Below, one piece after another: positions 1-64,000 of a stretch of 64,000 bases of DNA. Made by a program: the position numbers and the translations under genes. Source of the DNA: an uncultured Actinomycetes bacterium (GTDB lineage Bacteria; Actinomycetota; Acidimicrobiia; Spongiisociales; ZC4RG35); NCBI GenBank assembly GCA_963730285.1, contig CAVSQY010000014.1, forward strand, positions 11,992-75,991, read 5' to 3'. Numbering within the stretch: the first letter of the stretch is position 1; every line of letters starts with the position of its first letter. The notes beneath the pieces are model-generated. The model was given only the letters and a program-made list of their open reading frames with translations, was not told the DNA's origin and made no database searches.

Positions 1-2295
1 CTCCACCACATAGCCCAGCCGCTCCCACTCGTCTGCCGCATCGGAGATACGACCCTCCCATTCCAGTCCGGCCGGTTCCGGGATCTCACCCTGTGGTGGC
101 TCCAGGTCGAGGCGGCGGGCCCAGAAGGCCAGCATTTCCCTACCCCAGTTGTCGTCGGCCAACCCGGGCGAGCCCAACATGGCCGTATATCTGCCGCCGG
201 CGATCTGGGGTTCGACGACTCCGACCCAGGCACCTTCCATGGCCAGGGCCGCTCCGCCCACGGCGATCTCGTGGTCACGGGAGCCCTCGATCCGATCGAG
301 GATCCTCTCGATCATCTCCCCTGAATCCGGGTCGCCCCGCCGAAGCGCCAAGGTGGCTGCGACGATCAGGGACTCGACCTCGGTGGAGATGCAGGTTCGC
401 TGACCGAGGACCAACGACAGTGCTTGGTCCACCTCTTCCCAACGACCGGTGGCGAGATGGATAGACGAGAGTGTGGACACCGCGGCGATGTACCAGGCTT
501 CGAGCTCTCGTGAGGTGGTGAAGTCGACCAGCTCCTCGAAGTATTCGGCGGCCCTTCCCAGCTCCAACGAGCCGAGGTGGGTCTTGCCGAGGTTGTTGTA
601 GGCGCGCGCCGTCCACTCATCGGCTCCCGACTCTCTCCCCAGGCGGATCGCATCCTCGATGCGGGCCCTACCCACCGGGTCTCCCAGCCAGTGACGGCAC
701 ATTCCCACAGTGGTGTTGGCATGAACCTCGACCCGGGGCGAACCTGCGGCTCGAGCCACTGCCGCCGCCTCCTCGCCATGGTCGATCGAGGCGGAAGCGT
801 CACCTTCGACTGCGAGCACCCAGGAGAGCACGGCGTGGGCGAGTGCCAACTCCTCCGAAGGCGGTTCACCCTGCAAGACCTCGATCGCCAATTCGGCCTC
901 CCGGCGACAGGCCGGCAGGTCGTTCTCACGTGACTCGAAGTAGGCGAGCCAGGCTCGGGCCCGTGCCTCATCGAGCTTGGTGTCCATCATCTCCACGCGT
1001 TGGTCCGCCAGATCGCATGCCTCCTGGAAGAGGTTGACCAGGCAATGCTCCATCGCCGCTTCGAGCAGCGTGTCCTCGAGCACCTTCTCGGGCATCTTCG
1101 ACTGGTATTCGAGCGCGTTGGCATAGTGGACCGCCGCCTGACGATGGGCGCCTCCTCTCGAGGCGTCCCTCGCCGCCCGTAGCGAGTAGTCCACCACCTT
1201 GTCGCCATCACCGGCGCCGACGGCGTGATAGGCGAGCCGGGCGATGTCGGGTGAGTCGGCCGCAGTCTCTTCGAGCAGCCCCAGAAGACGCCGATGGAGG
1301 TCCATCTTCAATGCCGGGGGAACCGCCTGCTCCAGACTGTCCCTGATCAGGGCATGCCGGCAGGTCACCTGGCCGTTGACCGAATCGAGCAGCCTGCGTC
1401 GGACCGCCAGATCCACATAGCTCCCCGCCTCCGGATTCAGCTTGGTCAGCAACGTGAGTGGCAGACCGTCTGGGGAGAGCGCCACCTGGTAGAGAACCTC
1501 CAGTGCATCCGGGGAGAGTCGGGCGGCCCGGACCATGACGGCGTTGGCGATGGTGGCGGGCAGCGTCGACCCCGGATGACTCACCACCTCCTCGACCAGG
1601 AAGGGATTGCCCAGGGTGGCGGCGTGGATCTCGACCGGATCGAGGTCCAGGCCCTTGGTCAGCTCCTCCACGCCTTTCAGCGACAGAGGTTGCAGATCGA
1701 TTCGTGTTCCCACCAGGGCCAGGTCGGCGGTGACCAGGTGGAGCGGGTGGGTCAGGTCCAGCTCCTCGTTCCGGAATGTCACGACCAGACAGCTCCGGGT
1801 CGGCCCGATCCTCCGGCCCAGATACCTGACCAGGCCCAGTGTGGCCTCGTCGGCCCACTGCAGGTCCTCGATGGTCAGGACCACACGGTCACTCTTGAGC
1901 AGGTCGAGCATCCCGGCATAGACCGCCGGGCGGCCGGAGCCGGCCCGAACGTCCCCACGCAGCTCATCGGGGAACGCATCCAGCAGATCGAACAACGGGG
2001 CGAAGGCCGTGGGCACACCTACCGGCTCGCACGCCGCCTCCAGGATCCGGTAGCGGTGATCCAACCCGGCGATGAACGTCCGAAGCAGCGAAGTCTTCCC
2101 GAAACCGGCCTCGCCGGAGATGAGGGCCACGCTCCCGGTGCTGACCGGCTCGGTCATCAGGGCGTGGAGCATCTCCAGCTGCTCGTCACGTTCGACCAGA
2201 GGCTGCAGTCCGAACACGATGCCCGACGCTACACCCCGGTTTGATCGTCCGGCTCGGGGGTCGGTCGTCGAGCTTGGGGTCTGAACGGTAACCAT
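1..2295 (-). CDS. Large STAND/AAA ATPase-domain transcriptional regulator (LuxR/AfsR-type ATP-binding regulator), N-terminal ~765 aa; C-terminus lies beyond window start
   Basis: Reverse-strand frame (codons ending at positions ≡ 0 mod 3) is open from 2295 to position 1, so it is absent from the ORF track. Manual translation gives MVTVQTPSS...FGLQPLVERDEQLEMLHALMTEPVSTGSVALISGEAGFGKTSLLRTFIAGLDHRYRILEAACEPVGVPTAFAPLFDLL (Walker A GEAGFGKT at ~2085-2125), then ...ATLGNPFLVEEVVSH (GNPF motif typical of this family, ~1590-1630), and at window start ...EWEGRISDAADEWERLGYVVE. The + strand ORF 1294..2244 is its antisense shadow. Confidence 0.7.
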   Translation of the reverse strand, partial: MVTVQTPSSTTDPRAGRSNRGVASGIVFGLQPLVERDEQLEMLHALMTEPVSTGSVALISGEAGFGKTSLLRTFIAGLDHRYRILEAACEPVGVPTAFAPLFDLLDAFPDELRGDVRAGSGRPAVYAGMLDLLKSDRVVLTIEDLQWADEATLGLVRYLGRRIGPTRSCLVVTFRNEELDLTHPLHLVTADLALVGTRIDLQPLSLKGVEELTKGLDLDPVEIHAATLGNPFLVEEVVSHPGSTLPATIANAVMVRAARLSPDALEVLYQVALSPDGLPLTLLTKLNPEAGSYVDLAVRRRLLDSVNGQVTCRHALIRDSLEQAVPPALKMDLHRRLLGLLEETAADSPDIARLAYHAVGAGDGDKVVDYSLRAARDASRGGAHRQAAVHYANALEYQSKMPEKVLEDTLLEAAMEHCLVNLFQEACDLADQRVEMMDTKLDEARARAWLAYFESRENDLPACRREAELAIEVLQGEPPSEELALAHAVLSWVLAVEGDASASIDHGEEAAAVARAAGSPRVEVHANTTVGMCRHWLGDPVGRARIEDAIRLGRESGADEWTARAYNNLGKTHLGSLELGRAAEYFEELVDFTTSRELEAWYIAAVSTLSSIHLATGRWEEVDQALSLVLGQRTCISTEVESLIVAATLALRRGDPDSGEMIERILDRIEGSRDHEIAVGGAALAMEGAWVGVVEPQIAGGRYTAMLGSPGLADDNWGREMLAFWARRLDLEPPQGEIPEPAGLEWEGRISDAADEWERLGYVVE

Positions 2296-2311
2296 GATCG
2301 GGCCTCCCGGC

Positions 2312-2563
2312 TCAGGAGTGCTCGCTCACCGGGTAGATCTCGTCTGCCACCAGGCCATGGGCGTCCCGATGAACCCTGTTCGCCAACTCGGCGCTCTCTG
2401 CTTCGACGAGGCAGAAGATCTTGCCGGCGGCCTCATCGACCCAATAGCGCTTGTAGTCGACACCGAAGCTGCCCTGGGTCTCCAGGTCTTTGGCATGGGC
2501 CTGGGCCACGTCGGTCTCCGATACTCCACCATCGATGGTGTGCACATCCATGAACAACGGCAT
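2312..2563 (-). CDS. DUF4242 family protein (SCO4226-like small nickel-binding protein family), paralogue of 26850..27103
   Basis: 83-aa ORF MPLFMDVHTIDGG...VHRDAHGLVADEIYPVSEHS; C-terminal 20 aa nearly identical to the ORF at 26850. Sits 16 nt upstream of, and co-directional with, the STAND regulator start at 2295. Confidence 0.75.
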   Translation of the reverse strand: MPLFMDVHTIDGGVSETDVAQAHAKDLETQGSFGVDYKRYWVDEAAGKIFCLVEAESAELANRVHRDAHGLVADEIYPVSEHS

Positions 2564-2619
2564 GCGAGCTCCTTTCTCGTCTCTTGCTCACAACCTATGA
2601 GGCGGGCCACCCGAGCGCA

Positions 2620-2637
2620 TAGGGAGAATTCCCTATC
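2620..2637. promoter_or_regulatory. Perfect 7-bp inverted repeat ATAGGGA-gaat-TCCCTAT in the leader region of the DUF4242/regulator operon
   Basis: Read directly: atagggagaattccctat, about 57 nt upstream of the DUF4242 start (2563, - strand). Candidate operator or RNA hairpin. Confidence 0.3.
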
Positions 2638-2876
2638 TTGGGAAATGGGCCAGGTGGCGACTCACGATCTGGCGTGATCGAACCACGGTGATGCTGGTCG
2701 TGGAGCCGGCTGCTCGGCGGCTTCCGATCTGACTTCGACCCACCATGGGCACTGCCACCCCCAAAGATGGGGCGACCTCCCGATGTGCCGTCATCGCTCC
2801 CGCCATACGTTTTGTTGGGTGATGAGCGCAACGACGTCCCCCGACCGGGGAGCGTCCCGAATCAAGGAGGAAGCCC

Positions 2877-3320
2877 ATGACGATTGCGATTCACAGACGA
2901 CTCCGGCAGCAGAGGTCCATGATCGGTGTGGGGTTGGTGGCAGTCCTGACCGTGGCCACCGTCGTGGCTCTCCGTCTCGACAGCCGGCCGATCACGGTGA
3001 CGGACGATCCCGCCCCGGCAGTCCAGAGTGGTGCGTTGGACCCGGCCCAGAGTGCGGCGACCGTACAGCCTCTCAGGGACGTCGAGATCCATCAGAAGTG
3101 GCTGGAGTCGGTCCGGAACGGGGCCATCGGGTCCGGTCAGGCGGCCGATGCGGGGAGCAACGCTGCGACCTTCATCGAGACGTCGGGTGGGGGTCTGGTT
3201 CGGGGTGATGCCGGCTCGGGCCTCGTGCCCCAGCGAGCTGGAGACGCTTCCCTGCCCGCAACCGTGCCGGCTCAGCCGGCTGGAGCGGGTAATGGGTTCG
3301 GGGCCCTTCCCGCCCGATAG
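2877..3320 (+). CDS. Hypothetical membrane-anchored protein (N-terminal TM helix, Ala/Gly-rich tail)
   Basis: ORF with strong SD (caaggagga) 8 nt upstream of ATG; hydrophobic segment MIGVGLVAVLTVATVVAL. Confidence 0.5.
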   Translation: MTIAIHRRLRQQRSMIGVGLVAVLTVATVVALRLDSRPITVTDDPAPAVQSGALDPAQSAATVQPLRDVEIHQKWLESVRNGAIGSGQAADAGSNAATFIETSGGGLVRGDAGSGLVPQRAGDASLPATVPAQPAGAGNGFGALPAR

Positions 3321-3580
3321 CCCGACCCTTCCCGACGACAGCTCCCGGATCCTCCCTTTCCGGGAGTTGTCGCGTCGGGGGGTTTGCGGTTTCTCAATTA
3401 AACGAGCCTCTGAAACTTCGGTCCACGCGGCGAGGCGGCCACAACTAGATAGCTCGGGAATCTGCGATAGATGCTCACAGCGGGTGCTCTCCGGCATGAT
3501 TGCGGCTGTCCCCCATTGGGTATGGGGGTGATCTTGAAAGCAAACAGTCGAAAGTCGATGTCAAATAGAAGGATCCCAAC

Positions 3581-4039
3581 GTGACCGAGTGGAACACATG
3601 GCTTCTATTCATCCACGTGGCCAGTGCGATGGTCTGGCTCGGCGGTGGCATTGCGATGTGCCTGCTTGGCTACCGGGCTCGTGGAAGCGCCGACGCCGCC
3701 GAGTTGGGAGACTTCGGTCGTACTCTTTCCTACGTCGGTCTGCGGGCGTTCACTCCTTCCGTGGTGCTCGTACTTGTAACCGGCATATGGATGGTCCTGG
3801 CTGGAACGGGAGATTTTGGCGATCTCTGGGTCATCATCGCCCTGGTGGCCTTCGTGACTGCGTTCCTCATCGGCGCCGTCTATCTGAGTCGCCAAGCCCT
3901 TCTCCTGGAACGTTTGAGTCGAGACGGCGACACCCCAAGGGCACGCCTCGCACTGCAACGTTGGCTGACCGGCTACAGCACCGTGCTCCTCGTTCTCCTC
4001 GTCGCTCTCTGGGACATGATCTTCAAGCCGGGTATATGA
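3581..4039 (+). CDS. Small integral membrane protein (4 predicted TM helices), hypothetical
   Basis: 152-aa ORF with four hydrophobic stretches (WLLFIHVASAMVWLGGGIAMCLLGY ... VLLVLLVALWDMIF); AT-rich upstream region 3391-3580. Confidence 0.6.
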   Translation: MTEWNTWLLFIHVASAMVWLGGGIAMCLLGYRARGSADAAELGDFGRTLSYVGLRAFTPSVVLVLVTGIWMVLAGTGDFGDLWVIIALVAFVTAFLIGAVYLSRQALLLERLSRDGDTPRARLALQRWLTGYSTVLLVLLVALWDMIFKPGI

Positions 4040-4096
4040 GCTGTCGGGCTTCCGGACAAAGCCGAATCCCCTGGCTGATCGCCAACCGTTGCCGGC

Positions 4097-4516
4097 TCAG
4101 AAGTCGTGCCCCCAGGGGCCGACTCCGTAGATCCGCTCGACAGTGACCCGGGTCACGAATCCGGGGGGCATGTCCCGCATGGGGAATCGCTCACCAGGCC
4201 CGATGTAGAACTCCGCCAGATGATCCATCCACTCCAGGGCCTCTCCTTCGAAGATCCTGGCGCGACCCTGGATGACCACATAGGGGTGGAGCCCCTGACC
4301 GGTGTTCTCGTGTGCCTGGAAGGAGACGGCCACACGGGGGTCACGCCGTATCGAGTCCAGCTTGTGCTGGTCGGGGAACGTGGCGAACACGAGCTCGTCA
4401 CCATCGAAACCTGCCCAGGTCACGGTGATATGGGGGGTCCCATCCGCATCCAGTGTCACGAGGTGGCCTAGTGGCCCGGTGGCGAGGAGATCGCGAACCG
4501 ATTGGGGAATGTCCAT
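4097..4516 (-). CDS. PPOX-class F420-dependent / pyridoxamine 5'-phosphate oxidase family protein
   Basis: The ORF 4097..4795 has a Pro/Arg-rich improbable N-terminus. The internal Met (MDIPQSVRDLLATGPLGHLVTLDADGTPHITVTWAG...PYVVIQGRARIFEGEALEWMDHL) gives a 139-aa protein matching the split-barrel PNPOx fold family. Confidence 0.65.
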   Translation of the reverse strand: MDIPQSVRDLLATGPLGHLVTLDADGTPHITVTWAGFDGDELVFATFPDQHKLDSIRRDPRVAVSFQAHENTGQGLHPYVVIQGRARIFEGEALEWMDHLAEFYIGPGERFPMRDMPPGFVTRVTVERIYGVGPWGHDF

Positions 4517-4809
4517 AACGACCGAGGTTACAACCGGAGCCAGATTCGGTGGTCCGACGGCATCACGCAGGGGTGTTGAGCTGGGTCTGGGCGGTGAGTT
4601 TGGCCTCTGACCGGGGGCGGGCCGATCTGAGAATGTAGTGGGTTTGATCGGGTTTGGGCAGCGGGATCGGATTATTGGGGCCGGCGAGCGCGGGCAGCAC
4701 GTGTCAAGGTTCTGCTGAGACATTCCGAAGACATCTGGAGAGCAGAATCGAATCCGGAGTTCCTCCGGGGTGTCTCGTTGAAAGTTTGCGGTCACGTTGG
4801 GAGTAACCC

Positions 4810-5928
4810 TTGCACGTCGCCTCGGCGGAATTTAGGAGGGCACCGGCACCTCAGCGTCGGCTCATCGCCGCGTCCCTGGTGGTCGCGACCGTCGGCTTTC
4901 TGGCCGTTCTGATCCTGGTCATCCCGGAGGGGAACCCTGCCGTTGTCCTTTTGTCGGCGATCCCGGTCGCCATCGCCGGCGGCTTCTTTGGTCTGCGCTT
5001 CGTTGTCGCTTTCATGACCATCCTGGCCATCGGCACGGTGGCCGTGGTCGAGTGGGTGGGGCCCGGCTTCGGCCAGATGATCCAGACATACCGGGGCATA
5101 CCCATCGTCATGCTGATCCTGATGGGCTTGGTCGTCGGTCGGCTGCGTGACCTGTCCGATGAGATGAAGTGGCAGTTGGAGCGAAGCAAGAAAGTGGAAG
5201 CCAAGCTCCGCACCACCCAGCAGCAGCTGGAGGAGTCACTGGCGGCCAAGGACCAGCTGATTGCCTCGGTTGGCCACCAACTCCGCACCCCGCTCACCGC
5301 GGTGCTCGGGTTTGCCGAGATGCTGCAGGCCGGGAACAACACCGACATGACGCCCGTCGAGCGTGAGGAGATGGTGAGTCACATCGCCCAGCAGGCTTTC
5401 CGCATCTCCGCCGCCATCGACGACCTCCTGGTGGCAGCTCGCATCGAGATCGGGAAACTCGAAGTCACCAGGGTTCCGATCGCACTGCGAGCCCAGATCG
5501 CACAGGTCATCGAGAACTGGGATTCCGATGAGGTCGGCAACATCACGGTCAGCGGCGACGACACCCGGGCCGTAGGTGACCCCGCCCGGGTTCGACAGAT
5601 TCTGCGAAACCTGATTTCCAATGCTCTGGCCTACGGGGGCGGTGACGTGGCGGTGAGGGTCGGGACCAATTCGACTCATGCCCTCGTCGAGGTGTCCGAC
5701 AACGGGCCCGGGCTCCCTGCCGACCAATGGGAGGCGATTTTCGAGCCCTATTACCGCTATCACTCCGAGGTCAGCCAGCCCGGCTCGGTCGGGCTCGGGC
5801 TCACGGTCTCCCGGGGTCTGGCGGAGGTCATGGACGGCGACCTCCAATACCGGTACCAGGAAGGGGAGGGCACCTTCGCGTTTCGCCTTCCCCTCGCCAC
5901 CTTGAACCCGGGGCCGTTCTCCGAATAG
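4810..5928 (+). CDS. Membrane sensor histidine kinase (4 TM + HisKA + HATPase_c); no adjacent response regulator
   Basis: H-box DQLIASVGHQLRTPLTAVLGFAEML, N-box RQILRNLISNALAYGG, G-boxes DNGPGL / GLGLTVSRGLAEVMDGDL. Kinase core paralogous to 30323..31813 and 56758..58356. Confidence 0.85.
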   Translation: MHVASAEFRRAPAPQRRLIAASLVVATVGFLAVLILVIPEGNPAVVLLSAIPVAIAGGFFGLRFVVAFMTILAIGTVAVVEWVGPGFGQMIQTYRGIPIVMLILMGLVVGRLRDLSDEMKWQLERSKKVEAKLRTTQQQLEESLAAKDQLIASVGHQLRTPLTAVLGFAEMLQAGNNTDMTPVEREEMVSHIAQQAFRISAAIDDLLVAARIEIGKLEVTRVPIALRAQIAQVIENWDSDEVGNITVSGDDTRAVGDPARVRQILRNLISNALAYGGGDVAVRVGTNSTHALVEVSDNGPGLPADQWEAIFEPYYRYHSEVSQPGSVGLGLTVSRGLAEVMDGDLQYRYQEGEGTFAFRLPLATLNPGPFSE

Positions 5929-6016
5929 GTAGCGGGGCCCCTCGTTTTGAGTAGTCGGATCTTCACCTGCCGGCCTTACTTTCGGCGCTGAGCTGCGGTT
6001 CGGTCAGGGAGGCAGC

Positions 6017-6348
6017 ATGCGAATCTCATTAGGGCGGACGATGACACTCAGACGTGGGCTCACCCTGGTCGTCACGCTCATGCTCGTGGCGGCCTGTGCC
6101 GGATCCGATGGCGCAGGGTCGAACGACTCGAGCGATGCCGGAACCACCACCACGACCGGCGGCGCCGAGGCGACCACGAGGGTGACGTCGAAGCCACCTA
6201 TGACGGGATGGTCCTCATGGAGGAGACCTTCGCCCGCCACGACTACGACATGACGGCGATCCCCGAGGACGAGCTGAAGGCGCTGTCGGACCCGGAGTTG
6301 GCTGCTGCGGCTCAGCGCATCCCCGACTATTGCGGTGTGGGCGGCTGA
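6017..6348 (+). pseudogene. Putative lipoprotein with apparent frameshift (signal peptide/lipobox in one frame, conserved-looking C-terminus in another)
   Basis: Frame from 6017 (SD agggagg): MRISLGRTMTLRRGLTLVVTLMLVAACAGSDGAGSNDSSDAGTTTTTGG... runs into low-complexity text and stops at 6253. The other frame reads ...EGDVEATYDGMVLMEETFARHDYDMTAIPEDELKALSDPELAAAAQRIPDYCGVGG* ending at 6348. Both frames are open across the ACC-rich tract ~6140-6200. Confidence 0.3.
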
Positions 6349-6423
6349 CTAGCTGCAGCGCCAACTTCCTGCCGGTCTCGGGGGTATTGCTTTCTGTCTC
6401 AGGGCCCCTGTACTGTCGAACAC

Positions 6424-7761
6424 ATGTTCGATCTGCTACTCGAGACCAGTTGGGATGACGCCTATCTCGACGAATTGACCGAGGCGGCCCTGTCGGAGCC
6501 GGCTGATGCAGATGTTTCGATTCCAGCGGGACTGGCCGAGATGGCCCCAGGCCCGTTTCTCGCCGCAATCCTCTCGACCATCGACGTGACGACTCTCTCC
6601 GGCTACGACCGCGTCGTCGTGCTGCAAGCCCGGCAGCGGATGGCTTCGCACTCCGAGGCGGCCACGTATGAGGCGACGTCTGCCGTCGCCGATCACTACT
6701 TCGAGCTGGATGGCGACTTCGTGTCGGCGGATGAGGCCGCCGAGCTCGAGATCCGCGCTGCGCTGAGACTCACCCGGAGGTCCGCCAACATCCGCCTGAC
6801 CCTGGCCCACGACCTCCATCATCGGCTTCCTGCCGTTGGCCGGGCGCTGGCCGCAGGCGACATCGACGTGCCCCGTTCCCGGGTTCTCTGCCACGAGACC
6901 GGTCACCTCGACGACGACACCGCACGCCGCGTGGTCGACCTGGTCATCGATGAAGCTCCCCGATTGACCACCGGTCAGCTGGGTGCCCATCTCCGTCAGG
7001 TGTGTGTCGAGGCTGATCCCGACGACGCCAAGATCCGCTATGAAGAGGCGCTCGAGGAGCGTCGGGTGACGAGAGAGGCCACCGTTTCGGGAACCACCAA
7101 CCTGTTCCTCCTGGACGTGGAGACAGATCGGGCAGCCGAGGCCTTCAAACACATCGACCGCCTGGCCAGGAGTCTCAAGACGAAGGACCAGAAGCGTGGC
7201 ATGGACCAGATTCGCGCCGATGTCGCCCTCGATTTGCTCTGTGGTAAGCCGTCACAAGCGAGCTCAGGCAAGGGGAGCATCAACATCCGTGTTGATCTCG
7301 CCACCCTGGCGCAACTCGACGACAACCCAGCCGAATTGGGTGGGTACGGGCCGGTCATCGCAGACATCGCCCGCCAGGTCACCGAACGTCAGCAGTCCTC
7401 CCAGTGGAAGTGGACACTCACCCACCCCGACAGTGGGATGGTCCTCGACACCGGGATCACCCGGAGGCGGCCCAACGCCACGCAACAACGGTGGGTGGAA
7501 GCCGAGAACCCCACCTGCACCTTCCCCGGTTGTCGGATGCCCGCTGAGGAGTGTGACATCGACCACTTGCGGCCGTGGGCGGAAGATGGGCCGACCGCAG
7601 TCGGCAACCTGAATCCGGACTGTCGTCACGATCACGTTCAATTCACCAAACATGGCTGGAGGCATTACCGGCTGCCCGACGGCGACTACCTCTGGATCAG
7701 CCCTCTCGGCCATCGGTACACCACCAGCGGTCGCGCCCCACCGCCGGATCCGGAGGAGTGA
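6424..7761 (+). CDS. HNH endonuclease with N-terminal DUF222 domain (REP13E12-type; commonly associated with mobile DNA in actinobacteria)
   Basis: 445-aa ORF; C-terminal HNH signature CTFPGCRMPAEECDIDHLRPWAEDGPTAVGNLNPDCRHDH; N-terminal DUF222-like region (VVLQARQRMASHSEAATYEAT...RLTRRSAN). Confidence 0.8.
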   Translation: MFDLLLETSWDDAYLDELTEAALSEPADADVSIPAGLAEMAPGPFLAAILSTIDVTTLSGYDRVVVLQARQRMASHSEAATYEATSAVADHYFELDGDFVSADEAAELEIRAALRLTRRSANIRLTLAHDLHHRLPAVGRALAAGDIDVPRSRVLCHETGHLDDDTARRVVDLVIDEAPRLTTGQLGAHLRQVCVEADPDDAKIRYEEALEERRVTREATVSGTTNLFLLDVETDRAAEAFKHIDRLARSLKTKDQKRGMDQIRADVALDLLCGKPSQASSGKGSINIRVDLATLAQLDDNPAELGGYGPVIADIARQVTERQQSSQWKWTLTHPDSGMVLDTGITRRRPNATQQRWVEAENPTCTFPGCRMPAEECDIDHLRPWAEDGPTAVGNLNPDCRHDHVQFTKHGWRHYRLPDGDYLWISPLGHRYTTSGRAPPPDPEE

Positions 7762-7890
7762 GGGCGGTCCACGCCGACGACGCCGTCCTCAGAACGAGTA
7801 GTCGCTTTCGTGAGATGAGTAGCCCGACCAGTGCTTTCGAGCCATACATTCGAACGAGCCCACTCCGGGACCATCCATTCGAGATACGCG

Positions 7891-8496
7891 ATGAAACACA
7901 GATGGCCACTCGCCCTGACCATGGCCCTCCTACTTTTGACGGCTTGCGCCGGGTCCCCTGACACCGGCCCCGCCGCGACCAGCGGCGCCGCCGACACCAC
8001 CACATCGATCTCGGGATCAGACGCCTCGGTTGCCGACGATGGCGGCTCCGCAACCACGACCACGGCAGCGAATGATGACAAGTCGACGGCCGGCGACCTC
8101 GGTGCCAACAGCGCCACTATCACCCTCGACGGCACCACCTACCTCTTCCAACTGGACGAAGGTGGCACCTGTGACCCGAATTGGGTTGGCACGGGGGGCA
8201 TGCGGGCAATCCTCACCATGGTCGACGAGAACGGAGACCCGGTCGCATTCGAGCAGGACTCGACCATCACCCAAGGGGTGGACTTGTTCCTGGTCATGCC
8301 CGGTGAGGGAGCGCCCGCATCGACGATCCTCGTGGGCCTGGAGCCCGCCTGGTGGGCCAATCCGGACAGCGTCGCCGGGAGCGGCGTCGATTCCCTCAGC
8401 CTCGACTCTGGTCACGCCGAAGGCACTGCGACATTCATGACCGAGGCGGGCGACGGCCCGGCCCAGGGGACCTTCGAGGTCAACTGCGCCGGCTAA
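7891..8496 (+). CDS. Secreted lipoprotein, hypothetical (Thr/Ser/Ala-rich linker)
   Basis: Internal Met MKHRWPLALTMALLLLTACAGS gives a signal peptide + lipobox (LTAC); ORF track start 7831 is probably too early. Confidence 0.55.
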   Translation: MKHRWPLALTMALLLLTACAGSPDTGPAATSGAADTTTSISGSDASVADDGGSATTTTAANDDKSTAGDLGANSATITLDGTTYLFQLDEGGTCDPNWVGTGGMRAILTMVDENGDPVAFEQDSTITQGVDLFLVMPGEGAPASTILVGLEPAWWANPDSVAGSGVDSLSLDSGHAEGTATFMTEAGDGPAQGTFEVNCAG

Positions 8497-8657
8497 TAGG
8501 CCCGTAATCGGGGTTTTCCGGGATCCCTCTTTGAGTAGTCGGAGCCGTGGGAATGAGTAGCCGGGATCGCGCCGGTTCCCGTACGTTGCAAACAGGGGCC
8601 TGGCGACGGGAGAGCGCAGGCCCGCATGCACACACCTTTCCGGTCTGGAGGAGCGAG

Positions 8658-10481
8658 ATGAGGCGTTTGGTCCGAACTTTGGTGACGATTTGGATACTGG
8701 TTGGGATGGTCACTGCCGCCAGCGCCGCGACACCCTCAGTCACCAGAGTCAGCGAGTCGGCCGATCGAACCTTGACCGGCGGTGGGTCGGTCGGGCCCGG
8801 GACCCGGATGGCGGTTTCCGACGATGGTCGCTACGTGGCCTTCGAGTCTTCATCTTCTCTTGATTCCGGCGACACGAACAAGGTCAACGATGTCTATCTA
8901 AAGGACATGCAGACCGGGGCGCTGACCAGAGCGAGCGTCTCGTCAGGAGGGGCATTGGCAAATGGGAGCAGCGGGGGTGACACCGTCGACATCTCCAATG
9001 ACGGCCGATACGTCCTCTTCAGCTCCAATGCCTCCAACCTGGTCACCGGTGACACCAACTCCAGTGGAGACCTGTTCATCTACGACCGCCAGACGGGCAA
9101 CACGGAGAGGATCCTTCGCAGCGACAGTCTCGAGAGCATCAGTTTTGCCCGTCAGGGCTCGCTATCGGGCAACGGCAGATACGTTGCCTTCTCAGGCAGG
9201 GGATACGACGGTGCTTCAGGGTCGAACGATGCGGGGACGTTCGTCTGGGATCGGGTCTCCAAGATGACGGAGCGTGTCACCGATGGCTTCAACTTCACCG
9301 GCCTCAGTGAGACGCAGTTCGCCGCGATATCCGACGACGGTCGCTACGTCGCCTTCGTCACGCCGGAGTTCAACCACGACGGTGATGTGATCCTGTTCGA
9401 TCGCAACACCGACACCTGGGAAGTGGCCAACCCCCGCATCGGAGGAGCGGCCCCGGTTGGCTCGCAGGCCGGGCTATCCATCTCGGGCAACGGCAGATTC
9501 GTGGCCTTTGGCTCGGCCGCCACGAACTACGTGGCCGGAGACACGGCAAACACCAACGATGTGTTCGTATACGACTCCAACACGGACTCCCTGGAGCGGA
9601 TACCGGCCAACGGAAACGCCAACCGCCCCTACCCGGCGCTAAACGATGATGGCCGATACGTAACATTCACGGACTGGACCGACGTCTATGGAGCGGCCAA
9701 CGGCCGGGCCGACGTCGTCTTCTACGACCGTCAGACAGACAATGCCCAGATCCTGTCGCTCAATAGCGATGGGTCCCCGGCCGATCGCAACAGCGGTTCG
9801 TTCAGCAAGGGCGCCATCAGCGGCGATGCGCGATTCATTGCCTTCTCATCCCAATGGAATTTTGAGACGGGGACGCCGGCGGCCACCAACGTCTGGCTCA
9901 CCGATCGGGAGGGGATCACGGCTCCCCCAGGGGAATGCAATCGGTTCAGTGACGTCACTTCCTCAAATGTGTTCCAGACGTCGATCTGCTGGCTTGCCGC
10001 ACAGGGAATCACCTTGGGTTGCAATCCGCCGGCGAACACCAAGTTCTGTCCGAAAGACCCGGTGACCCGTGGTCAGATGGCGGCGTTCCTGGTGCGGGCA
10101 TTGGGGTACACCGACAATGGGGGAGGGAACCTGTTCACCGATGATGACACTTCGGTGTTTGAGAATGCCATCGACAAGTTGGGCACGGCTGGTGTCACTC
10201 TGGGTTGCAATCCGCCGGCGAACACCAAATTCTGTCCGGCCGACAAGGTGACCCGTGGTCAGATGGCGGCGTTCCTGGTGCGTGCCCTGGGGTATACCGA
10301 CAATGGGGGAGGGAACCTGTTCACCGATGATGACACTTCGGTGTTCGAGGCGGCGATCGACAGATTGGGCACGGCTGGTGTCACCAAGGGCTGTAACCCG
10401 CCGGCGAACACCAAGTTCTGCCCGAAGGACCCGGTGACCCGTGAGCAAATGGCAGCCTTCCTGAAACGGGCATTGGGCTGA
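8658..10481 (+). CDS. Secreted PD40/WD40-like beta-propeller repeat protein with three C-terminal SLH (S-layer homology)-like domains
   Basis: Start at MRRLVRTLVTIWILVGMVTAASAATPS (SD ggagg 8 nt upstream; ORF-track start 8547 is upstream of this). Repeated DDGRYVAFxS...SNLV...DTN..DVFxYD blocks x6-7 (TolB/PD40-like). Three repeats of F[ST]D(V/D).......G.T.GCNPPANTKFCP.D.VTRGQMAAFLVRALG match the SLH consensus (FxDV...W...G; F.P...VTR.Q.A.FL). Confidence 0.75.
   Translation: MRRLVRTLVTIWILVGMVTAASAATPSVTRVSESADRTLTGGGSVGPGTRMAVSDDGRYVAFESSSSLDSGDTNKVNDVYLKDMQTGALTRASVSSGGALANGSSGGDTVDISNDGRYVLFSSNASNLVTGDTNSSGDLFIYDRQTGNTERILRSDSLESISFARQGSLSGNGRYVAFSGRGYDGASGSNDAGTFVWDRVSKMTERVTDGFNFTGLSETQFAAISDDGRYVAFVTPEFNHDGDVILFDRNTDTWEVANPRIGGAAPVGSQAGLSISGNGRFVAFGSAATNYVAGDTANTNDVFVYDSNTDSLERIPANGNANRPYPALNDDGRYVTFTDWTDVYGAANGRADVVFYDRQTDNAQILSLNSDGSPADRNSGSFSKGAISGDARFIAFSSQWNFETGTPAATNVWLTDREGITAPPGECNRFSDVTSSNVFQTSICWLAAQGITLGCNPPANTKFCPKDPVTRGQMAAFLVRALGYTDNGGGNLFTDDDTSVFENAIDKLGTAGVTLGCNPPANTKFCPADKVTRGQMAAFLVRALGYTDNGGGNLFTDDDTSVFEAAIDRLGTAGVTKGCNPPANTKFCPKDPVTREQMAAFLKRALG
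9946..10481. repeat. Tandem 186-bp repeat, about 2.9 copies, encoding the SLH-like modules
   Basis: Near-identical blocks (e.g. ggggtacaccgacaatgggggagggaacctgttcaccgatgatgacacttcggtgtt at ~10100 and ~10286). The ORF-track shadow ORFs 10069..10251 and 10255..10437 are 186 nt apart with near-identical translations. Confidence 0.7.
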
Positions 10482-10525
10482 GCACAAGCGGGGAGAGACC
10501 TACCTCCTGGGCTCTCCCCGAGCGG

Positions 10526-11098
10526 CTAGGACCCGTCCTCCCGACGATGCCCGGCTGCCACTTGCTCCAGGTCGGCTTGGTCGAAGGAGTCTGGGTCGAT
10601 GTTGGCGACCCGAACGTCGGTCACGGCCTTGACCGTGGCGGTGGCGTCACCCCCCTCGAGGATGGCCCGCTCGCCGACGATCGCCCCCGGGCCTAGCTCG
10701 GCCACGACCTCACCGTCGATCTCGACCTGGAGCATCCCGTCGAGGATCAGGCACACGGCACATCCGGGTTGGCCCTGCTCGGCCAGGACCGAGCCCGGGT
10801 CGAAACTGGTCAGTTGAGGCCGTCCCGACATCACCAACTTGGACGTCTCCCGCTCGATCTGCGACTCGACACCGCTGGTCAGCGCAGGGTGTTCGAAGTC
10901 GTGCCACGGCGAATGGACGTGGTCGTTGACCTTGGTCCACTCCGTGAAGTCGATCACACCGCTCTTGGCGACAAGCTCGCCATCGGGGCCGTAGATCCAA
11001 TGGCGGGGAAACGGCGAGGCCCCCGCCAACTCGAACTTGGAGGCTCTGTCGGCGGAGATGGTCAACGCCGGAGTGGTCCAGGCCGTGGGCGCCGTCAT
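10526..11098 (-). CDS. Cyclic nucleotide-binding (cNMP) domain protein
   Basis: C-terminal half ...GCAVCLILDGMLQVEIDGEVVAELGPGAIVGERAILEGGDATATVKAVTDVRV matches the cNMP-binding beta-barrel (G.GE.AL motif). Confidence 0.65.
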   Translation of the reverse strand: MTAPTAWTTPALTISADRASKFELAGASPFPRHWIYGPDGELVAKSGVIDFTEWTKVNDHVHSPWHDFEHPALTSGVESQIERETSKLVMSGRPQLTSFDPGSVLAEQGQPGCAVCLILDGMLQVEIDGEVVAELGPGAIVGERAILEGGDATATVKAVTDVRVANIDPDSFDQADLEQVAAGHRREDGS

Positions 11099-11259
11099 CC
11101 TGATGCTCGGGCGAAAGCGAGGGCCGGCCCGTGCACAGCCAGTCCGTCACTTGATCGTGCGACCAGCCCATCTCGGAGGTCACCGTGTGGTAGGAGGCGT
11201 CGTCGTAGACCATCAGGACCATGTCGGAATGCTGGTTCCGTGAAGCACTGGCCAGATGA

Positions 11260-11892
11260 TCAGGAGTCGGGGTTGCTTCGATGTTTGCCCGGGCTCCAGC
11301 GTCCCGAGTCGTATGTCTCAGTGGCGAAGCTGAACGGCTCGTCCTCGAGATCGGTGGCCATGGTGTCGTTCCACCGGTTGAGAAAGCCGAAGAGGGAGAT
11401 GACCGCCATGATCTCCACGATCTCGCCTTCGGTGAAGTGCTCCCGCACAGCCCCGAAATGCTCCGGTGTGGCCATGCTCGGCTGGAGAGAGGCATCGCGC
11501 GCCAGCCGAAGGGCCGCCCGCTCGGCTTCGGAGTAGAGCGGGCTGGTCTCGAACTCCCACACCCTGGCGATCTTCTCGGAATCGACGCCACGCTCACGGG
11601 CGTCCACAGCTTCGTGTGCCTGGCAATACCGGCACCCGGCGGCCTGACTTGAAACGATCGCTATCAACGGCTTCAGTTCGATGGGAAGGGTGCCACTCCG
11701 CCAGATACTGGTGATCAGCTCGGAGAACGCGCGGAGGATCTCGGGTCGTCTCGCCATCGTGTAAAGGCTGTTGGGGACAAAGCTGAGGGTCTCGTCGTAA
11801 TGCCGGAAGAGCTCCTCCAGCTCGGGGAGGTCTTCACGGGGCAGCGGGTCTAGGTTTGCCACGCGTCGACCGGGCTCAGGCGAGCCGCACAT
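11260..11892 (-). CDS. Carboxymuconolactone decarboxylase (CMD/AhpD-like) family protein
   Basis: LKPLIAIVSSQAAGCRYCQAHEAVDARERGVDSEKIARVWEF – AhpD-like Cxx(H)C motif and fold-typical helices; start codon uncertain. Confidence 0.7.
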   Translation of the reverse strand: MCGSPEPGRRVANLDPLPREDLPELEELFRHYDETLSFVPNSLYTMARRPEILRAFSELITSIWRSGTLPIELKPLIAIVSSQAAGCRYCQAHEAVDARERGVDSEKIARVWEFETSPLYSEAERAALRLARDASLQPSMATPEHFGAVREHFTEGEIVEIMAVISLFGFLNRWNDTMATDLEDEPFSFATETYDSGRWSPGKHRSNPDS

Positions 11893-12147
11893 ACACCAGC
11901 AGGTTGGTTGATACCGCGGATGAAGCTGGAGCGGAGCCGTTGCGCCGGGCTTCCCACCTCGGTGTCGATCAGCCGCGGCAGCAGTTTCTCCCTAGGCCCG
12001 AGGCGGAGATACCGACCGCTTCCGAAAGAGAGTTGGTCGGCAGGGGTGGGATGGATGTCGAACAGAAAGGGGTCGGGATAGCGGTCTTCATCGAAGTTGG
12101 CCGAGATGCAGCATATCGGTGGTTGATAACGTACCCGGGTTGCGGAT

Positions 12148-13089
12148 ATGAAACAGCCACCTCGCATCGTTCTCGTTCTCAGTGAGAACTGGACCCTGAT
12201 CGACCCGAGAAACCCGCCCCAGCTTCTCGAGATGGCCCGTGTCGCCGAGGCCACGGGGATCGATACGGTGATGCTGTCCGAGCACCTTGTCCTCGGCGCC
12301 GCGGCAGGAGCCGCCGGGATAATGGGGAATCCGCGTGACTACGCGATGCCGGGCAACCAGGACCCGTCGACGCCTTGGCCGGACTCTCTCGTCCTGGCCG
12401 GGGCGATAGCAGCCGTGACCTCCAGGGTCAGGATCGCGCTGGCTGCGGTCATCGCCCCCTTGCGTCATCCTCTCCTCCTCGCCAAGCAGTTGGCAACGCT
12501 GGATCTGTTGTGTCGGGGCCGTCTCGTCGTGCAGCCGACGGTCAGCTGGCACGAAGACGAGTACGAGGCACTCGGTGTGCCATTCGGAGAGCGAGGCGCA
12601 CGCCTGGACGAGCATCTCGCGTCCTGGAGTCGGGTCTGGGCCGAATCGCCTGCCAGCTTCGCAGGGAGGCACTACCACTTCGAAGGGGTGTATCTCGAAC
12701 CGAAGCCGATGCGACCCGAAGGACCACACATGTGGATAGGTGGGAGCTCGGGACGCCTTGCCGTGATCCGACGGCTGGTCGACTACGGCAGCGGCTTCCA
12801 CCCACTGGGGCAACCAAGCGACGAAGAGCTGAGTCGGGTGCACCAGGCTCTTCGGAAAGCCGGCCGCGACCCCGAGGAATTGGAATGGGTCGGCGGTGTT
12901 CGGGGCCGATTCTCCGACGACCACTCGCCTGCAAATTTGGACGAGGCCCTGGAACAGGTTCCGGTCCAGGTGGCACGTGGCTTCGGTTCGATTTGCGTCA
13001 AGCCGTCTCAGTTCATCGATCGCATCGAAGAGCTGCCACGGTTCTGCGAACAGTTGGTGCAACGATTTGGCGAGTTGGCATCCCAATGA
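12148..13089 (+). CDS. LLM-class (luciferase-like) F420-dependent oxidoreductase
   Basis: 313-aa ORF, IVLVLSENWTLIDP...DTVMLSEHLVLG...GRLVVQPTVSWHEDEY... typical TIM-barrel LLM family. Stop overlaps the next start (ATGA at 13086-13089). Confidence 0.8.
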   Translation: MKQPPRIVLVLSENWTLIDPRNPPQLLEMARVAEATGIDTVMLSEHLVLGAAAGAAGIMGNPRDYAMPGNQDPSTPWPDSLVLAGAIAAVTSRVRIALAAVIAPLRHPLLLAKQLATLDLLCRGRLVVQPTVSWHEDEYEALGVPFGERGARLDEHLASWSRVWAESPASFAGRHYHFEGVYLEPKPMRPEGPHMWIGGSSGRLAVIRRLVDYGSGFHPLGQPSDEELSRVHQALRKAGRDPEELEWVGGVRGRFSDDHSPANLDEALEQVPVQVARGFGSICVKPSQFIDRIEELPRFCEQLVQRFGELASQ

Positions 13090-13871
13090 CGACCGAACGT
13101 GTCGCGGTCGTCACCGGTGGTGGCACCGGCATCGGCGCAGCAACAGCTTCTGTCTTGGCTCAAAGCGGAATGAATGTGATCGTCACCGGTCGACGCAGAG
13201 AGCCGATTGATGCGGTGGCCGAACGCATCGGAGGCGTGGCCATGGTGGCAGATGTCACCGAAGAGGACGACTGGGACCGGGTCATGATGTTCGCTGACAA
13301 GCGGTTCGGCGGAGTGGACGTGCTCGTGGCCAATGCCGGCATAGAGGCTTTCGGCTCGGTCGAAACGGTGACCCTCGACCAATGGCATGCCGTTCAGCAC
13401 ACCAACGTCGACGGCGTTCTGCTCGGGATCCGCGCGGTCGTCCCGGTGATGCGGCGGAGAGGCGGTGGGGCGATCGTGGTCGTCTCTTCTGTTGCCGGGC
13501 TCACCTCGGGGCCTCAGTACGCCGCCTATGTCACATCCAAGACCGCGCTCCTCGGTCTCGTTCGGTCCGCCGCCGTCGACTTGGGTCGCGATGGGATACG
13601 GGTCAACGCCATCTGCCCGGGATGGACTCGGACGGAGATGAGTGAGCGGGAGGCGGAACTGGTTGCCCGAGCAGAGGGGATCACCACAGGGGAACTGTGG
13701 GCGAGACTCGTCGCGCCGCTTCCGCTGGGCCGGGCGGCCGATCCCACGGAGATCGCGGCATGCGTCGCCTTCCTCGCCCGATCCGGGTCCTCCTTCATGA
13801 CGGGCGCCGCCGTCGTCGTCGACGGCGGGGGCTCTGCGGTCGACGTGGGAACGCTCGGCTTCAACCGATAG
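13086..13871 (+). CDS. SDR family oxidoreductase (short-chain dehydrogenase/reductase)
   Basis: MTTERVAVVTGGGTGIGAATA (TGxxxGxG), NAG motif VLVANAGI, catalytic YxxxK (YVTSKTAL). ATGA overlap with the upstream LLM gene. The ORF-track entry 12375..13871 has a spurious Arg-rich N-terminus. Confidence 0.85.
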   Translation: MTTERVAVVTGGGTGIGAATASVLAQSGMNVIVTGRRREPIDAVAERIGGVAMVADVTEEDDWDRVMMFADKRFGGVDVLVANAGIEAFGSVETVTLDQWHAVQHTNVDGVLLGIRAVVPVMRRRGGGAIVVVSSVAGLTSGPQYAAYVTSKTALLGLVRSAAVDLGRDGIRVNAICPGWTRTEMSEREAELVARAEGITTGELWARLVAPLPLGRAADPTEIAACVAFLARSGSSFMTGAAVVVDGGGSAVDVGTLGFNR

Positions 13872-13969
13872 CCTTGAGTCATCGGGTGAGGCGCGGCGGC
13901 GCGGCACTCCCGGCACACGTTCGAGGTGTGGGGTTTGGGACCGGGAGAGCAAACAACTTGAGAAAACGA

Positions 13970-14022
13970 AGTGGGCCCACGTGGACTTGAACCACGGACC
14001 TCATCCTTATCAGGGATGCGCT
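13970..14022 (-). repeat. 53-bp direct repeat = duplicate of the 3' 52 nt of tRNA-Ile (partial tRNA; att-like site)
   Basis: gtgggcccacgtggacttgaaccacggacctcatccttatcagggatgcgctc is identical to 16930-16982 (3' half of the intact tRNA-Ile), then diverges. Confidence 0.7.
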
Positions 14023-14160
14023 CACAGCCGTCATGTATGCCATCTACCAGGGCTTTCGCTCCTGCATAAGTGTCCCGTGTCACATCTGTGGCACACGCCT
14101 CAGTACCAGCGGAGTGAGTTGGAATGTGTCCAGGACGGACGTGTAGTTGACGGGGCAGGT

Positions 14161-14562
14161 TCACGCAGCCGGGGGAGACGGTGACGCTACCTCGATCCCG
14201 GCGGCGGCCGCTGCCGATCGCAGGCGATCGTCATAGACAACCATCCCCGCGAGGTCCTCGCCCAGAGTCGTCGCCGCGGCAAGGTGCAATGCATCGAGTG
14301 ATCGGAGATTTAGGGGTTCGAGCCGTCCGGCTCGGTCGAACACCTCGGCGTCGATCCGGATCACGTCGCTTTCCGCAAGAAGGCGCTCGGCCCGAGCCAT
14401 GGCGCGACCGCCGGCTCGGCCAGCAACACGCCGGAGCTCGGTTCGATGGAGGTCCGAGAGCACCCAGCGTTGGACTCCCAACCAGTGCCGTAGATGCTCG
14501 GTCTCTGCTTCGGGTCGAACGAGCTTCGCCAACGCCGACGTGTCGAGATACCAGATGACCAG
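14161..14562 (-). CDS. vapC: PIN-domain toxin VapC
   Basis: In-frame extension upstream of the track's TTG start reads (L)VIWYLDTSALAKLVRPEAETE... (PIN N-terminal D-T/S motif), later LDALHLAAA and YDDRL. No canonical ATG/GTG; start probably coupled to the antitoxin stop (TAG at 14563-14565 is in the same frame). Confidence 0.65.
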   Translation of the reverse strand: MVIWYLDTSALAKLVRPEAETEHLRHWLGVQRWVLSDLHRTELRRVAGRAGGRAMARAERLLAESDVIRIDAEVFDRAGRLEPLNLRSLDALHLAAATTLGEDLAGMVVYDDRLRSAAAAAGIEVASPSPPAA

Positions 14563-14859
14563 CTAGCGCTCCCCTTCTCGCATCTCTGCCAGGATTTCCG
14601 ACAGCGCGGGTCCCTGATCAGGTGGGATGTCGGCGTCCATTGCGGTAATAGCCTCCTCGAGAGAACGCCCCATGCCTGGTGCTATGCGTCCCTCGGCCAG
14701 CAAACTCTCATAACCCTCGGGTTGCGCAACGGGAGAGATCTTTGCCACCGGGCGACCCCGATCGGTTACCACGAAAGTCTCGCCGGCTTTGACTCTGCCC
14801 AGCCACCGACTGGCGTATCGCCGCAGCTCCCGGATCCCGATCGTGTTCATGTGCGACAT
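14563..14859 (-). CDS. vapB: Type II antitoxin, Phd/YefM-like (VapB partner)
   Basis: MSHMNTIGIRELRRYASRWLGRVKAGETFVVTDRGRPVAKISPV – classic Phd/YefM N-terminal fold signature; immediately upstream of vapC. Confidence 0.65.
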   Translation of the reverse strand: MSHMNTIGIRELRRYASRWLGRVKAGETFVVTDRGRPVAKISPVAQPEGYESLLAEGRIAPGMGRSLEEAITAMDADIPPDQGPALSEILAEMREGER

Positions 14860-15018
14860 AGTAGCACATTGGACCCGGTCGGATGAGCTCGTGTGACGGC
14901 ATCGGCGTCGAAGCCAATAGCCCAAACCTGTGCGTCACTCTGGTTTCGATAGCCCGATCCCAGGACCAAGTCGTCAAGAGTCTTTCAACGTTACGGGTGG
15001 GCTAGAGCCTTGATGACA

Positions 15019-15951
15019 TCACCACCCAGTTTGTCGGGTAAGTGTCTGGTGGTCGGTCAGTGGAGCGGTGACGTAGCTGGACGGTGTTTCAGACACTGAT
15101 GTCAGGATCTCGATCAATGCGGACGTGGCGGGTGGGTCTGGCGGATCACCGTATGTCGCGGCGTAGATGTGGCGGGCGATGCCAGTGAGCTGAGTGGTGT
15201 GGATGCCCGGCGCCCGGTGAGCTTGTAGCGCGAGCCCGTTGAGTATGGCGACGCCCATTCCTGCGGCCACCAGCGACTGGGCGATGACCGTGTCGTCGAA
15301 GGAGTGGACGATGCGCGGTGAGAAACCGGCGCCTTCGCATGCTGTGATCGTGGCGGCTCGACAGTGATCGCATCCGCCCACCCAGGCGGAGTCATGGTGG
15401 TCCTCGAGACGCTGGTGGGGTTTGTCGCTGACGAGGAAGAGAGGGTCATCCAGCAGATGGGTGAGTCGCATGCCTTCCACCTCTTCCAAGGGAATGTCGG
15501 CGTGCCGGAAGATCAAGGCGATGTCGACGTGCCCCGAACGCAGCATCTTCAAGCCCTCGGCCGGGTGGGCATCGACGAGGGTCAACTCGATTCCTGGACT
15601 GGATCTGGCCAGCTCGGTGGCTGCCTTCGTTACGAGGGTGCTGAGGACCGTTTGGAAGCCGGCGAGTCGTACCCGTCCGGCACGAAGTCCGACGTAGGCG
15701 TCCAGCTCGACAGATGCGGCGTTCAGTCGGCCCAGGATCTCTGTCGCCCGCTGCGCCAGGAGCTCCCCTTCGGGGGTGAGTCGGATGCCGCGCCCTACCC
15801 GTTGGATGAGCGTGGCTCCAGTGGCGGCCTGCAGCCGCGCCAGGTGGTGACTGACCGATGGCTGGGAGTAATGCAGCTCCTTGGCTGCTTCGGTCACCGA
15901 CCCGTGACGGGCAACCGCTTCCAACACCTTGAGATGAGTCAAGCTCAGCAT
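15019..15951 (-). CDS. LysR-family transcriptional regulator
   Basis: N-terminal HTH LTHLKVLEAVARHGSVTEAAKELHYSQPSVSHHLARLQ; LysR substrate-binding C-terminal region. Divergent from 16076..16711. Confidence 0.85.
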   Translation of the reverse strand: MLSLTHLKVLEAVARHGSVTEAAKELHYSQPSVSHHLARLQAATGATLIQRVGRGIRLTPEGELLAQRATEILGRLNAASVELDAYVGLRAGRVRLAGFQTVLSTLVTKAATELARSSPGIELTLVDAHPAEGLKMLRSGHVDIALIFRHADIPLEEVEGMRLTHLLDDPLFLVSDKPHQRLEDHHDSAWVGGCDHCRAATITACEGAGFSPRIVHSFDDTVIAQSLVAAGMGVAILNGLALQAHRAPGIHTTQLTGIARHIYAATYGDPPDPPATSALIEILTSVSETPSSYVTAPLTDHQTLTRQTGW

Positions 15952-16075
15952 GTATTGACTTTATCTATGAGTTCCTGGCTGATTTGGCATTGGACATCAT
16001 GAAACTGGGCTCCCATCATCGCTTCATCGAGGAGCTGACCCGAGGAAGTTCCACCAAACAGAAGGAACACCAGCT

Positions 16076-16711
16076 GTGTCACTTGTACGTGTCCACAACT
16101 TCGCAATTTCGCTAGACGGTTTCGGTACAGGCGAGGGTCAGAGCCACGACGCACACTTCGGTCACGCCGGCGAAAGGTTGCACGAATGGATGTTCGCCAC
16201 CCGGTGGTGGGCCCAGTCCGGTGGCACTCGCGGCGTCGACGATGCCTTCGTCCAGCAGCATGATCCGGGGATAGGAGCCGAGATCATGGGTGCGGGGAAG
16301 TTCGGCCACCCCGGATGGCATGAAGACCCGGAATGGAAGGGCGCGTGGGGTCCCAACCCGCCGTTCCACACACCGACCTTCATCCTCACTCATCACACAC
16401 GCCCGTCGATCGAGATGGAGGGCGGCACGACGTACCACTTCATCGACGCTCCGCCTACCGAGGCGCTCGAGACGGCCCGGGAGGCAGCAGGCGGCCGGGA
16501 CGTGCGCATCGGCGGTGGCCCCACCGTCATCCGCGACTTCCTTGCTGCCCGGCTCATCGACCACATGCACGTCGCGGTGGTCCCGATCCTGCTCGGCCGT
16601 GGCGTACGTCTCTGGGACGGACTTGAGGGTCTCGAGAAGGACTACGAGATCGAAGCCACCTCCTCGCCCAGCGGTGTCACGCATGTGACCTTCACCCGTG
16701 CGGGCGTCTGA
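16076..16711 (+). CDS. Dihydrofolate reductase family protein (RibD C-terminal domain-like)
   Basis: MSLVRVHNFAISLDGF...RDVRIGGGPTVIRDFLAARLIDHMHVAVVPILLG – RibD_C/DHFR-like family. Confidence 0.8.
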   Translation: MSLVRVHNFAISLDGFGTGEGQSHDAHFGHAGERLHEWMFATRWWAQSGGTRGVDDAFVQQHDPGIGAEIMGAGKFGHPGWHEDPEWKGAWGPNPPFHTPTFILTHHTRPSIEMEGGTTYHFIDAPPTEALETAREAAGGRDVRIGGGPTVIRDFLAARLIDHMHVAVVPILLGRGVRLWDGLEGLEKDYEIEATSSPSGVTHVTFTRAGV

Positions 16712-16930
16712 ACCAAGCGACGGCTTATCGCCAGGGCAACCAAAGCGCCGGCCGGACTTGTTCGCCAGGTTCCCACCAATCCCACGCCAGACCCAAAGAC
16801 AAGGCCTGCATTGCTTTCTTCGGACTCCCTCGAAGGCCGGGTCAGCCGGTGACTTCGATCGGCTGCTATATGCGATGATGCTGGGATGGGATACGAGATC
16901 ATCCCGGCGACATCTTGCGGCCTCCCAGGT

Positions 16931-17005
16931 TATTGAATTGTGGGCCCACGTGGACTTGAACCACGGACCTCATCCTTATCAGGGATGCGCTCTAACCGGG
17001 CTGAG
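16931..17005 (-). tRNA. tRNA-Ile (anticodon GAT)
   Basis: Reverse complement GGGCCCATAGCTCAGCCCGGTTAGAGCGCATCCCTGATAAGGATGAGGTCCGTGGTTCAAGTCCACGTGGGCCCA; 7-bp acceptor stem, anticodon loop CTGATAA, T-loop TTCAAGT. Confidence 0.85.
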
Positions 17006-17091
17006 CTATGGGCCCCCGACTGGTAGTCAAGGACGAGGAATTGTATTCCCATTGCCGGACTGAGTCGAAGTTGGTTCCGGGACGGGCCTGA

Positions 17092-18003
17092 TCAGGGCGT
17101 GTAGGTGAATTCGAAGTTTGCCTGCCTATCGAACTCGTCGGTGACGTGCACGACGAAGGTGGTGTCGGGCGGAGCCGTCTCGAAGAACACCTTCTTCTCC
17201 CACTGGCCGTTCGCGCCCACCTCCACGGACGTCGACCCGTACTCGGAGGTGATCTGCACCAATGAGCCGGGCTCCCCGGACCCGTAATAGACGTCGAAGG
17301 GCGGGGTCTCCGAACAAGAGCCATATGAGGCGTTGGCGCTGAACTCGGCCGGCTTCTTCTCGGTTGTGCTGGTCGTGGGCTCGGTGGTGGTGGTGGTCGT
17401 TGTCGGGATCGCGTAGTAGACGGTCACCGATGCCTCCGACTCGTTGCCTGCGACGTCCCTGGCAACGAACCGGGCGACGTTCTTTCCCTCAGCCAGCACG
17501 AGGACGATGTGCCATTCGCCCGATTTGGCGACGTCTGCCTCGTACTTGCCGGCGAAGACCCGGGCACCAGGCTCGGTCACCCCGGCGAACGTGATCTTCT
17601 TCTCGGCGAATTCGGCCCCGTTCTCGGGAGACGTGACCTCGAGAAGAGGGGGCTCGGTGTCGCGTGCCTCAGTGGTCGTAGGCGCGACCGGCACGACAAC
17701 TGCAGTGGTCGGCGGGGTCGGCTCGGTCGTGACCGCGTCGGCCTCTGTGGTCGTGGTGACGATGGTGGTGGTCGTGACAGCCGGGATGGTGGTCGTCGGA
17801 GGTGACGTGTCCATCACCAGGGCGACACCGACCGCGGAGCCGAGCATCAGCAAGGCGACCGCCCATGCCGGCCGCAGCACGAAGCCGAGCACCCGCCTGC
17901 GGGTGGTGGATCCGGGAGCCACCGATGACAACTCGGCTGTCTCTATGGCCGCCCTCAACTTGGCCGCAGCCTCGCGACCCCGGGCGTCAAGATCATTCCT
18001 CAT
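17092..18003 (-). CDS. Anti-sigma factor (single TM) with Thr/Pro-rich linker and a two-domain extracytoplasmic module
   Basis: Cytoplasmic MRNDLDARGREAAAKLRAAIETAEL, TM VLGFVLRPAWAVALLMLGSAVGVALV, then TTTTxPT linker and two domains (Ig-like; then ...YGSCSETPPFDVYYGSGEPGS...DEFDRQANFEFTYT). Start overlaps the ECF sigma stop by ~11 nt; ORF-track start 18048 is probably too early. Confidence 0.65.
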   Translation of the reverse strand: MRNDLDARGREAAAKLRAAIETAELSSVAPGSTTRRRVLGFVLRPAWAVALLMLGSAVGVALVMDTSPPTTTIPAVTTTTIVTTTTEADAVTTEPTPPTTAVVVPVAPTTTEARDTEPPLLEVTSPENGAEFAEKKITFAGVTEPGARVFAGKYEADVAKSGEWHIVLVLAEGKNVARFVARDVAGNESEASVTVYYAIPTTTTTTTEPTTSTTEKKPAEFSANASYGSCSETPPFDVYYGSGEPGSLVQITSEYGSTSVEVGANGQWEKKVFFETAPPDTTFVVHVTDEFDRQANFEFTYTP

Positions 18004-18538
18004 CGGCCACCTCCAGACCCAGCTTCTCGGCGAGAGCCCGACGCCCACGAAACAGATGCACCTTGGCCGTGGCCGGACTGCACTCGAGGATCTCGGCGAT
18101 CTCGGCCACGGGACGGTCCTCGACGTAGAAAAGCGCGATCGTCTGTGCCTGCCGGTCCGGGAGCTTTCGAACGGTCTTCCAGAACTCCTCGTCCTCCGGC
18201 TCGAGCTGGGGAAAGGGCTGGTGACGTTGCCCGGCCAGACGGGCCAGGGCCTTCGCCTCGGCCGCCTTGCGTCTAAATCCCGATATCGCCTTGTTCGCCA
18301 CGACTCGTCTCACCCATGCTCCCGGTTTGTCATACCCGCTGATCCGATCCCATCGCTGGTGGGCGGCGATGAAGGCCTCCTGTGCCAGGTCTTCGGCACC
18401 GAGACGACTACCCGAAAGGGCGTATGCCAATCCGACGACCTCCCTGAACTCCCTGCGATAGAAGCTCTCGAAAGACTCATGACTGGTGACCCGCTCCTCA
18501 TCTAGTTGTGCCGACTCGGGCTTGGTTTCTGCGGTCAC
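17993..18538 (-). CDS. ECF (sigma-70 family group IV) RNA polymerase sigma factor
   Basis: Region 2 (FESFYRREFREVVGLAYALSGSRLGAEDLAQEAFIAAHQRWDRI) and region 4 HTH (LPDRQAQTIALFYVEDRPVAEIAEILECSPATAKVHLFRGRRAL). Confidence 0.85.
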   Translation of the reverse strand: MTAETKPESAQLDEERVTSHESFESFYRREFREVVGLAYALSGSRLGAEDLAQEAFIAAHQRWDRISGYDKPGAWVRRVVANKAISGFRRKAAEAKALARLAGQRHQPFPQLEPEDEEFWKTVRKLPDRQAQTIALFYVEDRPVAEIAEILECSPATAKVHLFRGRRALAEKLGLEVADEE

Positions 18539-18565
18539 GACATCACTCGCATCGGCAGGCCCCGT

Positions 18566-18589
18566 GGTTTACCTGAGTCCTTGTAAACC
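18566..18589. promoter_or_regulatory. Inverted repeat GGTTTAC-N10-GTAAACC in the divergent region between the ECF sigma operon and the secreted paralogue gene
   Basis: Read directly: ggtttacctgagtccttgtaaacc, 28 nt upstream of the sigma start (- strand). Confidence 0.3.
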
Positions 18590-18658
18590 TCTGAGGCGGC
18601 TCATGCGTGTGACGTCGGGACGGGTTCGGGAGACGAGAGATCAATGAAGGAGTGTCAA

Positions 18659-19549
18659 ATGCGCAGATGGTTCGCATTGCTGGCAGGGGTGGCGGCGATC
18701 GCCGTGGCCGGGACCGCTCTGGCCCTCACCGGGCCCGACATGGTCAAAGACGAGAAGACCGCAACCGAAACGACCGTGAAGATCGAGGCGACCACCACCA
18801 CGTTCGAGAGACGTGTGATAGCGGAGCCTGTGGTCTCCGAAAACGTCTCCGAAATCGTGGAAAAGGACGAGGGGGCCGAGGAGGAGCCAAAGCAGTCCGA
18901 CCCGGTCGAGCAGGTCGAGCCACGTGACCACATGCCCTTCGAGATCGCCATCCTCTATCCCAAGCACGGCCAGGTCTTCGAGAAGGGCGAGGCCGTGTTC
19001 GAAGGCAGCAGCGCCCCCGGGGCCAGGGTCTACGTGGGCGACCGCCAGGCCGACGTGAACGACGACGGTGGCTGGCGCATAGTCCTCGACCTGCAGCCCG
19101 GTGAGAACCACATCACCGTGAAGGCAACGGACGAGTCCGGCAATCATGGCGCCGACTCGGTCGGCGTGACCTACAGAGCACCCGAGCCAAAGAAGGAAGA
19201 GCCCAAGAAGGAAGAGCCGAAGAAGGAAGAGCCGAAGAACGAAGAGCCCAAGAAGGAAGAGCCCAATCCAGAGCAGCCGCACGAGTGGGAGTTCTCAGCC
19301 CACCAGGTCTACGGCGAGTGCAGCGAGACCCCTCCCTTCGACGTGTTCTGGGGCACGGGCAAGCCCGGGTCCGTCATTCACGTGCAGTCCGAGTACGGCG
19401 GCGGAAGCCGTGAGGTCAACCAGAACGGAGAATGGGAGATCAAGGTGATCTTCGAGAACGCTCCCATCGGCCAGGCCTTTGCCGTCAAGGTGAGGGATGA
19501 GTTCGACCACCAGCAGATGTTCGAGTTCACCAGGATCGCAGCCGACTGA
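18659..19549 (+). CDS. Secreted protein paralogous to the extracytoplasmic two-domain module of the adjacent anti-sigma factor; contains a (E)PKKEE repeat linker
   Basis: Signal peptide MRRWFALLAGVAAIAVAGTALA (SD gaaggag 7 nt upstream of this ATG). Domain 1 ...FEKGEAVFEGSSAPGARVYVGDRQADVNDDGGWRIVLDLQPGENHITVKATDESGN vs anti-sigma ...FAEKKITFAGVTEPGARVFAGKYEADVAKSGEWHIVLVLAEGKNVARFVARDVAGN. Domain 2 YGECSETPPFDVFWGTGKPGSVIHVQSEYGGGSREVNQNGEWEIKVIFENAP...DEFDHQQMFEFT vs YGSCSETPPFDVYYGSGEPGSLVQITSEYGSTSVEVGANGQWEKKVFFETAP...DEFDRQANFEFT. Confidence 0.7.
   Translation: MRRWFALLAGVAAIAVAGTALALTGPDMVKDEKTATETTVKIEATTTTFERRVIAEPVVSENVSEIVEKDEGAEEEPKQSDPVEQVEPRDHMPFEIAILYPKHGQVFEKGEAVFEGSSAPGARVYVGDRQADVNDDGGWRIVLDLQPGENHITVKATDESGNHGADSVGVTYRAPEPKKEEPKKEEPKKEEPKNEEPKKEEPNPEQPHEWEFSAHQVYGECSETPPFDVFWGTGKPGSVIHVQSEYGGGSREVNQNGEWEIKVIFENAPIGQAFAVKVRDEFDHQQMFEFTRIAAD
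19192..19266 (+). repeat. Tandem 15-bp repeat (x5) encoding EPKKE linker
   Basis: ccaaagaaggaagagcccaagaaggaagagccgaagaaggaagagccgaagaacgaagagcccaagaaggaagagccc. Confidence 0.6.
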
Positions 19550-19615
19550 CTTCCCGACCGAGGTCCACAGCAAGGGGTCCCGGCTCTGCCGGGGCCCTCT
19601 TGCGTGTCTAGGTTG

Positions 19616-22399
19616 TCAGGACGAGCCGCCCGGATTCAGCACCTTCTGGAGTAGCTCGGGGATGTCCTGAAACACCAGGAAGTAGGCACTCGGGTCACAA
19701 TTGCAGGTCTGTGGCGGCGGCTTCTTCTGTGGCTCCTTCTTTTGACAGTCCGGCTCCTCGTTGACGTCGCGAACGTTCATCCGGAACCTCTCGCCATCGT
19801 GCACCGAGGTGGCCACCACCACGAAGTCCTCGTTGAAGGCCGTCTCCTCAGTGGGGAAGTCGGTCCATTCGCCGCTCGGGCTTCCCACCTTCCCCGGCCG
19901 ATACGACACTTGCACTTCCTCTCCCATCTCCCCGGTGACGCACGCATACTGACCGGAGGGGATGCTCACCTCCCAGCGAGCCGCCTGGAAGGCGTTGAGT
20001 TCCAGCTCGTAGTTGCCGGGGCCATCGAGCGATTTGGTGACCTTGGGCGGCTGATAGGCGATGAAGCCTCCTCCGGTGTCGGTGACGGCCACGTCGGTCA
20101 TGTGCTTGGAGAAGCTTTGATACATCCCGCTCATCTCATCTCGATTGGCCAGCTCGACCTGATCGAGTATCGGGTTGTTGCCACCGGGCAGGGCTTGGAT
20201 GATCTGGCCCAGCTCTTCATCGCCGAGAACGTTTACGACGTCCTGGAAGAAGATCCAGTTGTCGGCGCCCCTCTCGACCATTGGGCGTGAGGTCTCCTCC
20301 GCCCTCATGGCTGGGGCCAGTCTCCACTCCAGGTTCACGCCCGGATACACGACGTTGCTCATGTATTCGGCGAGGGCGTGGTTCCACCAGCGTCTTGCCA
20401 GATAGGTGGCCCCGGACTGACCGGGGAACAACAACGGGATGTAACAGTGGGCGATGTCGGCGGCCAGCTGCTGCTTGAAGTGGTCTGGGTTGCGCGGCTG
20501 CATCGGCTTGTTGATGAACACAAGGCAGACCGAGGGGTCGATGCGCTGCTCCACGAAGGTGTACGAGCCGCCGTGATGGGACAGCAACATCCAAATGCAC
20601 ACCGGCGGTGTGCCGTACTTGGCGATCGAGTCAGTCAATGCCTGCTGGGCCCAGAGCAGATGCGTCTCCCGACTCCAGCCATCTTCCTGACCTGCGATCG
20701 GAAACAGCACCGCACCTACCCATGCCCCGTATGTTCCGAGCTCGTAGCCGCTGGTGTCCCAGCCCGCCTGTTTCGGCTCGAGTCCGGCGCACTCGCCCGG
20801 CTCGATCGGCGGAGCGGAATAGTCGTGCGGCACGTCGTCATCGGGTGAGGCATAACCCCGGTCCTCACTGCCCTCTTGAAGCTGCTCCTCATCCGGGGGA
20901 GGCTCCTGCGCCAACAGGTCCGGGAAGATGAAGTCGCCCAGCGCAACGGTGAGCGACTTCGACGTCTCCGGGGGCGCCGTCCTGTTGAACCTCGGGGTCA
21001 GCAGGTCGAGAAGACGGGTCACCTCGTCCTTGGCCGGCCCCGGTTCGGCGGTGTCGAGGTACTCCTCCGCCAGGCTGATGATCCCCGTCCCGGAGTAGTC
21101 GAGCAGTTCGGGGTGTCGGAGCACGGCCCCGGAGTCGGCCTCGTCGGCGAACAGCTTCAGCGTGGCGATCAGCCCATCCTCGTGGGTCCACTCACCCGCC
21201 TCTTCCTTGGCCAGCAGGTTGTCGACATAGCCGAGGTTGGAGAGGTCCGGCTTTTCCTGCTGCACGATGATCGGGCCGCCCGGGATTCGGCCCAGTGCCT
21301 TGCTCGCCAGCTCCTTGGCGGTGTCGAACTGCTCATCAGGCCCCAGGTCGGGCAACGCCAGGACAATGCGGAACATGGCCCCACTCCATGCGACAGAGAT
21401 GACGTCTGCTTCGTGTGGGGAGGCGAACCCGCCTCCGGCCGGCACGTTCTCGAACCACATCGCAGAGTCGCCGACGCCATCCAACGGGACTCCGGGCACT
21501 CCATCGATGTTTGCGCCATCGCCGAAGTCTGATTCTGCAGCGGTCTGGACCTTGACGTATATCTCGGTGAGGATGAGCTTGGTGCACTCGAAGTCGCCGA
21601 ATTGGGTCAGATCGGCGACTTCGCCGAAGTTGTCCGACACGAAGACGTGATCCATCGCCGCGGCGCGGCCTTCCCGCTCCGGAGCGAGGAGGGCCTCGGC
21701 CTCCTGGTCGGTGACCAGGTCACACAAGTCGGCTTCGATCGGCTCTGGCGGTCCCAGCACCACCATGTCGATCGCTGACGCGGCGAGACCCTTGGCCAGG
21801 TCGAGGCGGTCCTGGTCACTGACGTCGGGTCGGCTTATCGAGAGCCTGATGAACAGATAGGCCTGTTCGGTCTCGGTGACGACACTCAGGGTTCCCATGT
21901 CTCCGCCACCGAACCACATCGCCACCTGGCCGACCCCGGACACGGGGACGCCGGCCACATCATCCAAAGTCGCTGCCGATCCGAAATCGTCGGGACTGCC
22001 GGGCTCGAGCTGGGCAGACCGCCCCTGCATGGCCGGCACATCATCGGGAGGTTGCCAGAGACAGCCCTCGTGTCCGGAGAACTGGATCAAGCCCACGTCA
22101 TCTGGAAGCCCGAGGGCGACGCCGACATCGTCGATCGAGATCAGGGTGCACCCGTCGAGCGGAGGGATTTGATGTCCTGTGTTGGCGGAGGTCGGGTCGG
22201 TTGATGGTGTCGGCCCCGAAGGGGAGGTTGTCGATGTGGCGGCCGCTTCCGGGCCTGAATCTCCCAGACGGCCGATGACCGCGACGATGACTGCGAGGGC
22301 AACGAGCCCGACGACCACCACCGGGAAGGGCTTGCCTTTCAGGAGATTCGTCAACGGGCTTCTGTCTTGTCGGCCTGGCTCCGGGCCTCCGGGGTCCAT
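19616..22399 (-). CDS. Large membrane-anchored extracytoplasmic protein (927 aa), two N-terminal Cys-containing DUF3558-like repeats plus a large uncharacterised C-terminal domain
   Basis: N-terminal TM (FPVVVVGLVALAVIVAVIG), Ser/Thr/Pro linker, two repeats each with C...C..W pattern (LDGCTLISIDDVGVALG...GCLWQ; ADLCDLVTDQEAEAL...FECTKL). C-terminus EEPDCQKKEPQKKPPPQTCNCD. Co-directional with, and 76 nt downstream of, the giant regulator gene. Confidence 0.65.
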   Translation of the reverse strand: MDPGGPEPGRQDRSPLTNLLKGKPFPVVVVGLVALAVIVAVIGRLGDSGPEAAATSTTSPSGPTPSTDPTSANTGHQIPPLDGCTLISIDDVGVALGLPDDVGLIQFSGHEGCLWQPPDDVPAMQGRSAQLEPGSPDDFGSAATLDDVAGVPVSGVGQVAMWFGGGDMGTLSVVTETEQAYLFIRLSISRPDVSDQDRLDLAKGLAASAIDMVVLGPPEPIEADLCDLVTDQEAEALLAPEREGRAAAMDHVFVSDNFGEVADLTQFGDFECTKLILTEIYVKVQTAAESDFGDGANIDGVPGVPLDGVGDSAMWFENVPAGGGFASPHEADVISVAWSGAMFRIVLALPDLGPDEQFDTAKELASKALGRIPGGPIIVQQEKPDLSNLGYVDNLLAKEEAGEWTHEDGLIATLKLFADEADSGAVLRHPELLDYSGTGIISLAEEYLDTAEPGPAKDEVTRLLDLLTPRFNRTAPPETSKSLTVALGDFIFPDLLAQEPPPDEEQLQEGSEDRGYASPDDDVPHDYSAPPIEPGECAGLEPKQAGWDTSGYELGTYGAWVGAVLFPIAGQEDGWSRETHLLWAQQALTDSIAKYGTPPVCIWMLLSHHGGSYTFVEQRIDPSVCLVFINKPMQPRNPDHFKQQLAADIAHCYIPLLFPGQSGATYLARRWWNHALAEYMSNVVYPGVNLEWRLAPAMRAEETSRPMVERGADNWIFFQDVVNVLGDEELGQIIQALPGGNNPILDQVELANRDEMSGMYQSFSKHMTDVAVTDTGGGFIAYQPPKVTKSLDGPGNYELELNAFQAARWEVSIPSGQYACVTGEMGEEVQVSYRPGKVGSPSGEWTDFPTEETAFNEDFVVVATSVHDGERFRMNVRDVNEEPDCQKKEPQKKPPPQTCNCDPSAYFLVFQDIPELLQKVLNPGGSS

Positions 22400-22474
22400 C
22401 AGTCCGCCTTAGGGCTACTGAAACCCAAGATACTCATGTGGACCGGGGTGGGGCGGCCGCGGCCCCGTCTGCCG

Positions 22475-25400
22475 TCAACTCAAGGTGAGGTCGGCGAAAT
22501 TGGCCCAGGATTTGCCGAATTCCCACCAGCCCTCGACAAGGGGTCGCCTCAGGGAGGTGTTCCTCGTGTAGACCAATGGGATCACCGCAGCCAGCTCGGC
22601 CACGGCGAGTCGGTCTGCCTGGTGGAAGAGCCCGAGCCGGGTCCGCTCGTCGCGCTCCATTCGGGCCCGCTCGACCAGGTCGTCGAATGCCTCGCTGGAG
22701 AATCTCCCGGTGTTGTCTGCTCCCTCGGTGTGAAGCAGCAGCCTGAGGAAGTACTCGGGATCGGTGTATCCCGGATACCACCAGGTTGGAGCGATATCGA
22801 CATCTTCCCAAACCTCACGAAGTCTTTGGGAGGAGGGGCCCAGAGTCGTGGTCTCCACCTCGATGCCCAAGTGTCGGCGCCACTGGCCGGCGGCTCTCTC
22901 CACCAGAGTCGTATAGACGATGTGGGGTATATCGAAGGCTGCCATCCGGATCGGCGCATCCGGTCGTGCCTGGCCGACGAGCGACCGCGCCAGGTCGACG
23001 TCGAAGACCGGTGCGACGTCGGGCGTGTGCCCGGCAAGTGCCGGGGGGACCACGCCACCGGTGGCCGGGATCAGATGCTCGCCCAATCCTTCGCACAGGG
23101 CGGCTCGATCCAACGATTGGGCCAGGGCGAGGCGAAGACGGGGATCGGCCATGTTCTTTCGGCCATGGTTGAGAACGAAGTAGATGAGCCCTGCCGTCGG
23201 TTCCCGATTCACCAGATCGGTTGGGATCTGCTCCGACCCGGCGCCGTCCCATGGCCCGCTGATCCAGGCGAGGTCGTGTCGTTCGTCGAGAAAGCCCTCC
23301 ATGACCTCGTTGACGGGCGCGGTGTGCCACACCACGGTCTCCACGTTTCCGAGACGATGGCCGACATAGTCGGGTCGGCGATCCAGGACGACACGATTGG
23401 CCTTGTGCTCAGTCCGACGGAAGGCTCCGCTGACCACCTCGACATCGAGATCGCACCACCGCTCGGGTTCCGCTTCGATGACATGACGGGGCTGAGGGCC
23501 GCAGTCCGGCCGGTTCAACATGCCGAGGAAGTAAGGAGCGGGCGCATTCAATGAGAACTGAACGACCCTGTCGTCCAACGCTCTCACGCCGATCAGGTCG
23601 GGGTCACTGCTGCGACCAAGCGCATGGTCGGCGGCGCCTTCGAGGACATAGAGCATGGCCACGCTCACCCCGGGGGAGTCGGGGTCGAGGTTGCGTTTCA
23701 GACCGAACTCGACGTCGTGGGCGGTGAGTGGGGCCCCGTCAGACCATTTGAGCCCGTCACGGAGGGTGAACCGGTAGATGAGACCGTCGTCGGAGATCTC
23801 CCAACGCTCCGCCAGGGAGGGGACGATGGTGTCGTCGGGCCATCTCTCCACCAGACGATCGAAAAGCGCCATCTGCAGCTGGATGTCCTGGAGGGCGTAG
23901 GAGCGGACCGGGTCGGGGACATCGAAAAAGGCCGGACCGGCGAAAAGGAGCGTCTCGGTGGCCTCCTGGCTCGGTGCGGGGCTCCACAGCTCGAAGGCCC
24001 TCTGATAGGTGGCGTTCGCCTCGGCGAACCGGAGGGCGGTGTGATAGGCCAGCCCCAACTTGAACAGGACCAGCGTGGTGGTGGGCGTGTCTCCACTCCC
24101 CTCCAGGAGAGGGAGAAGCTGTCGATAGTGCTCGATTGCCTCCTCCAAGGCATGGCGTCCCCGAGCCAGATCGCCTGCCCGTAGCAACGCTGGGGCGGCC
24201 CGGTCGTCGACCCCTGCCGCCGTCCAATGCCGGGCTAGAAGCTCAACGACCTCTTCGTCATTCCCCTCGAATTGGCGTTCCAGCCACTCGGCGGCATGTC
24301 GGTGCAGGGCCCGTCTCCTACCCTCGGGAAGGGTGCGATAGGCGGCCTCACGGGTGAGGGCGTGCTTGAACAGATATTCCGCCTGCGGCCATCGGCGTGC
24401 CTCGACCAGCAGGTCAGACCTCAAGAGGTCCTGGACGGCGGGAAGGACCCCACCTCTCTCGTCGGCGATGCCCTGGAGCAGGGGGAGGCCGAAGCTCCGG
24501 CCCAGCACTGAGGCCGAGGTCAGCACCATGTGGGTGGAAGGATCGAGACGGTCGATGCGCGACTGGACCACCTTCTCCACCGTCTCAGGCACGGTCAGGG
24601 CAGCGTCACGGTCGAAGACCCATCCCGACCCCGAAGGGGTGAGGGCGCCCTCATCGATCAGCGACCCGATCAGCTCCTCGAGATAGAAGGGGTTCCCCTC
24701 GGAGAGGTCGAGGAGCCGCCCGGTGGTCTCCTCGGGGAGATCGGCGGTGCCGAGTAGCGAGGAAAGCATGGCTCGTTGGTCGGAGTCGCCGAGGGCGCCG
24801 AGTGTGATCTCGGTGATCAGATGGGGCACCCGATGCCGGGCCGCCTCTGCGATGCGCCACGACACGTGACCGGGAGACGGGCGGCTGCTGACCACATACA
24901 GGATGCGGTGACTCTCGGCGAGTGAGGTCAGATTCCCTAGAAGCTCCACCGAAGTCGGGTCGGCCCAGTGGGCGTCTTCGATAACCATCGCGGTGGGGGA
25001 CCTCTCTGAGATGGCAGTGAGCAGCTCTGCCACCACCTCGAACGTGCGGAATTGGATTGCTTCCGGCGCCAGCGATAGCCGGGTCTGCTGGTCGGGGGTC
25101 AGGCTGAGACCGAGAAGACGCGTCAGATAGGCATACATCGGCTCGGCCGGCTCGTCCAGCAGCTCTTCGAGGCGGTTGTGCAGCGTTCGCCGGGAGGGGA
25201 GGTCCTTTTCGTCGATGCCCAACCCGAGCCATGACCGGATCAGGTCGCGGAACGGCCAGTAGGGGGTGGCCTCACCGTAGGGATCACAGTGACCGAGCAG
25301 CCAGGTAAACCCGATCCCGGAAGGCGACCGGCGCAGCTCGGAGATGATCCGAGTCTTTCCCACGCCGGCGTCGCCACTGAGTACCAGGACTCCGCCGATG

Positions 25401-26740
25401 CCGCGTTCGAGCGATTCGAGCATGTGGCCCGCCTGGGCCATCTCTGACTCACGACCGACAAGTGGGGCGCGGAGACGTCTTCCCAGCCTTGCCTTGTCGG
25501 CGGTTCGGCGCACCGCCGTCGGCCGCCACATGACTCCCGATCCCGAAGAAGCGGACTCCTCCCAGTCGAAGGCGTCGATCATGAGACGACGGGTGTGGTC
25601 GTCGACCAGCACCGAATGGGGGCCTGGGTCGCTGAGCATTGTCTGAAGCGGTCCCTCTTCCATGCCGAAACCGGTCTCGAAGGGCAGTGTCACCGGCAGT
25701 GTGGACACGACACACCGGCCCTCACCGGTGGGCCCCAATGTCTCCCCGACGGCCAGCGCTGCCCGGATGGCTCGATAGGTGTCGTCCTCACGGGCGATGG
25801 GTGCCCCGAAGACGGCAAGGGCACGCGTCCCGTCTTCGTCGACGATCGTCCCTCCGAATCGGGCCAATGCCGAACGCGTCGCCTCTAGTGCGGCGGCCGA
25901 GCCGGTGGCCACCAAGAGCAGGGTGGCGAGCCGGTTCCCTGGGGGCAATGGCCGACCGATGACAGTTGCAGGACGGGCCTGCGGTCGATGTGACGGGGAT
26001 GGCGAGAGAGTCGGGTCCTGTGCCAGGATCCGATCGAGCAGGTTCTGGAGCTCGGGCCCAGGCTCGATCCCCAGTTCCTCGATGAGAAGCGCGCGCACGG
26101 TGTCGAAGGCCCGAAGTGCGTCGGCCTGCCGGCCCGAACGATAGAGCGCCAGCACGTATCGGCTCCACAAGTCCTCACGCAACGGGTGCTCTTCGAGCAG
26201 GGAGTGGAGGTCGACTGCGGCCTGGTCGTGACTGCCGGATCGGAGTTGGGCATCGGCCATGTCGACCTGGGCCTGAAGACGCACCGCCTCCAATCTGGCC
26301 TTGAGCGGGCGGACGACGTCGGCCTCGCGGGCGTCCACCAGGGGCTCGCCACGCCACCAGGAGAGGGCCTCACCGAGCCGACCGACCGTCGTCTCCGGGT
26401 CCTCCCACGTCGCCTCCCTGGCCTCGGTGACTGCCAGGACGAATCGGTGGGCGTCGACGTCTGATGTCTCGAGTGCCAGCTGGTAGCCGGGACCCTTGGT
26501 GGCGATCAACCCTTCGGGGAGCACCGAGCGCAGATGGTGGATGTAGGTCTGAAGTGCTTTGGCCGCCGTCGCCGGAGGGGTTTCGCCCCAAAGGCCGTCG
26601 ATGAGCCTGTCGCTGGTGATCAACCTTCCCACGTCGGCCGCCAGCAACGTCAGAAGGGCGCGCTCCATCGGACGACTGACCTCGATTCGGTGGCCATCGT
26701 CACTCAATTCCAGCGGTCCGAGCACCCCGACGAGCACCAC
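22475..26740 (-). CDS. 1421-aa multidomain one-component regulator: SARP-type winged-helix DNA-binding + BTAD / degenerate class-III cyclase-like domain / STAND (NB-ARC-like) P-loop ATPase / helical-TPR region / C-terminal solute-binding-protein family 5 (SBP_bac_5) domain
   Basis: aa 1-250: LGPLELSDDGHRIEVSRPMERALLTLLAADVGRLITSDRLIDGLWGE + BTAD (…YRSGRQADALRAFDTVRALLIEELGIEPGPELQNL). aa 270-390: cyclase-homology-like RLATLLLVATGSAAALEA...FGGTIVDEDGTRALAVFGAPIAREDDTYRAIRAAL (metal-binding Asp positions not conserved). Walker A VLVLSGDAGVGKT (aa ~451-463), Walker B MVIEDAHWAD, GNPFYLEEL motif. aa ~935-1421: ...LAERWEISDDGLIYRFTLRDGLKWSDGAPLTAHDVEFGL = canonical SBP_bac_5 signature (DppA/OppA/NikA family). 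No signal peptide, so the SBP domain is cytoplasmic. Confidence 0.85.
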   Translation of the reverse strand: MVLVGVLGPLELSDDGHRIEVSRPMERALLTLLAADVGRLITSDRLIDGLWGETPPATAAKALQTYIHHLRSVLPEGLIATKGPGYQLALETSDVDAHRFVLAVTEAREATWEDPETTVGRLGEALSWWRGEPLVDAREADVVRPLKARLEAVRLQAQVDMADAQLRSGSHDQAAVDLHSLLEEHPLREDLWSRYVLALYRSGRQADALRAFDTVRALLIEELGIEPGPELQNLLDRILAQDPTLSPSPSHRPQARPATVIGRPLPPGNRLATLLLVATGSAAALEATRSALARFGGTIVDEDGTRALAVFGAPIAREDDTYRAIRAALAVGETLGPTGEGRCVVSTLPVTLPFETGFGMEEGPLQTMLSDPGPHSVLVDDHTRRLMIDAFDWEESASSGSGVMWRPTAVRRTADKARLGRRLRAPLVGRESEMAQAGHMLESLERGIGGVLVLSGDAGVGKTRIISELRRSPSGIGFTWLLGHCDPYGEATPYWPFRDLIRSWLGLGIDEKDLPSRRTLHNRLEELLDEPAEPMYAYLTRLLGLSLTPDQQTRLSLAPEAIQFRTFEVVAELLTAISERSPTAMVIEDAHWADPTSVELLGNLTSLAESHRILYVVSSRPSPGHVSWRIAEAARHRVPHLITEITLGALGDSDQRAMLSSLLGTADLPEETTGRLLDLSEGNPFYLEELIGSLIDEGALTPSGSGWVFDRDAALTVPETVEKVVQSRIDRLDPSTHMVLTSASVLGRSFGLPLLQGIADERGGVLPAVQDLLRSDLLVEARRWPQAEYLFKHALTREAAYRTLPEGRRRALHRHAAEWLERQFEGNDEEVVELLARHWTAAGVDDRAAPALLRAGDLARGRHALEEAIEHYRQLLPLLEGSGDTPTTTLVLFKLGLAYHTALRFAEANATYQRAFELWSPAPSQEATETLLFAGPAFFDVPDPVRSYALQDIQLQMALFDRLVERWPDDTIVPSLAERWEISDDGLIYRFTLRDGLKWSDGAPLTAHDVEFGLKRNLDPDSPGVSVAMLYVLEGAADHALGRSSDPDLIGVRALDDRVVQFSLNAPAPYFLGMLNRPDCGPQPRHVIEAEPERWCDLDVEVVSGAFRRTEHKANRVVLDRRPDYVGHRLGNVETVVWHTAPVNEVMEGFLDERHDLAWISGPWDGAGSEQIPTDLVNREPTAGLIYFVLNHGRKNMADPRLRLALAQSLDRAALCEGLGEHLIPATGGVVPPALAGHTPDVAPVFDVDLARSLVGQARPDAPIRMAAFDIPHIVYTTLVERAAGQWRRHLGIEVETTTLGPSSQRLREVWEDVDIAPTWWYPGYTDPEYFLRLLLHTEGADNTGRFSSEAFDDLVERARMERDERTRLGLFHQADRLAVAELAAVIPLVYTRNTSLRRPLVEGWWEFGKSWANFADLTLS

Positions 26741-26779
26741 ACAACCGTACCGAGATCGATTGCGGCACAGGGCGCCTTC

Positions 26780-26799
26780 TTACCGGGCGTTTACCGGGC
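26780..26799. promoter_or_regulatory. Direct repeat TTACCGGGC x2 with 11-bp phasing in the divergent regulator/DUF4242 intergenic region (candidate SARP-type binding site)
   Basis: cTTACCGGGCgtTTACCGGGCt at 26779-26800; located 40 nt from the regulator start (26740, -) and 50 nt from the DUF4242 start (26850, +). Confidence 0.35.
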
Positions 26800-26849
26800 T
26801 AGGGCAATTTCGACGCCGCAAGGGTCAATCGATCTGAGGAGGTATCAGA

Positions 26850-27103
26850 TGCCCCTGTTCATGGATGTGCACCAGCAACTGCCCGACGGTGCGACCGAAT
26901 CGGACGTGGCCGAAGCTCACGCCGCCGATCTGGCCACTCAGGACAGGTTCGGAGTCCACTACCAGCGGTACTGGGTTGATGAGAAGGCGGGCAAGGTGTT
27001 CTGTCTGGTGGAGGCACCCGACGCCGATGCCGCGGTCGCGGTGCACCGCGAGGCGCACGGGTTGGTCGCCGACGAGATCTACCCCGTCAGCGAACACAGT
27101 TGA
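26850..27103 (+). CDS. DUF4242 family protein (SCO4226-like), paralogue of 2312..2563
   Basis: MPLFMDVHQQLPDGATESDVAEAHAADLATQDRFGVHYQRYWVDEKAGKVFCLVEAPDADAAVAVHREAHGLVADEIYPVSEHS; strong SD gaggagg upstream. Confidence 0.8.
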
Positions 27104-27117
27104 TAGGGGGAAGGGCG

Positions 27118-27672
27118 ATGCGAAAGACCACGATTGCCGTGATGACTGCCCTGGCCGTGATGCTGGGGGCGGTCCCGGCTCTGGCCCACGACCACGGCCA
27201 TGAAGAGTGGCGCGACGTGAGACACGATCTGCGCCAGGCCTCCAAGGTGACAGCCAAGTATCACCGGGTGTCGAAGGCGATCCGGGACGGGTTTGGCCCA
27301 TTCGCCATACCCGAAGAGGATGGGGGGACCCTTCTCACCATCCGCGGCGAGGCGATTACCTGTTTCGACAGTCCCACCGGGGGGATGGGCGTCCACTATG
27401 TCCGTCACATCGATGGCACCGTGGACCCGGCGGACCCCGAGGCTCTCGTCTATGAGGTGGGCCGGCATGGGCGGCTCCGGCTGGTGGCCTTGGAGTACAT
27501 CATCCCCGAGGAGTTCGTCGATCCGGCAGACCCGCCGATGCTCTTCGGTCGGACGATGCACCACCACTCGTATCTGCCCGTCTTCATCCTCCACGTGTGG
27601 TTGTGGAAATGGAACCCATCGGGCCTGTTCGCCGACTTCAACCCGAGAGTAAAGGACTGTCCCGCGGCCTGA
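27118..27672 (+). CDS. Secreted hypothetical protein (His-rich N-terminus after signal peptide)
   Basis: Signal peptide MRKTTIAVMTALAVMLGAVPALAHDHGHEEW; 15 nt after the DUF4242 stop, likely co-transcribed. Confidence 0.6.
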   Translation: MRKTTIAVMTALAVMLGAVPALAHDHGHEEWRDVRHDLRQASKVTAKYHRVSKAIRDGFGPFAIPEEDGGTLLTIRGEAITCFDSPTGGMGVHYVRHIDGTVDPADPEALVYEVGRHGRLRLVALEYIIPEEFVDPADPPMLFGRTMHHHSYLPVFILHVWLWKWNPSGLFADFNPRVKDCPAA

Positions 27673-27761
27673 ACAGGGCGAGGCCGTCGACAAGAGAGGA
27701 GACCGGTCATCACCGGTCTCCTCTCGCGTGAAGATGGATCTTCAGATACCGTGGCTTTGAA

Positions 27762-28100
27762 TTGAGATTGCAGACCATCCTCTACTCGACGGCCACCGAG
27801 CAGGCTGTGGACTGGTACTCGAAGGTTCTCGGGACGGAACCGGCCTACCGATCCGACGTTTGGACGTCGTTCGAGGTCGGCGGCGCCCACCTGGCGATAC
27901 ATCATGTGGACGAACCGGCTGTCGGGTCCAGGGCCGAGCTCTCACTGGTCTCGGACACGCCCCTCGAAGCAGTGGTGGAGCGTCTCATTTCCTCGGGGAT
28001 CCACATCGAGAAGGGCATCCAGGAGGAGACCTTTGGTCGCTCGCTTCTGTTGAAGGATCCCGACGAGTACCCGGTCCAGATCAACGAGTACGCCGGCTGA
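27762..28100 (+). CDS. VOC (glyoxalase/bleomycin-resistance) family protein
   Basis: 112 aa; ...VDWYSKVLGTEPAYRSDVWTSFEVGGAHLAIHHVDEP... paired beta-alpha-beta-beta-beta module typical of VOC. Confidence 0.75.
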   Translation: MRLQTILYSTATEQAVDWYSKVLGTEPAYRSDVWTSFEVGGAHLAIHHVDEPAVGSRAELSLVSDTPLEAVVERLISSGIHIEKGIQEETFGRSLLLKDPDEYPVQINEYAG

Positions 28101-28258
28101 ACGAGTCGATCAGCGCAGACTGAGGACGGCTGGTCATCCTGGCCCTTCCGTGTCGAACTCATCGGAAGAACAAGGACTTTGGACCCTGGGAGAAGCTAGC
28201 TCAGCTGGATATGACTGATTCGTAGTGCTTTCTCGGGTGCATCGAATGCAGATGGGAG

Positions 28259-28909
28259 GTGGCGAAATTGACCGAGATGAAGGGCGTCGAACATGACTCG
28301 CTTCGGTTGCCTTGGATCGAGGTTGGGATCGGGGCAGGTCTGGTGGCCGTCGGTTCGTACACCTTCCTCGTGATCACGTCAGGTGGCATTCGGATGACCT
28401 TCGTGATCGCCTCCGTGTTCAGCGTGTCGCTCGGGTTGGCAAGTTTCGGTCTCTATCAGTTCCTGACCATTGAAAGACGGACGCTGGTGGCGCAAGTTGC
28501 AGCGGTGGCGACAGGTGTCGGGGCTGTGCTGTTCTTGGCGATGGCTTCGATCCAACTGGCCATCAAGAGCGATCTGGGAGGGGTTGATCCGGTCACCCTC
28601 GGCACGACGTTTGACCTGACCGAGCGGGTTCATCTGGGGCTCGATGTGGCATGGGACGTCTACTTCGCATTAGGAGTGGCGCTATTCGGAGTTTCCGCAT
28701 ACACACATCCACGGCTGGGAAGAGTCATTGGCGCAGTAGGAGTCTTGGTCGCGGTGGCTCTCGTTGCCCTGAACGTCGCCACGTTCCCCATTCCGCCCGC
28801 ATCCGCCGGATCTTTCGATCTAGGCCCTGCGGCAGGACTCTGGTACCTGGTGGTCACCATCCAAATCGCCAGGTCTCTCGATTGGGCGAAACAGAGACTG
28901 ATCCAATAG
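28259..28909 (+). CDS. Integral membrane protein, hypothetical (5-6 TM)
   Basis: Multiple long hydrophobic segments; no recognisable catalytic motif. Confidence 0.5.
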   Translation: MAKLTEMKGVEHDSLRLPWIEVGIGAGLVAVGSYTFLVITSGGIRMTFVIASVFSVSLGLASFGLYQFLTIERRTLVAQVAAVATGVGAVLFLAMASIQLAIKSDLGGVDPVTLGTTFDLTERVHLGLDVAWDVYFALGVALFGVSAYTHPRLGRVIGAVGVLVAVALVALNVATFPIPPASAGSFDLGPAAGLWYLVVTIQIARSLDWAKQRLIQ

Positions 28910-29100
28910 ACGCCGATCGCGATGCGTCACGGGTGATCATGGCGTCTGTTGACACCCTGGTCTGACTGGCACTGCCACGACCGCGAGCATCCTTGAAAGC
29001 AGGGCTTCCTCAGCCGATCAGGCAGAAAGTTCCAGTTCCAGGCGACACGGCTCCTCTCGCTTTGCCAGTATTGAGAATCTGGATCAAAGGGAGGTTATTT

Positions 29101-30315
29101 GTGAATTCGGCGCCAGCCGGTGTGCGAAATCTGTTCCGGGCGGCTCTTGTGATATTCATCATCACGGTGGTGATCGGGATCCTGAACGGGACCGACGTGT
29201 GGGATCCGCCCCGCAACACCCTTCTCGCCCATGTGCACGCCGGGACGCTGGGTTGGATCACTCTCTCGGTGTTCGGTGCGGCGATCTGGATGTTCGGCAA
29301 GCCCAACGATCCCAAGACCGGGAACATGGCGATGTACTGCATCGTGGCGTTGTCGCTGTATGTCCTCGCGTTTTGGTCCGGTGACATCTTCAATACCACA
29401 GAGAGCATCCAACGGCCCATCGGCGGCACACTTGCCTTCATCGCCATCACCTGGATGTTCGTCTGGGTGTTGAGAAGCAAGCAGGGCGAAAAGTGGAACG
29501 TTGCCGAATTCGGAATGGGCCTGGCTCTCTTCTTCCTCCTGATCGGGGCCGTCCTCGGTGTCCTCCTTGGCCTGCAGCTGGCCAATGTCGAGGTGGTGGC
29601 AGCGGAGAATGCCGGGCGTCTCGGCGACGCCCACCCGGCGGCCATGGTGATCGGCTACGTGGTGTTGGCGATGTTGGCTGTCATCGAGTGGCGGATCAGA
29701 GGTGAGTCGACACCCCTGATCGGCGATGCCAAGGCCGGTGTGGTCCAGATGGTGCTGATGTTCCTGGCCGGGTTGTTCGGGATGTTGGGATTCCTCCTCG
29801 ACACCCAGGGTCTTTTGATCGCCAACACGCCATTGCAGATAGCCGGGCTTCTCATATTCCTGTGGCGTCTGCGCAAGGAACTGGCACCGGCGCGGTGGCG
29901 AGGCGGAATCGAGGGGGTGATGTTGCGCACCGCCATCCTCGGGCTGGTCGCAGCCGTAGTTCTCACCGCCATCGTGGTGCAGAAGTTCGTTTCGGCCACC
30001 GGTGACGACGATGCGGTGTTCGCCCTCATCGAGCCCTATCTCCTGGCGCTGGACCACACCACCTTTATCCTGGTGGTGACCAATGTGATCTTCGCCATGC
30101 TGACGGTGGCCTCGGCGGTCCCGGACCTCTCGAGCAAGATCGTCTATTGGGGGATAAACGTCGGTGCCGTCGGGTTCGTGATCGGGCTCATCACCGAGAG
30201 CGCTCCGCTGAAGCGAACCTTCACCCCGATTCTCGGGCTGGCCCTGCTCTATGGGATCTATCTACATCTGACGGCCAAGCCGCGGGAGACCACGCAGGTG
30301 ATGGCGAGCGGGTAG
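29101..30315 (+). CDS. Polytopic integral membrane protein, hypothetical (~12 TM)
   Basis: GTG start with SD aaagggagg 7 nt upstream (the ORF-track start 28993 extends through an unlikely leader). Hydrophobic throughout. Confidence 0.55.
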   Translation: MNSAPAGVRNLFRAALVIFIITVVIGILNGTDVWDPPRNTLLAHVHAGTLGWITLSVFGAAIWMFGKPNDPKTGNMAMYCIVALSLYVLAFWSGDIFNTTESIQRPIGGTLAFIAITWMFVWVLRSKQGEKWNVAEFGMGLALFFLLIGAVLGVLLGLQLANVEVVAAENAGRLGDAHPAAMVIGYVVLAMLAVIEWRIRGESTPLIGDAKAGVVQMVLMFLAGLFGMLGFLLDTQGLLIANTPLQIAGLLIFLWRLRKELAPARWRGGIEGVMLRTAILGLVAAVVLTAIVVQKFVSATGDDDAVFALIEPYLLALDHTTFILVVTNVIFAMLTVASAVPDLSSKIVYWGINVGAVGFVIGLITESAPLKRTFTPILGLALLYGIYLHLTAKPRETTQVMASG

Positions 30316-30322
30316 CGGTCGA

Positions 30323-31813
30323 TCAGGTCGCGATGGGCAGGGAAAGCTCAAAGATGCTCTTGCCGTCTTCGTAGTTGTAGGTGAGGTCTCCGTCCATCAA
30401 GGATGCGAGCTTCCGCGAGACGGTGAGCCCGAGCCCGATGGATGCGGCCAGTCTCTCCCTGTTCGAGGCCCGCTGATATGGCTCGAATATGGTGCCTTGG
30501 TCGTCGAGCGGTATGCCCTCCCCATCGTCGACAACCGCAACACAGGCCAGAGGCCCGCAGTCGTAGGTCCGCACTTCGACGGTGTCGCCTCCATAGCGGA
30601 AGGCATTGGAGATCAGGTTGCGCAGGACCTGGCGAACCCGGGCGGGATCACCCATCCCGCGGATCGACGGCCCGCTGAGCACTACCCGTCCGCCCTCGCC
30701 GTTTTCGCCCAGGGCCTCGACTACCTGTGCCGACTGGGCCCGGAGGTCAACCGATACCTTGGCCACCTTGAGCGTCTCGTTGTCGGCCCGCGCCGCCACC
30801 AGCAAGTCCTCGACGATGTTGGTCAGGTCGGCGGTTTGATCGGCGATGCTCGTGACGATCTCGACTTGCTCGGCGGGCGACAGGGATGGGAGCTCGCTCC
30901 GCATCAGCTGGGCGAATCCCAGCACTGCGGTGAGTGGTATCCGCAGCTCGTGGGACACCGATGCGATCAGCTGATCTTTCGAGTCGAGCATCCCGCGAAG
31001 CTGGTCTTGAGCCTCGACCTGCTCGGTGATGTCGACCACATTCGCCACCAGATGGAGAGGCTTGCCTTCGGAGTCCCGCACCAGGGCGGTTGAGATGATC
31101 CCGTATGAGGTCGAACCGTCGCGGCGGAGATAGTGGAGTTTGGCTTCCGCCGAGGCCACCTCCCCATTGGCGACCTGGCGAAAGCGGGTCATGCTCTCCT
31201 CGCGGTCGTCGGGCGCTACCACCTCGAGAATGGTTCGACCCTCGATCTCCGCTTCGGTGTAACCGAGCATGTTGCAGCCAGCCGCGTTCACCCGGAGGAA
31301 TCGCCCGTCCGTGGGGCTCACCAGGGCCATTCCCGAGGCGGCCGACTCGAAGGCGAGGCGGAACCTTTCCTCACTGGTGGCGACGGCTTCCTCTGCGCGC
31401 TTTTGGCCGGTGATGTCCTGCATCTGCACCACGAAATGTTGAATTTCTTCCTCGGGATCCACAACGGGGGCAACATTGATTCGGGCCCAGACGATGCTGC
31501 CGTCGCTGTGGAGATACCGCTTCTCCCAGTTGGCCACTGGTGTCTCGCCGTCGAGGAGAGCTCGTAGCCATTCTTCACTCTGGGCCATGTCGACTGGGTG
31601 GGTGATATCGGCGAAGTGCCGGCCGTCGAGCGCACCGGGCTCGCGACCCAGCATCATGTTGAGAGATCGGTTGGTTGCAATGAAGTCGCCCTCGCGGGAG
31701 GTGACAGCCATCGCTACCGAGGCGTGCTCAAAGATGGCGCGAAAGTGCCGATCGGAGTCCCACATGGGGTTTGTTTGAGAGTTGTCCTGGTTGTTGCGAG
31801 TGCTCATCGGCAA
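30323..31813 (-). CDS. Cytoplasmic PAS-PAS sensor histidine kinase (orphan)
   Basis: Two PAS modules (RAIFEHASVAMAVTSREGDFIATNRSLNMMLG...; RFRLAFESAASGMALVSPTDGRFLRVNAAGCNMLGY...), H-box DQLIASVSHELRIPLTAVLGFAQLM, HATPase GDPARVRQVLRNLISNAFRYGG...GLGLTVSRKLASLMDGDL. Confidence 0.85.
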   Translation of the reverse strand: MPMSTRNNQDNSQTNPMWDSDRHFRAIFEHASVAMAVTSREGDFIATNRSLNMMLGREPGALDGRHFADITHPVDMAQSEEWLRALLDGETPVANWEKRYLHSDGSIVWARINVAPVVDPEEEIQHFVVQMQDITGQKRAEEAVATSEERFRLAFESAASGMALVSPTDGRFLRVNAAGCNMLGYTEAEIEGRTILEVVAPDDREESMTRFRQVANGEVASAEAKLHYLRRDGSTSYGIISTALVRDSEGKPLHLVANVVDITEQVEAQDQLRGMLDSKDQLIASVSHELRIPLTAVLGFAQLMRSELPSLSPAEQVEIVTSIADQTADLTNIVEDLLVAARADNETLKVAKVSVDLRAQSAQVVEALGENGEGGRVVLSGPSIRGMGDPARVRQVLRNLISNAFRYGGDTVEVRTYDCGPLACVAVVDDGEGIPLDDQGTIFEPYQRASNRERLAASIGLGLTVSRKLASLMDGDLTYNYEDGKSIFELSLPIAT

Positions 31814-31946
31814 CGTCCCTAGACCGACGGGGGCATGTTAGGGATGATCGGCAAGGGTTGTGGGGTACTGGAGACTTCCATCTGGGTGGGGTATTGACAC
31901 ATCGACTGCTCTCTGGCATGATTCGGTCGATCGACCGATTAGCGAG

Positions 31947-32546
31947 ATGGAGCCAACATTGACCGTCGAGACGGAAACCAGAGCCACCATCCTCGAGGCC
32001 GCCAAACAGGCCCTGTTGGCATCCGGTTTCTCCGGATTGTCCACCCGAAAGATCGCCGAGGAAGCCGGGGTGCCATTGAGCCAGATCCACTACCACTTCG
32101 GCTCAAAGCAAGGTTTGGTCCTGGAAGTGCTGGCTGAGGAGAACCGTCGGCTGCTGCGGAGACAGCGAGATCTCTATTCCGCCGAGATGCCCCTGTGGAA
32201 ACAGTGGGAGCAGGCCTGCGACTACCTGGAGGACGATCTCGAGTCCGGCTATGTCCGTGTCCTTCAGGAAATGATGGCTGCGGGGTGGTCGAACCCGGAG
32301 ATCGCCACCGTGGTCAAGGCGATGTTGAGCCAATGGTTCAAAGTGCTTCGAGACGTGGCCGCCGGCGCCGCCGGAGGAATCGGGGGTCTCGGGCCTTTCA
32401 CGCCCGCCGAGGCGAGTGTGATCGCCGGCTCTCCATTCCTTGGCGTCGAAAGCATGATCCTCCTCGGGTTCAGCGAGGCCGAGCTTCCGGTTCGGTCCGC
32501 CCTTCGCAAGTTCGGCGACCTCCTCCGGACGATGGAAGCGGAATGA
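31947..32546 (+). CDS. TetR-family transcriptional regulator
   Basis: HTH TRATILEAAKQALLASGFSGLSTRKIAEEAGVPLSQIHYHFGSKQGLVLEVL; ATGA overlap with the downstream hydrolase. Confidence 0.8.
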   Translation: MEPTLTVETETRATILEAAKQALLASGFSGLSTRKIAEEAGVPLSQIHYHFGSKQGLVLEVLAEENRRLLRRQRDLYSAEMPLWKQWEQACDYLEDDLESGYVRVLQEMMAAGWSNPEIATVVKAMLSQWFKVLRDVAAGAAGGIGGLGPFTPAEASVIAGSPFLGVESMILLGFSEAELPVRSALRKFGDLLRTMEAE

Positions 32547-33412
32547 GGGCAGTGCTGCCCACTCGGGCCTCCCATGTCGTGCGCGATGGTGTCAGCCTCG
32601 GTTACGAGACATTCGGTGAGGGGGATCGAACCATCCTCCTCCTCCCCACCTGGACCATCATTCACTCTCGATTCTGGAAGATGCAGGTTGCCTTTCTGTC
32701 CCGGCACTATCACGTGGTCACATATGACGGCCCAGGCAACGGCCGCTCGGATCGGACCACCGACCCCGACCGATACACGGCCGACGCATATGCCGACGAT
32801 GCGGTCGCCGTTCTCGATGCCTGCGGAGTCGAGCAGGCTGTGGTGGTCGGTCTCTCGCTGGGGGCGCAATATGGCACACGTCTCGCCGCCCGATATCCGA
32901 CCCGGGTGATTGGCCTGGCGCTGATCGGCTCGTCACTCCCCCTGGTCCCCCTACCCCCGGAAAGGGCCGGTATCCCGGCAAGCTTCCTCCAGCCATATCC
33001 CGAGGATCCGCAGGGATGGGAGAAGTACAACCTGGCCTATTGGCACGCCGATCACCGGGACTTCGTCGAATTCTTCTTTGGCCGGGTGTTTTCCGAGCCT
33101 CATTCCACCAAGCCGATCGAGGACGCGGTCGGTTGGGCGTTGGAGTCCGGGCCCGAGATACTCGAAGCGGAATCGTACGCACGCGAACTCGAGTTGACCG
33201 GTCCCGAGATCTTCGATCCGGTCAGGTGTCCGGTCATGGTCATACACGGGACCGAAGATCAGATCCAGTCCCATGAGGTCGGCGTGGAGGCCGCTCGTTG
33301 GAGCGGCGGCACCCTGGTATCGCTGGCGGGCTCCGGTCACCTGCCCAATGTCAGGGACCCGGTCAAGGTGAATCTGGCACTCCGCCAGTTCGTGGAGGGG
33401 CTGAAGGCATGA
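32543..33412 (+). CDS. Alpha/beta-hydrolase fold protein (289 aa)
   Basis: MRAVLPTRASHVVRDGVSLGYETFGEGDRTILLLPTWTIIHSRFWK..., nucleophile elbow VVVGLSLGAQYG (GxSxG), C-terminal ...SGHLPNVRDP. Start overlaps the TetR stop (ATGA 32543-32546). Confidence 0.8.
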   Translation: MRAVLPTRASHVVRDGVSLGYETFGEGDRTILLLPTWTIIHSRFWKMQVAFLSRHYHVVTYDGPGNGRSDRTTDPDRYTADAYADDAVAVLDACGVEQAVVVGLSLGAQYGTRLAARYPTRVIGLALIGSSLPLVPLPPERAGIPASFLQPYPEDPQGWEKYNLAYWHADHRDFVEFFFGRVFSEPHSTKPIEDAVGWALESGPEILEAESYARELELTGPEIFDPVRCPVMVIHGTEDQIQSHEVGVEAARWSGGTLVSLAGSGHLPNVRDPVKVNLALRQFVEGLKA

Positions 33413-35530
33413 GGGCGCGCGAGCCCGATCAGTCGGGAACACTCGATCGCGATGGGGTGAAGATCCATTACGAGGTGTTTGGCGAGGGGGACACCACCAT
33501 CGCGCTCGATACCACCTTCTCCGATCACCCATTCGAGGATCTGGAAGGGTCTCATCCCGTATCTCTCCCGTGACCATCGAGTTGTCACCCTCGATGGGAG
33601 AGGTAGCGGCAAGTCAGGCCGGCCGAGCACTGTGGCCGCTCACATCTCAGCCGAGAACGTGGCCGATATCCTGGCGGTCCTCGATGAAGTCGAGGTTTCG
33701 CGCGCAGTGCTCGTGGCCCACTGTCACGCCTGCTGGTGGGCGCTCGAGCTTGCCACCAAGCATCCTGAGCGAGTCGACGCTCTGGTGGCCGTCGCCCCAG
33801 GTATTCCGTATCTGGCCAAGTCGCAGCCGCATTGGGTGGAGACCGCCCCTCGCTGGGACGAGATCGTCGAGAGCCCGGTCGGCTGGGAGCTGAACAATCG
33901 GCACACGATCACGACGCGGCATCGTGAGTGGATCGAGTTCTTCTTCGGGGAGCAACTGGTGGAGCCGCACTCGACCAAGCAGTACGAGGATGCCGTCTCG
34001 TGGGCGATGGAATCCAACGGCGAGATCCTGGCCGCTGCCGATGAGGGCATCGAGACCGATCTCCCCGATTCCGAGGCCGTTGAGGAGATGTGCCGGGCGT
34101 TGCCCGTGTCCACGCTGACAATTCATGGCGACGCAGACATCTGCCAACACGTGGACCGGGGTCGGGAATTTGCCCGGCTCACCGGTGGAGAACTGCTCGT
34201 CATCGAGGGCGCCGGCCACCTCACACCGGCTCGCGAGCCGGTCAGGGTGAACCGGGCGATCAGAGAATTTGTCGACAAATTGAGAGGTGTTCCGATGGTT
34301 GATCACGTTTGGCCACGTGCCATGAGTCGTAGGAAGAAGGTGCTCTATCTCTCGTCGCCGATTGGTCTCGGTCACGCCCGACGTGATCTGGCGGTGGCAC
34401 AGGAGTTGAGACGAATCGATCCGGACCTCGAGATCGATTGGCTGGCTCAACACCCGGTCACGATGGTGCTGGAGCAAGCCGGTGAATCCGTGCATCCCGC
34501 TAGCGCCTGGCTCGCCTCCGAGTCGGGCCACATCGCTTCGGAGGCGTCCGGTCATGATCTGCATTGCTTTCAAGCGTTGCGGCGCATGGATGAGATCCTG
34601 CTGGCTAACTTCATGTTGTTCCAAGAAGTGGTCGAAGAGTCCCAATACGACCTCATAGTGGGGGATGAGGCCTGGGAGGTCGACTACTACTGGCACGAGA
34701 ACCCCGAGTTGAAGCGGGGCTCGCATGTGTGGATGACCGACTTCGTCGGCTACCTCCCTATGCCCGACGGTGGGGGCCACGAGGCATTTCTGACTGCCGA
34801 TTACAACGCGGAGATGATCGAGCACATCGCCCGTTTCCCCCGGATCCGCGACAGGGCCATCTTCGTCGGGAACGCCAACGACATCTATCCGGATGTCTTC
34901 GGCCCGACTCTCCCCAAGATCCGGGACTGGACCGAGGATCACTTCGAATTCTCGGGCTACATCACTGGGTTCACGCCGCCCACCGAGGATGAGATCGACG
35001 AGTGGCGGGCGGCGTTGGGCTACATGCCCGACGAGAAGGTTTGCGTCGTCACGGTAGGTGGTTCCGGTGTAGGGCGCGACCTCCTCGAGAAGGTGATCGC
35101 GGCCTTCCCCATGGTCAAGGCGAGGATCCCTGAACTCAGGATGGTCGCGGTTGCCGGCCCACGCATCGAGCCGAAGAATCTCCCCACCCATCCCGGTCTC
35201 GAGGTGAGGGGATATGTGGACGAGCTCTATCGACATCTGTCCGTATGTGACCTTGCTGTGGTCCAAGGTGGGCTCACGACCACGATGGAGCTCACCGCAT
35301 CCAAGAGACCCTTCATGTACTTCCCACTCCGCAATCACTTCGAGCAGAACTTCCATGTCCGCCATCGTCTCGATCAGTACGGGGCGGGACGACACATGGA
35401 CTATGCCGCCACCGATCCCGATGCGATCGCCACCGAGATCGAGGACCTGCTGGGTCGTCCAGTCCAATATCACGATGTCGAAGCCGACGGCGCCGCTCGC
35501 GCCGCCCGGATGATCGCCGAGCTCATCTAG
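33409..35530 (+). CDS. Second alpha/beta-hydrolase paralogue with an apparent +1 frameshift near codon ~37, continuing without a stop into a GT1/MGT-type glycosyltransferase domain (fusion or lost stop)
   Basis: Frame A from ATG 33409 (ATGA overlap with hydrolase 1): MRAREPDQSGTLDRDGVKIHYEVFGEGDTTIAL then goes out of register and stops at 33573. Frame B (the 33479 ORF): ...IPPSPITHSRIWKGLIPYLSRDHRVVTLDGRGSGKS...HCHACWW... aligns with hydrolase 1 (LLLPTWTIIHSRFWK...). Deleting one nt near 33515-33520 restores IAL-IPPSPITHSRIWK. After ...AREPVRVNRAIREFVDKLRGV the frame continues into a GT-B glycosyltransferase (KKVLYLSSPIGLGHARRDLAVAQEL ... GGLTTTMELTASKRPFMYFPL). Confidence 0.5.
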
Positions 35531-35628
35531 CGCCAACCGAAAGGGGTCTCATAGGAAACAGACATGTCCATCGAATCGGTCGAACGACCGAACGAAACCG
35601 GATCACCCAACCAAGCAAAGGAGCAAAG

Positions 35629-36192
35629 ATGCCTATCACCAGAGAGAAGAGAAACGGTGTCAACGTCGAAGGCCTGTTCGGGGCCCTAGACGCCGTCAAG
35701 GCCCAGCCGGAGGCGGCAAAGTTTCAGTTCAGGGCCACCAACCATTGGATAAGCGGCACCCATAGCAAGAGTCGCATCCATGACTTCTTCGGTCTCGGAG
35801 CCGAGCAGACCCACCGGGAGCCGCGCACTTTCGAGGCCGACCATCCCGAGCAACTGGTCGCGACGGACCAGGCGCCGGCGCCGGTCGAGTTCCTGCTCCA
35901 TGCCCTGGCCGCCTGCATCACCGCGGGTATCGGCAATGTTGCGGCGGCCCGCGATATCGAGCTGACCCGGGTCGAGTCCAGCGTGAGCGGCGACATCGAC
36001 CTGGTCGGTCTCCTCGGTCTCGACGACAGGGTCCGCAACGGCTATCAGGGCATGCGGGTCAGCATCGCCATCGAGGGCGACGCCTCCGCGGAGGACCTAC
36101 GCCGGGTGGTGGAGCGCTCGATAGCTCGCTCTGCCGTCTTCGACGTCCTTGCCAACGGCACTTCCGTCTCGGTCGAGATCGAAGCCGGCTGA
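35629..36192 (+). CDS. OsmC/Ohr family peroxiredoxin-like protein
   Basis: SD aaaggag; ...VEFLLHALAACITAGIGNVAAARDIEL...RVVERSIARSAVFDVL typical OsmC fold with conserved Cys. Confidence 0.8.
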   Translation: MPITREKRNGVNVEGLFGALDAVKAQPEAAKFQFRATNHWISGTHSKSRIHDFFGLGAEQTHREPRTFEADHPEQLVATDQAPAPVEFLLHALAACITAGIGNVAAARDIELTRVESSVSGDIDLVGLLGLDDRVRNGYQGMRVSIAIEGDASAEDLRRVVERSIARSAVFDVLANGTSVSVEIEAG

Positions 36193-36250
36193 ATGCCCGA
36201 CGGTGTGATCGGGGGATCCCCCGATCACACCACCGAACCTGGAGTGAATC

Positions 36251-37423
36251 ATGAGTGACTATTTCGATGTGATCGTGGTGGGGGCACGAGTGGCCGGCGC
36301 TTCGACGGCGATGCTCCTGGCCCAGCAAGGCCACCATGTGCTGGTGATGGATCGGGCGCCCATGCCATCTGACACTGTCTCGACACACGCCATGCTGCGC
36401 ACCGGTGTCCTTCAGCTTTCCCGATGGGGGCTGCTGGACCGGGTGATCGACTCCGGCGCCGCGCCGATTCGAGAGATAACCCTGGGCTTCGGCAGAGAGC
36501 GAATTTCTTTCGAGGTGCGCTCCAGTCATGGGATCGACACCCTCTATGCGCCGCGTCGTGTCGTCCTGGACCGGATCCTGCTCGAAGCGGCCCAGTCGTC
36601 CGGTGCCGAGTTCTTCGGAGAGACTCGGCTGACTGGTGTCCGGCGAGATGAGGATGGCAACATCTGTGGTGTGGCGGCGGAGCGATCTGGCGAGGTTCTG
36701 GAGCTCGATGCACGGATGGTGATCGGCGCCGACGGCGTATGGTCCCGGGTGGCGAACCTCGTTCAGGCGCCGATTCAACGCGGCCACCGGCCCACCAATG
36801 CGGTCCACTATGCGTATTACCGTGACGTTCGGCAGCGCGGCTTCTGGTTTCAGTTCACACCCGGCGTCAATGCCGGGATCATTCCCACCAATGATGACCT
36901 CTGCTGTGTCTTCGTTGGGCGACCTAGCCGCGAGGTTGCGGCCTTCCGGGCCGACCCAGAGGCGGAGTTTCATCGTCTTCTGAGAATGGCGGGGTCCGAC
37001 CTGGCCGAACGTGTCTCGGCCGGATCGAGAGTCAGTCAGTTCCGCGGGACCAAAGGACTACCCGGGCAGATACGAAAGCCGTTTGGTCCCACTTGGGCAC
37101 TCGTCGGGGACGCCGGATATACCAAAGACCCCATCTCAGCTCATGGGATCAGTGATGCATTGAGAGATGCCGAATTGTGCGCCCGGGCAGTGGATCGGGC
37201 GATCAGGCGTCCAGAGGAGGCCGTCGAAGCGATGAGTGAGTATCAGCAGATTCGCGATGAGCTTTCGTCGGTCATGTTCGGCGAGTCGGAGGCACTTGCC
37301 GCCTATCACTGGGAGGCCGATGAGGCATCCGCCCGGATGCGGCTGATCAGCCAGGCGGTCCGCGAAGAGTGCGATGCCCTGATGTCATTGCCCGAACGGT
37401 CGACCACAGTTGCCCGAGTCTGA
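36251..37423 (+). CDS. FAD-dependent oxidoreductase / flavin monooxygenase family
   Basis: Rossmann GxGxxG DVIVVGARVAGASTAMLLAQQGHHVLVMDR; GD motif LVGDAGYTKDPISAHGISDALRDAE. Confidence 0.8.
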   Translation: MSDYFDVIVVGARVAGASTAMLLAQQGHHVLVMDRAPMPSDTVSTHAMLRTGVLQLSRWGLLDRVIDSGAAPIREITLGFGRERISFEVRSSHGIDTLYAPRRVVLDRILLEAAQSSGAEFFGETRLTGVRRDEDGNICGVAAERSGEVLELDARMVIGADGVWSRVANLVQAPIQRGHRPTNAVHYAYYRDVRQRGFWFQFTPGVNAGIIPTNDDLCCVFVGRPSREVAAFRADPEAEFHRLLRMAGSDLAERVSAGSRVSQFRGTKGLPGQIRKPFGPTWALVGDAGYTKDPISAHGISDALRDAELCARAVDRAIRRPEEAVEAMSEYQQIRDELSSVMFGESEALAAYHWEADEASARMRLISQAVREECDALMSLPERSTTVARV

Positions 37424-37432
37424 AGATTCCAA

Positions 37433-38476
37433 TCAGCGAATTATCAGCAATTCGTCGCCGAACTCGTGCCACAGATAGCCGGATGCCAGGGCACTCTCAT
37501 AGACGTCTTCCAGCCGTTGTCTCCCGCCCATTGCCTCCAGTAGGCGTAGGTGTGACGACCGGGGCTCGTGCCACCCGGTGAGCAGCCCATCGACCGCTCT
37601 GATGTCCCGCTCGGGTGAGATCACCAGATCGGTGAGACCGCTGCCAGGGTGCAAAGTCCCGTCGCGGCCGGCGACCGTCTCCAAAGCCCTGACGACGCTG
37701 GTGCCGACGGCGATCAGACGGCCTCCGGTCTCGCGAAGTCGATTCACCGTGTTGGCGGTGGTGGCTGAAACTCGGAATCGTTCCTCGCCGGGCGCTTCGT
37801 CGTCTTCGAAGGAGGAGACCCCGGTGTGAAGGGTGACGGGAACCACCACCACTCCATTTGCCACCAGCCGGGTCACCAGCTCTGTTGTGAATGGTCGTCC
37901 GGCGCTGGGCATCTCGGAGGAGCCCGGCTCGGTGGCGAAGACCGTCTGGTAATCCGCAAGGGGCCAATCCGGCCCGTCCACGTAGCGAATGGGGCTCCCG
38001 TGCCAGTCGAGGTACTCCTCGATCTTCCCGATTCTCTCCAGGGCGGCGATCCACAGTCGGGGCGACCGTGGGCTCCTGGCCATCAGACGTGCGGTCGCAT
38101 CGCCTTGGAGGGTCAGGGTCTGTGCATCGAGTCGTGGGCCGGGTGTGGTTCCGCCGCCCGGCCCGGCGGTTCGCACTTCGAGTGACCAAATCCCCTCGGC
38201 AAGGGGCGAGGCGAGATGGACCCGAACCCTGGCCCCGTCCTGGGTGGTCGCTTCGAGGGAGGCCGGGATGGTCTTCGAGTTGTTGACCACCAGTGCATCC
38301 CCTGGGCGCAAGAGTTCCGCGAGGTCGGTGAAGGTTCGATGTTCGATCGCACCTGTTGGCGCCCGGGAGACCATGAGACGCACCCCGTCCCGGGGGGCGC
38401 CGCGGTGTTCGGGCGGTCCGCTGGCAACGCTCGATTCGGGCATCGCGAAGTCGATGGAGCGACTCAGAAGTGTCAC
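37433..38476 (-). CDS. queA: S-adenosylmethionine:tRNA ribosyltransferase-isomerase (QueA) family protein
   Basis: Matches QueA motifs: DALVVNNSKTIPASL (cf. DLLVFNNTRVIPARL), RLIAVGTSVVRALETVA (cf. RVIAVGTTSVRSLE), GYLWHEFGDELLI (cf. YRFFSYGDAMFI). The ORF-track frame 37497..38528 is an Arg-rich artefact. Confidence 0.7.
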   Translation of the reverse strand: MTLLSRSIDFAMPESSVASGPPEHRGAPRDGVRLMVSRAPTGAIEHRTFTDLAELLRPGDALVVNNSKTIPASLEATTQDGARVRVHLASPLAEGIWSLEVRTAGPGGGTTPGPRLDAQTLTLQGDATARLMARSPRSPRLWIAALERIGKIEEYLDWHGSPIRYVDGPDWPLADYQTVFATEPGSSEMPSAGRPFTTELVTRLVANGVVVVPVTLHTGVSSFEDDEAPGEERFRVSATTANTVNRLRETGGRLIAVGTSVVRALETVAGRDGTLHPGSGLTDLVISPERDIRAVDGLLTGWHEPRSSHLRLLEAMGGRQRLEDVYESALASGYLWHEFGDELLIIR

Positions 38477-39168
38477 GAGCCGGTCTCGATGGCGCTTGCC
38501 TGATAGCGGCCTGAGGGCCGTCGCTCACTGAGGATCCTAAGCAGCGGCGGAACGCTCTCCTCCGGTGGGGGACGGTCGGAGATGTCCTCGCCGGGGAATG
38601 CCTGCTGATGCATGACGGTGTTCATGTCGCCGGGGTCGAACCAGATCACGGTGACATCGGGCTCCTCGGCGGCGAGCACATTTGATAACTGCTCCAGGGC
38701 CGCCTTCGAAGATCCATATCCTCCCCAACCCTCATATCCCTCGACGGCGGCGTCGGAGGTGATGTTCACGATCGTGCCGTGCCTCTCTCGCAACGAAGGG
38801 AGCGCAAGTTGGATGATTCCGAGTGGGCCCAGGACGTTGGCACGGTAGACCTCGTCGAGATCGGTGATGGGGTAGTCGGCGAGGTTCGGCTGTGGGCTTG
38901 GTCCCAACACCGAGGCGTTGTTGACCAGCAAGTCGATACCACCCTGGTCGATCGCCGCATCGACCAGGGCGTGGCGGTGTCCGTCGTCGCCGACGTCACC
39001 CGCCACTGCTCGGACGATGGTTTGGCCGGCCAGCTCGCGGGCCGCCTCATCCAATGCCTTCGATCCACGAGCGTCGATGACCAGTGACCACTTGTCAGCC
39101 GCAAGTGCTCGGGCCAGAGCCAGGCCGAATCCGCGCGAAGCGCCCGTGATCACCGCGATGTCACCCAT
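38473..39168 (-). CDS. SDR family oxidoreductase
   Basis: MGDIAVITGASRGFGLALA (TGxxxGxG), LLVNNASV, YGSSKAAL (YxxxK). Stop overlaps the queA start. Confidence 0.8.
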   Translation of the reverse strand: MGDIAVITGASRGFGLALARALAADKWSLVIDARGSKALDEAARELAGQTIVRAVAGDVGDDGHRHALVDAAIDQGGIDLLVNNASVLGPSPQPNLADYPITDLDEVYRANVLGPLGIIQLALPSLRERHGTIVNITSDAAVEGYEGWGGYGSSKAALEQLSNVLAAEEPDVTVIWFDPGDMNTVMHQQAFPGEDISDRPPPEESVPPLLRILSERRPSGRYQASAIETGS

Positions 39169-39292
39169 CGGACCTGACCAGCGTGCTTTCTGAGTTGGAC
39201 ATGGCGCCAAGTTACAACTTCAACCTAACTTGAAGTCAAGCGCCGGGAGTGGCCCAGCAAAGGCGAGGCCGTACAATTGGGGTCGACCAGAC

Positions 39293-39365
39293 GGGGACGT
39301 AGCTCAGCTGGAAGAGCACCGGCTTTGCAAGCCGGGGGTCGTGGGTTCGAGTCCCATCGTCTCCA
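39293..39365 (+). tRNA. tRNA-Ala (anticodon TGC)
   Basis: GGGGACGTAGCTCAGCTGGAAGAGCACCGGCTTTGCAAGCCGGGGGTCGTGGGTTCGAGTCCCATCGTCTCCA; G3:U70 wobble (Ala identity), anticodon loop TTTGCAA. Confidence 0.85.
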
Positions 39366-39435
39366 CCGACGTCGAAGCGGATTGAATCCGACGACACGGT
39401 GGTTGTATCTGACGGCAGAGACAAGAGGAGTTGAA

Positions 39436-40614
39436 ATGGCCAATGCGGTGATCGTCGATGCAGTCCGGACCCCGTCGGGCCGACGCAACGGAGTCTTCAA
39501 GGACTTCCATCCCGTCGATCTGGCGTCGATCCCTCTTCAGGCTCTGGTCGAGCGCAATCAGCTGGACCCCTCCACGATCGACGATGTGATCATGGGCACC
39601 GTCTCCCAGACCGGGGAGCAGGCATACAACGTCGGGCGAAATGCGGCTCTCGCCGCCGGTTTTCCCGAGGAAGTCCCCGGCGTCACCATCGATCGCCAGT
39701 GCGGGTCCTCCCAGCAGTCCGCTCACTTCGCCGCCCAGGCGATCATGGCCGGTGCACAGGACATCGTCCTCGCCGCGGGAGTGGAGAACATGACCCGGGT
39801 GCCGATGGGGATCACCGCTCAGCAAGGCCCGGGTCTTCCGTTTGGTGCCCGGATGCTGGAGCGGTATTCGCAGGGTTTGGTCCCACAAGGGATCTCGGCG
39901 GAGATGATCGCCGAGAAATGGGGTATCAGCCGTGAGGAGTTGGACACCCTTGCCCTCGAGTCGCACCGAAGGGCCGCCCGCGCCACCGACGAAGGCCGTT
40001 TCGAGGGCCAGATCATCCCGGTGGGTGTGATCGCCGAGGACGGATCGCATCAGACCGTGACCAAGGACGAGGGGATCCGCTGGGAAACATCGAAGGAGAA
40101 GCTGGCCGGCCTTCAGCCTGCCTTCAAGGCGGACGGGGTGGTCACAGCTGGGAACTCGTCTCAGATTTCCGACGGTGCCGCCGCATTACTCATCATGTCC
40201 GAGGAGAAGGCCACCGAGTTGGGGTTGACGCCGAAGGCGCGCTTCGTCGCCTTCGCCATGGCGGGTGTCGACCCGGTCATGATGCTGACAGGGCCGATCC
40301 CGGCGACCGAGAAGGTGCTGGCCCGAGCCGGGCTGAAGATGGACGAAATCGACCTGTTCGAAGTGAACGAGGCATTCGCCTCAGTGCCGGTTGCCTGGCG
40401 GATGGAGCTGGGCGGCACCGACCCCATGGGCTTGTGGGATCGGACCAACGTCAACGGCGGCGCCATTGCCCTCGGTCATCCGCTCGGGGCCTCCGGTGCC
40501 CGTCTCTTGACCACCCTGGTTTGGGAGCTGGAGCGAACCGGGGGCCGATACGGCCTGCAGACCATGTGCGAGGGTGGCGGCATGGCCAACGCCCTGATCA
40601 TCGAACGTCTCTAG
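39436..40614 (+). CDS. Acetyl-CoA C-acyltransferase (thiolase)
   Basis: SD agaggag; active-site Cys region QCGSSQQSAHFAAQAIMAG, C-terminal NVNGGAIALGHPLGASGARLLTTLVWEL...CEGGGMANALIIERL. Confidence 0.9.
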   Translation: MANAVIVDAVRTPSGRRNGVFKDFHPVDLASIPLQALVERNQLDPSTIDDVIMGTVSQTGEQAYNVGRNAALAAGFPEEVPGVTIDRQCGSSQQSAHFAAQAIMAGAQDIVLAAGVENMTRVPMGITAQQGPGLPFGARMLERYSQGLVPQGISAEMIAEKWGISREELDTLALESHRRAARATDEGRFEGQIIPVGVIAEDGSHQTVTKDEGIRWETSKEKLAGLQPAFKADGVVTAGNSSQISDGAAALLIMSEEKATELGLTPKARFVAFAMAGVDPVMMLTGPIPATEKVLARAGLKMDEIDLFEVNEAFASVPVAWRMELGGTDPMGLWDRTNVNGGAIALGHPLGASGARLLTTLVWELERTGGRYGLQTMCEGGGMANALIIERL

Positions 40615-40653
40615 GTGTCGGCGACGCCCGGCTCTTCCTCTCGTCGCTGAGCG

Positions 40654-40908
40654 ATGACCGGCAACACCGTCATCGACGTCCTCCTGGCTGTGGGAATGGG
40701 ATATGCCATCTGGCGTGGCTCGTTGTTCTTCATCAGGATGCTCTCCACGCCACCGCCCGAGATCGACCCAGACGATGTGGTGGCGGTCGACCAGGACTAC
40801 AAATGCACCGTCTGCGGCGCAGAGCTCACCATGCGTGCGATCAACATCCAAGACGACGCCGCCCCGCGCCATTGCCGTGAGGAGATGGTCCCCGTCTGGC
40901 GGCCGTAG
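40654..40908 (+). CDS. Small membrane protein with C-terminal Cys-rich (zinc-ribbon-like) motif, hypothetical
   Basis: TM VIDVLLAVGMGYAIW; CTVCGAEL...HCREE. Confidence 0.4.
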   Translation: MTGNTVIDVLLAVGMGYAIWRGSLFFIRMLSTPPPEIDPDDVVAVDQDYKCTVCGAELTMRAINIQDDAAPRHCREEMVPVWRP

Positions 40909-40947
40909 CTCTTGTTAGCGGAATCGGCGGGATTCAAGGGGTTTGGG

Positions 40948-41295
40948 TCACGGTTGGCTCATGAAGCGGACCGACATGTGGAGGTAGCCGTCTTCGTCGG
41001 GATGTTGGGCCCATATCTCGGTCCACTCGGGGTCGTCCCACATGGCAGGCCATCGGGCATCTCGTTCCTCGAGGCTCTCCCAACGAAGGATCCAGGTCAC
41101 ATTGGCCGATCCGTGCCGCAGATCCATCGGGTCGGCACCGGTGATTCGAGGTGAGATCCCACTGTCGAACCAGAGCCCTATGACGTCGAATCGATTGCTG
41201 AAGTACTCCAGTGCCGGCTCCCACCAACTCTTGTACTCGTCCCAGAGATCGCGTCGGAACCAGTAGTCCCGAAACTCGTATAGGCCATCGGCCAT
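40948..41295 (-). CDS. NIPSNAP-like family protein
   Basis: MADGLYEFRDYWFRRDLWDEYKSWWEPALEYF...NVTWILRWESLEERDARW; the ORF-track N-terminal extension (to 41388) is Pro/Arg-rich and unlikely. Confidence 0.55.
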   Translation of the reverse strand: MADGLYEFRDYWFRRDLWDEYKSWWEPALEYFSNRFDVIGLWFDSGISPRITGADPMDLRHGSANVTWILRWESLEERDARWPAMWDDPEWTEIWAQHPDEDGYLHMSVRFMSQP

Positions 41296-41303
41296 GGGAG
41301 GGG

Positions 41304-41585
41304 CTACCCCCAACCGAGCATGGGTCGTCCAAAGAAGAGGAGAATGAGGACGAAGGGGCCGCCGAGGAGGACGAGAACTCGCCCCCATTGGTTCGGGATG
41401 ACCCTCACGATCAGGGCCACTATCAGGATTCCCACTCCCCAGAGGCCGATGAGCATGGCCATGACGATGCGTTGGAGATCGCCGAATTCGGGGTCGTTGG
41501 CCCCTAAGAAACCCATCACTCCAATGACGATCGCCCCCACGATGTGAAGCCCGAGCAGGGCCCGGTCAAGCCTGGTCAGAGGCAT
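41304..41585 (-). CDS. Small integral membrane protein, hypothetical
   Basis: MPLTRLDRALLGLHIVGAIVIGVMGFLGAN...; three hydrophobic helices. Confidence 0.4.
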   Translation of the reverse strand: MPLTRLDRALLGLHIVGAIVIGVMGFLGANDPEFGDLQRIVMAMLIGLWGVGILIVALIVRVIPNQWGRVLVLLGGPFVLILLFFGRPMLGWG

Positions 41586-41846
41586 CCGCCGCGGCTTGTC
41601 GGTTGCAGTTGTCGACACCGATACACTCTCTGGCGCCTGTGTTCGGTGGTCCTGGCGCCGTCGCACAGAGTAGAGGTGCATTGTCGATTCCGACCGCTCT
41701 CGAAGCCGATTTCTTGGGCGATCCTCGGTCGTCGTATACCCAAATCACACCGCTGTAGTTATCCAGGGGTTTGTCCACAGGGTGTGGAGAACTACACGGG
41801 TGTAACTCTGTTCTCAGGCTCCCAACGATCGACTACGCTCGCCGAC

Positions 41847-42086
41847 GTGCCAGAGTCGAAACGTCGCAAGCCAAAGAGCGCACCGGTGTCCGCCACTTCT
41901 GCGGCCGCCGAAGCCCGATCCAAGGAGCCCAGCCCCACCTGGTACGTGGTGGTGATGGCGGGCCTGATGGTGATCGGGGTGATCCTGGTCCTGGTCAGAT
42001 TCGTGTTCCAGCTCGATCAGCTGGTCCTGGTCGGGGGTCTGGTGGCGATTGCGGCCGGATTCCTCATGACCACCAATTACCGCTAG
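41847..42086 (+). CDS. crgA: Cell division protein CrgA
   Basis: GTG start; VPESKRRKPKSAPVSATSAA...PSPTWYVVVMAGLMVIGVILVLVRFVF...LVGGLVAIAAGFLMTTNYR resembles CrgA (MPKSKVRKK...two TM). Conserved position next to pknB. Confidence 0.7.
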   Translation: MPESKRRKPKSAPVSATSAAAEARSKEPSPTWYVVVMAGLMVIGVILVLVRFVFQLDQLVLVGGLVAIAAGFLMTTNYR

Positions 42087-42096
42087 AGGGCCATAC

Positions 42097-44052
42097 CTAT
42101 CCGCCGCCGGTAGTCGTTGTAGTCGTCGGGACCGTGGTCGTGGTCGTCGTCGAAGTCGTCGTGGTCGGTGGCGCCTCGAACTTGCCCACGGTCACCGTGA
42201 CGATGTCACCGGGCACCAGGGTGGCCCCCACCTGAGGATTCTGGGAGACGATGGTCCCATCCTGACCGGGATCCGCCACGGGTTGGGTGGTGGTCGACAC
42301 CCGAAGCACCAGGCCGACGTCTTTGAGGATCGCATCCGCCTGGTCTGCAGTGAGGCCGGTCAATGATGGCACGTCCACCGGCTGGGGACCCCGGGAGACC
42401 ACGAGGAGGATGGTGTCGCCCGATTGGACCTCGAGCCCCGGCTCGGGATCGGTGCGGATGACCAGGCCGGTGTCGATCGTGCTCGAATACTCCTCGTTGA
42501 CGGTCACCTTCAGGCCAAGATCGGTGAGGGCCGCGGTGGCATCACGCTCGGTCTGCGTGGTGACATCGGGCAGCTCATAGACCTCGGGACCGGTCGACAC
42601 CACCAGGTTGACCGGGGCTTGTGACCCGATGCGAACCCCCGCACCCGGGTCCTGTTCGATGACCACGCCCTCGGCGAAGGTCGCGTCCGGGCGCTCGTCC
42701 ACCGTGCCCACGGTGAGGTTCGATTCCTCGAGGAGGCGGCGGGCGTTCTCCAACGTCTGGCCGATCAGCGGAGGCACCGGGAACTCCTCGGCACCCGTAG
42801 AGACATAGACCTGGATCACGGTGGCCTTGGCGGCCTGAGTCCCGAAGGGCGGGTTGGTCCGAGTCACATTCCCCACTTCTTCGGTGTCGGAGGACTCAAG
42901 GAACACGGTGACCTCGAAACCGTCCGCCTGGAGACGAGCCAGGGCGGCCTCTTGGGTCAGCCCGGTGACATTGGGGATTTCGATCAAATCGGACTCGTTG
43001 GTGCCGCCGGCCAGGCGGAAGAGGAAGAAGAGCAGGATTGCCAGGGCAATGAGAAGGCCAAATGCAGTCAGGATGAACGGAAGCTGAGACGCCGGTTCTT
43101 CCTCCAACTCGCGGTAGACCTCGTCGGGCGGCACCGTGGCAGGAGGCACCGGTGTCGTCATGAGCCTGGTCGAGCTGTCCCCGTTGCCCGGGACGCCGAC
43201 CGGAACTGCCAACGGCATCCCCACCGGCTCGCCCTTGAGCACGGTGAGCAGGTCAGAGCGCATCTCCGAGGCGGTCTGATAGCGAGCGACCGGGTCCTTT
43301 CGCATCGCCTTCGTAACCACCGCATCCAGCGACTGGGACACGTCGGAGTTCAGTGAGGAAGGGGTGGGTGCATCGGTGGAGACATGCTGGAAGGCAACCG
43401 ACATCGGGCTGTCACCGGTGTAGGGCGGGCGCCCGGTCAGCATCTCGTAGAGCACCACCCCGAGCGAGTAGACGTCGCTTCGCTCGTCGGCCGACGCCCC
43501 CTGGGCCTGCTCGGGACTGAAGTACGTGGCCGTGCCGATGACCGCACCGGTGCGGGTCAGCTCCTGGCTGTCGTCCCAGGCCCGGGCGATGCCGAAGTCG
43601 GTCACCTTCACCGTGCCGTCCTTTGCCAACAGGATGTTCCCCGGTTTGACGTCACGATGGACCAAACCGGCCTGGTGGGCAACCGAAAGGGCGGCGGCGA
43701 CTTCGGAGGCGATCTCGGTGGCACGTCGGGGAAGCAGGGCGCCCTCCGACTTGAGGACGTCGCGAAGCGAGCGACCGTCGACCAACTCCATCACGATGAA
43801 GTACGTGTTCTGGGCTTGGCCCCAGTCGTAGATGCCCACGATGTTGGGATGGCTCAGATTCGCCGCCGCCTGGGCCTCACGGCGGAATCTCTTCACGAAA
43901 GCCTCGTCGGCCGAGTATTGGGAGTGGAGGACCTTGATCGCCACTCTGCGGTTGAGCAGGGTGTCCACACCCTCATACACGTCGGCCATGCCACCTCGGG
44001 CGAGATGGGACGTGATCTGATAGCGATCTGTCAGTGTGGTCTGGGGTTCCAT
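42097..44052 (-). CDS. pknB: Ser/Thr protein kinase PknB with four C-terminal PASTA domains
   Basis: Kinase subdomains GGMADVYEG, VAIKVL, HRDVKPGNILL, DFGIA; TM; repeated PASTA units. ATG at 44052 preferred over the track's TTG at 44088. Confidence 0.9.
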   Translation of the reverse strand: MEPQTTLTDRYQITSHLARGGMADVYEGVDTLLNRRVAIKVLHSQYSADEAFVKRFRREAQAAANLSHPNIVGIYDWGQAQNTYFIVMELVDGRSLRDVLKSEGALLPRRATEIASEVAAALSVAHQAGLVHRDVKPGNILLAKDGTVKVTDFGIARAWDDSQELTRTGAVIGTATYFSPEQAQGASADERSDVYSLGVVLYEMLTGRPPYTGDSPMSVAFQHVSTDAPTPSSLNSDVSQSLDAVVTKAMRKDPVARYQTASEMRSDLLTVLKGEPVGMPLAVPVGVPGNGDSSTRLMTTPVPPATVPPDEVYRELEEEPASQLPFILTAFGLLIALAILLFFLFRLAGGTNESDLIEIPNVTGLTQEAALARLQADGFEVTVFLESSDTEEVGNVTRTNPPFGTQAAKATVIQVYVSTGAEEFPVPPLIGQTLENARRLLEESNLTVGTVDERPDATFAEGVVIEQDPGAGVRIGSQAPVNLVVSTGPEVYELPDVTTQTERDATAALTDLGLKVTVNEEYSSTIDTGLVIRTDPEPGLEVQSGDTILLVVSRGPQPVDVPSLTGLTADQADAILKDVGLVLRVSTTTQPVADPGQDGTIVSQNPQVGATLVPGDIVTVTVGKFEAPPTTTTSTTTTTTVPTTTTTTGGG

Positions 44053-44089
44053 AGGAGTCGACGGATTGTAGGAATGCTCCGGGTGCAAC

Positions 44090-45547
44090 TCACGGGGTTC
44101 TCTGCAGCCAGACCTGGATCAGCTGTGCTGCGATGGGCGCCGCCACCGACCCGCCCGAGGCCGATTCACCCAGGTCGCCACCCTCCTCGACCAGCACCGC
44201 CAGAGCGATCGAAGGATCTTCGACCGGGGCGAAGCCGATGAACCATGGGTTGGGAAGCCCGTTCGGGCCCGAGGACGTTCCGGTCTTCCCCGCCACCCGC
44301 ACGCCGGGCACCGCGGCACTCCGCCCGGTCCCTTCGGTGACTACCCGCTCCATCATCTGGGCGAGGACGTCGGATGTCGCCGGGTCCATGGCCCGGCCCA
44401 GCGGATTCGAGGTGAATGTCTTCACGGTGTTCCCATCGGCGTCGAATAGTCGATTGACCAGGTAGGGGGCGGGGGTTACTCCATGGTTCGCTACCGCCGC
44501 CGCCACCATTGCCATGTTTAACGGCGAAGCCCTGACATCGCGTTCCCCGATCCCGCTTTGGGCCAGGGCGGCCGGATCGTCGGCCAGCTCAGCCACCGGG
44601 TATGCCGCCTGGGGCACCTTCCAGGGAAAGTCCAGGTCGGTGTTGAAACCGAGGGCGTCGGCGGTGATCCCGATGTCCTCGGCGCCGAGCCGAACGGAGA
44701 GATCGGCGAACACCGTGTTGCAGGAGACCACGAACGCCTTGAGGAGCGTTATCGACTGGCCGTCGTTGCAGGATCGGCCGTTGGCATTGGATATGGTTGC
44801 CGTAGATCCGGGAAGGTCGAACGCGACCGGATCGGGGAATGTCGTCGACGGGTCGGCCTCGCCCGTGTCGAGGGCGGTGGCGGCCACAACCGTCTTGAAC
44901 GTCGATCCGGGCGGGTAGATCTCCTTCGTGGCACGGTCGTTGAGTGGTCGGGTCTCGTCGGCGAGCAGCCCTTCCCACATCGCGGCGGCATCGGCGCCGA
45001 GTAGCGACTCGGGGTCGAAGGACGGGGATGACACCGCGGCCAGGATGGCCCCGGTCCGCGGGTCGAGAGCCACCACCGCGCCTTTCTGACCACCCAGAGC
45101 CTCATAGGCGGCACGTTGCAACGGCGCATATACCGTCATCTCCAAGCTTTGAGGGCGAAGGTCGCGCCCCAGGATCACGGTGACCAGGTCGCTAATGGTC
45201 AGATCGCGTTTGGAGCGGAGCTCGCTCGAGTAGGCCAGCTCGAGACCGGACGATCCGACCAAGAAGGAGTTGTAGCCAACGATGTGGGCGAATGCCTCAC
45301 CTTCGGGGTATTCACGTTGGAACGACCGGGGATCGTCGGGGTCCTCCACCGAGCGCGCCACCACCGTCCCATCGGCGGTGACGATCAACCCTCTCTCCTT
45401 TCCCCGGTCGGCGAGGGCCGGTCGGGAGTTGCGAGGGTCGGCCTTGAGGGCGTCGGCATGGATCACCTGGATCCAGCTCACCGCCATGAGCAGGGCGAAG
45501 AACCCCACGAAGACCCCGAGGGAGAGACGCCGGATGGGGCCGTTCAT
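44090..45547 (-). CDS. pbpA: Penicillin-binding protein (transpeptidase), PbpA
   Basis: SxxK (PPGSTFKTV), SxN (SCN), KTG (GKTGTS). Overlaps the rodA stop (ATGA). Confidence 0.9.
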   Translation of the reverse strand: MNGPIRRLSLGVFVGFFALLMAVSWIQVIHADALKADPRNSRPALADRGKERGLIVTADGTVVARSVEDPDDPRSFQREYPEGEAFAHIVGYNSFLVGSSGLELAYSSELRSKRDLTISDLVTVILGRDLRPQSLEMTVYAPLQRAAYEALGGQKGAVVALDPRTGAILAAVSSPSFDPESLLGADAAAMWEGLLADETRPLNDRATKEIYPPGSTFKTVVAATALDTGEADPSTTFPDPVAFDLPGSTATISNANGRSCNDGQSITLLKAFVVSCNTVFADLSVRLGAEDIGITADALGFNTDLDFPWKVPQAAYPVAELADDPAALAQSGIGERDVRASPLNMAMVAAAVANHGVTPAPYLVNRLFDADGNTVKTFTSNPLGRAMDPATSDVLAQMMERVVTEGTGRSAAVPGVRVAGKTGTSSGPNGLPNPWFIGFAPVEDPSIALAVLVEEGGDLGESASGGSVAAPIAAQLIQVWLQRTP

Positions 45548-46851
45548 TGCGCTTCCTCATGGCTGATACGGAGGAGGAGGGCGACCAAGACCAGATTGCC
45601 GACCAGGGCCGATCCTCCATAGGACATGAACGGGAGGGTGATCCCGGTGAGCGGCACCAGACGGACGATGCCCCCGATGATGAGAAAGGTCTGGACTGCG
45701 AACACGAGAGTGAGACCGGCGGCGAGCAGCTTGCGGAAGGTGTCACGGCTTCTGAACGCGATACCGAGGCCGACGGTGATCACCAAGGCGAAAAGGGCCA
45801 GCACCGACACAGTGCCGGCAAATCCAAGCTCCTCACCGACCGCGGCGAAGATGAAGTCGGTGGAGGCATTGGGGATCAGATCGGGTCTTCCCAGCCCCGG
45901 CCCCGACCCGGAGAGCGATCCAGTGCCCATGGCGAATAGACCCTGGGCGATCTGATAGCCCTGGTCTTGGTAGTGATCGAAGGGGGCGAGCCAGGCGATG
46001 ATGCGCCGTTGCACGTGGTCGAAGGCGAGATATGAGGCCACCCCACCAATTGCCCCCAAGACTCCACCGGCCACCAGATAGCCCGCGGTGCCTGTGGCCG
46101 CGTAGATCAAGAGGACGAACCCGGCGAACAGGAGGATCGAGGCGCCGAGGTCTCGCTGTGAGATGAGTATCAGGACACTGACACCCCAGGTGAGCAGGAG
46201 TGGGATCAGCTGGCGCGGTTCAGGCAGGTGGATCGGGCCGATGGTCCGTCTCGCCTCGCGCAATGCCCGCTGGTGGTCCGCCAGGTAGGAGGCCACATAG
46301 GCGACCAGACCCAGCTTGGCCAGCTCCGCCGGTTGGAACTGGAGACTGGTGAACCCGGCGTCGAGAACGACCCAGAGCCGGGAGCCGTTGATCTCGAGCC
46401 CGCGGAGCGGGAAACCCCAATCGGAAGGAAGGTTCGGCATCAGGAGAAGGAGGGTGGAGATGAGCAATGTGATGTTGCGATAGGTGCGAAGGACGACGAT
46501 CGAGCTCCGGTTGAGCAGGGCCAGCACCAAGGCGGCGAGACCTGCCCCGATGAGGATCCACCACCTCTGGAGGGCTGCCCGGTCGGTCCCCAGGGCCAGA
46601 TCGAGACGATAGATCTCGAAGAATCCGAGGGCAGTGAGGGCGGCGATTGGAGCGACCAGCAATGGTGTCGCCCTCGGCGCAAAAGCTCTCACTGCCAGAT
46701 GAAGCCCACCAAAGGCGATGAGGAACACGAGGAAGGTGAGGGCGATCTGGGCGTCGATGTTGCGGTCCTGGGCGAAGTTGACCAGCGACAAGGCGAATGC
46801 GGCCAGCACCGAGGCCGCAACGATGGTGAGACCCTCGACGTTGCGAGTCAT
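45544..46851 (-). CDS. rodA: FtsW/RodA/SpoVE family peptidoglycan glycosyltransferase (RodA)
   Basis: ~10 TM; conserved RodA/FtsW C-terminal region PLTGITLPFMSYGGSA. Confidence 0.9.
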   Translation of the reverse strand: MTRNVEGLTIVAASVLAAFALSLVNFAQDRNIDAQIALTFLVFLIAFGGLHLAVRAFAPRATPLLVAPIAALTALGFFEIYRLDLALGTDRAALQRWWILIGAGLAALVLALLNRSSIVVLRTYRNITLLISTLLLLMPNLPSDWGFPLRGLEINGSRLWVVLDAGFTSLQFQPAELAKLGLVAYVASYLADHQRALREARRTIGPIHLPEPRQLIPLLLTWGVSVLILISQRDLGASILLFAGFVLLIYAATGTAGYLVAGGVLGAIGGVASYLAFDHVQRRIIAWLAPFDHYQDQGYQIAQGLFAMGTGSLSGSGPGLGRPDLIPNASTDFIFAAVGEELGFAGTVSVLALFALVITVGLGIAFRSRDTFRKLLAAGLTLVFAVQTFLIIGGIVRLVPLTGITLPFMSYGGSALVGNLVLVALLLRISHEEAQ

Positions 46852-46855
46852 GGGC

Positions 46856-47563
46856 TCAGGCGAGCACTTCGGCCACGATCACGGTGATGTTGTCGTGACC
46901 CCCGGCCTTGTTCGCCATTTCGATGAGGTTCCATGCCGTCTCCTCCACTGAACCCTCGGAGAGGCCCTTGTTGATTGCCACTGCCGGGACCATCGAGTTG
47001 AGCCCGTCGGAGCAGAGCAGGATCCGGTCCCCCGGCTCCAACTCGACTTCGAACTCGTCGACATTGATGAATCTGGTCAGCCCGAGACAGCGGGTGATGA
47101 TGTGACTCTGTGGGTGTTCTTCGGCCTCCTCGGCGGTGATCTCACCCAGTGAGACCAATTGAGCGGCCATGGTGTGATCCGAGGTGAGCTGGAGCAGTTG
47201 CCCTTCGTTGTGCAGATAGGCGCGGCTGTCCCCGACGTGGGCGAAGTGGGCGACACCCTCGGGGGTGAGCTCGACCAACGTCATGGTGGTCCCCATCCCC
47301 TCCAGGTCGGGTTGGCGAGCCACTTCTTCCCGGATGGCGCGATTGGCGGCCGCCACCCGATCACCCGGATCGAGGCCGGAGGATGCGGCGGCGTTGACGG
47401 CGAGCCGGGACGCCACCTCGCCGGCGACATGACCGCCCATGCCATCGGCCACCATCAGTGTCACCGGACCGTCCGATTCGCCGGAATCCTCGGGGAAGAG
47501 GGAGTCCTCGTTGTTCTTGCGGACCATTCCCTGATGGGTGGCTGAGGCCCAGACGTATCTCAC
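46856..47563 (-). CDS. pstP: PP2C-family Ser/Thr phosphatase (PstP-like, soluble catalytic domain only)
   Basis: MRYVWASATHQGMVRKNNEDS...MVADGMGGHVAGE...ILLCSDGL. Confidence 0.85.
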   Translation of the reverse strand: MRYVWASATHQGMVRKNNEDSLFPEDSGESDGPVTLMVADGMGGHVAGEVASRLAVNAAASSGLDPGDRVAAANRAIREEVARQPDLEGMGTTMTLVELTPEGVAHFAHVGDSRAYLHNEGQLLQLTSDHTMAAQLVSLGEITAEEAEEHPQSHIITRCLGLTRFINVDEFEVELEPGDRILLCSDGLNSMVPAVAINKGLSEGSVEETAWNLIEMANKAGGHDNITVIVAEVLA

Positions 47564-47970
47564 CTGACCTCCATCACACTCTTACCCACCTGAATCGTGT
47601 CTCCTCGTCTCAGCCTGGTCGGTGCGGTGACCCTCCGCCCGTTGACGTATGTGCCGTTGGTGCTCCCGAGATCGTGGAGCACAATCCCGTCTTCCTGGGC
47701 CACCAGCCTCATGTGGAACTCAGAAGCGTAGGGGTCATCCAGGAGCACGTCGGCCTCGGCCGACCTTCCCAACACCACGACGTCCTCCACCTCCAGCGTC
47801 GTCCCCTGTTGGCTCTCCGACTTGATCATCACCACTTTCGTCCCTTCCTTGCGCTTACGTCGGAGAGAGATGCCGAGATGGGAGCCGATGGCCCGAGCCA
47901 CCTGCCACACGAAGAGATAGACAAGGCCCAGGAAGATGATGCGGAGGATCGCCAGGATGATGTCGGGCAC
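47560..47970 (-). CDS. fhaB: FHA-domain membrane protein (FhaB/FipA-like)
   Basis: N-terminal TM + FHA (VVLGRSAEADVLLDDPYASEFHMRL...GSTNGTYVNGRRV). Confidence 0.8.
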   Translation of the reverse strand: MPDIILAILRIIFLGLVYLFVWQVARAIGSHLGISLRRKRKEGTKVVMIKSESQQGTTLEVEDVVVLGRSAEADVLLDDPYASEFHMRLVAQEDGIVLHDLGSTNGTYVNGRRVTAPTRLRRGDTIQVGKSVMEVR

Positions 47971-47972
47971 CG

Positions 47973-48623
47973 CTATCCCTCCAGGAACCGGAATCGCAGA
48001 TCAGCAAGCCCAACCACGGCGCCATGCTGCAACCGGACCGGCTCCGACCCTATACGGGCCCCATCGACTGTGGTGCCGTTGGCCGAACCGAGATCGCGAA
48101 TCCAACTCTGACCCTCTGACCGCCAGATCAGCGCATGCCGGCGTGAGACCGAGTCGCGGGGTATCACCACCACGGCGTCGCCCGAACGCCCGATCGTTGC
48201 CCGATTGGCCCCGATCTCGAAGGTGCCGGTCGTCCCGTTGAGCCGGGCCCAAGTGGCGAGCGGGCCCGGCGCCACCGACGGCTCCACCTCGAACTGCCCG
48301 GGCAAGACGGTCTCCGAGGTGCGGATGAGCACCGTGGGCGGGCCTTCGAACAAAAGCCCGGCCTTCTCGGCATGCTCGGCGAGGGCAGTCTCCAGTTCCC
48401 CCCGCAACGACCCGGGGTCCACATCGAGGTCACTCGGGCTGACGGTGAGAACGTATCGGTTGGCGGTGGCCGGCCCCGATTCGTGCTCGTATCGGCTCAG
48501 ATCCGCTTCCCTGGCGATGCGTCCGGCCATCTCCGCAGGGTGGAGACGACCGGAGAAGACACGACCTGCGGCGCCTTCGAATAGGCGCTCGAGACGACGC
48601 TCCAGACTGCGGGCGATGCTCAC
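47973..48623 (-). CDS. fhaA: FHA-domain protein (FhaA-like; DUF3662-type N-terminus + C-terminal FHA)
   Basis: MSIARSLERRLERLFEGAAGRVF (DUF3662-like) and FHA (ATIGRSGDAVVVIPRDSVSRRHALIWRSEGQSWIRDLGSANGTTVDG). Confidence 0.75.
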   Translation of the reverse strand: MSIARSLERRLERLFEGAAGRVFSGRLHPAEMAGRIAREADLSRYEHESGPATANRYVLTVSPSDLDVDPGSLRGELETALAEHAEKAGLLFEGPPTVLIRTSETVLPGQFEVEPSVAPGPLATWARLNGTTGTFEIGANRATIGRSGDAVVVIPRDSVSRRHALIWRSEGQSWIRDLGSANGTTVDGARIGSEPVRLQHGAVVGLADLRFRFLEG

Positions 48624-48704
48624 CGGCGGAAGGTTACGGTTGGTTTGGAATCAAGGGCGACTACCGGAAGCCAGGTGCCGACGGTACGATTTTGGGCCGA
48701 CCCA

Positions 48705-48791
<87 letters not shown>

Positions 48792-48900
48792 GGGGTTTCG
48801 GCCGGGAAGGGCTTCTGCTCGCAGTCGAGAAACAGCCGATTGCAACCCGATTGCAACCCTTTCAATCGCACGACTGTTCGATCAGGCTCGTCTGGCCCCC

Positions 48901-49149
48901 TCAGTCGAGGGCTAGGAAGGACGCCGTTTCGTCCTCGAGGAAGGCCATGATCGTGTCGTGGCCGTCTTGGATCGCCTGCTCGATGTCGCTTGTCGTGCAG
49001 TTGCCCAACCGGACCCAGATCACTTTGGGTGGGGGCCTGGACACCAATGCCCTCTGGTGGAATTCTTCGTCCTTCGACACGATGGCGAATCCGTGATCGA
49101 GCGCATACCTCCAAATCTCGTCGTCGGTCGCGTCGCCAAGATCGAGCAA
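48901..49149 (-). CDS. DUF5615-family (PIN-like) protein; annotated TTG start is probably too late (frame stays open and homologous up to ~49270)
   Basis: ORF ...LDLGDATDDEIWRYALDHGFAIVSKDEEFHQRALVSRPPPKVIWVRLGN. In-frame upstream sequence reads ...ASLDANISRRLIPRISGTFPDSSHVAL matching the DUF5615 N-terminus (LLDENLP.RL......GHDV) but with no ATG/GTG/TTG, overlapping the DUF433 gene end. Confidence 0.5.
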   Translation of the reverse strand: MLDLGDATDDEIWRYALDHGFAIVSKDEEFHQRALVSRPPPKVIWVRLGNCTTSDIEQAIQDGHDTIMAFLEDETASFLALD

Positions 49150-49228
49150 GGCGACGTGAGACGAGTCGGGGAAGGTTCCAGAGATTCGAGGTATCAGTCG
49201 ACGCGAGATGTTCGCATCGAGGGAAGCT

Positions 49229-49450
49229 TCACGCGCCGGAGACGAGCTTGCGTTCGCGATCAGCAGCGAACGCCAGACATGCCCGGATGTCCTCTTGCTC
49301 GAGCTCGGGGAAGTCGCTGAGGATCTCCTCTTCGCTCATCCCGGACGCGAGGTAGTCGAGGACGTCATAGACAGTGATGCGCAGCCCTCGAATGATGGGC
49401 TTGCCTCCGCGCTTGCCCGGTTCGGTCGTAATGCGGTCCTGATGGTTCAC
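49229..49450 (-). CDS. DUF433 family protein (partner of DUF5615; TA-like pair)
   Basis: GTG start; VNHQDRITTEPGKRGGKPIIRGLRITVYDVLDYLASGMSEEEILSDFPELEQEDIRACLAFAADRE. The ORF-track N-terminal extension to 49630 is spurious. Confidence 0.6.
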   Translation of the reverse strand: MNHQDRITTEPGKRGGKPIIRGLRITVYDVLDYLASGMSEEEILSDFPELEQEDIRACLAFAADRERKLVSGA

Positions 49451-49681
49451 AATCTCACGCGATTCTAGGTGTGCTGGTGGCGGATCAAGGCCCGAGGAAG
49501 GAGTGCGTTGCTCATGCCTCAACTGGACGATTGTTCGATGAGCGCGGCGACAGCCTCGGCCACCAGGGGTTTCGACAAGCCCCTCGACCAGATCTTTGGC
49601 TACCGAGCCGATGAGCAGACCTGGGCACACATATTCACAGAAAAGTCTGAAGACGATTCTTTAGTCTGGGCGGCACCCGCC

Positions 49682-50017
49682 CTAAAGCGCGAGTTTCAGG
49701 TTCACCAGCTCGCGGATCAGGTCTTCGTCCGGGGGTCGGTCGATTGGGAAACGCAGAGTGCCCTTGGACCAGTCGTAGTCAGCGAGCTTCGCAGGGTCGA
49801 CCATCTCGAGCACCGAGCCGGAGTGAGGGAAGTAGCTGCAGTGACCCTTCGAGTAGGAGTAGCCGGCCACCGGCTTCCCTTGGATCAGGAACGCCGGCAC
49901 CGAATAGGACATGCCCTCTTCTCCCTCGGGCAGGATTCTGGACAGCATCGCCCTGACGGCCCTGAGTGACGTCTGCTGGGGCTCTGGTGCCGAGTCGATG
50001 TACTCGTCGACTGTCAT
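49682..50017 (-). CDS. DUF1801 (YdhG-like) domain protein
   Basis: MTVDEYIDSAPEPQQTSLRAVRAMLSRILPEGEEGMSYSVPAFLIQGKPVAGYSYSKGHCSYF. Confidence 0.6.
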   Translation of the reverse strand: MTVDEYIDSAPEPQQTSLRAVRAMLSRILPEGEEGMSYSVPAFLIQGKPVAGYSYSKGHCSYFPHSGSVLEMVDPAKLADYDWSKGTLRFPIDRPPDEDLIRELVNLKLAL

Positions 50018-50027
50018 CGGCGCGACA

Positions 50028-50387
50028 TTATCTCCCGTAGGTGGATGGACGACCCTGTTTGAGCTTGCGCCAGCCACCAACTCGATTGTTCGCGATGACC
50101 TGTCGGAACACGGCCGCCAAGGCTGGAGCGTTGATGGTCTCGGTTTCTCTCACAGCAACGGTTCTTCCGGTCTTGGTGTCGTGACCCCCAGTGATGATTT
50201 GCGCCGGATCGGGCACGATCCCGCCGTCATACAGGAAGATGCTGACGTGATCGTTGGCCGCCAATAGGGCGCAAATGTTGCCCTCCAAGACGAAGTAGGA
50301 CTGGACCCGCCTCTTGATGGTTTCTTCGACCTCGGAGTCCACATCTGCACCAATTGGCGAACTTCCCGACATATCGCCCGCTGCCAC
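50028..50387 (-). CDS. Hypothetical protein
   Basis: ORF only; no recognisable motif. Confidence 0.3.
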   Translation of the reverse strand: MAAGDMSGSSPIGADVDSEVEETIKRRVQSYFVLEGNICALLAANDHVSIFLYDGGIVPDPAQIITGGHDTKTGRTVAVRETETINAPALAAVFRQVIANNRVGGWRKLKQGRPSTYGR

Positions 50388-50496
50388 TCAGGGAGTGGGT
50401 CGATGTAGTCGTCAACTCGAGGGTCTCTAGTTCAACTCAGGTCCGAAATGCTATCCGACGACGCTGAATAATCTGCTGAGTCGAGGCGGCTCGAAG

Positions 50497-50546
50497 TGCC
50501 CTTTCTGTGAACTGGATTGGGTGGGTCTTGCCGGTTTCGGTTCACA
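50497..50546. promoter_or_regulatory. Copy 1 of a conserved ~45-nt palindromic motif GTGAAC-N33-GTTCAC (core GGGTGGGT...CCGGTTT.GGTTCAC), upstream of the methyltransferase gene
   Basis: gtgaactggattgggtgggtcttgccggtttcggttcac; 39/45 positions identical to copy 2 at 51232-51281 with identical spacing. Confidence 0.5.
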
Positions 50547-50591
50547 GAGACGACCTCGGCTCCATTTCAGGCTGAAGGGAAGAGGACAAAC

Positions 50592-51230
50592 GTGTCGGAG
50601 GAATCAGGTGGGCGGGATCCGACGAGTCATGAGCGGATGACGGGTCTGCCCTGGGATGCGTCATACCAAGACGGTCCTGCTCCTTGGGATATCGGCCGGC
50701 CCCAACCGGCGGTGGTGCGTCTGGCATCTGAGGGCGGATTCACCGGACCGGTGCTCGATGCGGGCTGCGGGACCGGCGAAAACGCTCTGCATCTATCCTC
50801 GATGGGCCTGAAGGTCCTGGGCGTCGATGTGGCCGAGACGGCATTGGCGATCGCAAGGGAGAGGGCCATCGACCGGGGGATCGAGGTCGAGTTCGCGGTG
50901 GCCGACGCCATGCAACTGGAGCGTTTGGGGCGTAAGTTCGAAACGGTGCTCGATTGCGGCCTTTTCCACACATTCGACCAAGACGAGCGATCTGGCTACT
51001 TGGCGAGTCTCTCGTCGGTCACCAAGCATGGTGGGGTCCTGCAACTGCTGTGCTTCAGTGACGCCGGCCCCAACGTCGGCCCCCACCCGATCAGCCGGGG
51101 TGAGCTGAGAGCGGCGTTCGACCTGGGGGGTGAATGGGAGGTCGCCGCCGTCGAACCAGATCGTCTCCAGACCAGATTTCACGACGAGGCCGGCGCCCCG
51201 GCCTGGTTGGCGACAGTCAGACGCCGTTAG
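50592..51230 (+). CDS. Class I SAM-dependent methyltransferase (TPMT-like)
   Basis: GTG start with SD gggaagagga; motif I VLDAGCGTGENALHL, ...LGVDVAETAL..., motif post-I AVADAM. The ORF-track start 50517 overlaps the upstream motif. Confidence 0.75.
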   Translation: MSEESGGRDPTSHERMTGLPWDASYQDGPAPWDIGRPQPAVVRLASEGGFTGPVLDAGCGTGENALHLSSMGLKVLGVDVAETALAIARERAIDRGIEVEFAVADAMQLERLGRKFETVLDCGLFHTFDQDERSGYLASLSSVTKHGGVLQLLCFSDAGPNVGPHPISRGELRAAFDLGGEWEVAAVEPDRLQTRFHDEAGAPAWLATVRRR

Positions 51231-51231
51231 A

Positions 51232-51281
51232 TCCGTGAACGGAATCGGGTGGGTTTGACCGGTTTTGGTTCACGGAAGGGC
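51232..51281. promoter_or_regulatory. Copy 2 of the GTGAAC-N33-GTTCAC motif, upstream of 51310..52314
   Basis: gtgaacggaatcgggtgggtttgaccggttttggttcac. Confidence 0.5.
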
Positions 51282-51309
51282 ACCGGGCCGATATACCCTC
51301 GCCACTCAC

Positions 51310-52314
51310 GTGATCCTCGATTCACCCAGGTCGCGAAGAAAGGCGTGGAGACGTCTCTTCTGGCCGGCCCTCATCACCGTTGTCGCAATTGTCGCCGTAG
51401 CGGTCTCCGCGGCAGGACGTGACACGCGTCTCGACCTCGCCTATCTGGATGCCGTGCGAGATCAGAGCGCAGAGTTGTCGTTGGACGGTGATGCGTTGCG
51501 GGTCGTGATCTCGCGACTTTCCCGGATCGAGCGGGATGAGTTGGTCACTGCAATCGACACGATCCGGACCGATCTCCAGGTCGGCCAGGATCTCGTCGAC
51601 CAGGGACCTCCATCTGATTCGCTGATAGGGATCAATTCCCTCTATCGGCAGGCGATACTGGCCTGGACCGTGGGCGTCAGTGGCTTCGAGTCGGGGGTTC
51701 TCACAGCCGCAGACGATCCATTGAACACGGTGGTCGTCGACAACCTCGCTAACGCACTCGCCGAGATCAGGGACGGTGACCGTCTCTACGAGGATCTGGT
51801 GCGTGAGCTGGGCATGGACGAGATCCCCGATCCCGTCGGTTCGATGCCGAGCGTGGTGTTGATGCCGGCCGACGGTGAACTGGCCAGTTTGGCCGATGCA
51901 TATGTGGTGGCGGCGCGGTCGGTGAACGCAATGATCGCCCTCCGTCCCGGTCTTGGATTGAGTCAGATCACATCCGATCCACTGTGGAACGTGAACCCCG
52001 ACGACCAGACTGTGCTGCCTGCCACCGACCTGGTCACGTTCTCGGTGGTCGTGAGCAACAAAGGCAATGTCGCCAGTGACCCGACTCCACTCCGTCTGAC
52101 CCTGTCCGGAAACGGTGACCCCGTCGTGGCGACCCAACAGGTTCCCGTCCTCGAGCCCGGCGAGCAGACGGCTATCGACTTCGTCGACATGGCTGTGGTG
52201 GCGGGAGGCCCGTTTGAGGTGAAAGCCGAGCTCGAGGTCATCCAGTTGGACGTGGACCTCGACGACAACGCTTTGGCTGTCATCTTCATGGTCAACGAGG
52301 CGCAGAGCGGCTGA
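51310..52314 (+). CDS. Membrane-anchored hypothetical protein with C-terminal CARDB-like beta-sandwich domain
   Basis: TM LFWPALITVVAIVAVAVSAAG; C-terminal DLVTFSVVVSNKGNVASDPTPLRLTLSGNGDPV...GEQTAIDFVDM (CARDB-like). Confidence 0.5.
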   Translation: MILDSPRSRRKAWRRLFWPALITVVAIVAVAVSAAGRDTRLDLAYLDAVRDQSAELSLDGDALRVVISRLSRIERDELVTAIDTIRTDLQVGQDLVDQGPPSDSLIGINSLYRQAILAWTVGVSGFESGVLTAADDPLNTVVVDNLANALAEIRDGDRLYEDLVRELGMDEIPDPVGSMPSVVLMPADGELASLADAYVVAARSVNAMIALRPGLGLSQITSDPLWNVNPDDQTVLPATDLVTFSVVVSNKGNVASDPTPLRLTLSGNGDPVVATQQVPVLEPGEQTAIDFVDMAVVAGGPFEVKAELEVIQLDVDLDDNALAVIFMVNEAQSG

Positions 52315-52340
52315 GTGACTCCCGGTACCATCGGCTGACC

Positions 52341-53588
52341 ATGATCGATCCACGACTCATTCGCGACGACCCGGACACTGTCCGTGAGTCGTTACGTCGA
52401 CGCGGCTCGAAGATCGACCTGGACGCTCTGATCGGTTTGGAGGTTGCCGCCCGCTCCGCCCGGCAGAGAGCCGAAGAGCTGCGGGCGAGCCAAAAGGAGG
52501 CGGGGAGGCAGATCGCAACTCTCGAAGGCGAGGACAAAGAGCGGGCGATAGCATCGGTGGGGGAGTTGGCCGAAGAGGTCAAAACCTCCTCCGCGGAGGC
52601 AGACCGGCTCGACCGGGAGCTCGATGAGCGGCTTCTCGAAGTGCCCAACCTCGTTGCGACCGATGCCGCAGATGGCTTCACCGAAGAAGACAATCTCGAG
52701 ATCAAGCAGGTCGGAGAGCCTGGCCCGGCAGCAACCGACTACGAGGCGCTGGGGGAGAGTCTCGACATCATCGATACCGTACGTGGGGCCAAGGTCTCCG
52801 GCAGCCGTTTTGGCTATCTGAAAGGCAAGGGAGCCCTGCTCGAGTTCTCCCTGGTCCGTTGGGCCATGGACCACCTGGTCGAGTCGGGGTTCACCCCGAT
52901 GATCCCCCCGGTCCTGGTCCGCGACGAGGCCCTGGTGGGCACCGGGTTCTTCCCCGAGGCGAGGGAGCAGGTCTACGAAGTCCCCAAAGACGAGTTGTTC
53001 TTGGTTGGCACGGCCGAGGTCCCGCTGGCCGCCTATCACGGTGACGAGATCTTCCAGCCTGAGCAGCTACCCATCAGGTATGCCGGCTTCTCCACGTGCT
53101 TTCGCCGGGAGTCGGGCACCTACGGGAGGGACACCGCCAGCATCTTCCGGGTTCATCAATTCGACAAGGTGGAGATGTTCGTCTTCATCGACCCTCAGGC
53201 CTCTGCCGACGAGCACGATCGCCTGCTGGAGGTGGAGGAGTCGCTGGTCCGTGAGCTGGAGATCCCCTACCGCGTGGTCAATGTCGCCGCCGGGGATCTT
53301 GGAGCCTCGGCAACCAAGAAGTACGACATCGAGGCCTGGTTCCCCGGTCAGCAGCGCTATCGGGAGATCACCTCCTGCTCCAACACGACTGACTACCAGG
53401 CGCGTCGGCTCAAGGTCCGGCAGCGAACCGACGGTGGGAACCAGATAGTCCACACCCTCAATGGGACCGCCTGTGCAGTCGGGCGAACCATCCTCACTCT
53501 CCTCGAGAATCATCAGCAGGGCGACGGGTCGGTGGTCATCCCGAAGGCCCTTCGCGATTACACCGGTTTCGATGTCATCGGGCCGTGA
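52341..53588 (+). CDS. serS: Seryl-tRNA synthetase
   Basis: N-terminal coiled coil (MIDPRLIRDDPDTVRESLRRRG...), class II motifs (FRRESGTYGRDTASIFRVHQFDKVEMF; ...GTACAVGRTILTLLEN). Confidence 0.9.
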   Translation: MIDPRLIRDDPDTVRESLRRRGSKIDLDALIGLEVAARSARQRAEELRASQKEAGRQIATLEGEDKERAIASVGELAEEVKTSSAEADRLDRELDERLLEVPNLVATDAADGFTEEDNLEIKQVGEPGPAATDYEALGESLDIIDTVRGAKVSGSRFGYLKGKGALLEFSLVRWAMDHLVESGFTPMIPPVLVRDEALVGTGFFPEAREQVYEVPKDELFLVGTAEVPLAAYHGDEIFQPEQLPIRYAGFSTCFRRESGTYGRDTASIFRVHQFDKVEMFVFIDPQASADEHDRLLEVEESLVRELEIPYRVVNVAAGDLGASATKKYDIEAWFPGQQRYREITSCSNTTDYQARRLKVRQRTDGGNQIVHTLNGTACAVGRTILTLLENHQQGDGSVVIPKALRDYTGFDVIGP

Positions 53589-54274
53589 GTGAGGTAACCG
53601 ATCCGATTTTTGCCCGGATCGCCGCCCGCTACGACCGGATCAACAGCATCCTCTCCCTGGGGCGGGAGAGGAAATGGCGCGCCACCGGCGTGGACATGCT
53701 TCGTCCCGGCCTGGTTCTCGACCTCGGATCGGGGACCGGCGCCACCGACTTCGGGCAGAGGGATCCGGTCGATCTCGACCCAGTTCTGGAGATGCTCGCA
53801 CTCAGCCCCGTCAGTCGGCGGGTGGTGGGGGTAGGGGAGACCCTTCCGTTCGCCGATTCGTCGTTCGACGCGGTGTTCAGCGGTTTCGTGTTCCGCAACC
53901 TGACGTCCGTCGATCGCACGTTGAGAGAGATCCGGCGTGTCCTCGAGCCGGGTGCGGTGGCCACCGTCATCGATCTGTCCCGCCCCAAGAACCCCATTCT
54001 CCGGGGAATCCATCGGCTTGCGACCGCCATCGTCTTGCCGCTGGTGGGTCTGCTCTTCGCCGGCGCACCGAGGGAGTACTGGTACCTGCACCGATCCCTC
54101 GACTCACTCGCTCCTCCGGAACAGCTGTTTCGGGACGGCCCCCTCGTCCTCGAAGAAATCTGGAGAATGGGGCTGTTCGGCTTCGTCTACGGAGTCAGGT
54201 TGAGGAAGCCGCCGGAGGCAGCGGCTTCGGATCCACCAGACCGGCGCGCCGCCACTTCGGAGGCTGCCCGTTGA
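53585..54274 (+). CDS. UbiE/MenG-like class I methyltransferase (divergent)
   Basis: GTGA overlap with the serS stop; N-terminal IFARIAARYDRINSILSLGRERKWR resembles the UbiE family motif (FDRIA.RYD..N...S.G....W); LDLGSGTG. Confidence 0.55.
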   Translation: MSEVTDPIFARIAARYDRINSILSLGRERKWRATGVDMLRPGLVLDLGSGTGATDFGQRDPVDLDPVLEMLALSPVSRRVVGVGETLPFADSSFDAVFSGFVFRNLTSVDRTLREIRRVLEPGAVATVIDLSRPKNPILRGIHRLATAIVLPLVGLLFAGAPREYWYLHRSLDSLAPPEQLFRDGPLVLEEIWRMGLFGFVYGVRLRKPPEAAASDPPDRRAATSEAAR

Positions 54275-54629
54275 CGGCCTGAGAGCTGATCGTGCCCCCG
54301 CCTTCGAGGCCTCGTGCACGCCGTCGAGATCGGCCGCCAACTCGGGTCAGGCCGCCCTACGTCACCCGGTGCGATCCACTTAGGGCTGCTTCCTTCCGGA
54401 TCTGACCCGATTCATGGTGCTCCGCCGCGCAGGACCCAACCGTCAACATCGCGTGTCCGACCTCAGGGCAGTGAGCCCCGACGACACGTTGCCCCTCGGG
54501 CGGGGAACTCAGCCCCGCGTGGAGAGGATTTCGGGTTCAGGGCACCCCTAGCGCCCCGCCTATCACGATCGCGACGAAGGCTACCCAACGGGCACTCCTA
54601 GGCGAATAGGTCTTCGGGGTCCTGTTACC

Positions 54630-55808
54630 TTGCTCGGGCCGATGAGCACCCATCGTTTCGGGCCCGATTTCACGAGCATCTTCCTGGCCGGCCTGCTCCA
54701 GGAGGTCTCCTTCCAGTTGATGGTGCACTTTCCGGGGTACGTCCAGAGTTTGGGGGCGACCGAAGCCTTGATCGGGCTGCTCTATGCCGGGGGTGCGATC
54801 ATGGCGCTCCTCTTCCGCCCGTTGTTGGGACGGGCGCTCGACCTCACTCATCGGCGCACGGTGCTGTTGTTCTGTGGAGCGATGAACGTCACCGTGGTGG
54901 CGCTGCTTTCGTTGACCAGCCAGTGGGGCGTCGTGTTGTGGGCTTTGTTCCTCGTGCACCGGGTGTTTCAAATCGCCCTCTTCACCACGATGCTCACCTA
55001 CATGGCCGACTCTCTACCGGTTGAGCATCGGACACAAGGGCTGGCCCTATTCGGCCTTTCCGGGTTGGTCCCGATCGCCATGGGAGGGGTCATCGGCGAC
55101 CTGGTGATCGACGGGCTGGGGTTCGGTGCCCTTTTCCTGCTTGCGGCCGCGGCGGGCCTGATTTCCTGGTCGATCGTGTGGAGCCTTCCGGTGCTTCCCG
55201 TGATGAGTCGCCGGCCGCGTCGTGGCTTCTGGTCGGCATTCGCCCAACGCAACCTGCTCCCGCTGTGGTGGATCACCTTCTGTTTCAGCATCGGGATGGA
55301 GACTCTGTTCACATTCACCCGTACCTATGTGGATGACCGTCAGGTTGGGTCCACCGGTCTGTTCTTCGGCATCTATGGGGTGACTGCCGCCGCCATGAGG
55401 CTGGTCGGTGGGAACAGGTACGACCGGGTCCCACATCGTCCGCTCGCCGTCGCGGCTCTCATCTCTTATGGGCTAGGTCTCGGTCTACTGGCCGTGGCCG
55501 GCTCGATACCGATCCTGGCCTTGGCAGCCTTCTTCGCGGGTATGGCCCATGGCGGTCTCTTCCCACTGCTGTCCAGTCAGGTTGTGGCGAGGGCTCGGAC
55601 CGCCGAGCGGGGCTCCGCCATGGCGGTCTTCACCTCGATCTTCGACATCGCCCTGCTGGTGGCCGCTCCTTCAGTTGGCGGACTGATCGATGGGTTCGAC
55701 TACGAGGTTGCCTTTGCCGCGGTTGCGGGCGTCTTGGTCGTCGGATCGGCGGTATATGCGATATGGGATCGGCGCATGGTGGCGGCAGAGGCGATCGCCG
55801 CCGCCTGA
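54630..55808 (+). CDS. MFS transporter
   Basis: 12 hydrophobic segments; MFS-type loop motifs (GRALDLTHRRTVLL; GNRYDRVPHRPLAV). Confidence 0.8.
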   Translation: MLGPMSTHRFGPDFTSIFLAGLLQEVSFQLMVHFPGYVQSLGATEALIGLLYAGGAIMALLFRPLLGRALDLTHRRTVLLFCGAMNVTVVALLSLTSQWGVVLWALFLVHRVFQIALFTTMLTYMADSLPVEHRTQGLALFGLSGLVPIAMGGVIGDLVIDGLGFGALFLLAAAAGLISWSIVWSLPVLPVMSRRPRRGFWSAFAQRNLLPLWWITFCFSIGMETLFTFTRTYVDDRQVGSTGLFFGIYGVTAAAMRLVGGNRYDRVPHRPLAVAALISYGLGLGLLAVAGSIPILALAAFFAGMAHGGLFPLLSSQVVARARTAERGSAMAVFTSIFDIALLVAAPSVGGLIDGFDYEVAFAAVAGVLVVGSAVYAIWDRRMVAAEAIAAA

Positions 55809-55809
55809 G

Positions 55810-56280
55810 TCATCGACGCTCGGAGAAGAAATCCTGGAGGAGCTGGCGTGACTCGTCGGCCATGACCCCCTCGATCAGGTCGACACGGTGGTTGAGACGA
55901 GCATCCTGGGGGATGTTGTAGAGGGACCAGGATCCCCCCGCCTTGAGATCAGCTGCGCCGTACACGATTCGATCGAGGTGAGCGAGCACGGACGCACCAG
56001 AGCACATGACGCACGGCTCCAGTGTCACCACCAGAGTGTGCCCGGCCAGCCTCCAGTCAGCGAGCTGACGTGCCCGGGCCGAGAGGACCAGCAGTTCGGC
56101 ATGGGCGGTTGGATCCGACAGCTCCTCACGCCGATTCCGGTCGATTCCCACCTGGTTGCCCTTCTCATCGAGCAGCACAGCACCCACGGGCACGTCGCCA
56201 TGGGCGGCAGCCTCCCGCGCTGCCTCCAGAGCGGCGCGCATTGGCTCGAGGAATGATTCGGGGGATATGGGTTGAGTCAT
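55810..56280 (-). CDS. tadA: tRNA-specific adenosine deaminase TadA (CDA fold)
   Basis: HAELLVLSARARQL (H[AC]E) and PCVMCSGA (PCxxC) zinc motifs. Confidence 0.85.
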   Translation of the reverse strand: MTQPISPESFLEPMRAALEAAREAAAHGDVPVGAVLLDEKGNQVGIDRNRREELSDPTAHAELLVLSARARQLADWRLAGHTLVVTLEPCVMCSGASVLAHLDRIVYGAADLKAGGSWSLYNIPQDARLNHRVDLIEGVMADESRQLLQDFFSERR

Positions 56281-56327
56281 CGACGTGGATTATCCTTTCT
56301 CTGCCTGCCGGTCCTGGCGGGAATCCC

Positions 56328-56418
56328 GGAGGGATCGCATAGTTTGGTCTAGTGCGCGGCACTGGAAATGCCGTTGGGGGTTTACGCTCCCTCGAGGGTT
56401 CAAATCCCTCTCCCTCCG
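56328..56418 (+). tRNA. tRNA-Ser (anticodon GGA)
   Basis: GGAGGGATCGCATAGTTTGGTCTAGTGCGCGGCACTGGAAATGCCG...GAGGGTTCAAATCCCTCTCCCTCCG; long variable arm; acceptor GGAGGGA/TCCCTCC. Confidence 0.85.
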
Positions 56419-56511
56419 CGAGTCATGAGTGGTAGGCCCAAGCCCGACCCGCTGACCTGCGGCCTACAACCTATGACTTACCGTCGGCGACATCTCCGGA
56501 TGTCGCCGCTC

Positions 56512-56602
56512 GGAGGGGTCGCATAGTCCGGTCTAGTGCGCGGCACTCGAAATGCCGTAGGGGGCTGACGCTTCCTCGAGGGTTCGAATCCCTCCCCCTC
56601 CG
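56512..56602 (+). tRNA. tRNA-Ser (anticodon CGA)
   Basis: GGAGGGGTCGCATAGTCCGGTCTAGTGCGCGGCACTCGAAATGCCG...GAGGGTTCGAATCCCTCCCCCTCCG. Confidence 0.85.
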
Positions 56603-56667
56603 CGACCGGGACCGACGCTCGTCGGTCCCAACGGTGCTCCAAGTACGGTCTCGATGACGCGCAACCT

Positions 56668-56757
56668 GGAGGGGTGTCCGAGTGGTCTAAGGAGACGGTC
56701 TTGAAAACCGTTGGGCCCAATAGGGTCTCGTGGGTTCGAATCCCACCCCCTCCGCCA
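56668..56757 (+). tRNA. tRNA-Ser (anticodon TGA), CCA encoded
   Basis: GGAGGGGTGTCCGAGTGGTCTAAGGAGACGGTCTTGAAAACCGTTGGGCCCAATAGGGTCTCGTGGGTTCGAATCCCACCCCCTCCGCCA. Confidence 0.85.
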
Positions 56758-58356
56758 ATGTCGACCAAGCTCCAAGTTGGGGTCTCCCGACCCATTGGGT
56801 GTCGGCGCTCGCTGGTCGATCAAGGACCCGTGTCGTTCTTCCAGAATTCTGCCCGCAAAGAATCGGCCCGCGACCTGATTGCCTCTACCGGTGGATCCCG
56901 GGAGTTGCGTGAGGACAAGGACGAATTCCTTCGCGCCGCCTACCACCACATCAGTAATCCGCTTGGCGCCATCGTCGGATTTTCCGAGATGCTCCGGGAT
57001 CGTTCCCGCGATATCAGCGCCGGGGTCCGCAACGAGGTGATAGAGCTTCTCACGCTCCAGGCCCAGGAGACAGCTCGACTGGTCGATGACCTGCTCGTCA
57101 CGGCGACCATCGATCTCTCCGAGCTCGAGATCACGACCGGCGAAGTCGACTTGCGCATGGTTGTCGAGAGCGCCACCTCAGAGTGGGCATCACGTCAGCG
57201 CTCCCGGCTCACGGTCAGCGGCAATTCGAAGGCCCGGGCCGACCAGCACTGGGTCACTCACATCGTTCGAAATCTTCTGCGCAATGCCGTTTCGTTCGGC
57301 GGAGACAACATCAGCGTTCGGATCACCGAGGGTCATCACCGGGTCGTGCTCGAGGTGATGGACGACGGTGCCGGTGTCTCTCCCGAGGATGTAGAACAGA
57401 TCTTTGATCCCTATCACACGAGATCCGGACGGAGCTCTTCTGATCCCTCACTCGGCCTCGGCCTGTTCGTGGGCCGTCGCCTGGCCCGGGCAATGGGCGG
57501 GGACGTCCAATACATGCGGGAAGACGGCATGACCGTGTTCGAGCTCTCCCTGCCGCGGGTGAGTCTGCAGACATCATCGTGGGAGCCGATGCCCGATGTG
57601 GTCATCGATCCCATGGAGGGGCGGCCGACTCAGGAGTCCGTGTCCAGGATCGTCGACACTGGCGGGCCCGAGATGGTCTATCAGCCGATCATGGATCTGA
57701 GGGCCCACCGAGTCGGCGACAGTCGAACCATCGGGTACGAGAGCCTGGCGCGGTTCCCATTCTCCACGCCACCCGTCTGGTTTGAGATGGCGGGCTCGTT
57801 GGGGATGCGGTTGGACCTCGAGTTGGCGGCGATCACAGCCGCCATCGCCGGCTTCGCCCCATCCAATCACGACGGATTCCTCGCCCTCAACCTTTCCGAC
57901 ACCACGTTGACATCGTCACGTCTGGTCGAGTCGCTGGACGGGCTCGATCCGGGGCGTATCGTCCTGGAGCTATCCGAGGTGGCCGCGATCAAGAGCTACG
58001 AGGCGACCCGTCGACATGTGGACGCTCTCCGTGACGCGGGGATACGCCTCGCGGTGGACGATGTGGGATCGGGCGAGATCGATCTGTGGCAAATCCTTCG
58101 ACTGGAGCCTGCCGTGATCAAGATCGACATGTGCCTGGTTCGAGACATCGAGCACACGCCCCGTAACCGGGCCTTGATTCGTGGCATGGCAGCCATGGCC
58201 CAGGACCTGGGGACCATGGTGATCGCCGAGGGTGTCGAGTCGACTGAGGAAGAAGAGCAACTGCTGCATCTGGGCGTCGAGTACGGGCAGGGTTACCTTC
58301 TCGGCAAGCCACGTGCCCTCCAGTGGAAGACCCGGGTGCTCCAGGACGTCGATTGA
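56758..58356 (+). CDS. Histidine-kinase-like (HisKA + HATPase_c) protein fused to a C-terminal EAL (c-di-GMP phosphodiesterase) domain
   Basis: H-box RAAYHHISNPLGAIVGFSEML; HATPase VTHIVRNLLRNAVSFGG...GLGLFVGRRLARAMGGDV. EAL domain YQPIMDLRAHRVG...GYESLAR (ESL variant of EAL), ...LALNLS..., LELSE, AVDDVGSG (DDFGTG-like), IKID, VIAEGVES, GQGYLLGKP. First ATG (56758) abuts the tRNA-Ser CCA; an in-frame GTG at 56830 is an alternative start. Confidence 0.7.
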   Translation: MSTKLQVGVSRPIGCRRSLVDQGPVSFFQNSARKESARDLIASTGGSRELREDKDEFLRAAYHHISNPLGAIVGFSEMLRDRSRDISAGVRNEVIELLTLQAQETARLVDDLLVTATIDLSELEITTGEVDLRMVVESATSEWASRQRSRLTVSGNSKARADQHWVTHIVRNLLRNAVSFGGDNISVRITEGHHRVVLEVMDDGAGVSPEDVEQIFDPYHTRSGRSSSDPSLGLGLFVGRRLARAMGGDVQYMREDGMTVFELSLPRVSLQTSSWEPMPDVVIDPMEGRPTQESVSRIVDTGGPEMVYQPIMDLRAHRVGDSRTIGYESLARFPFSTPPVWFEMAGSLGMRLDLELAAITAAIAGFAPSNHDGFLALNLSDTTLTSSRLVESLDGLDPGRIVLELSEVAAIKSYEATRRHVDALRDAGIRLAVDDVGSGEIDLWQILRLEPAVIKIDMCLVRDIEHTPRNRALIRGMAAMAQDLGTMVIAEGVESTEEEEQLLHLGVEYGQGYLLGKPRALQWKTRVLQDVD

Positions 58357-58450
58357 CGCGGCCTTCGAAACAGCCGGTCACCGCTCACAGGCTCGTTTCC
58401 ACATAGCCTGGGTAGCCAATAACGTACGACATCGGCGATGACGCCGTATT

Positions 58451-58543
<93 letters not shown>

Positions 58544-58561
58544 AACGCCGACGACTGAGGG

Positions 58562-60253
58562 CTACTCGGCTGCCTCTGACTCGATCCAGTCCTCGACGGT
58601 GTCGGCCAGAAGTGGCAGAGTCATCGCCCCGCTGGTGAGCAGGGTGTCGTGGAATCCCTTGATATCGAATCGATCACCGAGACGCTCCTCCGCCTTTCGC
58701 CGCAGACTCATGATCTCGATCTGGCCCATCTTGTAGGAAAGCGCCTGCCCGGCCATCCCGATGTATCGATCCACCTCCTGTTCGACGGTGAGACGCCCGA
58801 TCGGCGTCCACTCCAGGAGGAAGTCGATTGCCTTTTCACGCGACCATCCCAATGCATGGAGCCCGGTGTCCACCACCAGTCGCCCGGCACGCCAGGCATC
58901 AGCGCTGAGCATCCCGAGGCGGTCCACGTCGGTGGAGAAGAGACCCATCTCGTCGGCGAGACGCTCGGCATAGAGGCCCCATCCCTCGGTGTGGGCATAA
59001 ACCTGGGCGTAACGGCGGAACATGGGGATGCCCACGAGCTCGGTGGCCAGAGACCGATCGAAGTGGTGGCCGGGTACGGCCTCGTGGAATGTCGTCGACT
59101 CGTACTCGAAGCGGTCCCGCTCCTCGGGCTTGTAAGTGTTGAGGAAGTAAGTGCCCTCCCGGGATCCATCCGGTGGGGGCTGCATGTAGTAGGCGGGCGG
59201 CATGGCCGGGGCGATCGATGCGGGTACCGGCACCACCTGGCAGGGTGTGGCTGGGCGAGCACCGAACCAGTCGTCCACGGCATTCCAGGCCCGGGTGATG
59301 GTTGCCCTTGCCTGCTCCAGCATCTCGTCCTCGCTGCTGAAACGAAACGAAGGGTCGGTGTGGAGACGATGGAAGATCGACTCCATAGATGTGTCGCCGA
59401 AGGCACTGTTGCCGATCTCTTCCCACTCGGTAACAAGGATGTCGGTGGCCCAGTCGAGGCCGATCTGGTGAATCTCCTCAGCCGTCTTGTCGAGCTGGGT
59501 GTATTTGTGGATCAAATGGCGATAGATCTCTTCGCCGTTGGTCATCCAGACCAAACCCGACTTCTCCGGTGGTCTGGTCACCGGGCCGATGTGCTCGACC
59601 AGACCGTCACGGAAGGCAGTCATCGCCGGTCTTATGACTCCGGTCACCAGGTCCCCGGCCCGCACCAGCCATGCCTCGGCATCGGCGCCCGCCGGGAGCT
59701 TCAGCTTCAGGAACGGATCGGTGTCCATCGTGGAAACGAGATAGCCATCCAGCTGGCTGATCACGCGGTCGAGCGAAGCTTGGGGCGGGGTCATCCCCTG
59801 AGCGGCGCACTGGCGAATCATGTCCAGGGCACCTGCCAGATACTCACCGGCCTTCGAGTACCGGTCGAGAAGCGCAGCCGCCTGGTCTGTCGTCGTCACC
59901 GTGTTCTGCTGCGTGTCGGAGAGGAGCCTGGTGTGTGGGCCTAGATACGGATCGACCGACGCAACGAAGAAGCGTTGCTCGATCTCGGTGGCCCACACCC
60001 CGGCCTCGTGGATCAACAAGTCCCTCGTGATCCGATCTTGAAGTCCGAGATCTGAGGGCTCTATGCCGCTCGCCTCGGACTCGATGGCCCGGAGCTTTCC
60101 GGCCATCCCGTCCAGCCATCCCCCATCGAACTGTCTCAGCCGGTCGTCAAAGGAATGCTCGCCACGCACCGTCGCAACGGTGGGAAAATACTCGGAGTAG
60201 GCCATCCAGAAGCGATCGGAGAGTTGCTCGAGGGTCATGGGCGCACCGTACAC
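58562..60253 (-). CDS. DUF885 family protein (putative metallopeptidase-like, HExxH)
   Basis: 563 aa; ...YESTTFHEAVPGHHFDRSLA... (HEAVPGHH zinc motif typical of DUF885). Confidence 0.7.
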   Translation of the reverse strand: MYGAPMTLEQLSDRFWMAYSEYFPTVATVRGEHSFDDRLRQFDGGWLDGMAGKLRAIESEASGIEPSDLGLQDRITRDLLIHEAGVWATEIEQRFFVASVDPYLGPHTRLLSDTQQNTVTTTDQAAALLDRYSKAGEYLAGALDMIRQCAAQGMTPPQASLDRVISQLDGYLVSTMDTDPFLKLKLPAGADAEAWLVRAGDLVTGVIRPAMTAFRDGLVEHIGPVTRPPEKSGLVWMTNGEEIYRHLIHKYTQLDKTAEEIHQIGLDWATDILVTEWEEIGNSAFGDTSMESIFHRLHTDPSFRFSSEDEMLEQARATITRAWNAVDDWFGARPATPCQVVPVPASIAPAMPPAYYMQPPPDGSREGTYFLNTYKPEERDRFEYESTTFHEAVPGHHFDRSLATELVGIPMFRRYAQVYAHTEGWGLYAERLADEMGLFSTDVDRLGMLSADAWRAGRLVVDTGLHALGWSREKAIDFLLEWTPIGRLTVEQEVDRYIGMAGQALSYKMGQIEIMSLRRKAEERLGDRFDIKGFHDTLLTSGAMTLPLLADTVEDWIESEAAE

Positions 60254-60269
60254 AGCCTTGGCCCGCTGA

Positions 60270-61385
60270 TCATCCGGTTGCCTGCTGACTCTGACGGACC
60301 AACTCGACCGCCGCTGCGATCACGGCTGCGACCACGATGATGGACGACCCGACCACCGACAACCGGCCATACAGACCGGTTCCCACGGCCAGCCCACCGA
60401 CAACCGGACCAAAGACTCTCCCGGATGCCATCAGGGCCTGGGCGTCGCCGATCCGCTCACTGGGCACCAAGGAGCGCTCGGCGAGGAGTGAGAAGAGTGA
60501 CGGCACGGCCACCCAATAGGAGAACCCCCACAGGGCCATCGAGAGGAAGAAGATCAGGGGAATGCCCAGGGTCCCCAGGACCAGGGCAGAGAGCGCAGTC
60601 CCGACAAGCCAGATCCAGGAACGCCCTCGTGAGGCGACCACCCGGGTTCCAGCCACACCGGTCAGGGCATTCAAGCTGAGGGCCCACGAGACGGTGAGTG
60701 GTGACAATCCCAGCAGGCTGGTACCGGTGGCCCCGGAGAAGACGAAGACGGCTGATCCCCCGAGACTCAGCGTGAACAAGGAGGCGAGCAGCCAACGATT
60801 AGACCGGGATGCGCTGACAGTCCGGCCCACTCTGGGCAGGTCACCAAAGCCGACCCGAAGCGTCATGGCGATGAGCGCGAGCATGCCCAAGGTGGTAAAA
60901 GCCAAGCGATAGCCGCCGAATTCGATCAGCCAAGCCAAAACCGGTGAGGCGACCATGGCGGTCACCGGAGCCACCGCTGCCACCTCGCCGATGCCACGAG
61001 AGAACCTGGTGGCGTCGGCCCAGGCCACCCAGGTCAGTGTGCCCATCCCAATTCCCGAGACCACCCTGGTGGCGATAAGGATCGGAAAGGTGGTGGCCAG
61101 GGCGGCCCCGAAGCTGGCCCCTGCGATGACCACGAGCCCGCCGTAGTGAAGTCGTTTCCCCGGTCGAAACAGACGGCCTGCCAGGAAAGAAGCGATGGCG
61201 AAGCTCGCCACCTGCGCCGTGCTGAGCAGACCGGTGAGACCTATGGGAATATCGAGCTGGGTCGAAACATCAGGAAGAAGGAAAGGTGTCGCCGCGAAGA
61301 CGGCGGCGACGACGGCGGCCCCTGCAATGACACCGGAGGATGCCTGGGGGCGAACCGACTGGATGACCCGTAGCGGGAGCGCCAT
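60270..61385 (-). CDS. MFS transporter
   Basis: 371 aa, 12 hydrophobic segments. Confidence 0.75.
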   Translation of the reverse strand: MALPLRVIQSVRPQASSGVIAGAAVVAAVFAATPFLLPDVSTQLDIPIGLTGLLSTAQVASFAIASFLAGRLFRPGKRLHYGGLVVIAGASFGAALATTFPILIATRVVSGIGMGTLTWVAWADATRFSRGIGEVAAVAPVTAMVASPVLAWLIEFGGYRLAFTTLGMLALIAMTLRVGFGDLPRVGRTVSASRSNRWLLASLFTLSLGGSAVFVFSGATGTSLLGLSPLTVSWALSLNALTGVAGTRVVASRGRSWIWLVGTALSALVLGTLGIPLIFFLSMALWGFSYWVAVPSLFSLLAERSLVPSERIGDAQALMASGRVFGPVVGGLAVGTGLYGRLSVVGSSIIVVAAVIAAAVELVRQSQQATG

Positions 61386-61460
61386 GAGTCAGACAGTATG
61401 AACGGGGATAGGCCGCAATTATCGGCGGTTGATGCTCGGCGACGGCCGCATGCACGCCGT

Positions 61461-62537
61461 CTATGGAACCGAGGGTCGGGCTGTAGAGGCGGGAATCAGC
61501 GAGGAGCCCTCCTTCCTCGAGGCCTGTTCGAGGTTCAGGGCTCGCACACGTTGTAGCGCCCATAGCGCCGAGATCGTCGACTCGGCTCCGGCGTTTCCGT
61601 TGATGCCATCTCTGGTCAGCCCATCATGGCCTGCCCCGGATGGCGTGTCGTACAGGGGCATTCCCATGTCATTGACCCCCAGGAACCAGGACGCGGCTCT
61701 GACTGCGTGCTCCAGCCAGGCCGGGTCGGAGGTGGCCCGCCACGCAGCGAGGCATGCATCGCACATTGCCGTCGCCTCCAAAGGCTGTTGATCGAAGGCG
61801 ATTGATTCGTCATCGGGCCCTCGTCCTCCTACCGGCGTGAACGAAAAGTGATCCCCGGCCAGCTCGATGTCGATCAACCAACGCAGAAGTCGAAGACCCT
61901 CATCGACGAGGTCGGGGCGCCCACGGGCCACCCCCAAGGCGATCATGCACTCAGGGAGCCTGGCGTTGTCGTATGCGAGTCTTGGCTCAGGCCAGATCCA
62001 AGAACCGTCGTGAATGTGGGGGAGCATCTCGATGGCGGAATCCGACAGGGATATGGCGTACGGGTCGTCCGGCGTCCTGTCCAGCAGTGCTGCTGCGCCC
62101 AGTCCGCAGTAGACCCAGGGTCTCAACGAAGGATCGTCGAGCGGCCCCAGTCGTCGCAACACTCTTATCGCCCTGTCCGAGACAGAAACCGCGACTGCCT
62201 CGGCCGCCGCTATTCCAAGACCCCATATCACCCGCCCGTGCGCATCAGCGGACCAAGGCCCTCCCCAAACCTGGTCGGAGCTCAACCGATTTCTCAGACT
62301 CCCGTTCACGATGGCGCGATCGAGAAAGGAGAGGTACACCCCACTCAGGCGAGAGGCCTCGGTGCTCGAACTGTCCCATCTGATGGTCACCACCAGTGCC
62401 CTGGCCGCGTCCTCGGCCGTGTGTCCATGCCGCCGATCCGGTGTCAGCCCATTGGCATGCTCAACGATCCCAATGTGGTCGCTGAGACGGGCAAGGTGAC
62501 TCAGAACCGGGGATGGTGTCCGCTGGACGCGGTTCAT
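61461..62537 (-). CDS. Hypothetical protein (358 aa), translationally coupled to the upstream glycosyltransferase; possibly an (alpha/alpha)6-type glycoside hydrolase-like enzyme
   Basis: Only the C-terminal 358 aa of the 636-aa track ORF look protein-like (MNRVQRTPSPVLSHLARLSDHIGIVEHANG...). The N-terminal 278 aa are Arg/Pro-rich and lie in an alternate frame of the GT gene. ATG at 62535-62537 overlaps the GT stop (ATGA). Confidence 0.5.
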   Translation of the reverse strand: MNRVQRTPSPVLSHLARLSDHIGIVEHANGLTPDRRHGHTAEDAARALVVTIRWDSSSTEASRLSGVYLSFLDRAIVNGSLRNRLSSDQVWGGPWSADAHGRVIWGLGIAAAEAVAVSVSDRAIRVLRRLGPLDDPSLRPWVYCGLGAAALLDRTPDDPYAISLSDSAIEMLPHIHDGSWIWPEPRLAYDNARLPECMIALGVARGRPDLVDEGLRLLRWLIDIELAGDHFSFTPVGGRGPDDESIAFDQQPLEATAMCDACLAAWRATSDPAWLEHAVRAASWFLGVNDMGMPLYDTPSGAGHDGLTRDGINGNAGAESTISALWALQRVRALNLEQASRKEGSSLIPASTARPSVP

Positions 62538-63694
62538 CGCAGTGTCAGGGCGGTGTTCTGGATGGCTCTCTCGGCCAGGGCATCGTATCTGGCTGCGACA
62601 AACGGCCATGAGAAGCTGCGCCCGACGCGACGTGCGCCTGAGGCGGCTTTGAGCAGCGCTGCCGGATTGGTGACGTACTGCTCGATGGCTCGGGCAATGG
62701 CCGCAGGGTCGCGGTGGGGGACGATCACCCCGGCTCCAGCAGACAGCACCTCCACTGCATGGGGAAAGGCGGTGGCGATGACGGGCAGCCCGGCGGCCAG
62801 GGCCTCGACCAAGACCCCCGACGTGACCTGTTCCGCACTGTCGTAGGGGAGTATGACGACATGAGAGGCGCGGATCAGTTGCTGCAAGTCCCGCATCGGG
62901 AGATATCTGTTTTCCATGTCGAGCTGACTCTCGACACCGAGATCGGATGCGAGCCTCATCAAGTGGTTGCGATATGCCTCTCCCTCCCGGCGGCGCACGT
63001 TGGGATGAGTGGTGCCGGTGATCGCGAGTCGCGGCGGCACCTCGAGATGCCGAAGCAGCGGCAATGAGCGAATCGCCCACTCCAGACCCTTGCCCGGTCC
63101 GATCAGCCCCCAGTTGAGGATGTTCAAAGGTTGGCCAGGCTCTGGCGGCTCGACCGGTGTCGACAGGACGGGTGCGCCGTGAGCGATGACCTGCACTCTT
63201 CCCGCATCTATCGAGTAGAGGCGGGTCAGCCGTCTTCGCGCTTCGTTTGACATCACCACCAACGTCGTCGCGAGCTCCCCCAGCTGCTCCAGGATCTGGC
63301 GCTGGTGTGGGGTGGGCGTGGCAGGAACGGTGTGGAGGGTGACGATCACCGGGATCGGTGAGGATCGGCACAAGTCCAACACCCCGGCGCCGTCGTCCGG
63401 CCCATAGATGCCGTACTCGTGCTGGATCCAGAGCAAGTCATAGCCATGGCAAAGGGCGGCTATCTGGTCAACCCAGCCAGAAGAGCCCGGATCGACTTCG
63501 CCGACCATCTCCGGATCGAGGCAGATGGAGGCATCCTCTGCAGAGACGAGCCGCACGACCCGCCACGTAGAGGAGATGTCGTCGTTCTTGGCTGCCGATG
63601 CCAGGAGGGCACGGCTGAATGTCGCTATCCCGCACTGTGTGGGCGGGAAAGTGCTCACCACCAAGATTCGCTTCAACGATGACCCTTCGATCAT
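62534..63694 (-). CDS. GT4-family (group 1) glycosyltransferase
   Basis: N-terminal KRILVVSTFPPTQCGIATFSRAL; C-terminal GT-B motifs (...ASHVVILPYDSAEQVTSGVLVEALAAGLPVIATAFPHAVEVL). Confidence 0.8.
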   Translation of the reverse strand: MIEGSSLKRILVVSTFPPTQCGIATFSRALLASAAKNDDISSTWRVVRLVSAEDASICLDPEMVGEVDPGSSGWVDQIAALCHGYDLLWIQHEYGIYGPDDGAGVLDLCRSSPIPVIVTLHTVPATPTPHQRQILEQLGELATTLVVMSNEARRRLTRLYSIDAGRVQVIAHGAPVLSTPVEPPEPGQPLNILNWGLIGPGKGLEWAIRSLPLLRHLEVPPRLAITGTTHPNVRRREGEAYRNHLMRLASDLGVESQLDMENRYLPMRDLQQLIRASHVVILPYDSAEQVTSGVLVEALAAGLPVIATAFPHAVEVLSAGAGVIVPHRDPAAIARAIEQYVTNPAALLKAASGARRVGRSFSWPFVAARYDALAERAIQNTALTLR

Positions 63695-63867
63695 GGCGAC
63701 TACCCCATCGCTCCTAGTCTCGAGCATCATTCGCCTATCAGTTGAGTCATAGAGACCAAAGTCCCGATTTCAGTCTCGCCGGTTCCCGGGACTAGCGGCT
63801 ATTTGGGAATCCAGCTGACCGGTACCAGACCTCGGTCAGCTTTGCGTCGCCGCTCGTATCTTGGCGA

Positions 63868-64000
63868 TCAGGGCCTCGGGCCCGACTCGACCACTGCGTC
63901 GGGAACCCCATCGGAATACTGCTTGAAGTTGTCCCGGAACATCCCGGCGAGACGCTCCCGCTGGGCGTCGAAGGCGTTCTTGTCTGCCCAGGTGTCTCGC
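63868..64000 (-). CDS. 3' end of a gene running into the window end (C-terminus ...RDTWADKNAFDAQRERLAGMFRDNFKQYSDGVPDAVVESGPRP*); possibly GTP-dependent PEP carboxykinase C-terminus (uncertain)
   Basis: Open reverse frame to position 64000 with stop at 63868-63870; C-terminal motif W.DK.AFDAQ...LA.MF..NFK.Y recalled as PEPCK-GTP-like but not verifiable here. Confidence 0.3.
   Translation of the reverse strand, partial: RDTWADKNAFDAQRERLAGMFRDNFKQYSDGVPDAVVESGPRP

Follow-up and report, generated by a model that had tools for sequence, protein, structure and literature searches.

The locus examined here raises the question of whether a solute-binding protein, of a family (SBP5) whose members are normally separate and exported, can serve as the sensor of a cytoplasmic transcription factor. 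The original prediction described a single cytoplasmic protein of 1421 aa at 22475..26740 of the window (the whole 64,000-nucleotide stretch of DNA analysed), in which a SARP output and a STAND ATPase are followed by a C-terminal SBP5 domain. This protein, its relatives and its gene neighbourhood were analysed, and the SBP5 domain is most readily read as part of a recurrent sensor module.

Architecture and integrity of the regulator

The reading frame contains no internal stops and comprises the following features.

22475..26740, minus strand: regulator gene, 1421 aa, GTG start; SARP, cyclase remnant, AAA_16 NOD, TPR and SBP5
26024..26671, minus strand: SARP DNA-binding and activation module; Trans_reg_C aa 24-88, BTAD aa 95-239
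25481..25939, minus strand: eroded class III cyclase-like remnant, about aa 268-420
24206..25480, minus strand: STAND NOD of AAA_16/MalT-LAL type, aa 421-845
25352..25375, minus strand: Walker A motif G456-DAGVGKT-463, within the NOD
23987..24196, minus strand: short TPR linker or arm, aa 849-918; TPR_12, E 8.9e-6, under the gathering score
22478..23965, minus strand: complete cluster-C (OppA/DppA-like) SBP domain, the presumed sensor, aa 926-1421
22766..22780, minus strand: subfamily motif W1321-Y-P-G1324-Y1325, located by alignment to 2z23 and by conservation

In the public NCBI/ENA annotation (P0001, 1397 aa) the start is placed 24 codons too far downstream; the GTG used here is the one to which the orthologue N-termini (M-x-[IV]-x-[VIL]-LG-x-LE-V) align. 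Pfam models matched in the order Trans_reg_C, BTAD, AAA_16, TPR_12 and SBP_bac_5. The predicted domain order was thus retained for Trans_reg_C, BTAD, TPR and SBP_bac_5, with AAA_16 as the NOD and without NB-ARC or Guanylate_cyc matches. Neither a signal peptide nor a TM segment was found in the 1421 aa, the absence of a TM helix being judged from the highest Kyte-Doolittle mean over 19 residues (1.19). With a DNA-binding domain at its N-terminus and no TM helix, the protein is classed as cytoplasmic, as originally proposed.

Fusion of a SARP/STAND gene with a separate periplasmic SBP gene by frameshift or misassembly would also yield such a frame, and the usual occurrence of SBP5 proteins as separate, exported proteins might suggest it; no support for it was found. 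Independent metagenomes supplied fourteen full-length homologues, whose alignment is continuous from one end to the other and includes the TPR-SBP5 junction, and GC content at the three codon positions is even across all five modules. Inspection of aa 900-990 revealed no signal peptide or lipobox remnant at the junction, and no ABC permease or ATPase genes lie in the neighbourhood. An NOD also lies upstream of SBP5 in at least 93 of its 150 nearest relatives. The full architecture recurs in about 15 orthologues at 34-68% identity, so the frame is not a frameshift artefact; that explanation is refuted by the comparative data and retains practically no credence.

SARP, cyclase remnant and NOD

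Trans_reg_C (aa 24-88) scored 35 bits, and BTAD (aa 95-239) was matched with E 3e-37. The NCBIfam AfsR match was confined to aa 5-266, and the AfsR and BagI/FevR models together matched within aa 5-286 only. The label 'AfsR-like' therefore suits the SARP part and fails for the NOD: AAA_16 was matched at aa 426-614 (E 1.7e-24) and Pfam gave no NB-ARC match anywhere in the regulator. On these profiles the NOD is of MalT/LAL type, not NB-ARC as in AfsR. Its Walker B motif reads ...VIED589, a further conserved motif is F791-K-H793-A-L, and G456, G459, G461, K462, D589, H591, F791 and H793 are invariant in the homologue alignment. The TPR region that follows is conserved in all relatives.

A pseudo-cyclase had been proposed between SARP and NOD. 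Pfam Guanylate_cyc has no match in the window regulator, both metal-binding Asp residues are gone and there are two internal deletions. An HMM trained on the cyclase domains of related proteins nevertheless matched aa 283-335 at 43 bits and, weakly, aa 374-396. The NCBIfam TOMM_kin_cyc alignment (TIGR03903) spans aa 293-877, and orthologues P0015 and P0019 carry PF00211 at the alignment columns of the remnant, where the window protein is gapped. For these reasons the pseudo-cyclase is regarded as real and heavily eroded.

The SBP5 domain and its peptide-anchor positions

SBP_bac_5 was matched at aa 971-1341 over profile positions 1-366 of 368 (E 2.4e-56), and no signal peptide was found in aa 926-1421. 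An intact SBP5 domain therefore does occupy the position of a STAND sensor. The AF2 model of the domain (pLDDT 94.7, pTM 0.92) has the expected SBP fold, with TM scores of 0.85-0.89 against liganded DppE, OppA and MppA. Full-length alignment to OppA, MppA and DppE gave 22-25% identity.

In OppA and MppA, Asp419 and Arg413 are the peptide anchors, and Asp419 holds the peptide alpha-ammonium group (PMC3173086). In the alignment to 2z23 these residues correspond to G1324 and P1318 of the window protein, and Gly at the Asp419-equivalent position is fixed in its subfamily. Because the terminus-anchoring Asp and Arg are lost, an ordinary peptide whose N-terminus is free is unlikely to be the ligand. 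The same loss means that analogy with peptide SBPs cannot argue for ligand binding, and the domain could now be a structural or protein-binding module. Among 134 related STAND-fused SBP5 domains, 96 have Asp at the equivalent position and 19 have Gly; the prevalence of Asp makes peptide binding by the ancestral module probable.

Recurrence of the NOD-TPR-SBP5 module

SBP5 is the best-conserved part of the protein across homologues, with long invariant motifs, and purifying selection extends along the whole domain without singling out surface patches. Its nearest 150 representatives at 50% identity were taken from 1.84 billion proteins. At least 93 of these are C-terminal domains of STAND proteins with a detectable upstream NOD: 22 cyclase-NOD-SBP5, 24 SARP-containing, 14 kinase-NOD-SBP5 and 33 NOD-SBP5. 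The remaining 57 are SBP5-only, mostly fragments that begin inside the TPR, and about 5 of the 150 have a signal peptide. In the close relatives P0016, P0243 and P0260 the order is cyclase-AAA_16-SBP5, with PF00211 intact. In relatives that lack SBP5, other TPR-containing C-terminal regions occupy its position.

Because the effector at the N-terminus can be a SARP, a class III cyclase or a Ser/Thr kinase while the STAND fusion persists, NOD-TPR-SBP5 is interpreted as a recurrent sensor module, which fits the sensor role first assigned to the domain. The SARP+SBP5 fusion is not unique to this locus. The same architecture is common in metagenomes, where automatic annotation gives it names like 'ABC-type oligopeptide transport system substrate-binding subunit/DNA-binding SARP family...'.

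The divergent cassette and its putative promoter

A putative target operon diverges from the regulator gene across 108 bp.

26780-26788 and 26791-26799, plus strand: two exact 9-nt direct repeats TTACCGGGC, 11 bp apart
26805..26810, plus strand: -10-like hexamer CAATTT, 38 nt 5' of the ATG
26849..27103, plus strand: gene 1, SCO4226-like protein (PF14026), 84 aa, cytoplasmic
27118..27672, plus strand: gene 2, secreted protein, 184 aa, signal peptide MRKTTIAVMTALAVMLGAVPALA

The close family (at least 47% identity) was examined at eight loci. The SCO4226-like gene is head-to-head with the regulator in all eight, and the secreted-protein gene follows in six. At the locus of a more distant homologue (P0019, 34% identity) the neighbour differs. 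In other Acidimicrobiia the same cassette adjoins either an LAL regulator (AAA_16+GerE; L089) or a small LuxR regulator. Nothing in the window ties the regulator to a biosynthetic gene cluster. The regulator probably controls these two neighbouring genes.

No sigma70 -35/-10 consensus was found in the intergenic region. A GGAGG Shine-Dalgarno sequence lies at about 26836-26842, ahead of the SCO4226-like gene. At SARP promoters 8 bp separate the 3' repeat from the -10, and the repeats are spaced by 11 or 22 bp (PMC10936776). With the promoter-proximal heptamer TTTACCG (26790-26796) 8 nt 5' of CAATTT, the arrangement, as read from the sequence, matches this canonical geometry. The TTACCGGGC repeats are putative SARP-binding heptamers oriented towards the SCO4226-like gene. 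Across the loci, heptamer-N8-[C/G]ANNNT has a unique match 33-38 nt before the ATG in seven of eight; the hexamers thus read C/G-A-N-N-N-T, not T-A-N-N-N-T. With two repeats only, the lag-11 signal in the window is weak by itself (p about 0.07). The phasing reappears in orthologous intergenic regions (Fisher combined p about 2e-7, a value that overstates independence because the loci compared are homologous). In L001, L002 and L087 the repeats reach to about 10 nt from the start codon of the regulator, so they may also, or instead, serve autoregulation.

Proposed mechanism

Taken as a whole, an ATP-dependent STAND switch that senses through SBP5 and activates the divergent cassette is given a probability of about 0.6. 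The N-terminal SARP would bind the 11-bp-phased heptamers in the 108-bp intergenic region. The AAA_16 NOD would act as ADP/ATP switch and oligomerisation core, and SBP5 on its short TPR arm would take over the sensing done in related regulators by a long array of TPRs. At rest, the SBP5/TPR part would keep the NOD closed and ADP-bound. We infer that a cytoplasmic ligand entering the inter-lobe cleft may cause Venus-flytrap closure and so lift autoinhibition, after which ADP would be exchanged for ATP and the protein would multimerise. The multimer would set several SARP domains on the tandem repeats, and these domains would bring RNA polymerase to the promoter, which has no -35. Transcription of the SCO4226-like gene and of the secreted-protein gene behind it would thereby be switched on. 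The activation scheme is modelled on MalT/PH0952 (PMC6468293). AfsR offers a second template.

Alternative explanations

It is possible, although unlikely, that SBP5 has no small ligand and is a protein-protein or oligomerisation platform or an NOD cap, docking for example the SCO4226-like protein; in that case the true signal would come in by another route, such as phosphorylation or the cyclase remnant. The loss of both peptide anchors in the subfamily points this way, as does a strongly conserved, surface-type C-terminal motif (GWWEFGKSW) to which nothing corresponds in the alignment with OppA. Direct physical partnership would also fit the conservation of the SCO4226-like protein, which is ~70-85% identical between loci (by eye) against 50-55% for the regulators. 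Yet the entire three-domain SBP fold is kept, hinge included, with very high model confidence, selection acts over the entire domain and not on surface patches alone, and most related STAND-fused domains retain the Asp anchor.

Sensing of nickel, another metal or a metal chelate in the manner of NikA/CntA, with an SCO4226-type protein that sequesters nickel and a secreted protein rich in His as targets, is considerably less probable. NikA is a member of SBP family 5, and nickel induces SCO4226 of S. coelicolor 2-3 fold, a protein that also binds Ni2+ (PMC4186839). The secreted protein of the window has the mature N-terminus HDHGHEE, and its family carries invariant His and Cys residues. Against this, OppA, MppA and DppE were recovered with E values of 1e-41 to 1e-36, and NikA with about 3e-6 over the N-terminal 60 residues only. 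The 84-aa protein scores 80.8 against the NCBIfam SCO4226 cut-off of 125, its Ni-1 site (Asp43/Ser46/His76) reads Asp/Ala/Tyr, and HDHGHEE is not kept in orthologues. Nickel affinity of SCO4226 itself is weak (Kd 10 uM, solvent-exposed sites; PMC4186839). The nickel link is weak, and with Gly1324 and Pro1318 at the peptide anchors neither half of the 'peptide- or metal-binding' assignment is upheld. An anti-phage (Avs/NLR-like) receptor whose SBP5 recognises a phage protein or peptide is very improbable. STAND NTPases with varied C-terminal sensors are widespread bacterial defence receptors (PMC13581612), but PADLOC gave no matches for the regulator and its two neighbours, and the regulator's effector, a DNA-binding SARP, is neither a nuclease nor a protease nor toxic in any other way. 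The partner cassette looks housekeeping, and in three loci the regulator gene sits within a nuo operon, not a defence island.

Relation to known regulators

AfsR-type large SARPs share the N-terminal SARP (winged helix and BTAD), STAND NTPase and helical repeats with the window regulator, and their promoters share the 11-bp repeat spacing and 8-bp distance to the -10 (PMC10936776). ADP/ATP switch logic is expected in both, and an NB-ARC NOD defines the AfsR-like group (bioRxiv 10.64898/2026.09.02.748808). AfsR of S. coelicolor consists of SARP, NB-ARC NOD and TPR, whereas the window protein has an AAA_16/MalT-type NOD, a cyclase remnant between SARP and NOD, and a TPR cut to about 80 aa before a 496-aa SBP5 that AfsR lacks.

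The AAA_16-type NOD is shared with MalT/LAL and SARP-LAL regulators (e.g. PimR type), and an LAL regulator adjoins the same cassette in another Acidimicrobiia genome. In MalT a TPR-like sensor takes maltotriose, and the inducer-bound C-terminal sensor governs ATP-dependent multimerisation (PMC6468293). MalT/LAL proteins differ in having a C-terminal LuxR/GerE HTH output and a TPR/SUPR array as sensor, in place of an N-terminal SARP and an SBP5 Venus-flytrap fold. Cyclase-ATPase-TPR proteins (TIGR03903) have a cyclase-like domain, AAA_16 and helical repeats in the same order; M. tuberculosis Rv0386 is presumably of this multidomain type. In the window protein the cyclase is eroded and without metal-binding Asp, the output is SARP transcription and the C-terminus is SBP5.

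The periplasmic cluster-C SBPs (OppA, MppA, DppE, DppA) share the three-domain fold end to end. The window domain differs from them in having no signal peptide, lipobox or cognate ABC permease genes, in its covalent joining to a cytoplasmic ATPase, and in the Asp419/Arg413 to Gly/Pro replacements. Venus-flytrap binding-protein folds serve as cytoplasmic regulator sensors in LacI/GalR, LysR effector domains and AmiC. These are smaller type I or type II PBP folds with direct allostery on an HTH or partner, whereas the SBP of the window regulator is large, belongs to family 5 (cluster C) and is coupled to a STAND NTPase switch. Our literature search found no paper on the SARP-STAND-SBP5 architecture or its receptor family. 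Intracellular receptors of this kind form a large family, of which the window regulator is a member.

Reading frame and gene calls

The regulator was encoded by a single open reading frame of 1421 codons (22475..26740, -) with a GTG start and no internal stops. GC content at each of the three codon positions was equal across all five modules, and the best 19-residue Kyte-Doolittle mean was only 1.19; the regulator is therefore a single coding unit that lacks any signal peptide or membrane-spanning segment. When 5.8 billion proteins were searched, the protein itself was returned together with 14 full-length homologues (34-68% identity) with identical domain order, and the homologue alignment was unbroken through the junction between the TPR region and SBP5, the C-terminal SBP_bac_5 domain. 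The original prediction, of one protein carrying the described modules with an SBP5 domain free of any signal peptide, was borne out by the frame, by the Pfam order and by an N-terminus that is a DNA-binding domain with no hydrophobic segment. The SARP+SBP5 architecture for which it had proposed a search was found in all 14 homologues. The regulator is not unique to this genome and belongs to a sizeable, unstudied family.

A frameshift, concatenation or assembly artefact was excluded by the continuity of the 14 homologues over the junction, the uniform codon GC and the existence of other proteins joining a NOD (STAND ATPase switch domain) to SBP5. An exported or membrane-tethered SBP was ruled out by the absence of a transmembrane segment and signal peptide.

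The self-match in the public databases (P0001) has 1397 aa and is called 24 codons short. This NCBI/ENA call begins at Met25 and so loses a conserved beta-strand, the first of the SARP domain (26669..26740, -). JGI has an identical 1421-aa copy under the name 'ABC-type oligopeptide transport system substrate-binding subunit/DNA-binding SARP family...'. One NCBI orthologue (P0007, MFP3913466.1) is labelled 'ABC transporter substrate-binding protein', a misleading name given that the protein is a regulator of the cytoplasm.

Domain composition of the regulator

The Pfam scan placed the following domains on the regulator.

aa 24-88, Trans_reg_C, 35.2 bits (cut-off 26.2)
aa 95-239, BTAD, 128.7 bits, E 3e-37
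aa 426-614, AAA_16, 87.7 bits, E 1.7e-24
aa 849-918, TPR_12
aa 971-1341, SBP_bac_5 (PF00496), 191.9 bits, E 2.4e-56, profile positions 1-366 of 368

SARP membership was indicated by an OmpR-type winged helix followed by BTAD and by the AfsR and BagI/FevR NCBIfam models, which aligned to aa 5-286. The ATPase had been expected to match NB-ARC or AAA_16; no NB-ARC match was obtained at E up to 0.1, and AAA_16 and AAA_22 matched instead. The NCBIfam AfsR equivalog scored 151.9 (cut-off 1430) and was confined to aa 5-266, the SARP part, so the label 'AfsR-like' fits that part alone: lacking NB-ARC, the regulator is not an AfsR-type large SARP. Nor is it a SARP-LAL, since these end in a LuxR/GerE helix-turn-helix and have no TPR, whereas the regulator has no GerE domain and ends in TPR and SBP_bac_5. 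Its NOD and cyclase-like segment make it kin to the cyclase-ATPase-TPR proteins.

Features of STAND NTPases of the MalT/AAA_16 clade were present, comprising Walker A, Walker B and a conserved region extending to about aa 845. In the homologue alignment the invariant NOD residues were G456-x2-G-x-GK462-[TS] and hhhhE-D589. The conserved histidine motif reads F791-[KR]-H793-A-L rather than F/Y-H-D, the switch motif of AfsR-like large SARPs, and H793 is at most a candidate counterpart of AfsR His603. As Walker A (G456-DAGVGKT), Walker B (VIED589) and F-K-H793 are all intact, the switch is probably functional. The regulator is predicted to work in the same manner as large SARP/STAND activators.

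Between BTAD and AAA_16, the class III cyclase domain (PF00211) fell below every threshold of the Pfam scan. An HMM of 182 positions, for which 24 cyclase domains were taken from relatives, matched aa 283-335 at 43 bits and aa 374-396 weakly, NCBIfam TIGR03903 (kinase/cyclase fusion) aligned with aa 293-877, and orthologues P0015 and P0019 have PF00211 at the same alignment columns. Homology of this segment to class III cyclases is indicated by these alignments. All that is retained of the 182 model positions is 35-87 and 145-167. Class III cyclases have a full catalytic domain with two metal-binding aspartates; here the segment carrying the first is deleted and the second is Thr. 'Pseudo-cyclase' was therefore the right term, in the sense of an eroded remnant, although the Pfam Guanylate_cyc match expected with it was not found. 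Most simply, the remnant is a structural spacer or dimerisation relic.

Fold and putative ligand site of the SBP5 domain

The C-terminal SBP5 domain had been predicted, and SBP_bac_5 matched over nearly its whole profile; the domain begins at aa 926. Regulator residues 931-1421 aligned from one end to the other with the periplasmic proteins OppA, MppA and DppE (E 1e-41 to 1e-36); the match to NikA was much weaker (E ~3e-6) and limited to the N-terminal 60 residues. An AlphaFold2 model of the domain, made with a 74-sequence alignment, gave a pLDDT of 94.7 and a pTM of 0.92. Its nearest structures by Foldseek were liganded DppE, OppA and MppA (TM 0.85-0.89; DppE 8ay0 at E 1.6e-42, TM 0.89), and open, unliganded forms fitted less well (TM 0.68). 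Given the confident model and these TM scores, the full cluster C fold is intact, and the domain is modelled as a complete bilobed cluster C fold with the extra domain.

SBP5 was the best-conserved part of the whole regulator in the homologue alignment, with long invariant motifs (DIQLQMALFDRLVERWPDDT, LNRPDCGPQPRH, ATGGxVPPxLAGHTPD, WYPGYTDPEY and GWWEFGKSW). Asp419 and Arg413 anchor peptides in OppA and MppA, the former through a salt bridge with the alpha-ammonium group and the latter by holding the carboxylate (PMC3173086). The regulator has Gly1324 and Pro1318, respectively, at these positions when aligned to 2z23 by HMMER; the surroundings of OppA W397/R404 aligned in a variable region, with lower confidence. 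Gly1324 sits within the subfamily-invariant W-Y-P-G-Y motif. Among 134 related fused SBP5 domains, the Asp419 equivalent was Asp in 96 and Gly in 19, the latter being the subfamily of the window protein.

ORFs scanned within about 8 kb of the regulator included no ABC transporter components. Among the neighbours were a LysR regulator, a RibD_C protein, Glucodextran_B proteins, a membrane protein, the SCO4226-like and secreted-protein genes, a glyoxalase, a COX1-like membrane protein and a PAS histidine kinase. By sequence signature and fold the sensor is a member of SBP family 5, but it lacks the export signal, the partner ABC permease and ATPase genes and the peptide anchors.

The SBP5 module across relatives

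With the SBP5 domain alone as query, HMMER was run exhaustively against 1.84 billion cluster representatives and gave 1067 matches at E <= 1e-30. Domain classes were assigned by Pfam scans of seven proteins and local classification of the best 150 matches. SBP5 began at least 200 residues into the protein in 100 of these 150, most often between positions 700 and 1100 of proteins 1100-1600 residues long.

Domain classes among the best 150 of the 1067 SBP5 relatives
cyclase-NOD-SBP5: 22
SARP-containing: 24 (including 3 SARP-cyclase and 3 SARP-kinase)
Ser/Thr-kinase-NOD-SBP5: 14
NOD-SBP5: 33
SBP5 only: 57

Most of the 57 SBP5-only relatives were fragments starting inside the TPR or SBP domain; a signal peptide or lipobox was present in only about 5 of them, and one short form shares a 90%-identity cluster with a 1225-aa protein. 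NOD-TPR-SBP5 is therefore the constant part and the N-terminal output domain is exchangeable, a pattern characteristic of sensor modules. Relatives matching only the N-terminal 60% of the regulator had other, TPR-containing C-terminal regions, so that SBP5 takes the place of the usual STAND sensor. Its predicted location at the STAND sensor position was upheld by this pattern.

Within the best 80 loci of a scan of GTDB species representatives, the SARP-SBP5 form was absent and only cyclase- and NOD-SBP5 forms (L006-L012) were recovered. Some giant proteins, P0241 (2843 aa) and P0245 (2704 aa), carry four tandem stretches related to the regulator SBP5; P0241 was the top match of the exhaustive search (E 4e-194 summed over four copies). 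In the literature, of which journal coverage was incomplete so that absence is not proof, no SBP5 or SBP-type sensor was found on a STAND, SARP, cyclase or kinase protein, and a 2026 survey of prokaryotic STANDs does not mention one.

Divergent cassette and its probable promoter

The genes and promoter element facing away from the regulator were as follows.

26805-26810, -10-like hexamer CAATTT, 8 nt past the promoter-proximal heptamer
26849..27103, +, SCO4226-like gene, 84 aa (PF14026 E 7e-22), upstream of and divergent from the regulator
27118..27672, +, secreted-protein gene, 184 aa with a clear signal peptide, 14 nt after the SCO4226-like gene

The window was compared with seven fetched close-family loci (L001, L002, L003, L005, L086, L087 and L088). 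The SCO4226-like gene was head-to-head with the regulator in all seven, with a secreted-protein homologue beside it in five. The distant homologue P0019 (34% identity) has a different neighbour. In two other Acidimicrobiia the cassette lies directly downstream of another regulator, an 851-aa LAL (AAA_16 + GerE; L089, 4064-7555) or a small LuxR-type protein of 134 aa (L090, 6149-7615). The same cassette beside different regulators indicates that regulators have been swapped at a constant target. Glucodextran_B neighbours are common to L089 and the window. In L001 (477-17621), L002 (3987-12359) and L087 (924-7276) the regulator and cassette interrupt a complex I (nuo) operon, with nuoD (Complex1_49kDa) on one side and nuoE (2Fe-2S_thioredx) on the other; no nuo context surrounds the window copy.

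The 108-bp intergenic region contains two exact copies of TTACCGGGC spaced by 11 bp (26780-26788 and 26791-26799). Orthologous regions contain two to five degenerate heptamers (T-N-N-A-C-C-G; G-T-T-A-T-C-G in L003) in an 11- or 22-bp register. Over the eight loci, which are related to each other, lag 11 was the sole best autocorrelation lag in five and tied best in a sixth (combined shuffle p ~2e-7). In the direction of the SCO4226-like gene, exactly 8 nt separate the promoter-proximal heptamer from a hexamer [C/G]-A-N-N-N-T; 33-38 nt with GGAGG and then ATG come next. The heptamer-N8-hexamer pattern occurred once, at that place, in 7/8 loci. In L088 it is followed by a remnant mini-ORF (~1340-1620; ATGCCCCTGGTACATGAATAG, MPLVHE*) that has a separate GGAGG. 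Lying between the SARP-type promoter and the true start of the SCO4226-like gene, this mini-ORF resembles a duplicated 5' end of that gene, and the public call (130 aa) starts in the wrong place.

SARP target promoters have direct repeats 11 or 22 bp apart, with the 3' repeat 8 bp from the -10 element (PMC10936776), and the repeat geometry of the window and its orthologues agrees with this rule. Scanning 22300..27200 for sigma70 consensus elements and terminators gave no -35/-10 pair, as expected for an activator-dependent promoter, and no terminator. From the repeat geometry we infer that the regulator binds the heptamers. The regulator's own promoter may be influenced by the repeats as well; in L001, L002 and L087 they come within about 10 nt of the regulator start codon.

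Ligand and proposed mechanism

The ligand had been proposed to be a peptide or a metal. With both OppA/MppA anchors replaced, the peptide-binding reading is not supported for the regulator itself. The fused SBP5 module overall looks like a cytoplasmic peptide sensor, and the window subfamily looks re-specialised. Nickel sensing would agree with the family name of the SCO4226-like neighbour and with the mature N-terminus of the window secreted protein (HDHGHEE), but that N-terminus is not kept in orthologues. The neighbour scored above the Pfam cut-off (77.8 bits against 28.5 for PF14026) but under that of the NCBIfam SCO4226 equivalog (80.8 against 125), and the SCO4226 Ni-1 site Asp43/Ser46/His76 reads Asp/Ala/Tyr in it. 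Nickel sensing was downgraded because this site is not conserved and, with an SBP5 domain nearer OppA than NikA, has little beneath it. PADLOC returned no match for the regulator and its two neighbours as a defence system.

A ligand-gated switch acting on the cassette is preferred, patterned on MalT/PH0952 (PMC6468293) and also on AfsR. The resting regulator would be a monomer with its NOD closed around ADP, held by contacts with the arm and sensor. Capture of a ligand between the SBP5 lobes would release these contacts, ATP would displace ADP, and the NOD would multimerise. The SARP domains would then be arrayed on the phased repeats and would recruit RNA polymerase to the SCO4226-like promoter. 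We give this picture as a whole a probability of about 0.6, with higher confidence in the architecture and target than in the ligand gating. The original observation on the regulator is confirmed, and its interpretation partly supported.

Other genes of the window

On the strand of the regulator, and 75 bp downstream of it, lies a gene for a 927-aa protein (19616..22399, -). An N-terminal membrane anchor (FPVVVVGLVALAVIVAVIG) and a Ser/Thr/Pro-rich linker are present, DUF3558 matches only weakly, and the protein is not conserved beside regulator orthologues. A conserved actinobacterial cell-division/envelope signalling cluster (42097..48623, -) comprises a PknB-type kinase with four PASTA domains, a PBP transpeptidase, FtsW/RodA, a PP2C phosphatase, FhaB and FhaA, and agrees with the window being actinobacterial (Acidimicrobiia-like) in origin. 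No link to the regulator was seen for a soluble double-PAS histidine kinase (30323..31813, -) or a LysR-type regulator (15019..15951, -).

Significance

To our knowledge, native signals have been identified for almost none of the large SARPs, LALs and other STAND regulators of bacteria. These missing signals are the main obstacle to using such regulators, for example in awakening silent gene clusters. SBPs frequently co-purify and co-crystallise with bound ligand, and the sensor of this regulator therefore belongs to a domain class with unusually easy ligand identification. Its likely output promoter can be read directly from the sequence. Together, an SBP sensor and a readable promoter offer a tractable system for how ligand binding reaches the NOD of a STAND protein.

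Under the names 'ABC transporter substrate-binding protein' or 'oligopeptide transport system substrate-binding protein', databases list hundreds of cytoplasmic signalling proteins, as fragments or full copies, which bears on annotation and on inferring metabolism from metagenomes. Tentatively, and at slightly short of even odds, NOD-TPR-SBP5 proteins may form a large class of intracellular receptors, as yet undescribed, within Actinomycetota and Chloroflexota, in which Venus-flytrap closure would gate a STAND ATPase with SARP activation, cNMP synthesis or Ser/Thr phosphorylation as output. Most members, which keep the anchoring Asp, would be cytoplasmic peptide or muropeptide sensors. The window subfamily, with its P-G-Y motif, would respond to another ligand, which may be N-blocked or not a peptide, and control a conserved envelope-directed two-gene cassette.

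Follow-up and report, generated by a model that had tools for sequence, protein, structure and literature searches.

Introduction

To our knowledge, the SARP boxes characterised so far come almost exclusively from the antibiotic gene clusters of Streptomyces. Promoters targeted by SARPs carry direct repeats placed 11 or 22 bp apart, the 3' repeat lying 8 bp from the -10 element (PMC10936776). In the afsS promoter, a 22-bp afs box made up of two 11-bp repeats extends from -40 to -19, overlapping a poor -35 element, and is combined with a suboptimal -10 element, CACTGT (PMC10936776); with a -35/-10 spacer of 20 bp (PMC10936776, PMC11301090), this spacing puts the afsS -10 element at -12 to -7, 6 bp after the box. 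Two SARP protomers of AfsR sit there side by side, one on each repeat, and contact the first 8 bp of each (PMC10936776), the repeat itself being quoted as CGTT(T/C)ATCGNN (PMC10972967). The operators of a second group, the SARP-LAL regulators, consist of two to three heptamers with 4-bp spacers, those of SanG and PolR being two heptamers that overlap the -35 element (PMC5930380, PMC10972967).

The locus described here lies in a 64,000-nucleotide stretch of DNA, the whole of which was analysed and is referred to below as the window. A short direct repeat between a regulator gene and a divergent gene for a DUF4242 protein resembles the afs box of S. coelicolor afsS, as bound by AfsR (structures 8hvr, 8jke and 8k60), in comprising two 11-bp repeats, in its length of 22 bp and in its placement over the -35 position. 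Both AfsR and the window regulator combine a SARP module with an ATPase and TPRs. However, the ATPase of the window regulator is AAA_16/LAL-like, with a cyclase-like region before it and an SBP_bac_5 domain after it, whereas AfsR has an NB-ARC-type NOD and TPRs with no further domain; equally, the host is Acidimicrobiia-like, and the target is a DUF4242 operon rather than a regulator of secondary metabolism.

The SARP-LAL regulators PimR, SanG, PolR and FilR, like the window regulator, have a divergently transcribed target gene. Judged from its domains, the window regulator also has the PimR-type architecture, in which a SARP module is joined to a cyclase-homology/LAL ATPase half without a LuxR HTH, although its SBP_bac_5 domain (residues 971-1341) falls outside the architecture described for that group. 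By way of contrast, the SARP-LAL heptamer is CGGCAAG rather than the TTTACCG of the window, the main PimR operator lies clear of the -35 element, and SARP-LAL regulators lie in antibiotic gene clusters, none described in the literature surveyed having a C-terminal SBP_bac_5 domain. The analysis set out below suggests that the repeat is probably a SARP box standing in for the -35 element in the promoter of the DUF4242 operon.

The regulator and its gene

The coordinates of the relevant genes, protein domains and predicted promoter elements are collected in Table 1. That the very large protein encoded on the minus strand is a regulator of the SARP type, as originally predicted, was borne out by Pfam, which recognised a Trans_reg_C plus BTAD module; with an OmpR-type winged HTH at the N-terminus followed by BTAD, the protein is by its domain order a member of the SARP family. 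Its N-terminal 245 aa align to the structures of EmbR (1e-38) and AfsR (8hvr, 6e-37). It can be ruled out as an ortholog of AfsR, both by its score against the NCBIfam AfsR equivalog NF053617 (152 bits versus a cut-off of 1430, over residues 5-266 only) and by its additional cyclase-like and SBP_bac_5 regions. Of the residues through which AfsR contacts bases, T88 is conserved in the regulator family, while R92 is replaced by His inside an invariant HHLR motif, so that a specificity identical to that of AfsR is not expected. The recognition helix, QTYIHHLR, is nearly invariant in the family, yet positions 4-5 of the DNA unit described below vary by subgroup (TT vs CA).

Table 1. Features of the regulator-DUF4242 locus; positions are those of the window unless given as regulator residues
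Feature	Position	Strand	Remarks
SARP-type regulator ORF	22475..26740	-	GTG start, 1421 codons (1420-1421 aa)
Trans_reg_C PF00486 (OmpR-type wHTH)	regulator residues 24-88		Pfam, above cut-off
BTAD PF03704	regulator residues 95-239		Pfam, above cut-off
AAA_16 ATPase	regulator residues 426-614		Pfam
TPR_12	regulator residues 849-918		Pfam
SBP_bac_5, full-length domain	regulator residues 971-1341, C-terminal		Pfam
Candidate regulator -10, TACGGT	26744..26749	-	6 nt upstream of GTG 26737
Upstream 11-nt unit (DRup), TTCTTACCGGG	26777..26787	+	-10-anchored register; occupies the -35 position
Downstream 11-nt unit (DRdown), CGTTTACCGGG	26788..26798	+	-10-anchored register
Direct repeat, TTACCGGGC-gt-TTACCGGGC	26780-26788 and 26791-26799	+	exact 9-mers, period 11 start-to-start
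Candidate DUF4242 operon -10, CAATTT	26805..26810	+	same offset in 9/9 loci
RBS of DUF4242 gene, GGAGG	26838..26842	+	GGAGG/AGGAGG 6-8 nt before ATG in all loci
SCO4226-like/DUF4242 gene	26849..27103	+	84 aa; first gene of presumed target operon
Exported-protein gene	27118..27672	+	~184 aa; second gene of presumed operon

The stretch between the SARP module and AAA_16 is degenerate and cyclase-like. The NCBIfam model TIGR03903 (kinase/cyclase fusion) matches residues 293-877, far below its equivalog cut-off, and PF00211 is on record for the regulator homologs P0015 and P0019. A GerE domain (LuxR HTH) was looked for in the window regulator and not found. At the C-terminus, NCBIfam models of the OppA/DppA/NikA type gave matches far below their equivalog cut-offs, the best score being that of the OppA/peptide models. 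No membrane helix was detected in the regulator, in which the maximum Kyte-Doolittle mean over 19 residues is 1.19, and the SBP_bac_5 domain is therefore placed in the cytoplasm. A literature search returned no mention of a fusion of BTAD with SBP_bac_5.

The start of the regulator gene was considered in the light of its orthologs. A second in-frame GTG at 26737 suits a leaderless geometry better than the GTG at 26740, and in 10 of the 12 loci tabulated a TANNNT hexamer on the regulator strand is followed 6-7 nt later by a start codon, a pattern that makes the regulator mRNA apparently leaderless. The public annotation (P0001, 1397 aa) begins 24 codons into the ORF, which would cut the winged helix short; comparison with orthologous sequences supports the longer version.

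A protein search identified a small family with the same SARP-to-SBP architecture (47-81% identity), together with a far larger family that lacks the SARP head and begins at the cyclase-like region. The headless relatives (74 loci, L009-L082) comprise a cyclase-like + AAA_16 + TPR + SBP_bac_5 body without a DNA-binding head and come from Thermoleophilia, Gaiellaceae and other Actinomycetota; their matches start at query residues ~240-450 and mostly cover ~291-1420.

The divergent operon

The first gene of the presumed target operon encodes a small protein assigned to DUF4242 (Pfam PF14026, 9e-23; PDB 4oi3, 6e-14), which scored 80.8 against NCBIfam NF033706, below the cut-off of 125. The second gene follows with a stated stop/start overlap (coordinates as listed: end 27103, start 27118) and was present after the DUF4242 gene in every locus with enough flank. 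Its product has a signal-peptide-like N-terminus followed by HDHGHEEW, and contains the invariant residues Cys82, His93, His159 and Cys181. Neither Pfam nor NCBIfam provided a match, and although the AlphaFold model was confident, a PDB search with it yielded no matching fold. Homologs of the exported protein form 197 clusters, apparently all of them Acidimicrobiia-like.

SCO4226 binds nickel weakly (Kd about 10 µM) through Ni-1 ligands Asp43, Ser46 and His76, and nickel raises the expression of its gene 2-3-fold (PMC4186839). Alignment of the window DUF4242 protein to 4oi3 placed Asp, Ala and Tyr at the Ni-1 positions, so that one of three ligands is kept. The fold family of SCO4226 is common to both proteins, but a nickel site in the window protein is not supported by this alignment. 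A nickel reading of the locus, which would couple a NikA-like SBP domain to a nickel-responsive neighbour, was considered and found to be unsupported, given both the single retained ligand and the better agreement of the SBP domain with OppA/peptide models. A metal theme was nevertheless kept in view because of the HDHGH motif in the exported protein, and either a metal or a peptide is plausible, if speculative, as the signal to which the system responds.

The direct repeat and its conservation

The sequence at the site is cTTACCGGGCgtTTACCGGGCt on the plus strand, where the order is GGCGCCTTC, then TTACCGGGC-GT-TTACCGGGC, then TAGGGCAATTTCG. The repeat reported in the original prediction at 26779-26800 is real, though the coordinates were one base off, with one extra flanking base on each side. 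The regulator start at 26740 agreed with the earlier description, while the divergent spacer, given there as 109 bp, proved to be 108 bp (26741-26848), since the DUF4242 ATG is at 26849 and not 26850. The site contains at least two direct repeats with an 11-bp period on one helix face, as SARP boxes do at a period of 11 (or 22) bp.

Dinucleotide shuffles of the window gave an expectation of 0.33 exact runs of at least 9 at period 11 per 64 kb, and of 1.1 when periods 10-12 were pooled, so that a repeat of this kind is unremarkable on the scale of the window. The repeat had been described as the only clear one-turn-phased repeat in the window, which is wrong: a longer exact period-11 repeat lies at 48836-48859. 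For the 108-bp spacer specifically, the chance expectation falls to about 6e-4, and a search of the window for the 20-nt repeat pattern, allowing up to 3 mismatches, hits this site alone (0.01 expected). Taken alone, the repeat is only weakly significant in statistical terms; it becomes convincing when related loci are compared.

Fifteen orthologous loci with a SARP head and a regulator at least 47% identical (L001-L008, L083-L086 and L115-L117) were available for this comparison, the nearest relatives of the locus being Acidimicrobiia metagenome-assembled genomes. A divergent DUF4242 gene lies directly upstream of the regulator in all 15. It was found in none of the 74 loci of SARP-less paralogs, where none occurs within 3 kb, in none of seven more distant SARP loci (L087-L093), and not at L118, whose regulator has the same architecture at 34% identity.

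When the ortholog spacers were right-aligned on the DUF4242 ATG, both copies of TTACCGGGC proved to be kept in the three orthologs with 78-81% regulator identity (L002-L004), where the 2-nt spacer is TT or CT in place of the GT of the window and the flanks diverge. At 63-68% identity (L083 and L001), TTACCGAGC-gt-TGACCGGGC occupies the equivalent place. Orthologs at 50-56% mostly have three to four related units in 11-bp phase, examples being L006 (CTTCAACCGCC GTCCAATCACC GTTCAACGCCG GCACAACCAGC) and L005 (GTTCTACCCGG GTTCAGCCGTG GTCCAGCCGGC), and the most distant ortholog, L115 (47%), has one good unit only. Conservation in orthologous intergenic regions, the absence of which would have spoken against the earlier reading of the repeat, was thus found at each of these levels down to 50-56%. 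Overall, two to four direct repeats in 11-bp phase occur on the coding strand of DUF4242 in most of the 15 loci. Autocorrelation identified lag 11 as the strongest in seven of nine representative loci (p<=0.045 in six of them), the periodicity being weak or absent in L008/L086, L001 and L085 (p 0.29-0.69).

Geometry of the box and the predicted promoter

An anchor search was conducted in which the xANNNT hexamer located 25-60 nt upstream of the ATG was chosen so as to maximise the similarity of phased 11-mers ending 6 nt before it. The same architecture was returned in 11 of 12 loci, the alternative register obtained for L006 being a consequence of the four units present there. When nine non-redundant loci were aligned without gaps, with the -10 hexamer as anchor, the information peaks fell at unit positions 2-9; the pooled family consensus for the promoter-proximal unit is G-T-T-Y-W-A-C-C-G-G-G, in which positions 1, 10 and 11 are uninformative. 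The 6-nt gap between box and hexamer is poorly conserved in sequence. Hexamers in the nine loci are CAATTT, CAGATT, CACGAT, CACGGT, GAGGGT, CATCGT and CAACGT, with A2 and T6 in all nine, as the search required, and C1, which was not imposed, in eight. Since the 6-bp gap follows from the definition of the unit, the independent features are the conserved unit positions, the 8-bp distance from heptamer to -10 and the hexamer C1.

In the window, the conserved heptamer TTTACCG (26790-26796, unit positions 3-9) ends 8 bp before the predicted -10 hexamer, and a heptamer lies 8 bp before an xANNNT hexamer in all the non-redundant loci, the hexamer being a predicted -10 whose A2 and T6 were set by the search. 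From these positions, transcription of the DUF4242 operon is predicted to start near 26817-26818, giving a 5' UTR of about 32 nt. A scan of 26500-27200 for promoters of the E. coli type and for terminators returned nothing, such a scan being uninformative for weak actinobacterial promoters.

Loci outside the derivation of the model fitted it unadjusted: L116 has four phased units, the gap GGGCGG and the hexamer CAGTGT, and L117 has four units, GCCAGG and CAGGGT. In L115 a CACGAT hexamer stands at the expected distance from the single good unit. A composite pattern, in which two units agreeing with the consensus at 12 or more of 14 positions are followed by N6 and NANNNT, produced seven matches on both strands of the 1.79 Mb of collected loci, all of them upstream of DUF4242 genes (including that of L116) and none elsewhere.

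Agreement of the predicted promoter with the geometry of afsS is to about 1 bp, the conserved unit positions being 2-9 here and the first 8 of 11 for AfsR. The downstream unit CGTTTACCGGG differs from the AfsR repeat at one of nine specified positions. Equally, CACTGT of afsS and CAATTT of the window, the latter a predicted element, are both weak -10 sequences of the CANNNT type with a heptamer 8 bp away.

Assignment of the box to a protein and a promoter

Four further Acidimicrobiia loci have the DUF4242 and exported-protein gene pair beside a different neighbour, namely an AAA_16-TPR-GerE (LAL-type) regulator in L120 and L122, a small GerE protein in L121 and no regulator in L123. The DUF4242 upstream regions of these loci (five regions in four loci) exhibited neither a lag-11 signal (p 0.12-0.78) nor a match to the unit consensus, and instead contain a repeated motif of the form AAATAGGGGTG...ATTTAGGGGTG. 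A cognate SARP protein is accordingly encoded near the site and co-occurs with it in 15 of 15 loci, the site being absent from the four SARP-less ones. That the repeats are missing where the SARP regulator is replaced argues that they go with the SARP head and not with a global regulator of the operon, and the different motif beside the GerE regulators suggests that regulator head and operator were exchanged together. In L120 (1110-1240), L123 (1100-1230) and L121 (1105-1235), the motif takes the form AAATAGGGGTG ... ATTTAGGGGTG ... CCCCGATG plus a TACGTT hexamer, and is a candidate operator of the LuxR type.

These loci provide the principal evidence against the main rival explanation, in which another protein of the OmpR/PhoB family (PhoP-, GlnR- or MtrA-like) binds the units, while the SARP regulator acts elsewhere or competes for the site as AfsR and PhoP do at afsS. 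Since the unit resembles 11-nt repeats of the PHO/GlnR type, such a protein could bind it. Streptomyces PHO boxes and GlnR boxes, like the window site, are built of 11-nt direct-repeat units with a GTTCACC-like core, at least two being required, and often lie over the -35 element; GlnR sites are 22 nt long and consist of two 11-nt repeats, and some sites are common to AfsR and PhoP (PMC6988585). A single mismatch separates the window unit, cGTTTACCggg, from GTTCACC, while the sequence in distant orthologs is GTTCAAC or GTTCAGC. However, the proteins that bind PHO/GlnR boxes are phosphorylated response regulators with global regulons, whereas the window site goes with a local SARP regulator: the repeats are seen beside the SARP-fused regulator alone and are gone beside LAL-type, small GerE-type or no regulator, neither the 64-kb window nor the 1.79 Mb of loci yielded another paired site, the pairing of regulator and target gene is strictly conserved (15/15), and the genes linked to the site are not those of the PHO regulon. 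Binding by a protein of this kind is consequently considered unlikely.

The position of the box also invites the suggestion that it serves mainly for autoregulation through the divergent, leaderless promoter of the regulator. Its centre is ~50 bp upstream of the presumed regulator start at 26737, a plausible position for an upstream activator, and some SARPs, for example PieR, bind their own promoters (PMC10972967). Between loci, however, the distance from the box to the regulator -10 ranges over 24-48 bp, so that helical phase is not kept, while the spacing between the box and the DUF4242 hexamer does not change, and every locus has its units in the orientation of the DUF4242 strand. It is this combination that assigns the box to the DUF4242 promoter, and makes autoregulation as the main function quite improbable. 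The sequence comparison gives no sign of an effect on the promoter of the regulator itself, although one is possible. Of the two roles originally envisaged, the geometry thus bears out the link to the DUF4242 promoter, and not the one to autoregulation of the regulator gene.

Finally, it is very improbable that the repeat is a functionless duplication arising by chance or slippage, or belongs to a hairpin element in RNA or DNA: for all the ~0.33 repeats expected per 64 kb and the second example at 48836, it is kept with substitutions down to 63% regulator identity while its flanks diverge, and related phased units in most of the more distant orthologs largely exclude chance, and although a perfect 10-nt inverted repeat (26753-26762 / 26826-26835), reached by 2 of 500 shuffles, brackets the site, this is lost in the closest orthologs, the predicted transcript starts downstream of its left arm, and the lack of an Rfam match in 26500-27100 at E<=1 makes an RNA element unlikely.

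Proposed mechanism

On the preferred reading, that of a SARP box in place of a -35 element, a mechanism may be put forward by analogy with AfsR at the afsS promoter. The box would comprise 22 bp (26777-26798), made up of a pair of 11-nt direct-repeat units read on the coding strand of DUF4242, to which two SARP domains (wHTH + BTAD) of the divergent regulator would bind side by side on one helix face, one per unit. Bound at the -35 position, these domains would recruit RNA polymerase to the weak -10 element CAATTT, with a start near 26817, and the resultant transcript would span both the DUF4242 gene and the downstream gene for the exported His-rich protein. Activation would presumably be gated by the ATPase/TPR module and by a ligand on the cytoplasmic SBP_bac_5 domain. 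The repeat with its conservation, phase, orientation and spacing, the domain make-up of the regulator and the linkage of the genes are read directly from the sequences; we infer the binding itself, where the -10 element lies and transcription starts, that the effect is activation and not repression, and what signal gates it. The original prediction of a candidate operator for the SARP regulator at an activated DUF4242 promoter is well supported by the conservation of the repeat, its SARP-type distance to the predicted -10 and its absence beside non-SARP regulators.

As a cis-element the box is of a kind already known; it is the cytoplasmic SBP_bac_5 domain of the regulator and the lineage that are unusual. 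A broader and more tentative proposal, which we hold as possible rather than probable, is that a SARP + ATPase + TPR activator obtained its ligand sensor by taking up a cytoplasmic ABC-type solute-binding domain (SBP_bac_5, of the peptide, nickel or metal-chelate class), giving a one-component sensor in Acidimicrobiia. This system would control a conserved cassette of DUF4242 and exported His-rich protein genes through the box, head and operator having been swapped as a unit relative to sister lineages, in which AAA_16-TPR-GerE regulators go with a different operator.

For a SARP subfamily of uncultured Acidimicrobiia that had not been characterised, the site provides a precise predicted operator and promoter, in the form of a 22-bp box together with a -10 element and transcription start that are both predicted, and argues for the occurrence beyond Streptomyces of the AfsR-type geometry in which the box replaces the -35 element. 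The DUF4242 promoter may equally serve as a read-out for whatever the cytoplasmic solute-binding domain senses, and two families annotated without a function, DUF4242 and the exported His-rich protein, would thereby be linked to the signal of the regulator.

Other features of the window

The inverted repeat around the box reads AGATCGATTGCGGC / GCCGCAA-gggt-CAATCGATCT in its extended form (26753-26766 / 26815-26835), and was rejected as a conserved hairpin or second operator because the closest orthologs do not share it. L083 alone has an inverted repeat in a comparable position, a perfect 10-nt one of different sequence, CCGTGCCCGC / GCGGGCACGG, which brackets its own box and overlaps its own -10 hexamer.

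The second period-11 direct repeat is an exact CCGATTGCAAC x2.2 (48836-48859). It lies upstream of the minus-strand gene fhaA (47973-48623), and 45 nt separate it from tRNA-Leu(CAG) (48705-48791), downstream of which it is placed. The repeat is bracketed by CAGTCG...CGACTG, and an inverted partial copy of it, TTTCAATCG, comes next. A link between this repeat and the left arm of the inverted repeat through their common CGATTGC was discounted, the heptamer occurring 12 times in the window against 11.3 expected, which is no enrichment.

Downstream of the regulator, a 927-aa ORF (19616-22399, minus strand) gave a weak DUF3558 match only. Two ORFs with Glucodextran_B/Big-like domains occupy 17092-19549, and one of them (18644-19549) overlaps a tandem repeat of 15-bp period at ~19190-19260, the sense-strand reading of which is rich in AAG, GAA and GAG.

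Pfam identified FhaA- and FhaB-like FHA proteins at 47560-48623. We infer that 42097-48623 is a conserved actinobacterial cell-division/signalling cluster, in which the long ORFs upstream of the Fha genes are probably the PstP, RodA, PbpA, PknA and PknB genes. Together with the adjoining tRNA-Leu, and judged by gene order as in mycobacteria, this cluster suggests that the window lies near the chromosomal origin region.

What the first reader, a model, noticed from the sequence alone, without database searches (positions are those of the whole stretch)
33409..35530. Frameshifted alpha/beta-hydrolase paralogue fused in frame to a GT1 glycosyltransferase, in a TetR/hydrolase/hydrolase chain of ATGA-coupled genes
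Three consecutive genes start on the previous gene's stop (ATGA at 32543 and 33409). The third ORF begins as a clear paralogue of hydrolase 1 but leaves the homologous frame after ~37 codons. Homology resumes in the +1 frame (IPPSPITHSRIWK vs TWTIIHSRFWK) and then runs without a stop from the hydrolase C-terminus (…REFVDKLRGV) into a full GT-B glycosyltransferase. Either this is a sequencing or assembly indel, a recent pseudogenisation, or a genuine esterase-glycosyltransferase fusion (for example deacylase + glycosyltransferase for a glycolipid or natural product) with an unusual start.
Basis: seen in the sequence. Interest (0 to 1): 0.5.

Follow-up and report, generated by a model that had tools for sequence, protein, structure and literature searches.

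The report
One-base break in hydrolase-glycosyltransferase gene
The broken gene is a real, widely conserved 706-residue fusion of an esterase-like domain and a sugar-transferring domain. The break is one extra C found only in this contig, most likely an assembly error, so the finding is largely ordinary, though the fusion family has no known function.

Summary
TetR (31947-32546), a stand-alone Ser alpha/beta-hydrolase H1 (32543-33412) and a third gene starting at 33409 are linked by ATGA overlaps. The third gene changes frame after codon 33, then runs without a stop through a hydrolase domain into a GT-B glycosyltransferase.

The cause is one extra C at 33507. Six independent assemblies of near-identical strains lack it and, where complete, encode an intact 706-aa protein. 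Contigs from run ERR11594398 match the window at 9,121 of 9,121 aligned bases, and this C is the only difference. An assembly error or a minor allele is therefore the most likely cause. A real recent pseudogene is the main rival. Programmed frameshifting is excluded.

The fusion is genuine. More than 100 orthologues are about 706 aa with no stop between the domains. A scan of species-representative genomes confirmed 389 matching stretches, across Actinomycetota, Proteobacteria and other phyla. TetR sits directly upstream in most.

The GT domain folds like GT1 small-molecule glycosyltransferases (CalG1, OleI/OleD). Function is uncharacterised. My inference is a TetR-controlled cytoplasmic enzyme that modifies a small molecule.

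One side result: the fused hydrolase domain in this clade has a Cys nucleophile (AHCHA), and H1 looks like a remnant of a duplicated Ser-type fusion.

The parts
31894..31922 (+). Promoter-like site (TTGACA-17-CATGAT with an upstream TG), 25 nt upstream of the TetR start. It is a possible operon promoter.
   Evidence: One site was found against 1.0 expected in shuffles, so this is weak evidence. No inverted repeat or operator was found in 31780-31960.
31947..32546 (+). TetR-family regulator (199 aa), first gene of the chain. Its stop overlaps the H1 start (ATGA at 32543-32546).
   Evidence: Pfam PF00440 scores 46.5 bits against a cut-off of 24. A TetR homologue lies directly upstream of the fusion, or of H1 plus the fusion, in most of the 80 loci, across several phyla.
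32543..33412 (+). H1, a stand-alone alpha/beta-hydrolase (289 aa) with a canonical GLSLG serine nucleophile elbow. It is a paralogue of the fused hydrolase domain.
   Evidence: Pfam PF00561 scores 88.6 bits. It is 40% identical to the fused domain, E = 5e-60. In a neighbour-joining tree it nests among the Ser-type fused domains.
33409..33506 (+). The 5' part of the fusion gene in its original frame: ATG 33409, overlapping the H1 stop (ATGA), then codons 1-32 and the first two bases of codon 33.
   Evidence: The encoded peptide MRAREPDQSGTLDRDGVKIHYEVFGEGDTTIAL is identical to the N-terminus of intact P0121.
33507..33507 (+). The inserted C that causes the frameshift. The window reads GCGCT-C-GATACC; all sister assemblies read GCGCTGATACC. 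It is not in a homopolymer.
   Evidence: The C is absent from contigs of six independent samples. It is the only difference from ERR11594398 contigs over 9,121 bp.
33571..33573 (+). Premature TGA reached in the original frame because of the insertion. It truncates the product that starts at 33409 to 54 residues.
33508..34288 (+). The rest of the alpha/beta-hydrolase domain of the fusion (residues 33-293 of the intact protein), now in the +1 frame. The nucleophile elbow A-H-C-H-A is at 33716-33730 (Cys105 at 33722-33724). Asp243, Cys245 (34142-34144) and His270 follow.
   Evidence: Pfam PF00561 scores 62.2 bits. In the AF2 model Cys105 sits between strand 99-104 and helix 107-117. Foldseek gives TM about 0.8 to aryl esterases, HsaD and enol-lactonase. 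Cys105, Asp243 and His270 are invariant in 39 orthologues. The Cys-type signature is described.
34289..34333 (+). Interdomain linker (residues about 294-308, VPMVDHVWPRAMSRR). There is no stop codon here in this window or in orthologues.
   Evidence: frame 2 is open. AF2 confidence drops here, with pLDDT 66-73. Orthologues keep one ORF of about 706 aa.
34334..35530 (+). GT-B glycosyltransferase domain (residues about 309-706) with stop TAG at 35528-35530. Motifs include SSPIGLGH at the N-terminus, VGGSGVG, and QGGLTTxMEL...PL(x)NHFEQN in the nucleotide-sugar half.
   Evidence: Pfam PF04101 scores 27.1 bits against a cut-off of 22. A PDB profile search hits GT1 UGTs and MurG in the C-terminal half only. 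The AF2 model has pLDDT 83.7 and pTM 0.82. All top Foldseek hits are GT1 small-molecule GTs, E from 1e-14 to 1e-11.
33632..35530 (+). The truncated 632-aa gene call (GTG start) under which this locus is held in the public protein collection (P0001).
   Evidence: P0001 is 100% identical, comes from NCBI/ENA, and sits on a 151,254-bp contig.
35629..36192 (+). OsmC-like protein, a conserved downstream neighbour in the Acidimicrobiia clade.
   Evidence: Pfam PF02566 scores 55.5 bits. Synteny is shown.
36251..37423 (+). FAD-dependent monooxygenase or reductase (PF01494), a conserved downstream neighbour in the Acidimicrobiia clade.
   Evidence: It falls below every NCBIfam cut-off; the best hits are the geranylgeranyl-reductase and UbiH-like families. 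Synteny is shown.

Best explanation
The locus is the operon TetR - H1 (Ser alpha/beta-hydrolase) - a 706-aa bifunctional protein, followed by OsmC and a flavin monooxygenase. The bifunctional protein has an N-terminal alpha/beta-hydrolase domain with a Cys-Asp-His triad and a C-terminal GT1-like GT-B glycosyltransferase.

The fusion is a genuine, conserved single gene whose start is coupled to the H1 stop (ATGA). In this contig it is interrupted by one extra C at 33507. That C is most likely a consensus or assembly error, or a low-frequency allele that was carried into the deposited contig. The organism therefore most probably makes the intact protein.

Inferred function, not shown: a TetR-derepressed cytoplasmic enzyme. 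The GT domain would glycosylate a hydrophobic small-molecule acceptor from a nucleotide sugar. The hydrolase domain, with H1, would cleave or transfer an acyl or ester group on the same substrate.
For: Shown:
- Deleting one base restores a 706-aa ORF.
- More than 100 orthologues at 67-77% identity are almost all exactly 706 aa with 100% coverage.
- The genome scan confirmed 389 matching stretches. In the 80 loci fetched, 74 copies are one continuous ORF.
- Contigs from six independent samples of near-identical strains lack the C. The two that hold the whole gene encode the intact 706-aa protein, and the four shorter ones stay in frame to the contig end. Synteny is the same wherever the flanks are present.
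- ERR11594398 contigs L087, L095 and L096 match the window with 0 mismatches over 9,121 bp. The single gap is this C.
- Long neighbouring genes are intact, for example the 1,420-aa and 926-aa ORFs and PknB.
- Cys105, Asp243 and His270 are invariant. The hydrolase fold is confirmed and so is the GT-B fold with GT1-family enzymes as closest matches.

Supporting the functional inference:
- TetR is adjacent across phyla.
- Variable neighbours are small-molecule-modifying or stress enzymes: OsmC, a flavin monooxygenase, GST and Rv2258c-like methyltransferases.
- No biosynthetic cluster lies nearby.
- The N-terminus shows no signal peptide when read by eye.
Against: - No raw reads were available, so 'error' and 'real variant' are not formally separated.
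- The insertion is not in a homopolymer, the commonest site of long-read errors.
- Sequencing technology is unknown both for the deposited contig and for run ERR11594398.
- Function rests on context and fold only. Every named-family hit is far below its cut-off, for example macrolide esterases at 22-31 bits against 420-450, and MGT at 21.8 bits against 260.
- No characterised homologue was found in the PDB or the literature.
Confidence: 0.75

Rival explanations
1. The extra C is a real, recent loss-of-function mutation (pseudogenisation) fixed in the strain that was assembled. The strain would make a 54-residue peptide and, at best, an N-terminally truncated protein.
For: - The insertion is not in a homopolymer and creates a clean +1 shift.
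- Frameshifted copies of this gene occur in other MAGs: L030, L036 and L038.
- Strain-level SNP variation exists among samples, at 3-27 differences per contig.
- From general knowledge, frameshift pseudogenes are common in free-living bacteria.
Against: - The run whose contigs are otherwise base-for-base identical to the window (9,121 bp, 0 mismatches) does not carry the C, and its contig runs through the site without a break.
- All five other samples also lack it.
- Nothing downstream has decayed. The remaining 673 codons are open, and the repaired protein differs from intact P0121 at 2 residues.
Confidence: 0.2
2. Programmed +1 ribosomal frameshifting, or another recoding event, at CTC-G-ATA produces the full-length protein from the shifted gene.
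For: The upstream and downstream parts are both intact, and together they would encode a complete protein.
Against: - The shift site is absent from every near-identical strain and from more than 100 orthologues, which are all in one frame.
- CUC-G does not allow cognate re-pairing in the +1 frame, and frame 0 has no stop or rare codon at the site (read).
Confidence: 0.01
3. The shifted gene is still functional through an alternative start (TTG 33479, or GTG 33632 as in the deposited annotation). The product would be a GT with a truncated, inactive hydrolase remnant.
For: - An open frame with start codons exists: 683 aa from TTG 33479 and 632 aa from GTG 33632.
- Stand-alone GT relatives of about 400 aa exist at 34-45% identity, so the GT fold does not need the hydrolase domain.
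Against: - A start at 33479 would lack strands 1-2 and most of strand 3 of the alpha/beta sheet. A start at 33632 (residue 75) would lack strands 1-4.
- No orthologue uses such a start.
- By eye, neither start is preceded by a ribosome-binding site.
Confidence: 0.04
4. Rival reading of the function: the fusion builds an endogenous glycolipid or glycosylated isoprenoid or quinone, following RhlA/RhlB-like logic. The hydrolase-fold domain would act as an acyltransferase and the GT would add the sugar. It would not be modifying a xenobiotic.
For: - From general knowledge, Cys nucleophiles in this fold are typical of acyl-transfer enzymes such as PHA synthase.
- The neighbouring flavoprotein's best, sub-threshold hits are the geranylgeranyl-reductase and UbiH families.
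- Weak GT hits to diacylglycerol glycosyltransferases appear in relatives and in the PDB profile search.
- The family is very widespread and its length is conserved.
Against: - The conserved partner is a TetR repressor, not lipid-synthesis genes.
- The other neighbours vary between lineages.
- Top fold matches are secondary-metabolite and macrolide GTs, not lipid GTs.
- I saw no membrane segments when reading the sequence.
Confidence: 0.2

Closest known systems
GT1-family small-molecule glycosyltransferases (OleI/OleD macrolide GTs, CalG1-4, UrdGT2, Bacillus YjiC/YojK/UGT109A1)
   Same: - GT-B fold, with the top 50 Foldseek PDB hits at E from 1e-14 to 1e-11.
- The C-terminal nucleotide-sugar half aligns by sequence profile: 7vlb at 4.5e-9 and OleD at 1e-4.
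- A Gly-rich N-terminal loop followed by His (SSPIGLGH).
   Different: - Only 12-17% identity.
- The acceptor-binding half has no sequence match.
- Far below the NCBIfam MGT cut-off (21.8 bits against 260).
- Covalently fused to an alpha/beta-hydrolase domain, which none of these enzymes has.
- The EQN motif resembles MurG (GT28) as much as it resembles GT1.
Alpha/beta-hydrolase esterases and lactonases (PcaD 3-oxoadipate enol-lactonase, Est816 AHL lactonase, P. fluorescens aryl esterase, HsaD/CumD C-C hydrolases, EstT/EstX macrolide esterases)
   Same: - Same fold, with TM about 0.8.
- Best sequence hits are 5egn Est816 at 1e-16 and the PcaD models.
- Asp and His of the triad sit in the canonical places.
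   Different: - All hits are far below the family cut-offs.
- In this clade the nucleophile is Cys in an A-H-C-H-A elbow instead of G-x-S-x-G, with a co-varying Cys245.
- Fused to a GT domain.
RhlA/RhlB of rhamnolipid synthesis (recalled from general knowledge, not tested here)
   Same: An alpha/beta-hydrolase-fold protein works together with a GT-B glycosyltransferase, and the two are encoded next to each other.
   Different: - RhlA and RhlB are separate proteins.
- No sequence relationship was tested or seen.
- Control is by quorum sensing rather than by a TetR repressor.
Cys-nucleophile alpha/beta-hydrolases (dienelactone hydrolase, PHA synthase PhaC; recalled from general knowledge)
   Same: A Cys-His-Asp triad on the alpha/beta-hydrolase scaffold.
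   Different: - No detectable specific sequence similarity. Neither appears among the listed best hits.
- The flanking His residues and the co-varying Cys245 are not features of those families that I know of.

Membership tests
Alpha/beta-hydrolase fold superfamily (Pfam PF00561 / PF12697) | Sequence match above the Pfam gathering score | tested here: met
   PF00561 scores 62.2 bits (cut-off 25.8) and PF12697 scores 47.6 bits (cut-off 26.3) for the repaired protein. H1 scores 88.6 bits.
Alpha/beta-hydrolase fold superfamily (Pfam PF00561 / PF12697) | Canonical beta-sheet and helix topology, with the nucleophile elbow after strand 5, the acid after strand 7 and the His after strand 8 | tested here: met
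   In the AF2 model the hydrolase domain is mostly at pLDDT 85-97. Cys105 lies between E99-104 and H107-117, Asp243 follows E234-240, and His270 follows E261-265. Foldseek gives TMt 0.78-0.86 to solved hydrolases.
Alpha/beta-hydrolase fold superfamily (Pfam PF00561 / PF12697) | Ser nucleophile in a G-x-S-x-G motif | tested here: not met
   The fused domain has A-H-C-H-A. Cys is present in all 33 sequences of the main Cys-type clade. H1 and the distant fusions have G-L-S-x-G. Cys is a known alternative nucleophile in this fold, so this does not exclude catalysis.
GT-B glycosyltransferases of the GT1/GT28 type | Two Rossmann-like domains, the C-terminal one binding the nucleotide sugar | tested here: met
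   The AF2 model has pLDDT 83.7 and pTM 0.82, with two beta/alpha/beta halves. All top Foldseek hits are GT1 enzymes. PF04101 scores 27.1 bits against a cut-off of 22.
GT-B glycosyltransferases of the GT1/GT28 type | CAZy family assignment (GT1 or GT28) by CAZy's own models | not testable with these tools
   No CAZy or dbCAN library is available. Profile hits go to both GT1 UGTs (4.5e-9) and MurG (1.4e-5).
Macrolide glycosyltransferase (NCBIfam TIGR01426 MGT / NF033129 Mgt) | Score above the curated cut-off | tested here: not met
   21.8 bits against 260. Stand-alone relatives score 27-54 bits.
Alpha/beta-fold macrolide esterases (EstT, EstX, MLE families) | Score above the curated cut-off | tested here: not met
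   H1 scores 75 bits against 420. The fusion scores 31 bits against 420 and 22 bits against 450.
Programmed ribosomal frameshift genes | The shift is conserved in orthologues, with a slippery or stalling site | tested here: not met
   The shift is absent from six near-identical assemblies and from more than 100 orthologues. No slippery motif is visible at 33499-33512.
TetR-family regulators | N-terminal TetR helix-turn-helix domain | tested here: met
   PF00440 scores 46.5 bits against a cut-off of 24, at residues 15-61.
TetR-family regulators | A palindromic operator near its own or its target promoter | tested here: inconclusive
   No inverted repeat of at least 10 nt was found in 31780-31960. 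Short or imperfect operators would be missed.

The most novel reading that the evidence does not exclude
The ABH-GT fusion family would be a previously unrecognised, TetR-controlled two-step system that inactivates or modifies a small molecule, for example by de-esterification or lactone opening followed by glycosylation of an antibiotic or signal. In the Acidimicrobiia/Jiangellaceae clade an ancestral Ser-type fusion duplicated. One copy lost its GT domain and became H1. The other rebuilt its active site around Cys105/Cys245 and three His residues, into a new catalytic, redox-sensing or metal-binding centre.
Probability: 0.15. Interest if true: 0.55.

Novelty: new member of a known kind. Interest (0 to 1): 0.25.

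Why it matters
For this window it matters mainly as quality control. A conserved 706-aa gene is held as a truncated 632-aa protein because of one probably spurious base, and a fix is easy to check.

More broadly, the locus points to a large, length-conserved and entirely uncharacterised family. Members occur in soil Actinomycetota and Proteobacteria, fuse an esterase-like domain to a GT1-like transferase, and sit under a TetR repressor. If the family modifies xenobiotics or antibiotics, it would be an unrecognised environmental resistance or detoxification determinant.

The switch from a Ser to a Cys nucleophile, with a retained Ser paralogue, is a tidy case of duplication and domain loss. None of this is very surprising to a specialist, and no function is shown.

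Tried and rejected
- Two home-made frame-switch scanners, based on GC3 and on codon usage, were run over the whole window to estimate how many other genes are broken. Both gave many false positives from antisense frames and missed the known frameshift, so they were discarded.
- The candidate triple frame switch at 10.5-12.0 kb on the minus strand looks like two ordinary adjacent genes.
- Exact-protein look-ups for P0001 and four other window proteins found nothing on record. Look-ups with H1, an FHA-domain protein and OsmC worked and gave the decisive sister contigs.
- Two literature searches for a hydrolase-glycosyltransferase fusion found no paper. A paper on alpha/beta-fold macrolide esterases (PMC12704417) does not mention fusions or Acidimicrobiia.
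- A search for a TetR operator palindrome found none.
- A sequence search of the PDB with the whole protein returned hydrolases among its listed best hits. Foldseek with the whole-protein model did the same. The GT domain therefore had to be profiled and modelled separately.
- Programmed frameshifting was considered and rejected because the shift is absent from all relatives.
- The interdomain geometry, meaning whether the two active sites face each other, could not be examined because model coordinates and PAE are not exposed.
Full report
**1. The observation**

The region contains three head-to-tail genes on the + strand.
- A TetR-family regulator lies at 31947-32546 (PF00440, 46.5 bits).
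- An alpha/beta-hydrolase, H1, lies at 32543-33412 (PF00561, 88.6 bits).
- A third gene starts at ATG 33409.

Each start overlaps the previous stop as ATGA, at 32543-32546 and 33409-33412.

From 33409 the translation MRAREPDQSGTLDRDGVKIHYEVFGEGDTTIAL parallels H1. It then degenerates and stops at TGA 33571-33573. In the +1 frame the similarity to H1 resumes (IPPSPITHSRIWK...) and continues as the 683-codon ORF 33479-35530.

Deleting a single base yields a 706-aa protein. Its first 292 residues align with H1 end to end, at 40% identity and E = 5e-60. Its C-terminal 400 residues carry a glycosyltransferase signature (PF04101 at 27.1 bits, plus weak MurG, MGT and MJ1255 hits). No stop codon separates the two domains.

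**2. The fusion is genuine**

- They are 67-77% identical, and nearly all are exactly 706 aa with 100% query coverage.
- Most carry both hydrolase and GT Pfam domains.
- JGI names them 'pimeloyl-ACP methyl ester carboxylesterase/predicted glycosyltransferase'.

A scan of one genome per GTDB species confirmed 389 stretches that encode a relative. The 80 loci fetched span Acidimicrobiia, Jiangellaceae, Thermoleophilia/Solirubrobacterales, Alpha- and Betaproteobacteria, SAR324 and Acidobacteria. They include the isolate Hyphomicrobium sp. CS1BSMeth3. In those loci 74 copies are one continuous ORF covering residues 1-706.

Searching 1.84 billion cluster representatives with the GT domain alone gave 2,496 clusters at E <= 1e-3.
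- Nearly every full-length match at 48% identity or more is about 700 aa with the GT at the C-terminus. The one exception is the 393-aa P0128 at 62% identity.
- Stand-alone GTs of about 400 aa otherwise appear only at 34-45% identity.
- No NCBIfam model names them.
- In the one context I checked, no hydrolase lies next to the stand-alone GT.

**3. The frameshift is private to this contig**

The window's own gene is held in the protein collection as a truncated 632-aa call starting at GTG 33632 (P0001, NCBI/ENA, contig of 151,254 bp). Its 90% cluster contains one other member, P0121. This is an intact 706-aa protein that differs from my repaired translation at only two residues.

P0121 is encoded on two Logan contigs from runs SRR22807979 and SRR22808083. 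They are 99.7% identical to the window over 8.5-8.8 kb and have the same gene order. That order is histidine kinase, TetR, H1, fusion and OsmC on both contigs. The SRR22808083 contig continues through the FAD monooxygenase and QueA.

Aligned to the window, the only coding indel is one extra C at 33507: GCGCT[C]GATACC.

A look-up with the exact H1 protein brought in four more independent contigs, from SRR22808038, SRR22807978, ERR11594398 and JGI 3300081966. All six samples read GCGCTGATACC.

The decisive comparison is with run ERR11594398. Its three contigs cover window 29970-33702, 34804-39132 and 47554-48612. They are identical to the window at every aligned base: 9,121 bp, with 0 mismatches. 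The extra C is the single gap. Contigs from the other samples differ by 3-27 substitutions each.

The deposited contig and ERR11594398 therefore represent the same strain or population. In that run's k-mer assembly the no-C allele is traversed without a break.

This makes a consensus or assembly error, or a minor allele picked up by one assembler, the best explanation. I put it at about 0.75. A real, very recent pseudogenising mutation is not excluded, at about 0.2. The site is not a homopolymer, and I have no reads and no knowledge of the sequencing platform.

Apparent frameshifts of this same gene occur in 3 of the 80 MAG loci: L030, L036 and L038. The last two are 'MFD' MAGs, and L038 also has a fragmented neighbouring gene. 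That shows such breaks are a routine MAG phenomenon.

Programmed frameshifting is excluded in practice. No relative has the shift, and the site has no slippery or stalling features.

**4. What the protein is**

*Hydrolase domain (residues 1-293).* The AF2 model is confident over most of the domain (pLDDT mostly 85-97). Its closest solved folds are aryl esterases/perhydrolases, HsaD/CumD C-C hydrolases and enol-lactonases, with TM about 0.8 and about 20% identity. The best sequence hit in the PDB is the AHL-lactonase Est816, at 1e-16.

The acid (Asp243) and base (His270) are canonical and invariant. The nucleophile elbow is A-H-C-H-A, with Cys105 where H1 has GLSLG.

*GT domain (about 309-706).* Modelled alone, it gives pLDDT 83.7 and pTM 0.82. 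It is a two-Rossmann GT-B whose 50 best PDB matches are all GT1-family small-molecule glycosyltransferases: CalG1, OleI/OleD, UrdGT2, LanGT2, YojK/UGT109A1, GtfA/D, SpnG, sterol UGT51 and mite UGTs. E-values run from 1e-14 to 1e-11 at 12-17% identity. By sequence profile, only the nucleotide-sugar half matches solved proteins: UGT109A1 at 4.5e-9, YjiC, MurG at 1e-5 and OleD.

Every named family (MGT, MurG, macrolide esterases, PcaD) is far below its curated cut-off. The protein therefore belongs to the two superfamilies but to no characterised family. Two literature searches found nothing on such a fusion.

**5. Context and likely role**

- *Conserved partner.* A TetR gene immediately upstream is the partner conserved across phyla.
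- *Lineage-restricted neighbours.* H1 is present only in the clade that includes the window (Acidimicrobiia, Jiangellaceae and a few other actinobacterial MAGs). There the ATGA coupling to the fusion is also conserved, judging from the coordinates. OsmC and a flavoprotein follow in the Acidimicrobiia. The flavoprotein's best, sub-threshold hits are the geranylgeranyl-reductase and UbiH families.
- *Distant lineages.* The neighbours are instead Rv2258c-like wHTH-methyltransferases (three loci) or a GST.
- *Window surroundings.* These are housekeeping genes (PknB, PBP, FtsW/RodA, thiolase, QueA, a PAS histidine kinase), with no biosynthetic cluster.
- *Location.* I see no signal peptide or membrane segment on reading the sequence.

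From this I infer, without direct evidence, a ligand-derepressed cytoplasmic enzyme. It would act on a hydrophobic small molecule by glycosylation from a nucleotide sugar, combined with ester, lactone or acyl chemistry. An endogenous glycolipid or isoprenoid role is the main functional rival.

**6. A side result on evolution**

Across 74 fused copies the nucleophile is Ser in 38 and Cys in 37 sequences, counting the reference.
- The main Cys-type clade is the one that also carries a stand-alone H1. Three outlying Cys-type copies (L042, L052 and L061) have no stand-alone H1 nearby.
- Every distant fusion in a locus without H1, apart from L042 and L052, is Ser-type. In one search my H1 flag also picked up Ser-type fused domains, which is itself informative.
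- H1 sequences are up to 67.5% identical to Ser-type fused domains, but at most 50.3% identical to Cys-type ones.
- In a neighbour-joining tree, most H1 sequences form a clade sister to the Ser-type fusion of L040. That fusion sits in a TetR-fusion-OsmC-monooxygenase context. The H1 sequences of L019, L022, L033 and L035 branch elsewhere within the same Ser-type group.
- Some genomes carry two full fusions: L039 and L061 each have one Ser-type and one Cys-type copy, and L044 has two Ser-type copies.

The simplest reading is as follows. A Ser-type fusion duplicated. One copy remodelled its active site. The other lost its GT domain and became H1.

The Cys-type signature is A103-H104-C105-H106-A107, W110, H141, W174 and Cys245. 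It is 94-100% conserved in that clade and absent from the Ser types. Whether it is a Cys nucleophile, a redox switch or a metal site is unexplained. This rests on an unbootstrapped distance tree and should be treated as a lead.

**7. Verdict**

The finding is real as described, and its explanation is mostly mundane. A conserved bifunctional gene is interrupted in this one contig by a single, probably spurious, base.

The fusion architecture is already catalogued in public annotation but is functionally uncharacterised. The gene is a new member of a known (uncharacterised) kind. Interest is low to moderate, at 0.25.

Noticed in passing
window 33716-33730 (A-H-C-H-A) and 34142-34144 (Cys245); loci L003-L039: The fused hydrolase domain of this clade has a co-varying signature: H104, C105, H106, W110, H141, W174 and C245. 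It is 94-100% conserved, and it replaces G-L-S-x-G and Ile245 of the Ser-type relatives. Asp243 and His270 are kept. This could be a Cys nucleophile, a redox-sensitive pair or a metal site; an OsmC gene lies downstream.
   Followed up: partly
window 32543-33412; L040, L039, L044, L061: Stand-alone H1 is closer to the Ser-type fused hydrolase domains (up to 67.5% identity, sister to L040 in a neighbour-joining tree) than to its Cys-type neighbour. Some genomes carry two complete fusions, either one Ser-type plus one Cys-type or two Ser-type. This suggests that a fusion duplicated and one copy then lost its GT domain.
   Followed up: partly
L081:8136-8903, L067:8921-10012, L052:4806-5858: In distant members of the family (Alphaproteobacteria and an actinomycete MAG) an Rv2258c-like winged-HTH SAM methyltransferase lies next to the fusion gene. 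In Hyphomicrobium (L057) a GST lies downstream.
   Followed up: partly
window 48655: The window has CCC where three Logan contigs (SRR22807978, SRR22807979, SRR22808083) have CCCC. This is a homopolymer length difference 33 nt upstream of an FhaA-like gene, in intergenic sequence. The ERR11594398 contig stops short of it, so it is unclear whether this is an error or a variant.
   Followed up: partly
L030:6867-8988, L036:6842-8986, L038:6867-8988, L012, L029: Other MAGs also show this gene, or its neighbours OsmC, the monooxygenase and an extra H1 copy, split by frameshifts. These are mostly the 'MFD' MAGs. Apparent frameshifts in this operon are a recurrent assembly-level phenomenon.
   Followed up: no
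window 22475-26740 (-): A 1,420-aa ORF combines a winged-helix Trans_reg_C domain, BTAD, AAA_16 and TPR (an AfsR/SARP-like regulator) with a C-terminal family-5 solute-binding domain (SBP_bac_5, 192 bits). This is an unusual regulator-sensor architecture.
   Followed up: no
window 19616-22399 (-): A 926-aa ORF with good coding statistics has no Pfam hit at E <= 1e-5.
   Followed up: no
window 10526-11892 (-): A crude frame scanner flagged three successive coding-like frames here. On inspection it looks like an AhpD/CMD-like gene (11260-11892, with a CxxC motif) followed by a gene at 10526-11098 that I read as a cyclic-nucleotide-binding protein (not tested). An Arg/Pro-rich off-frame ORF overlaps them. 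No frameshift was demonstrated.
   Followed up: partly
window 28993-30315 (+): A 440-aa ORF gives only a marginal hit to cytochrome oxidase subunit I (PF00115, 35.3 bits against a cut-off of 34.8). It is conserved next to the histidine kinase in the sister contigs.
   Followed up: no
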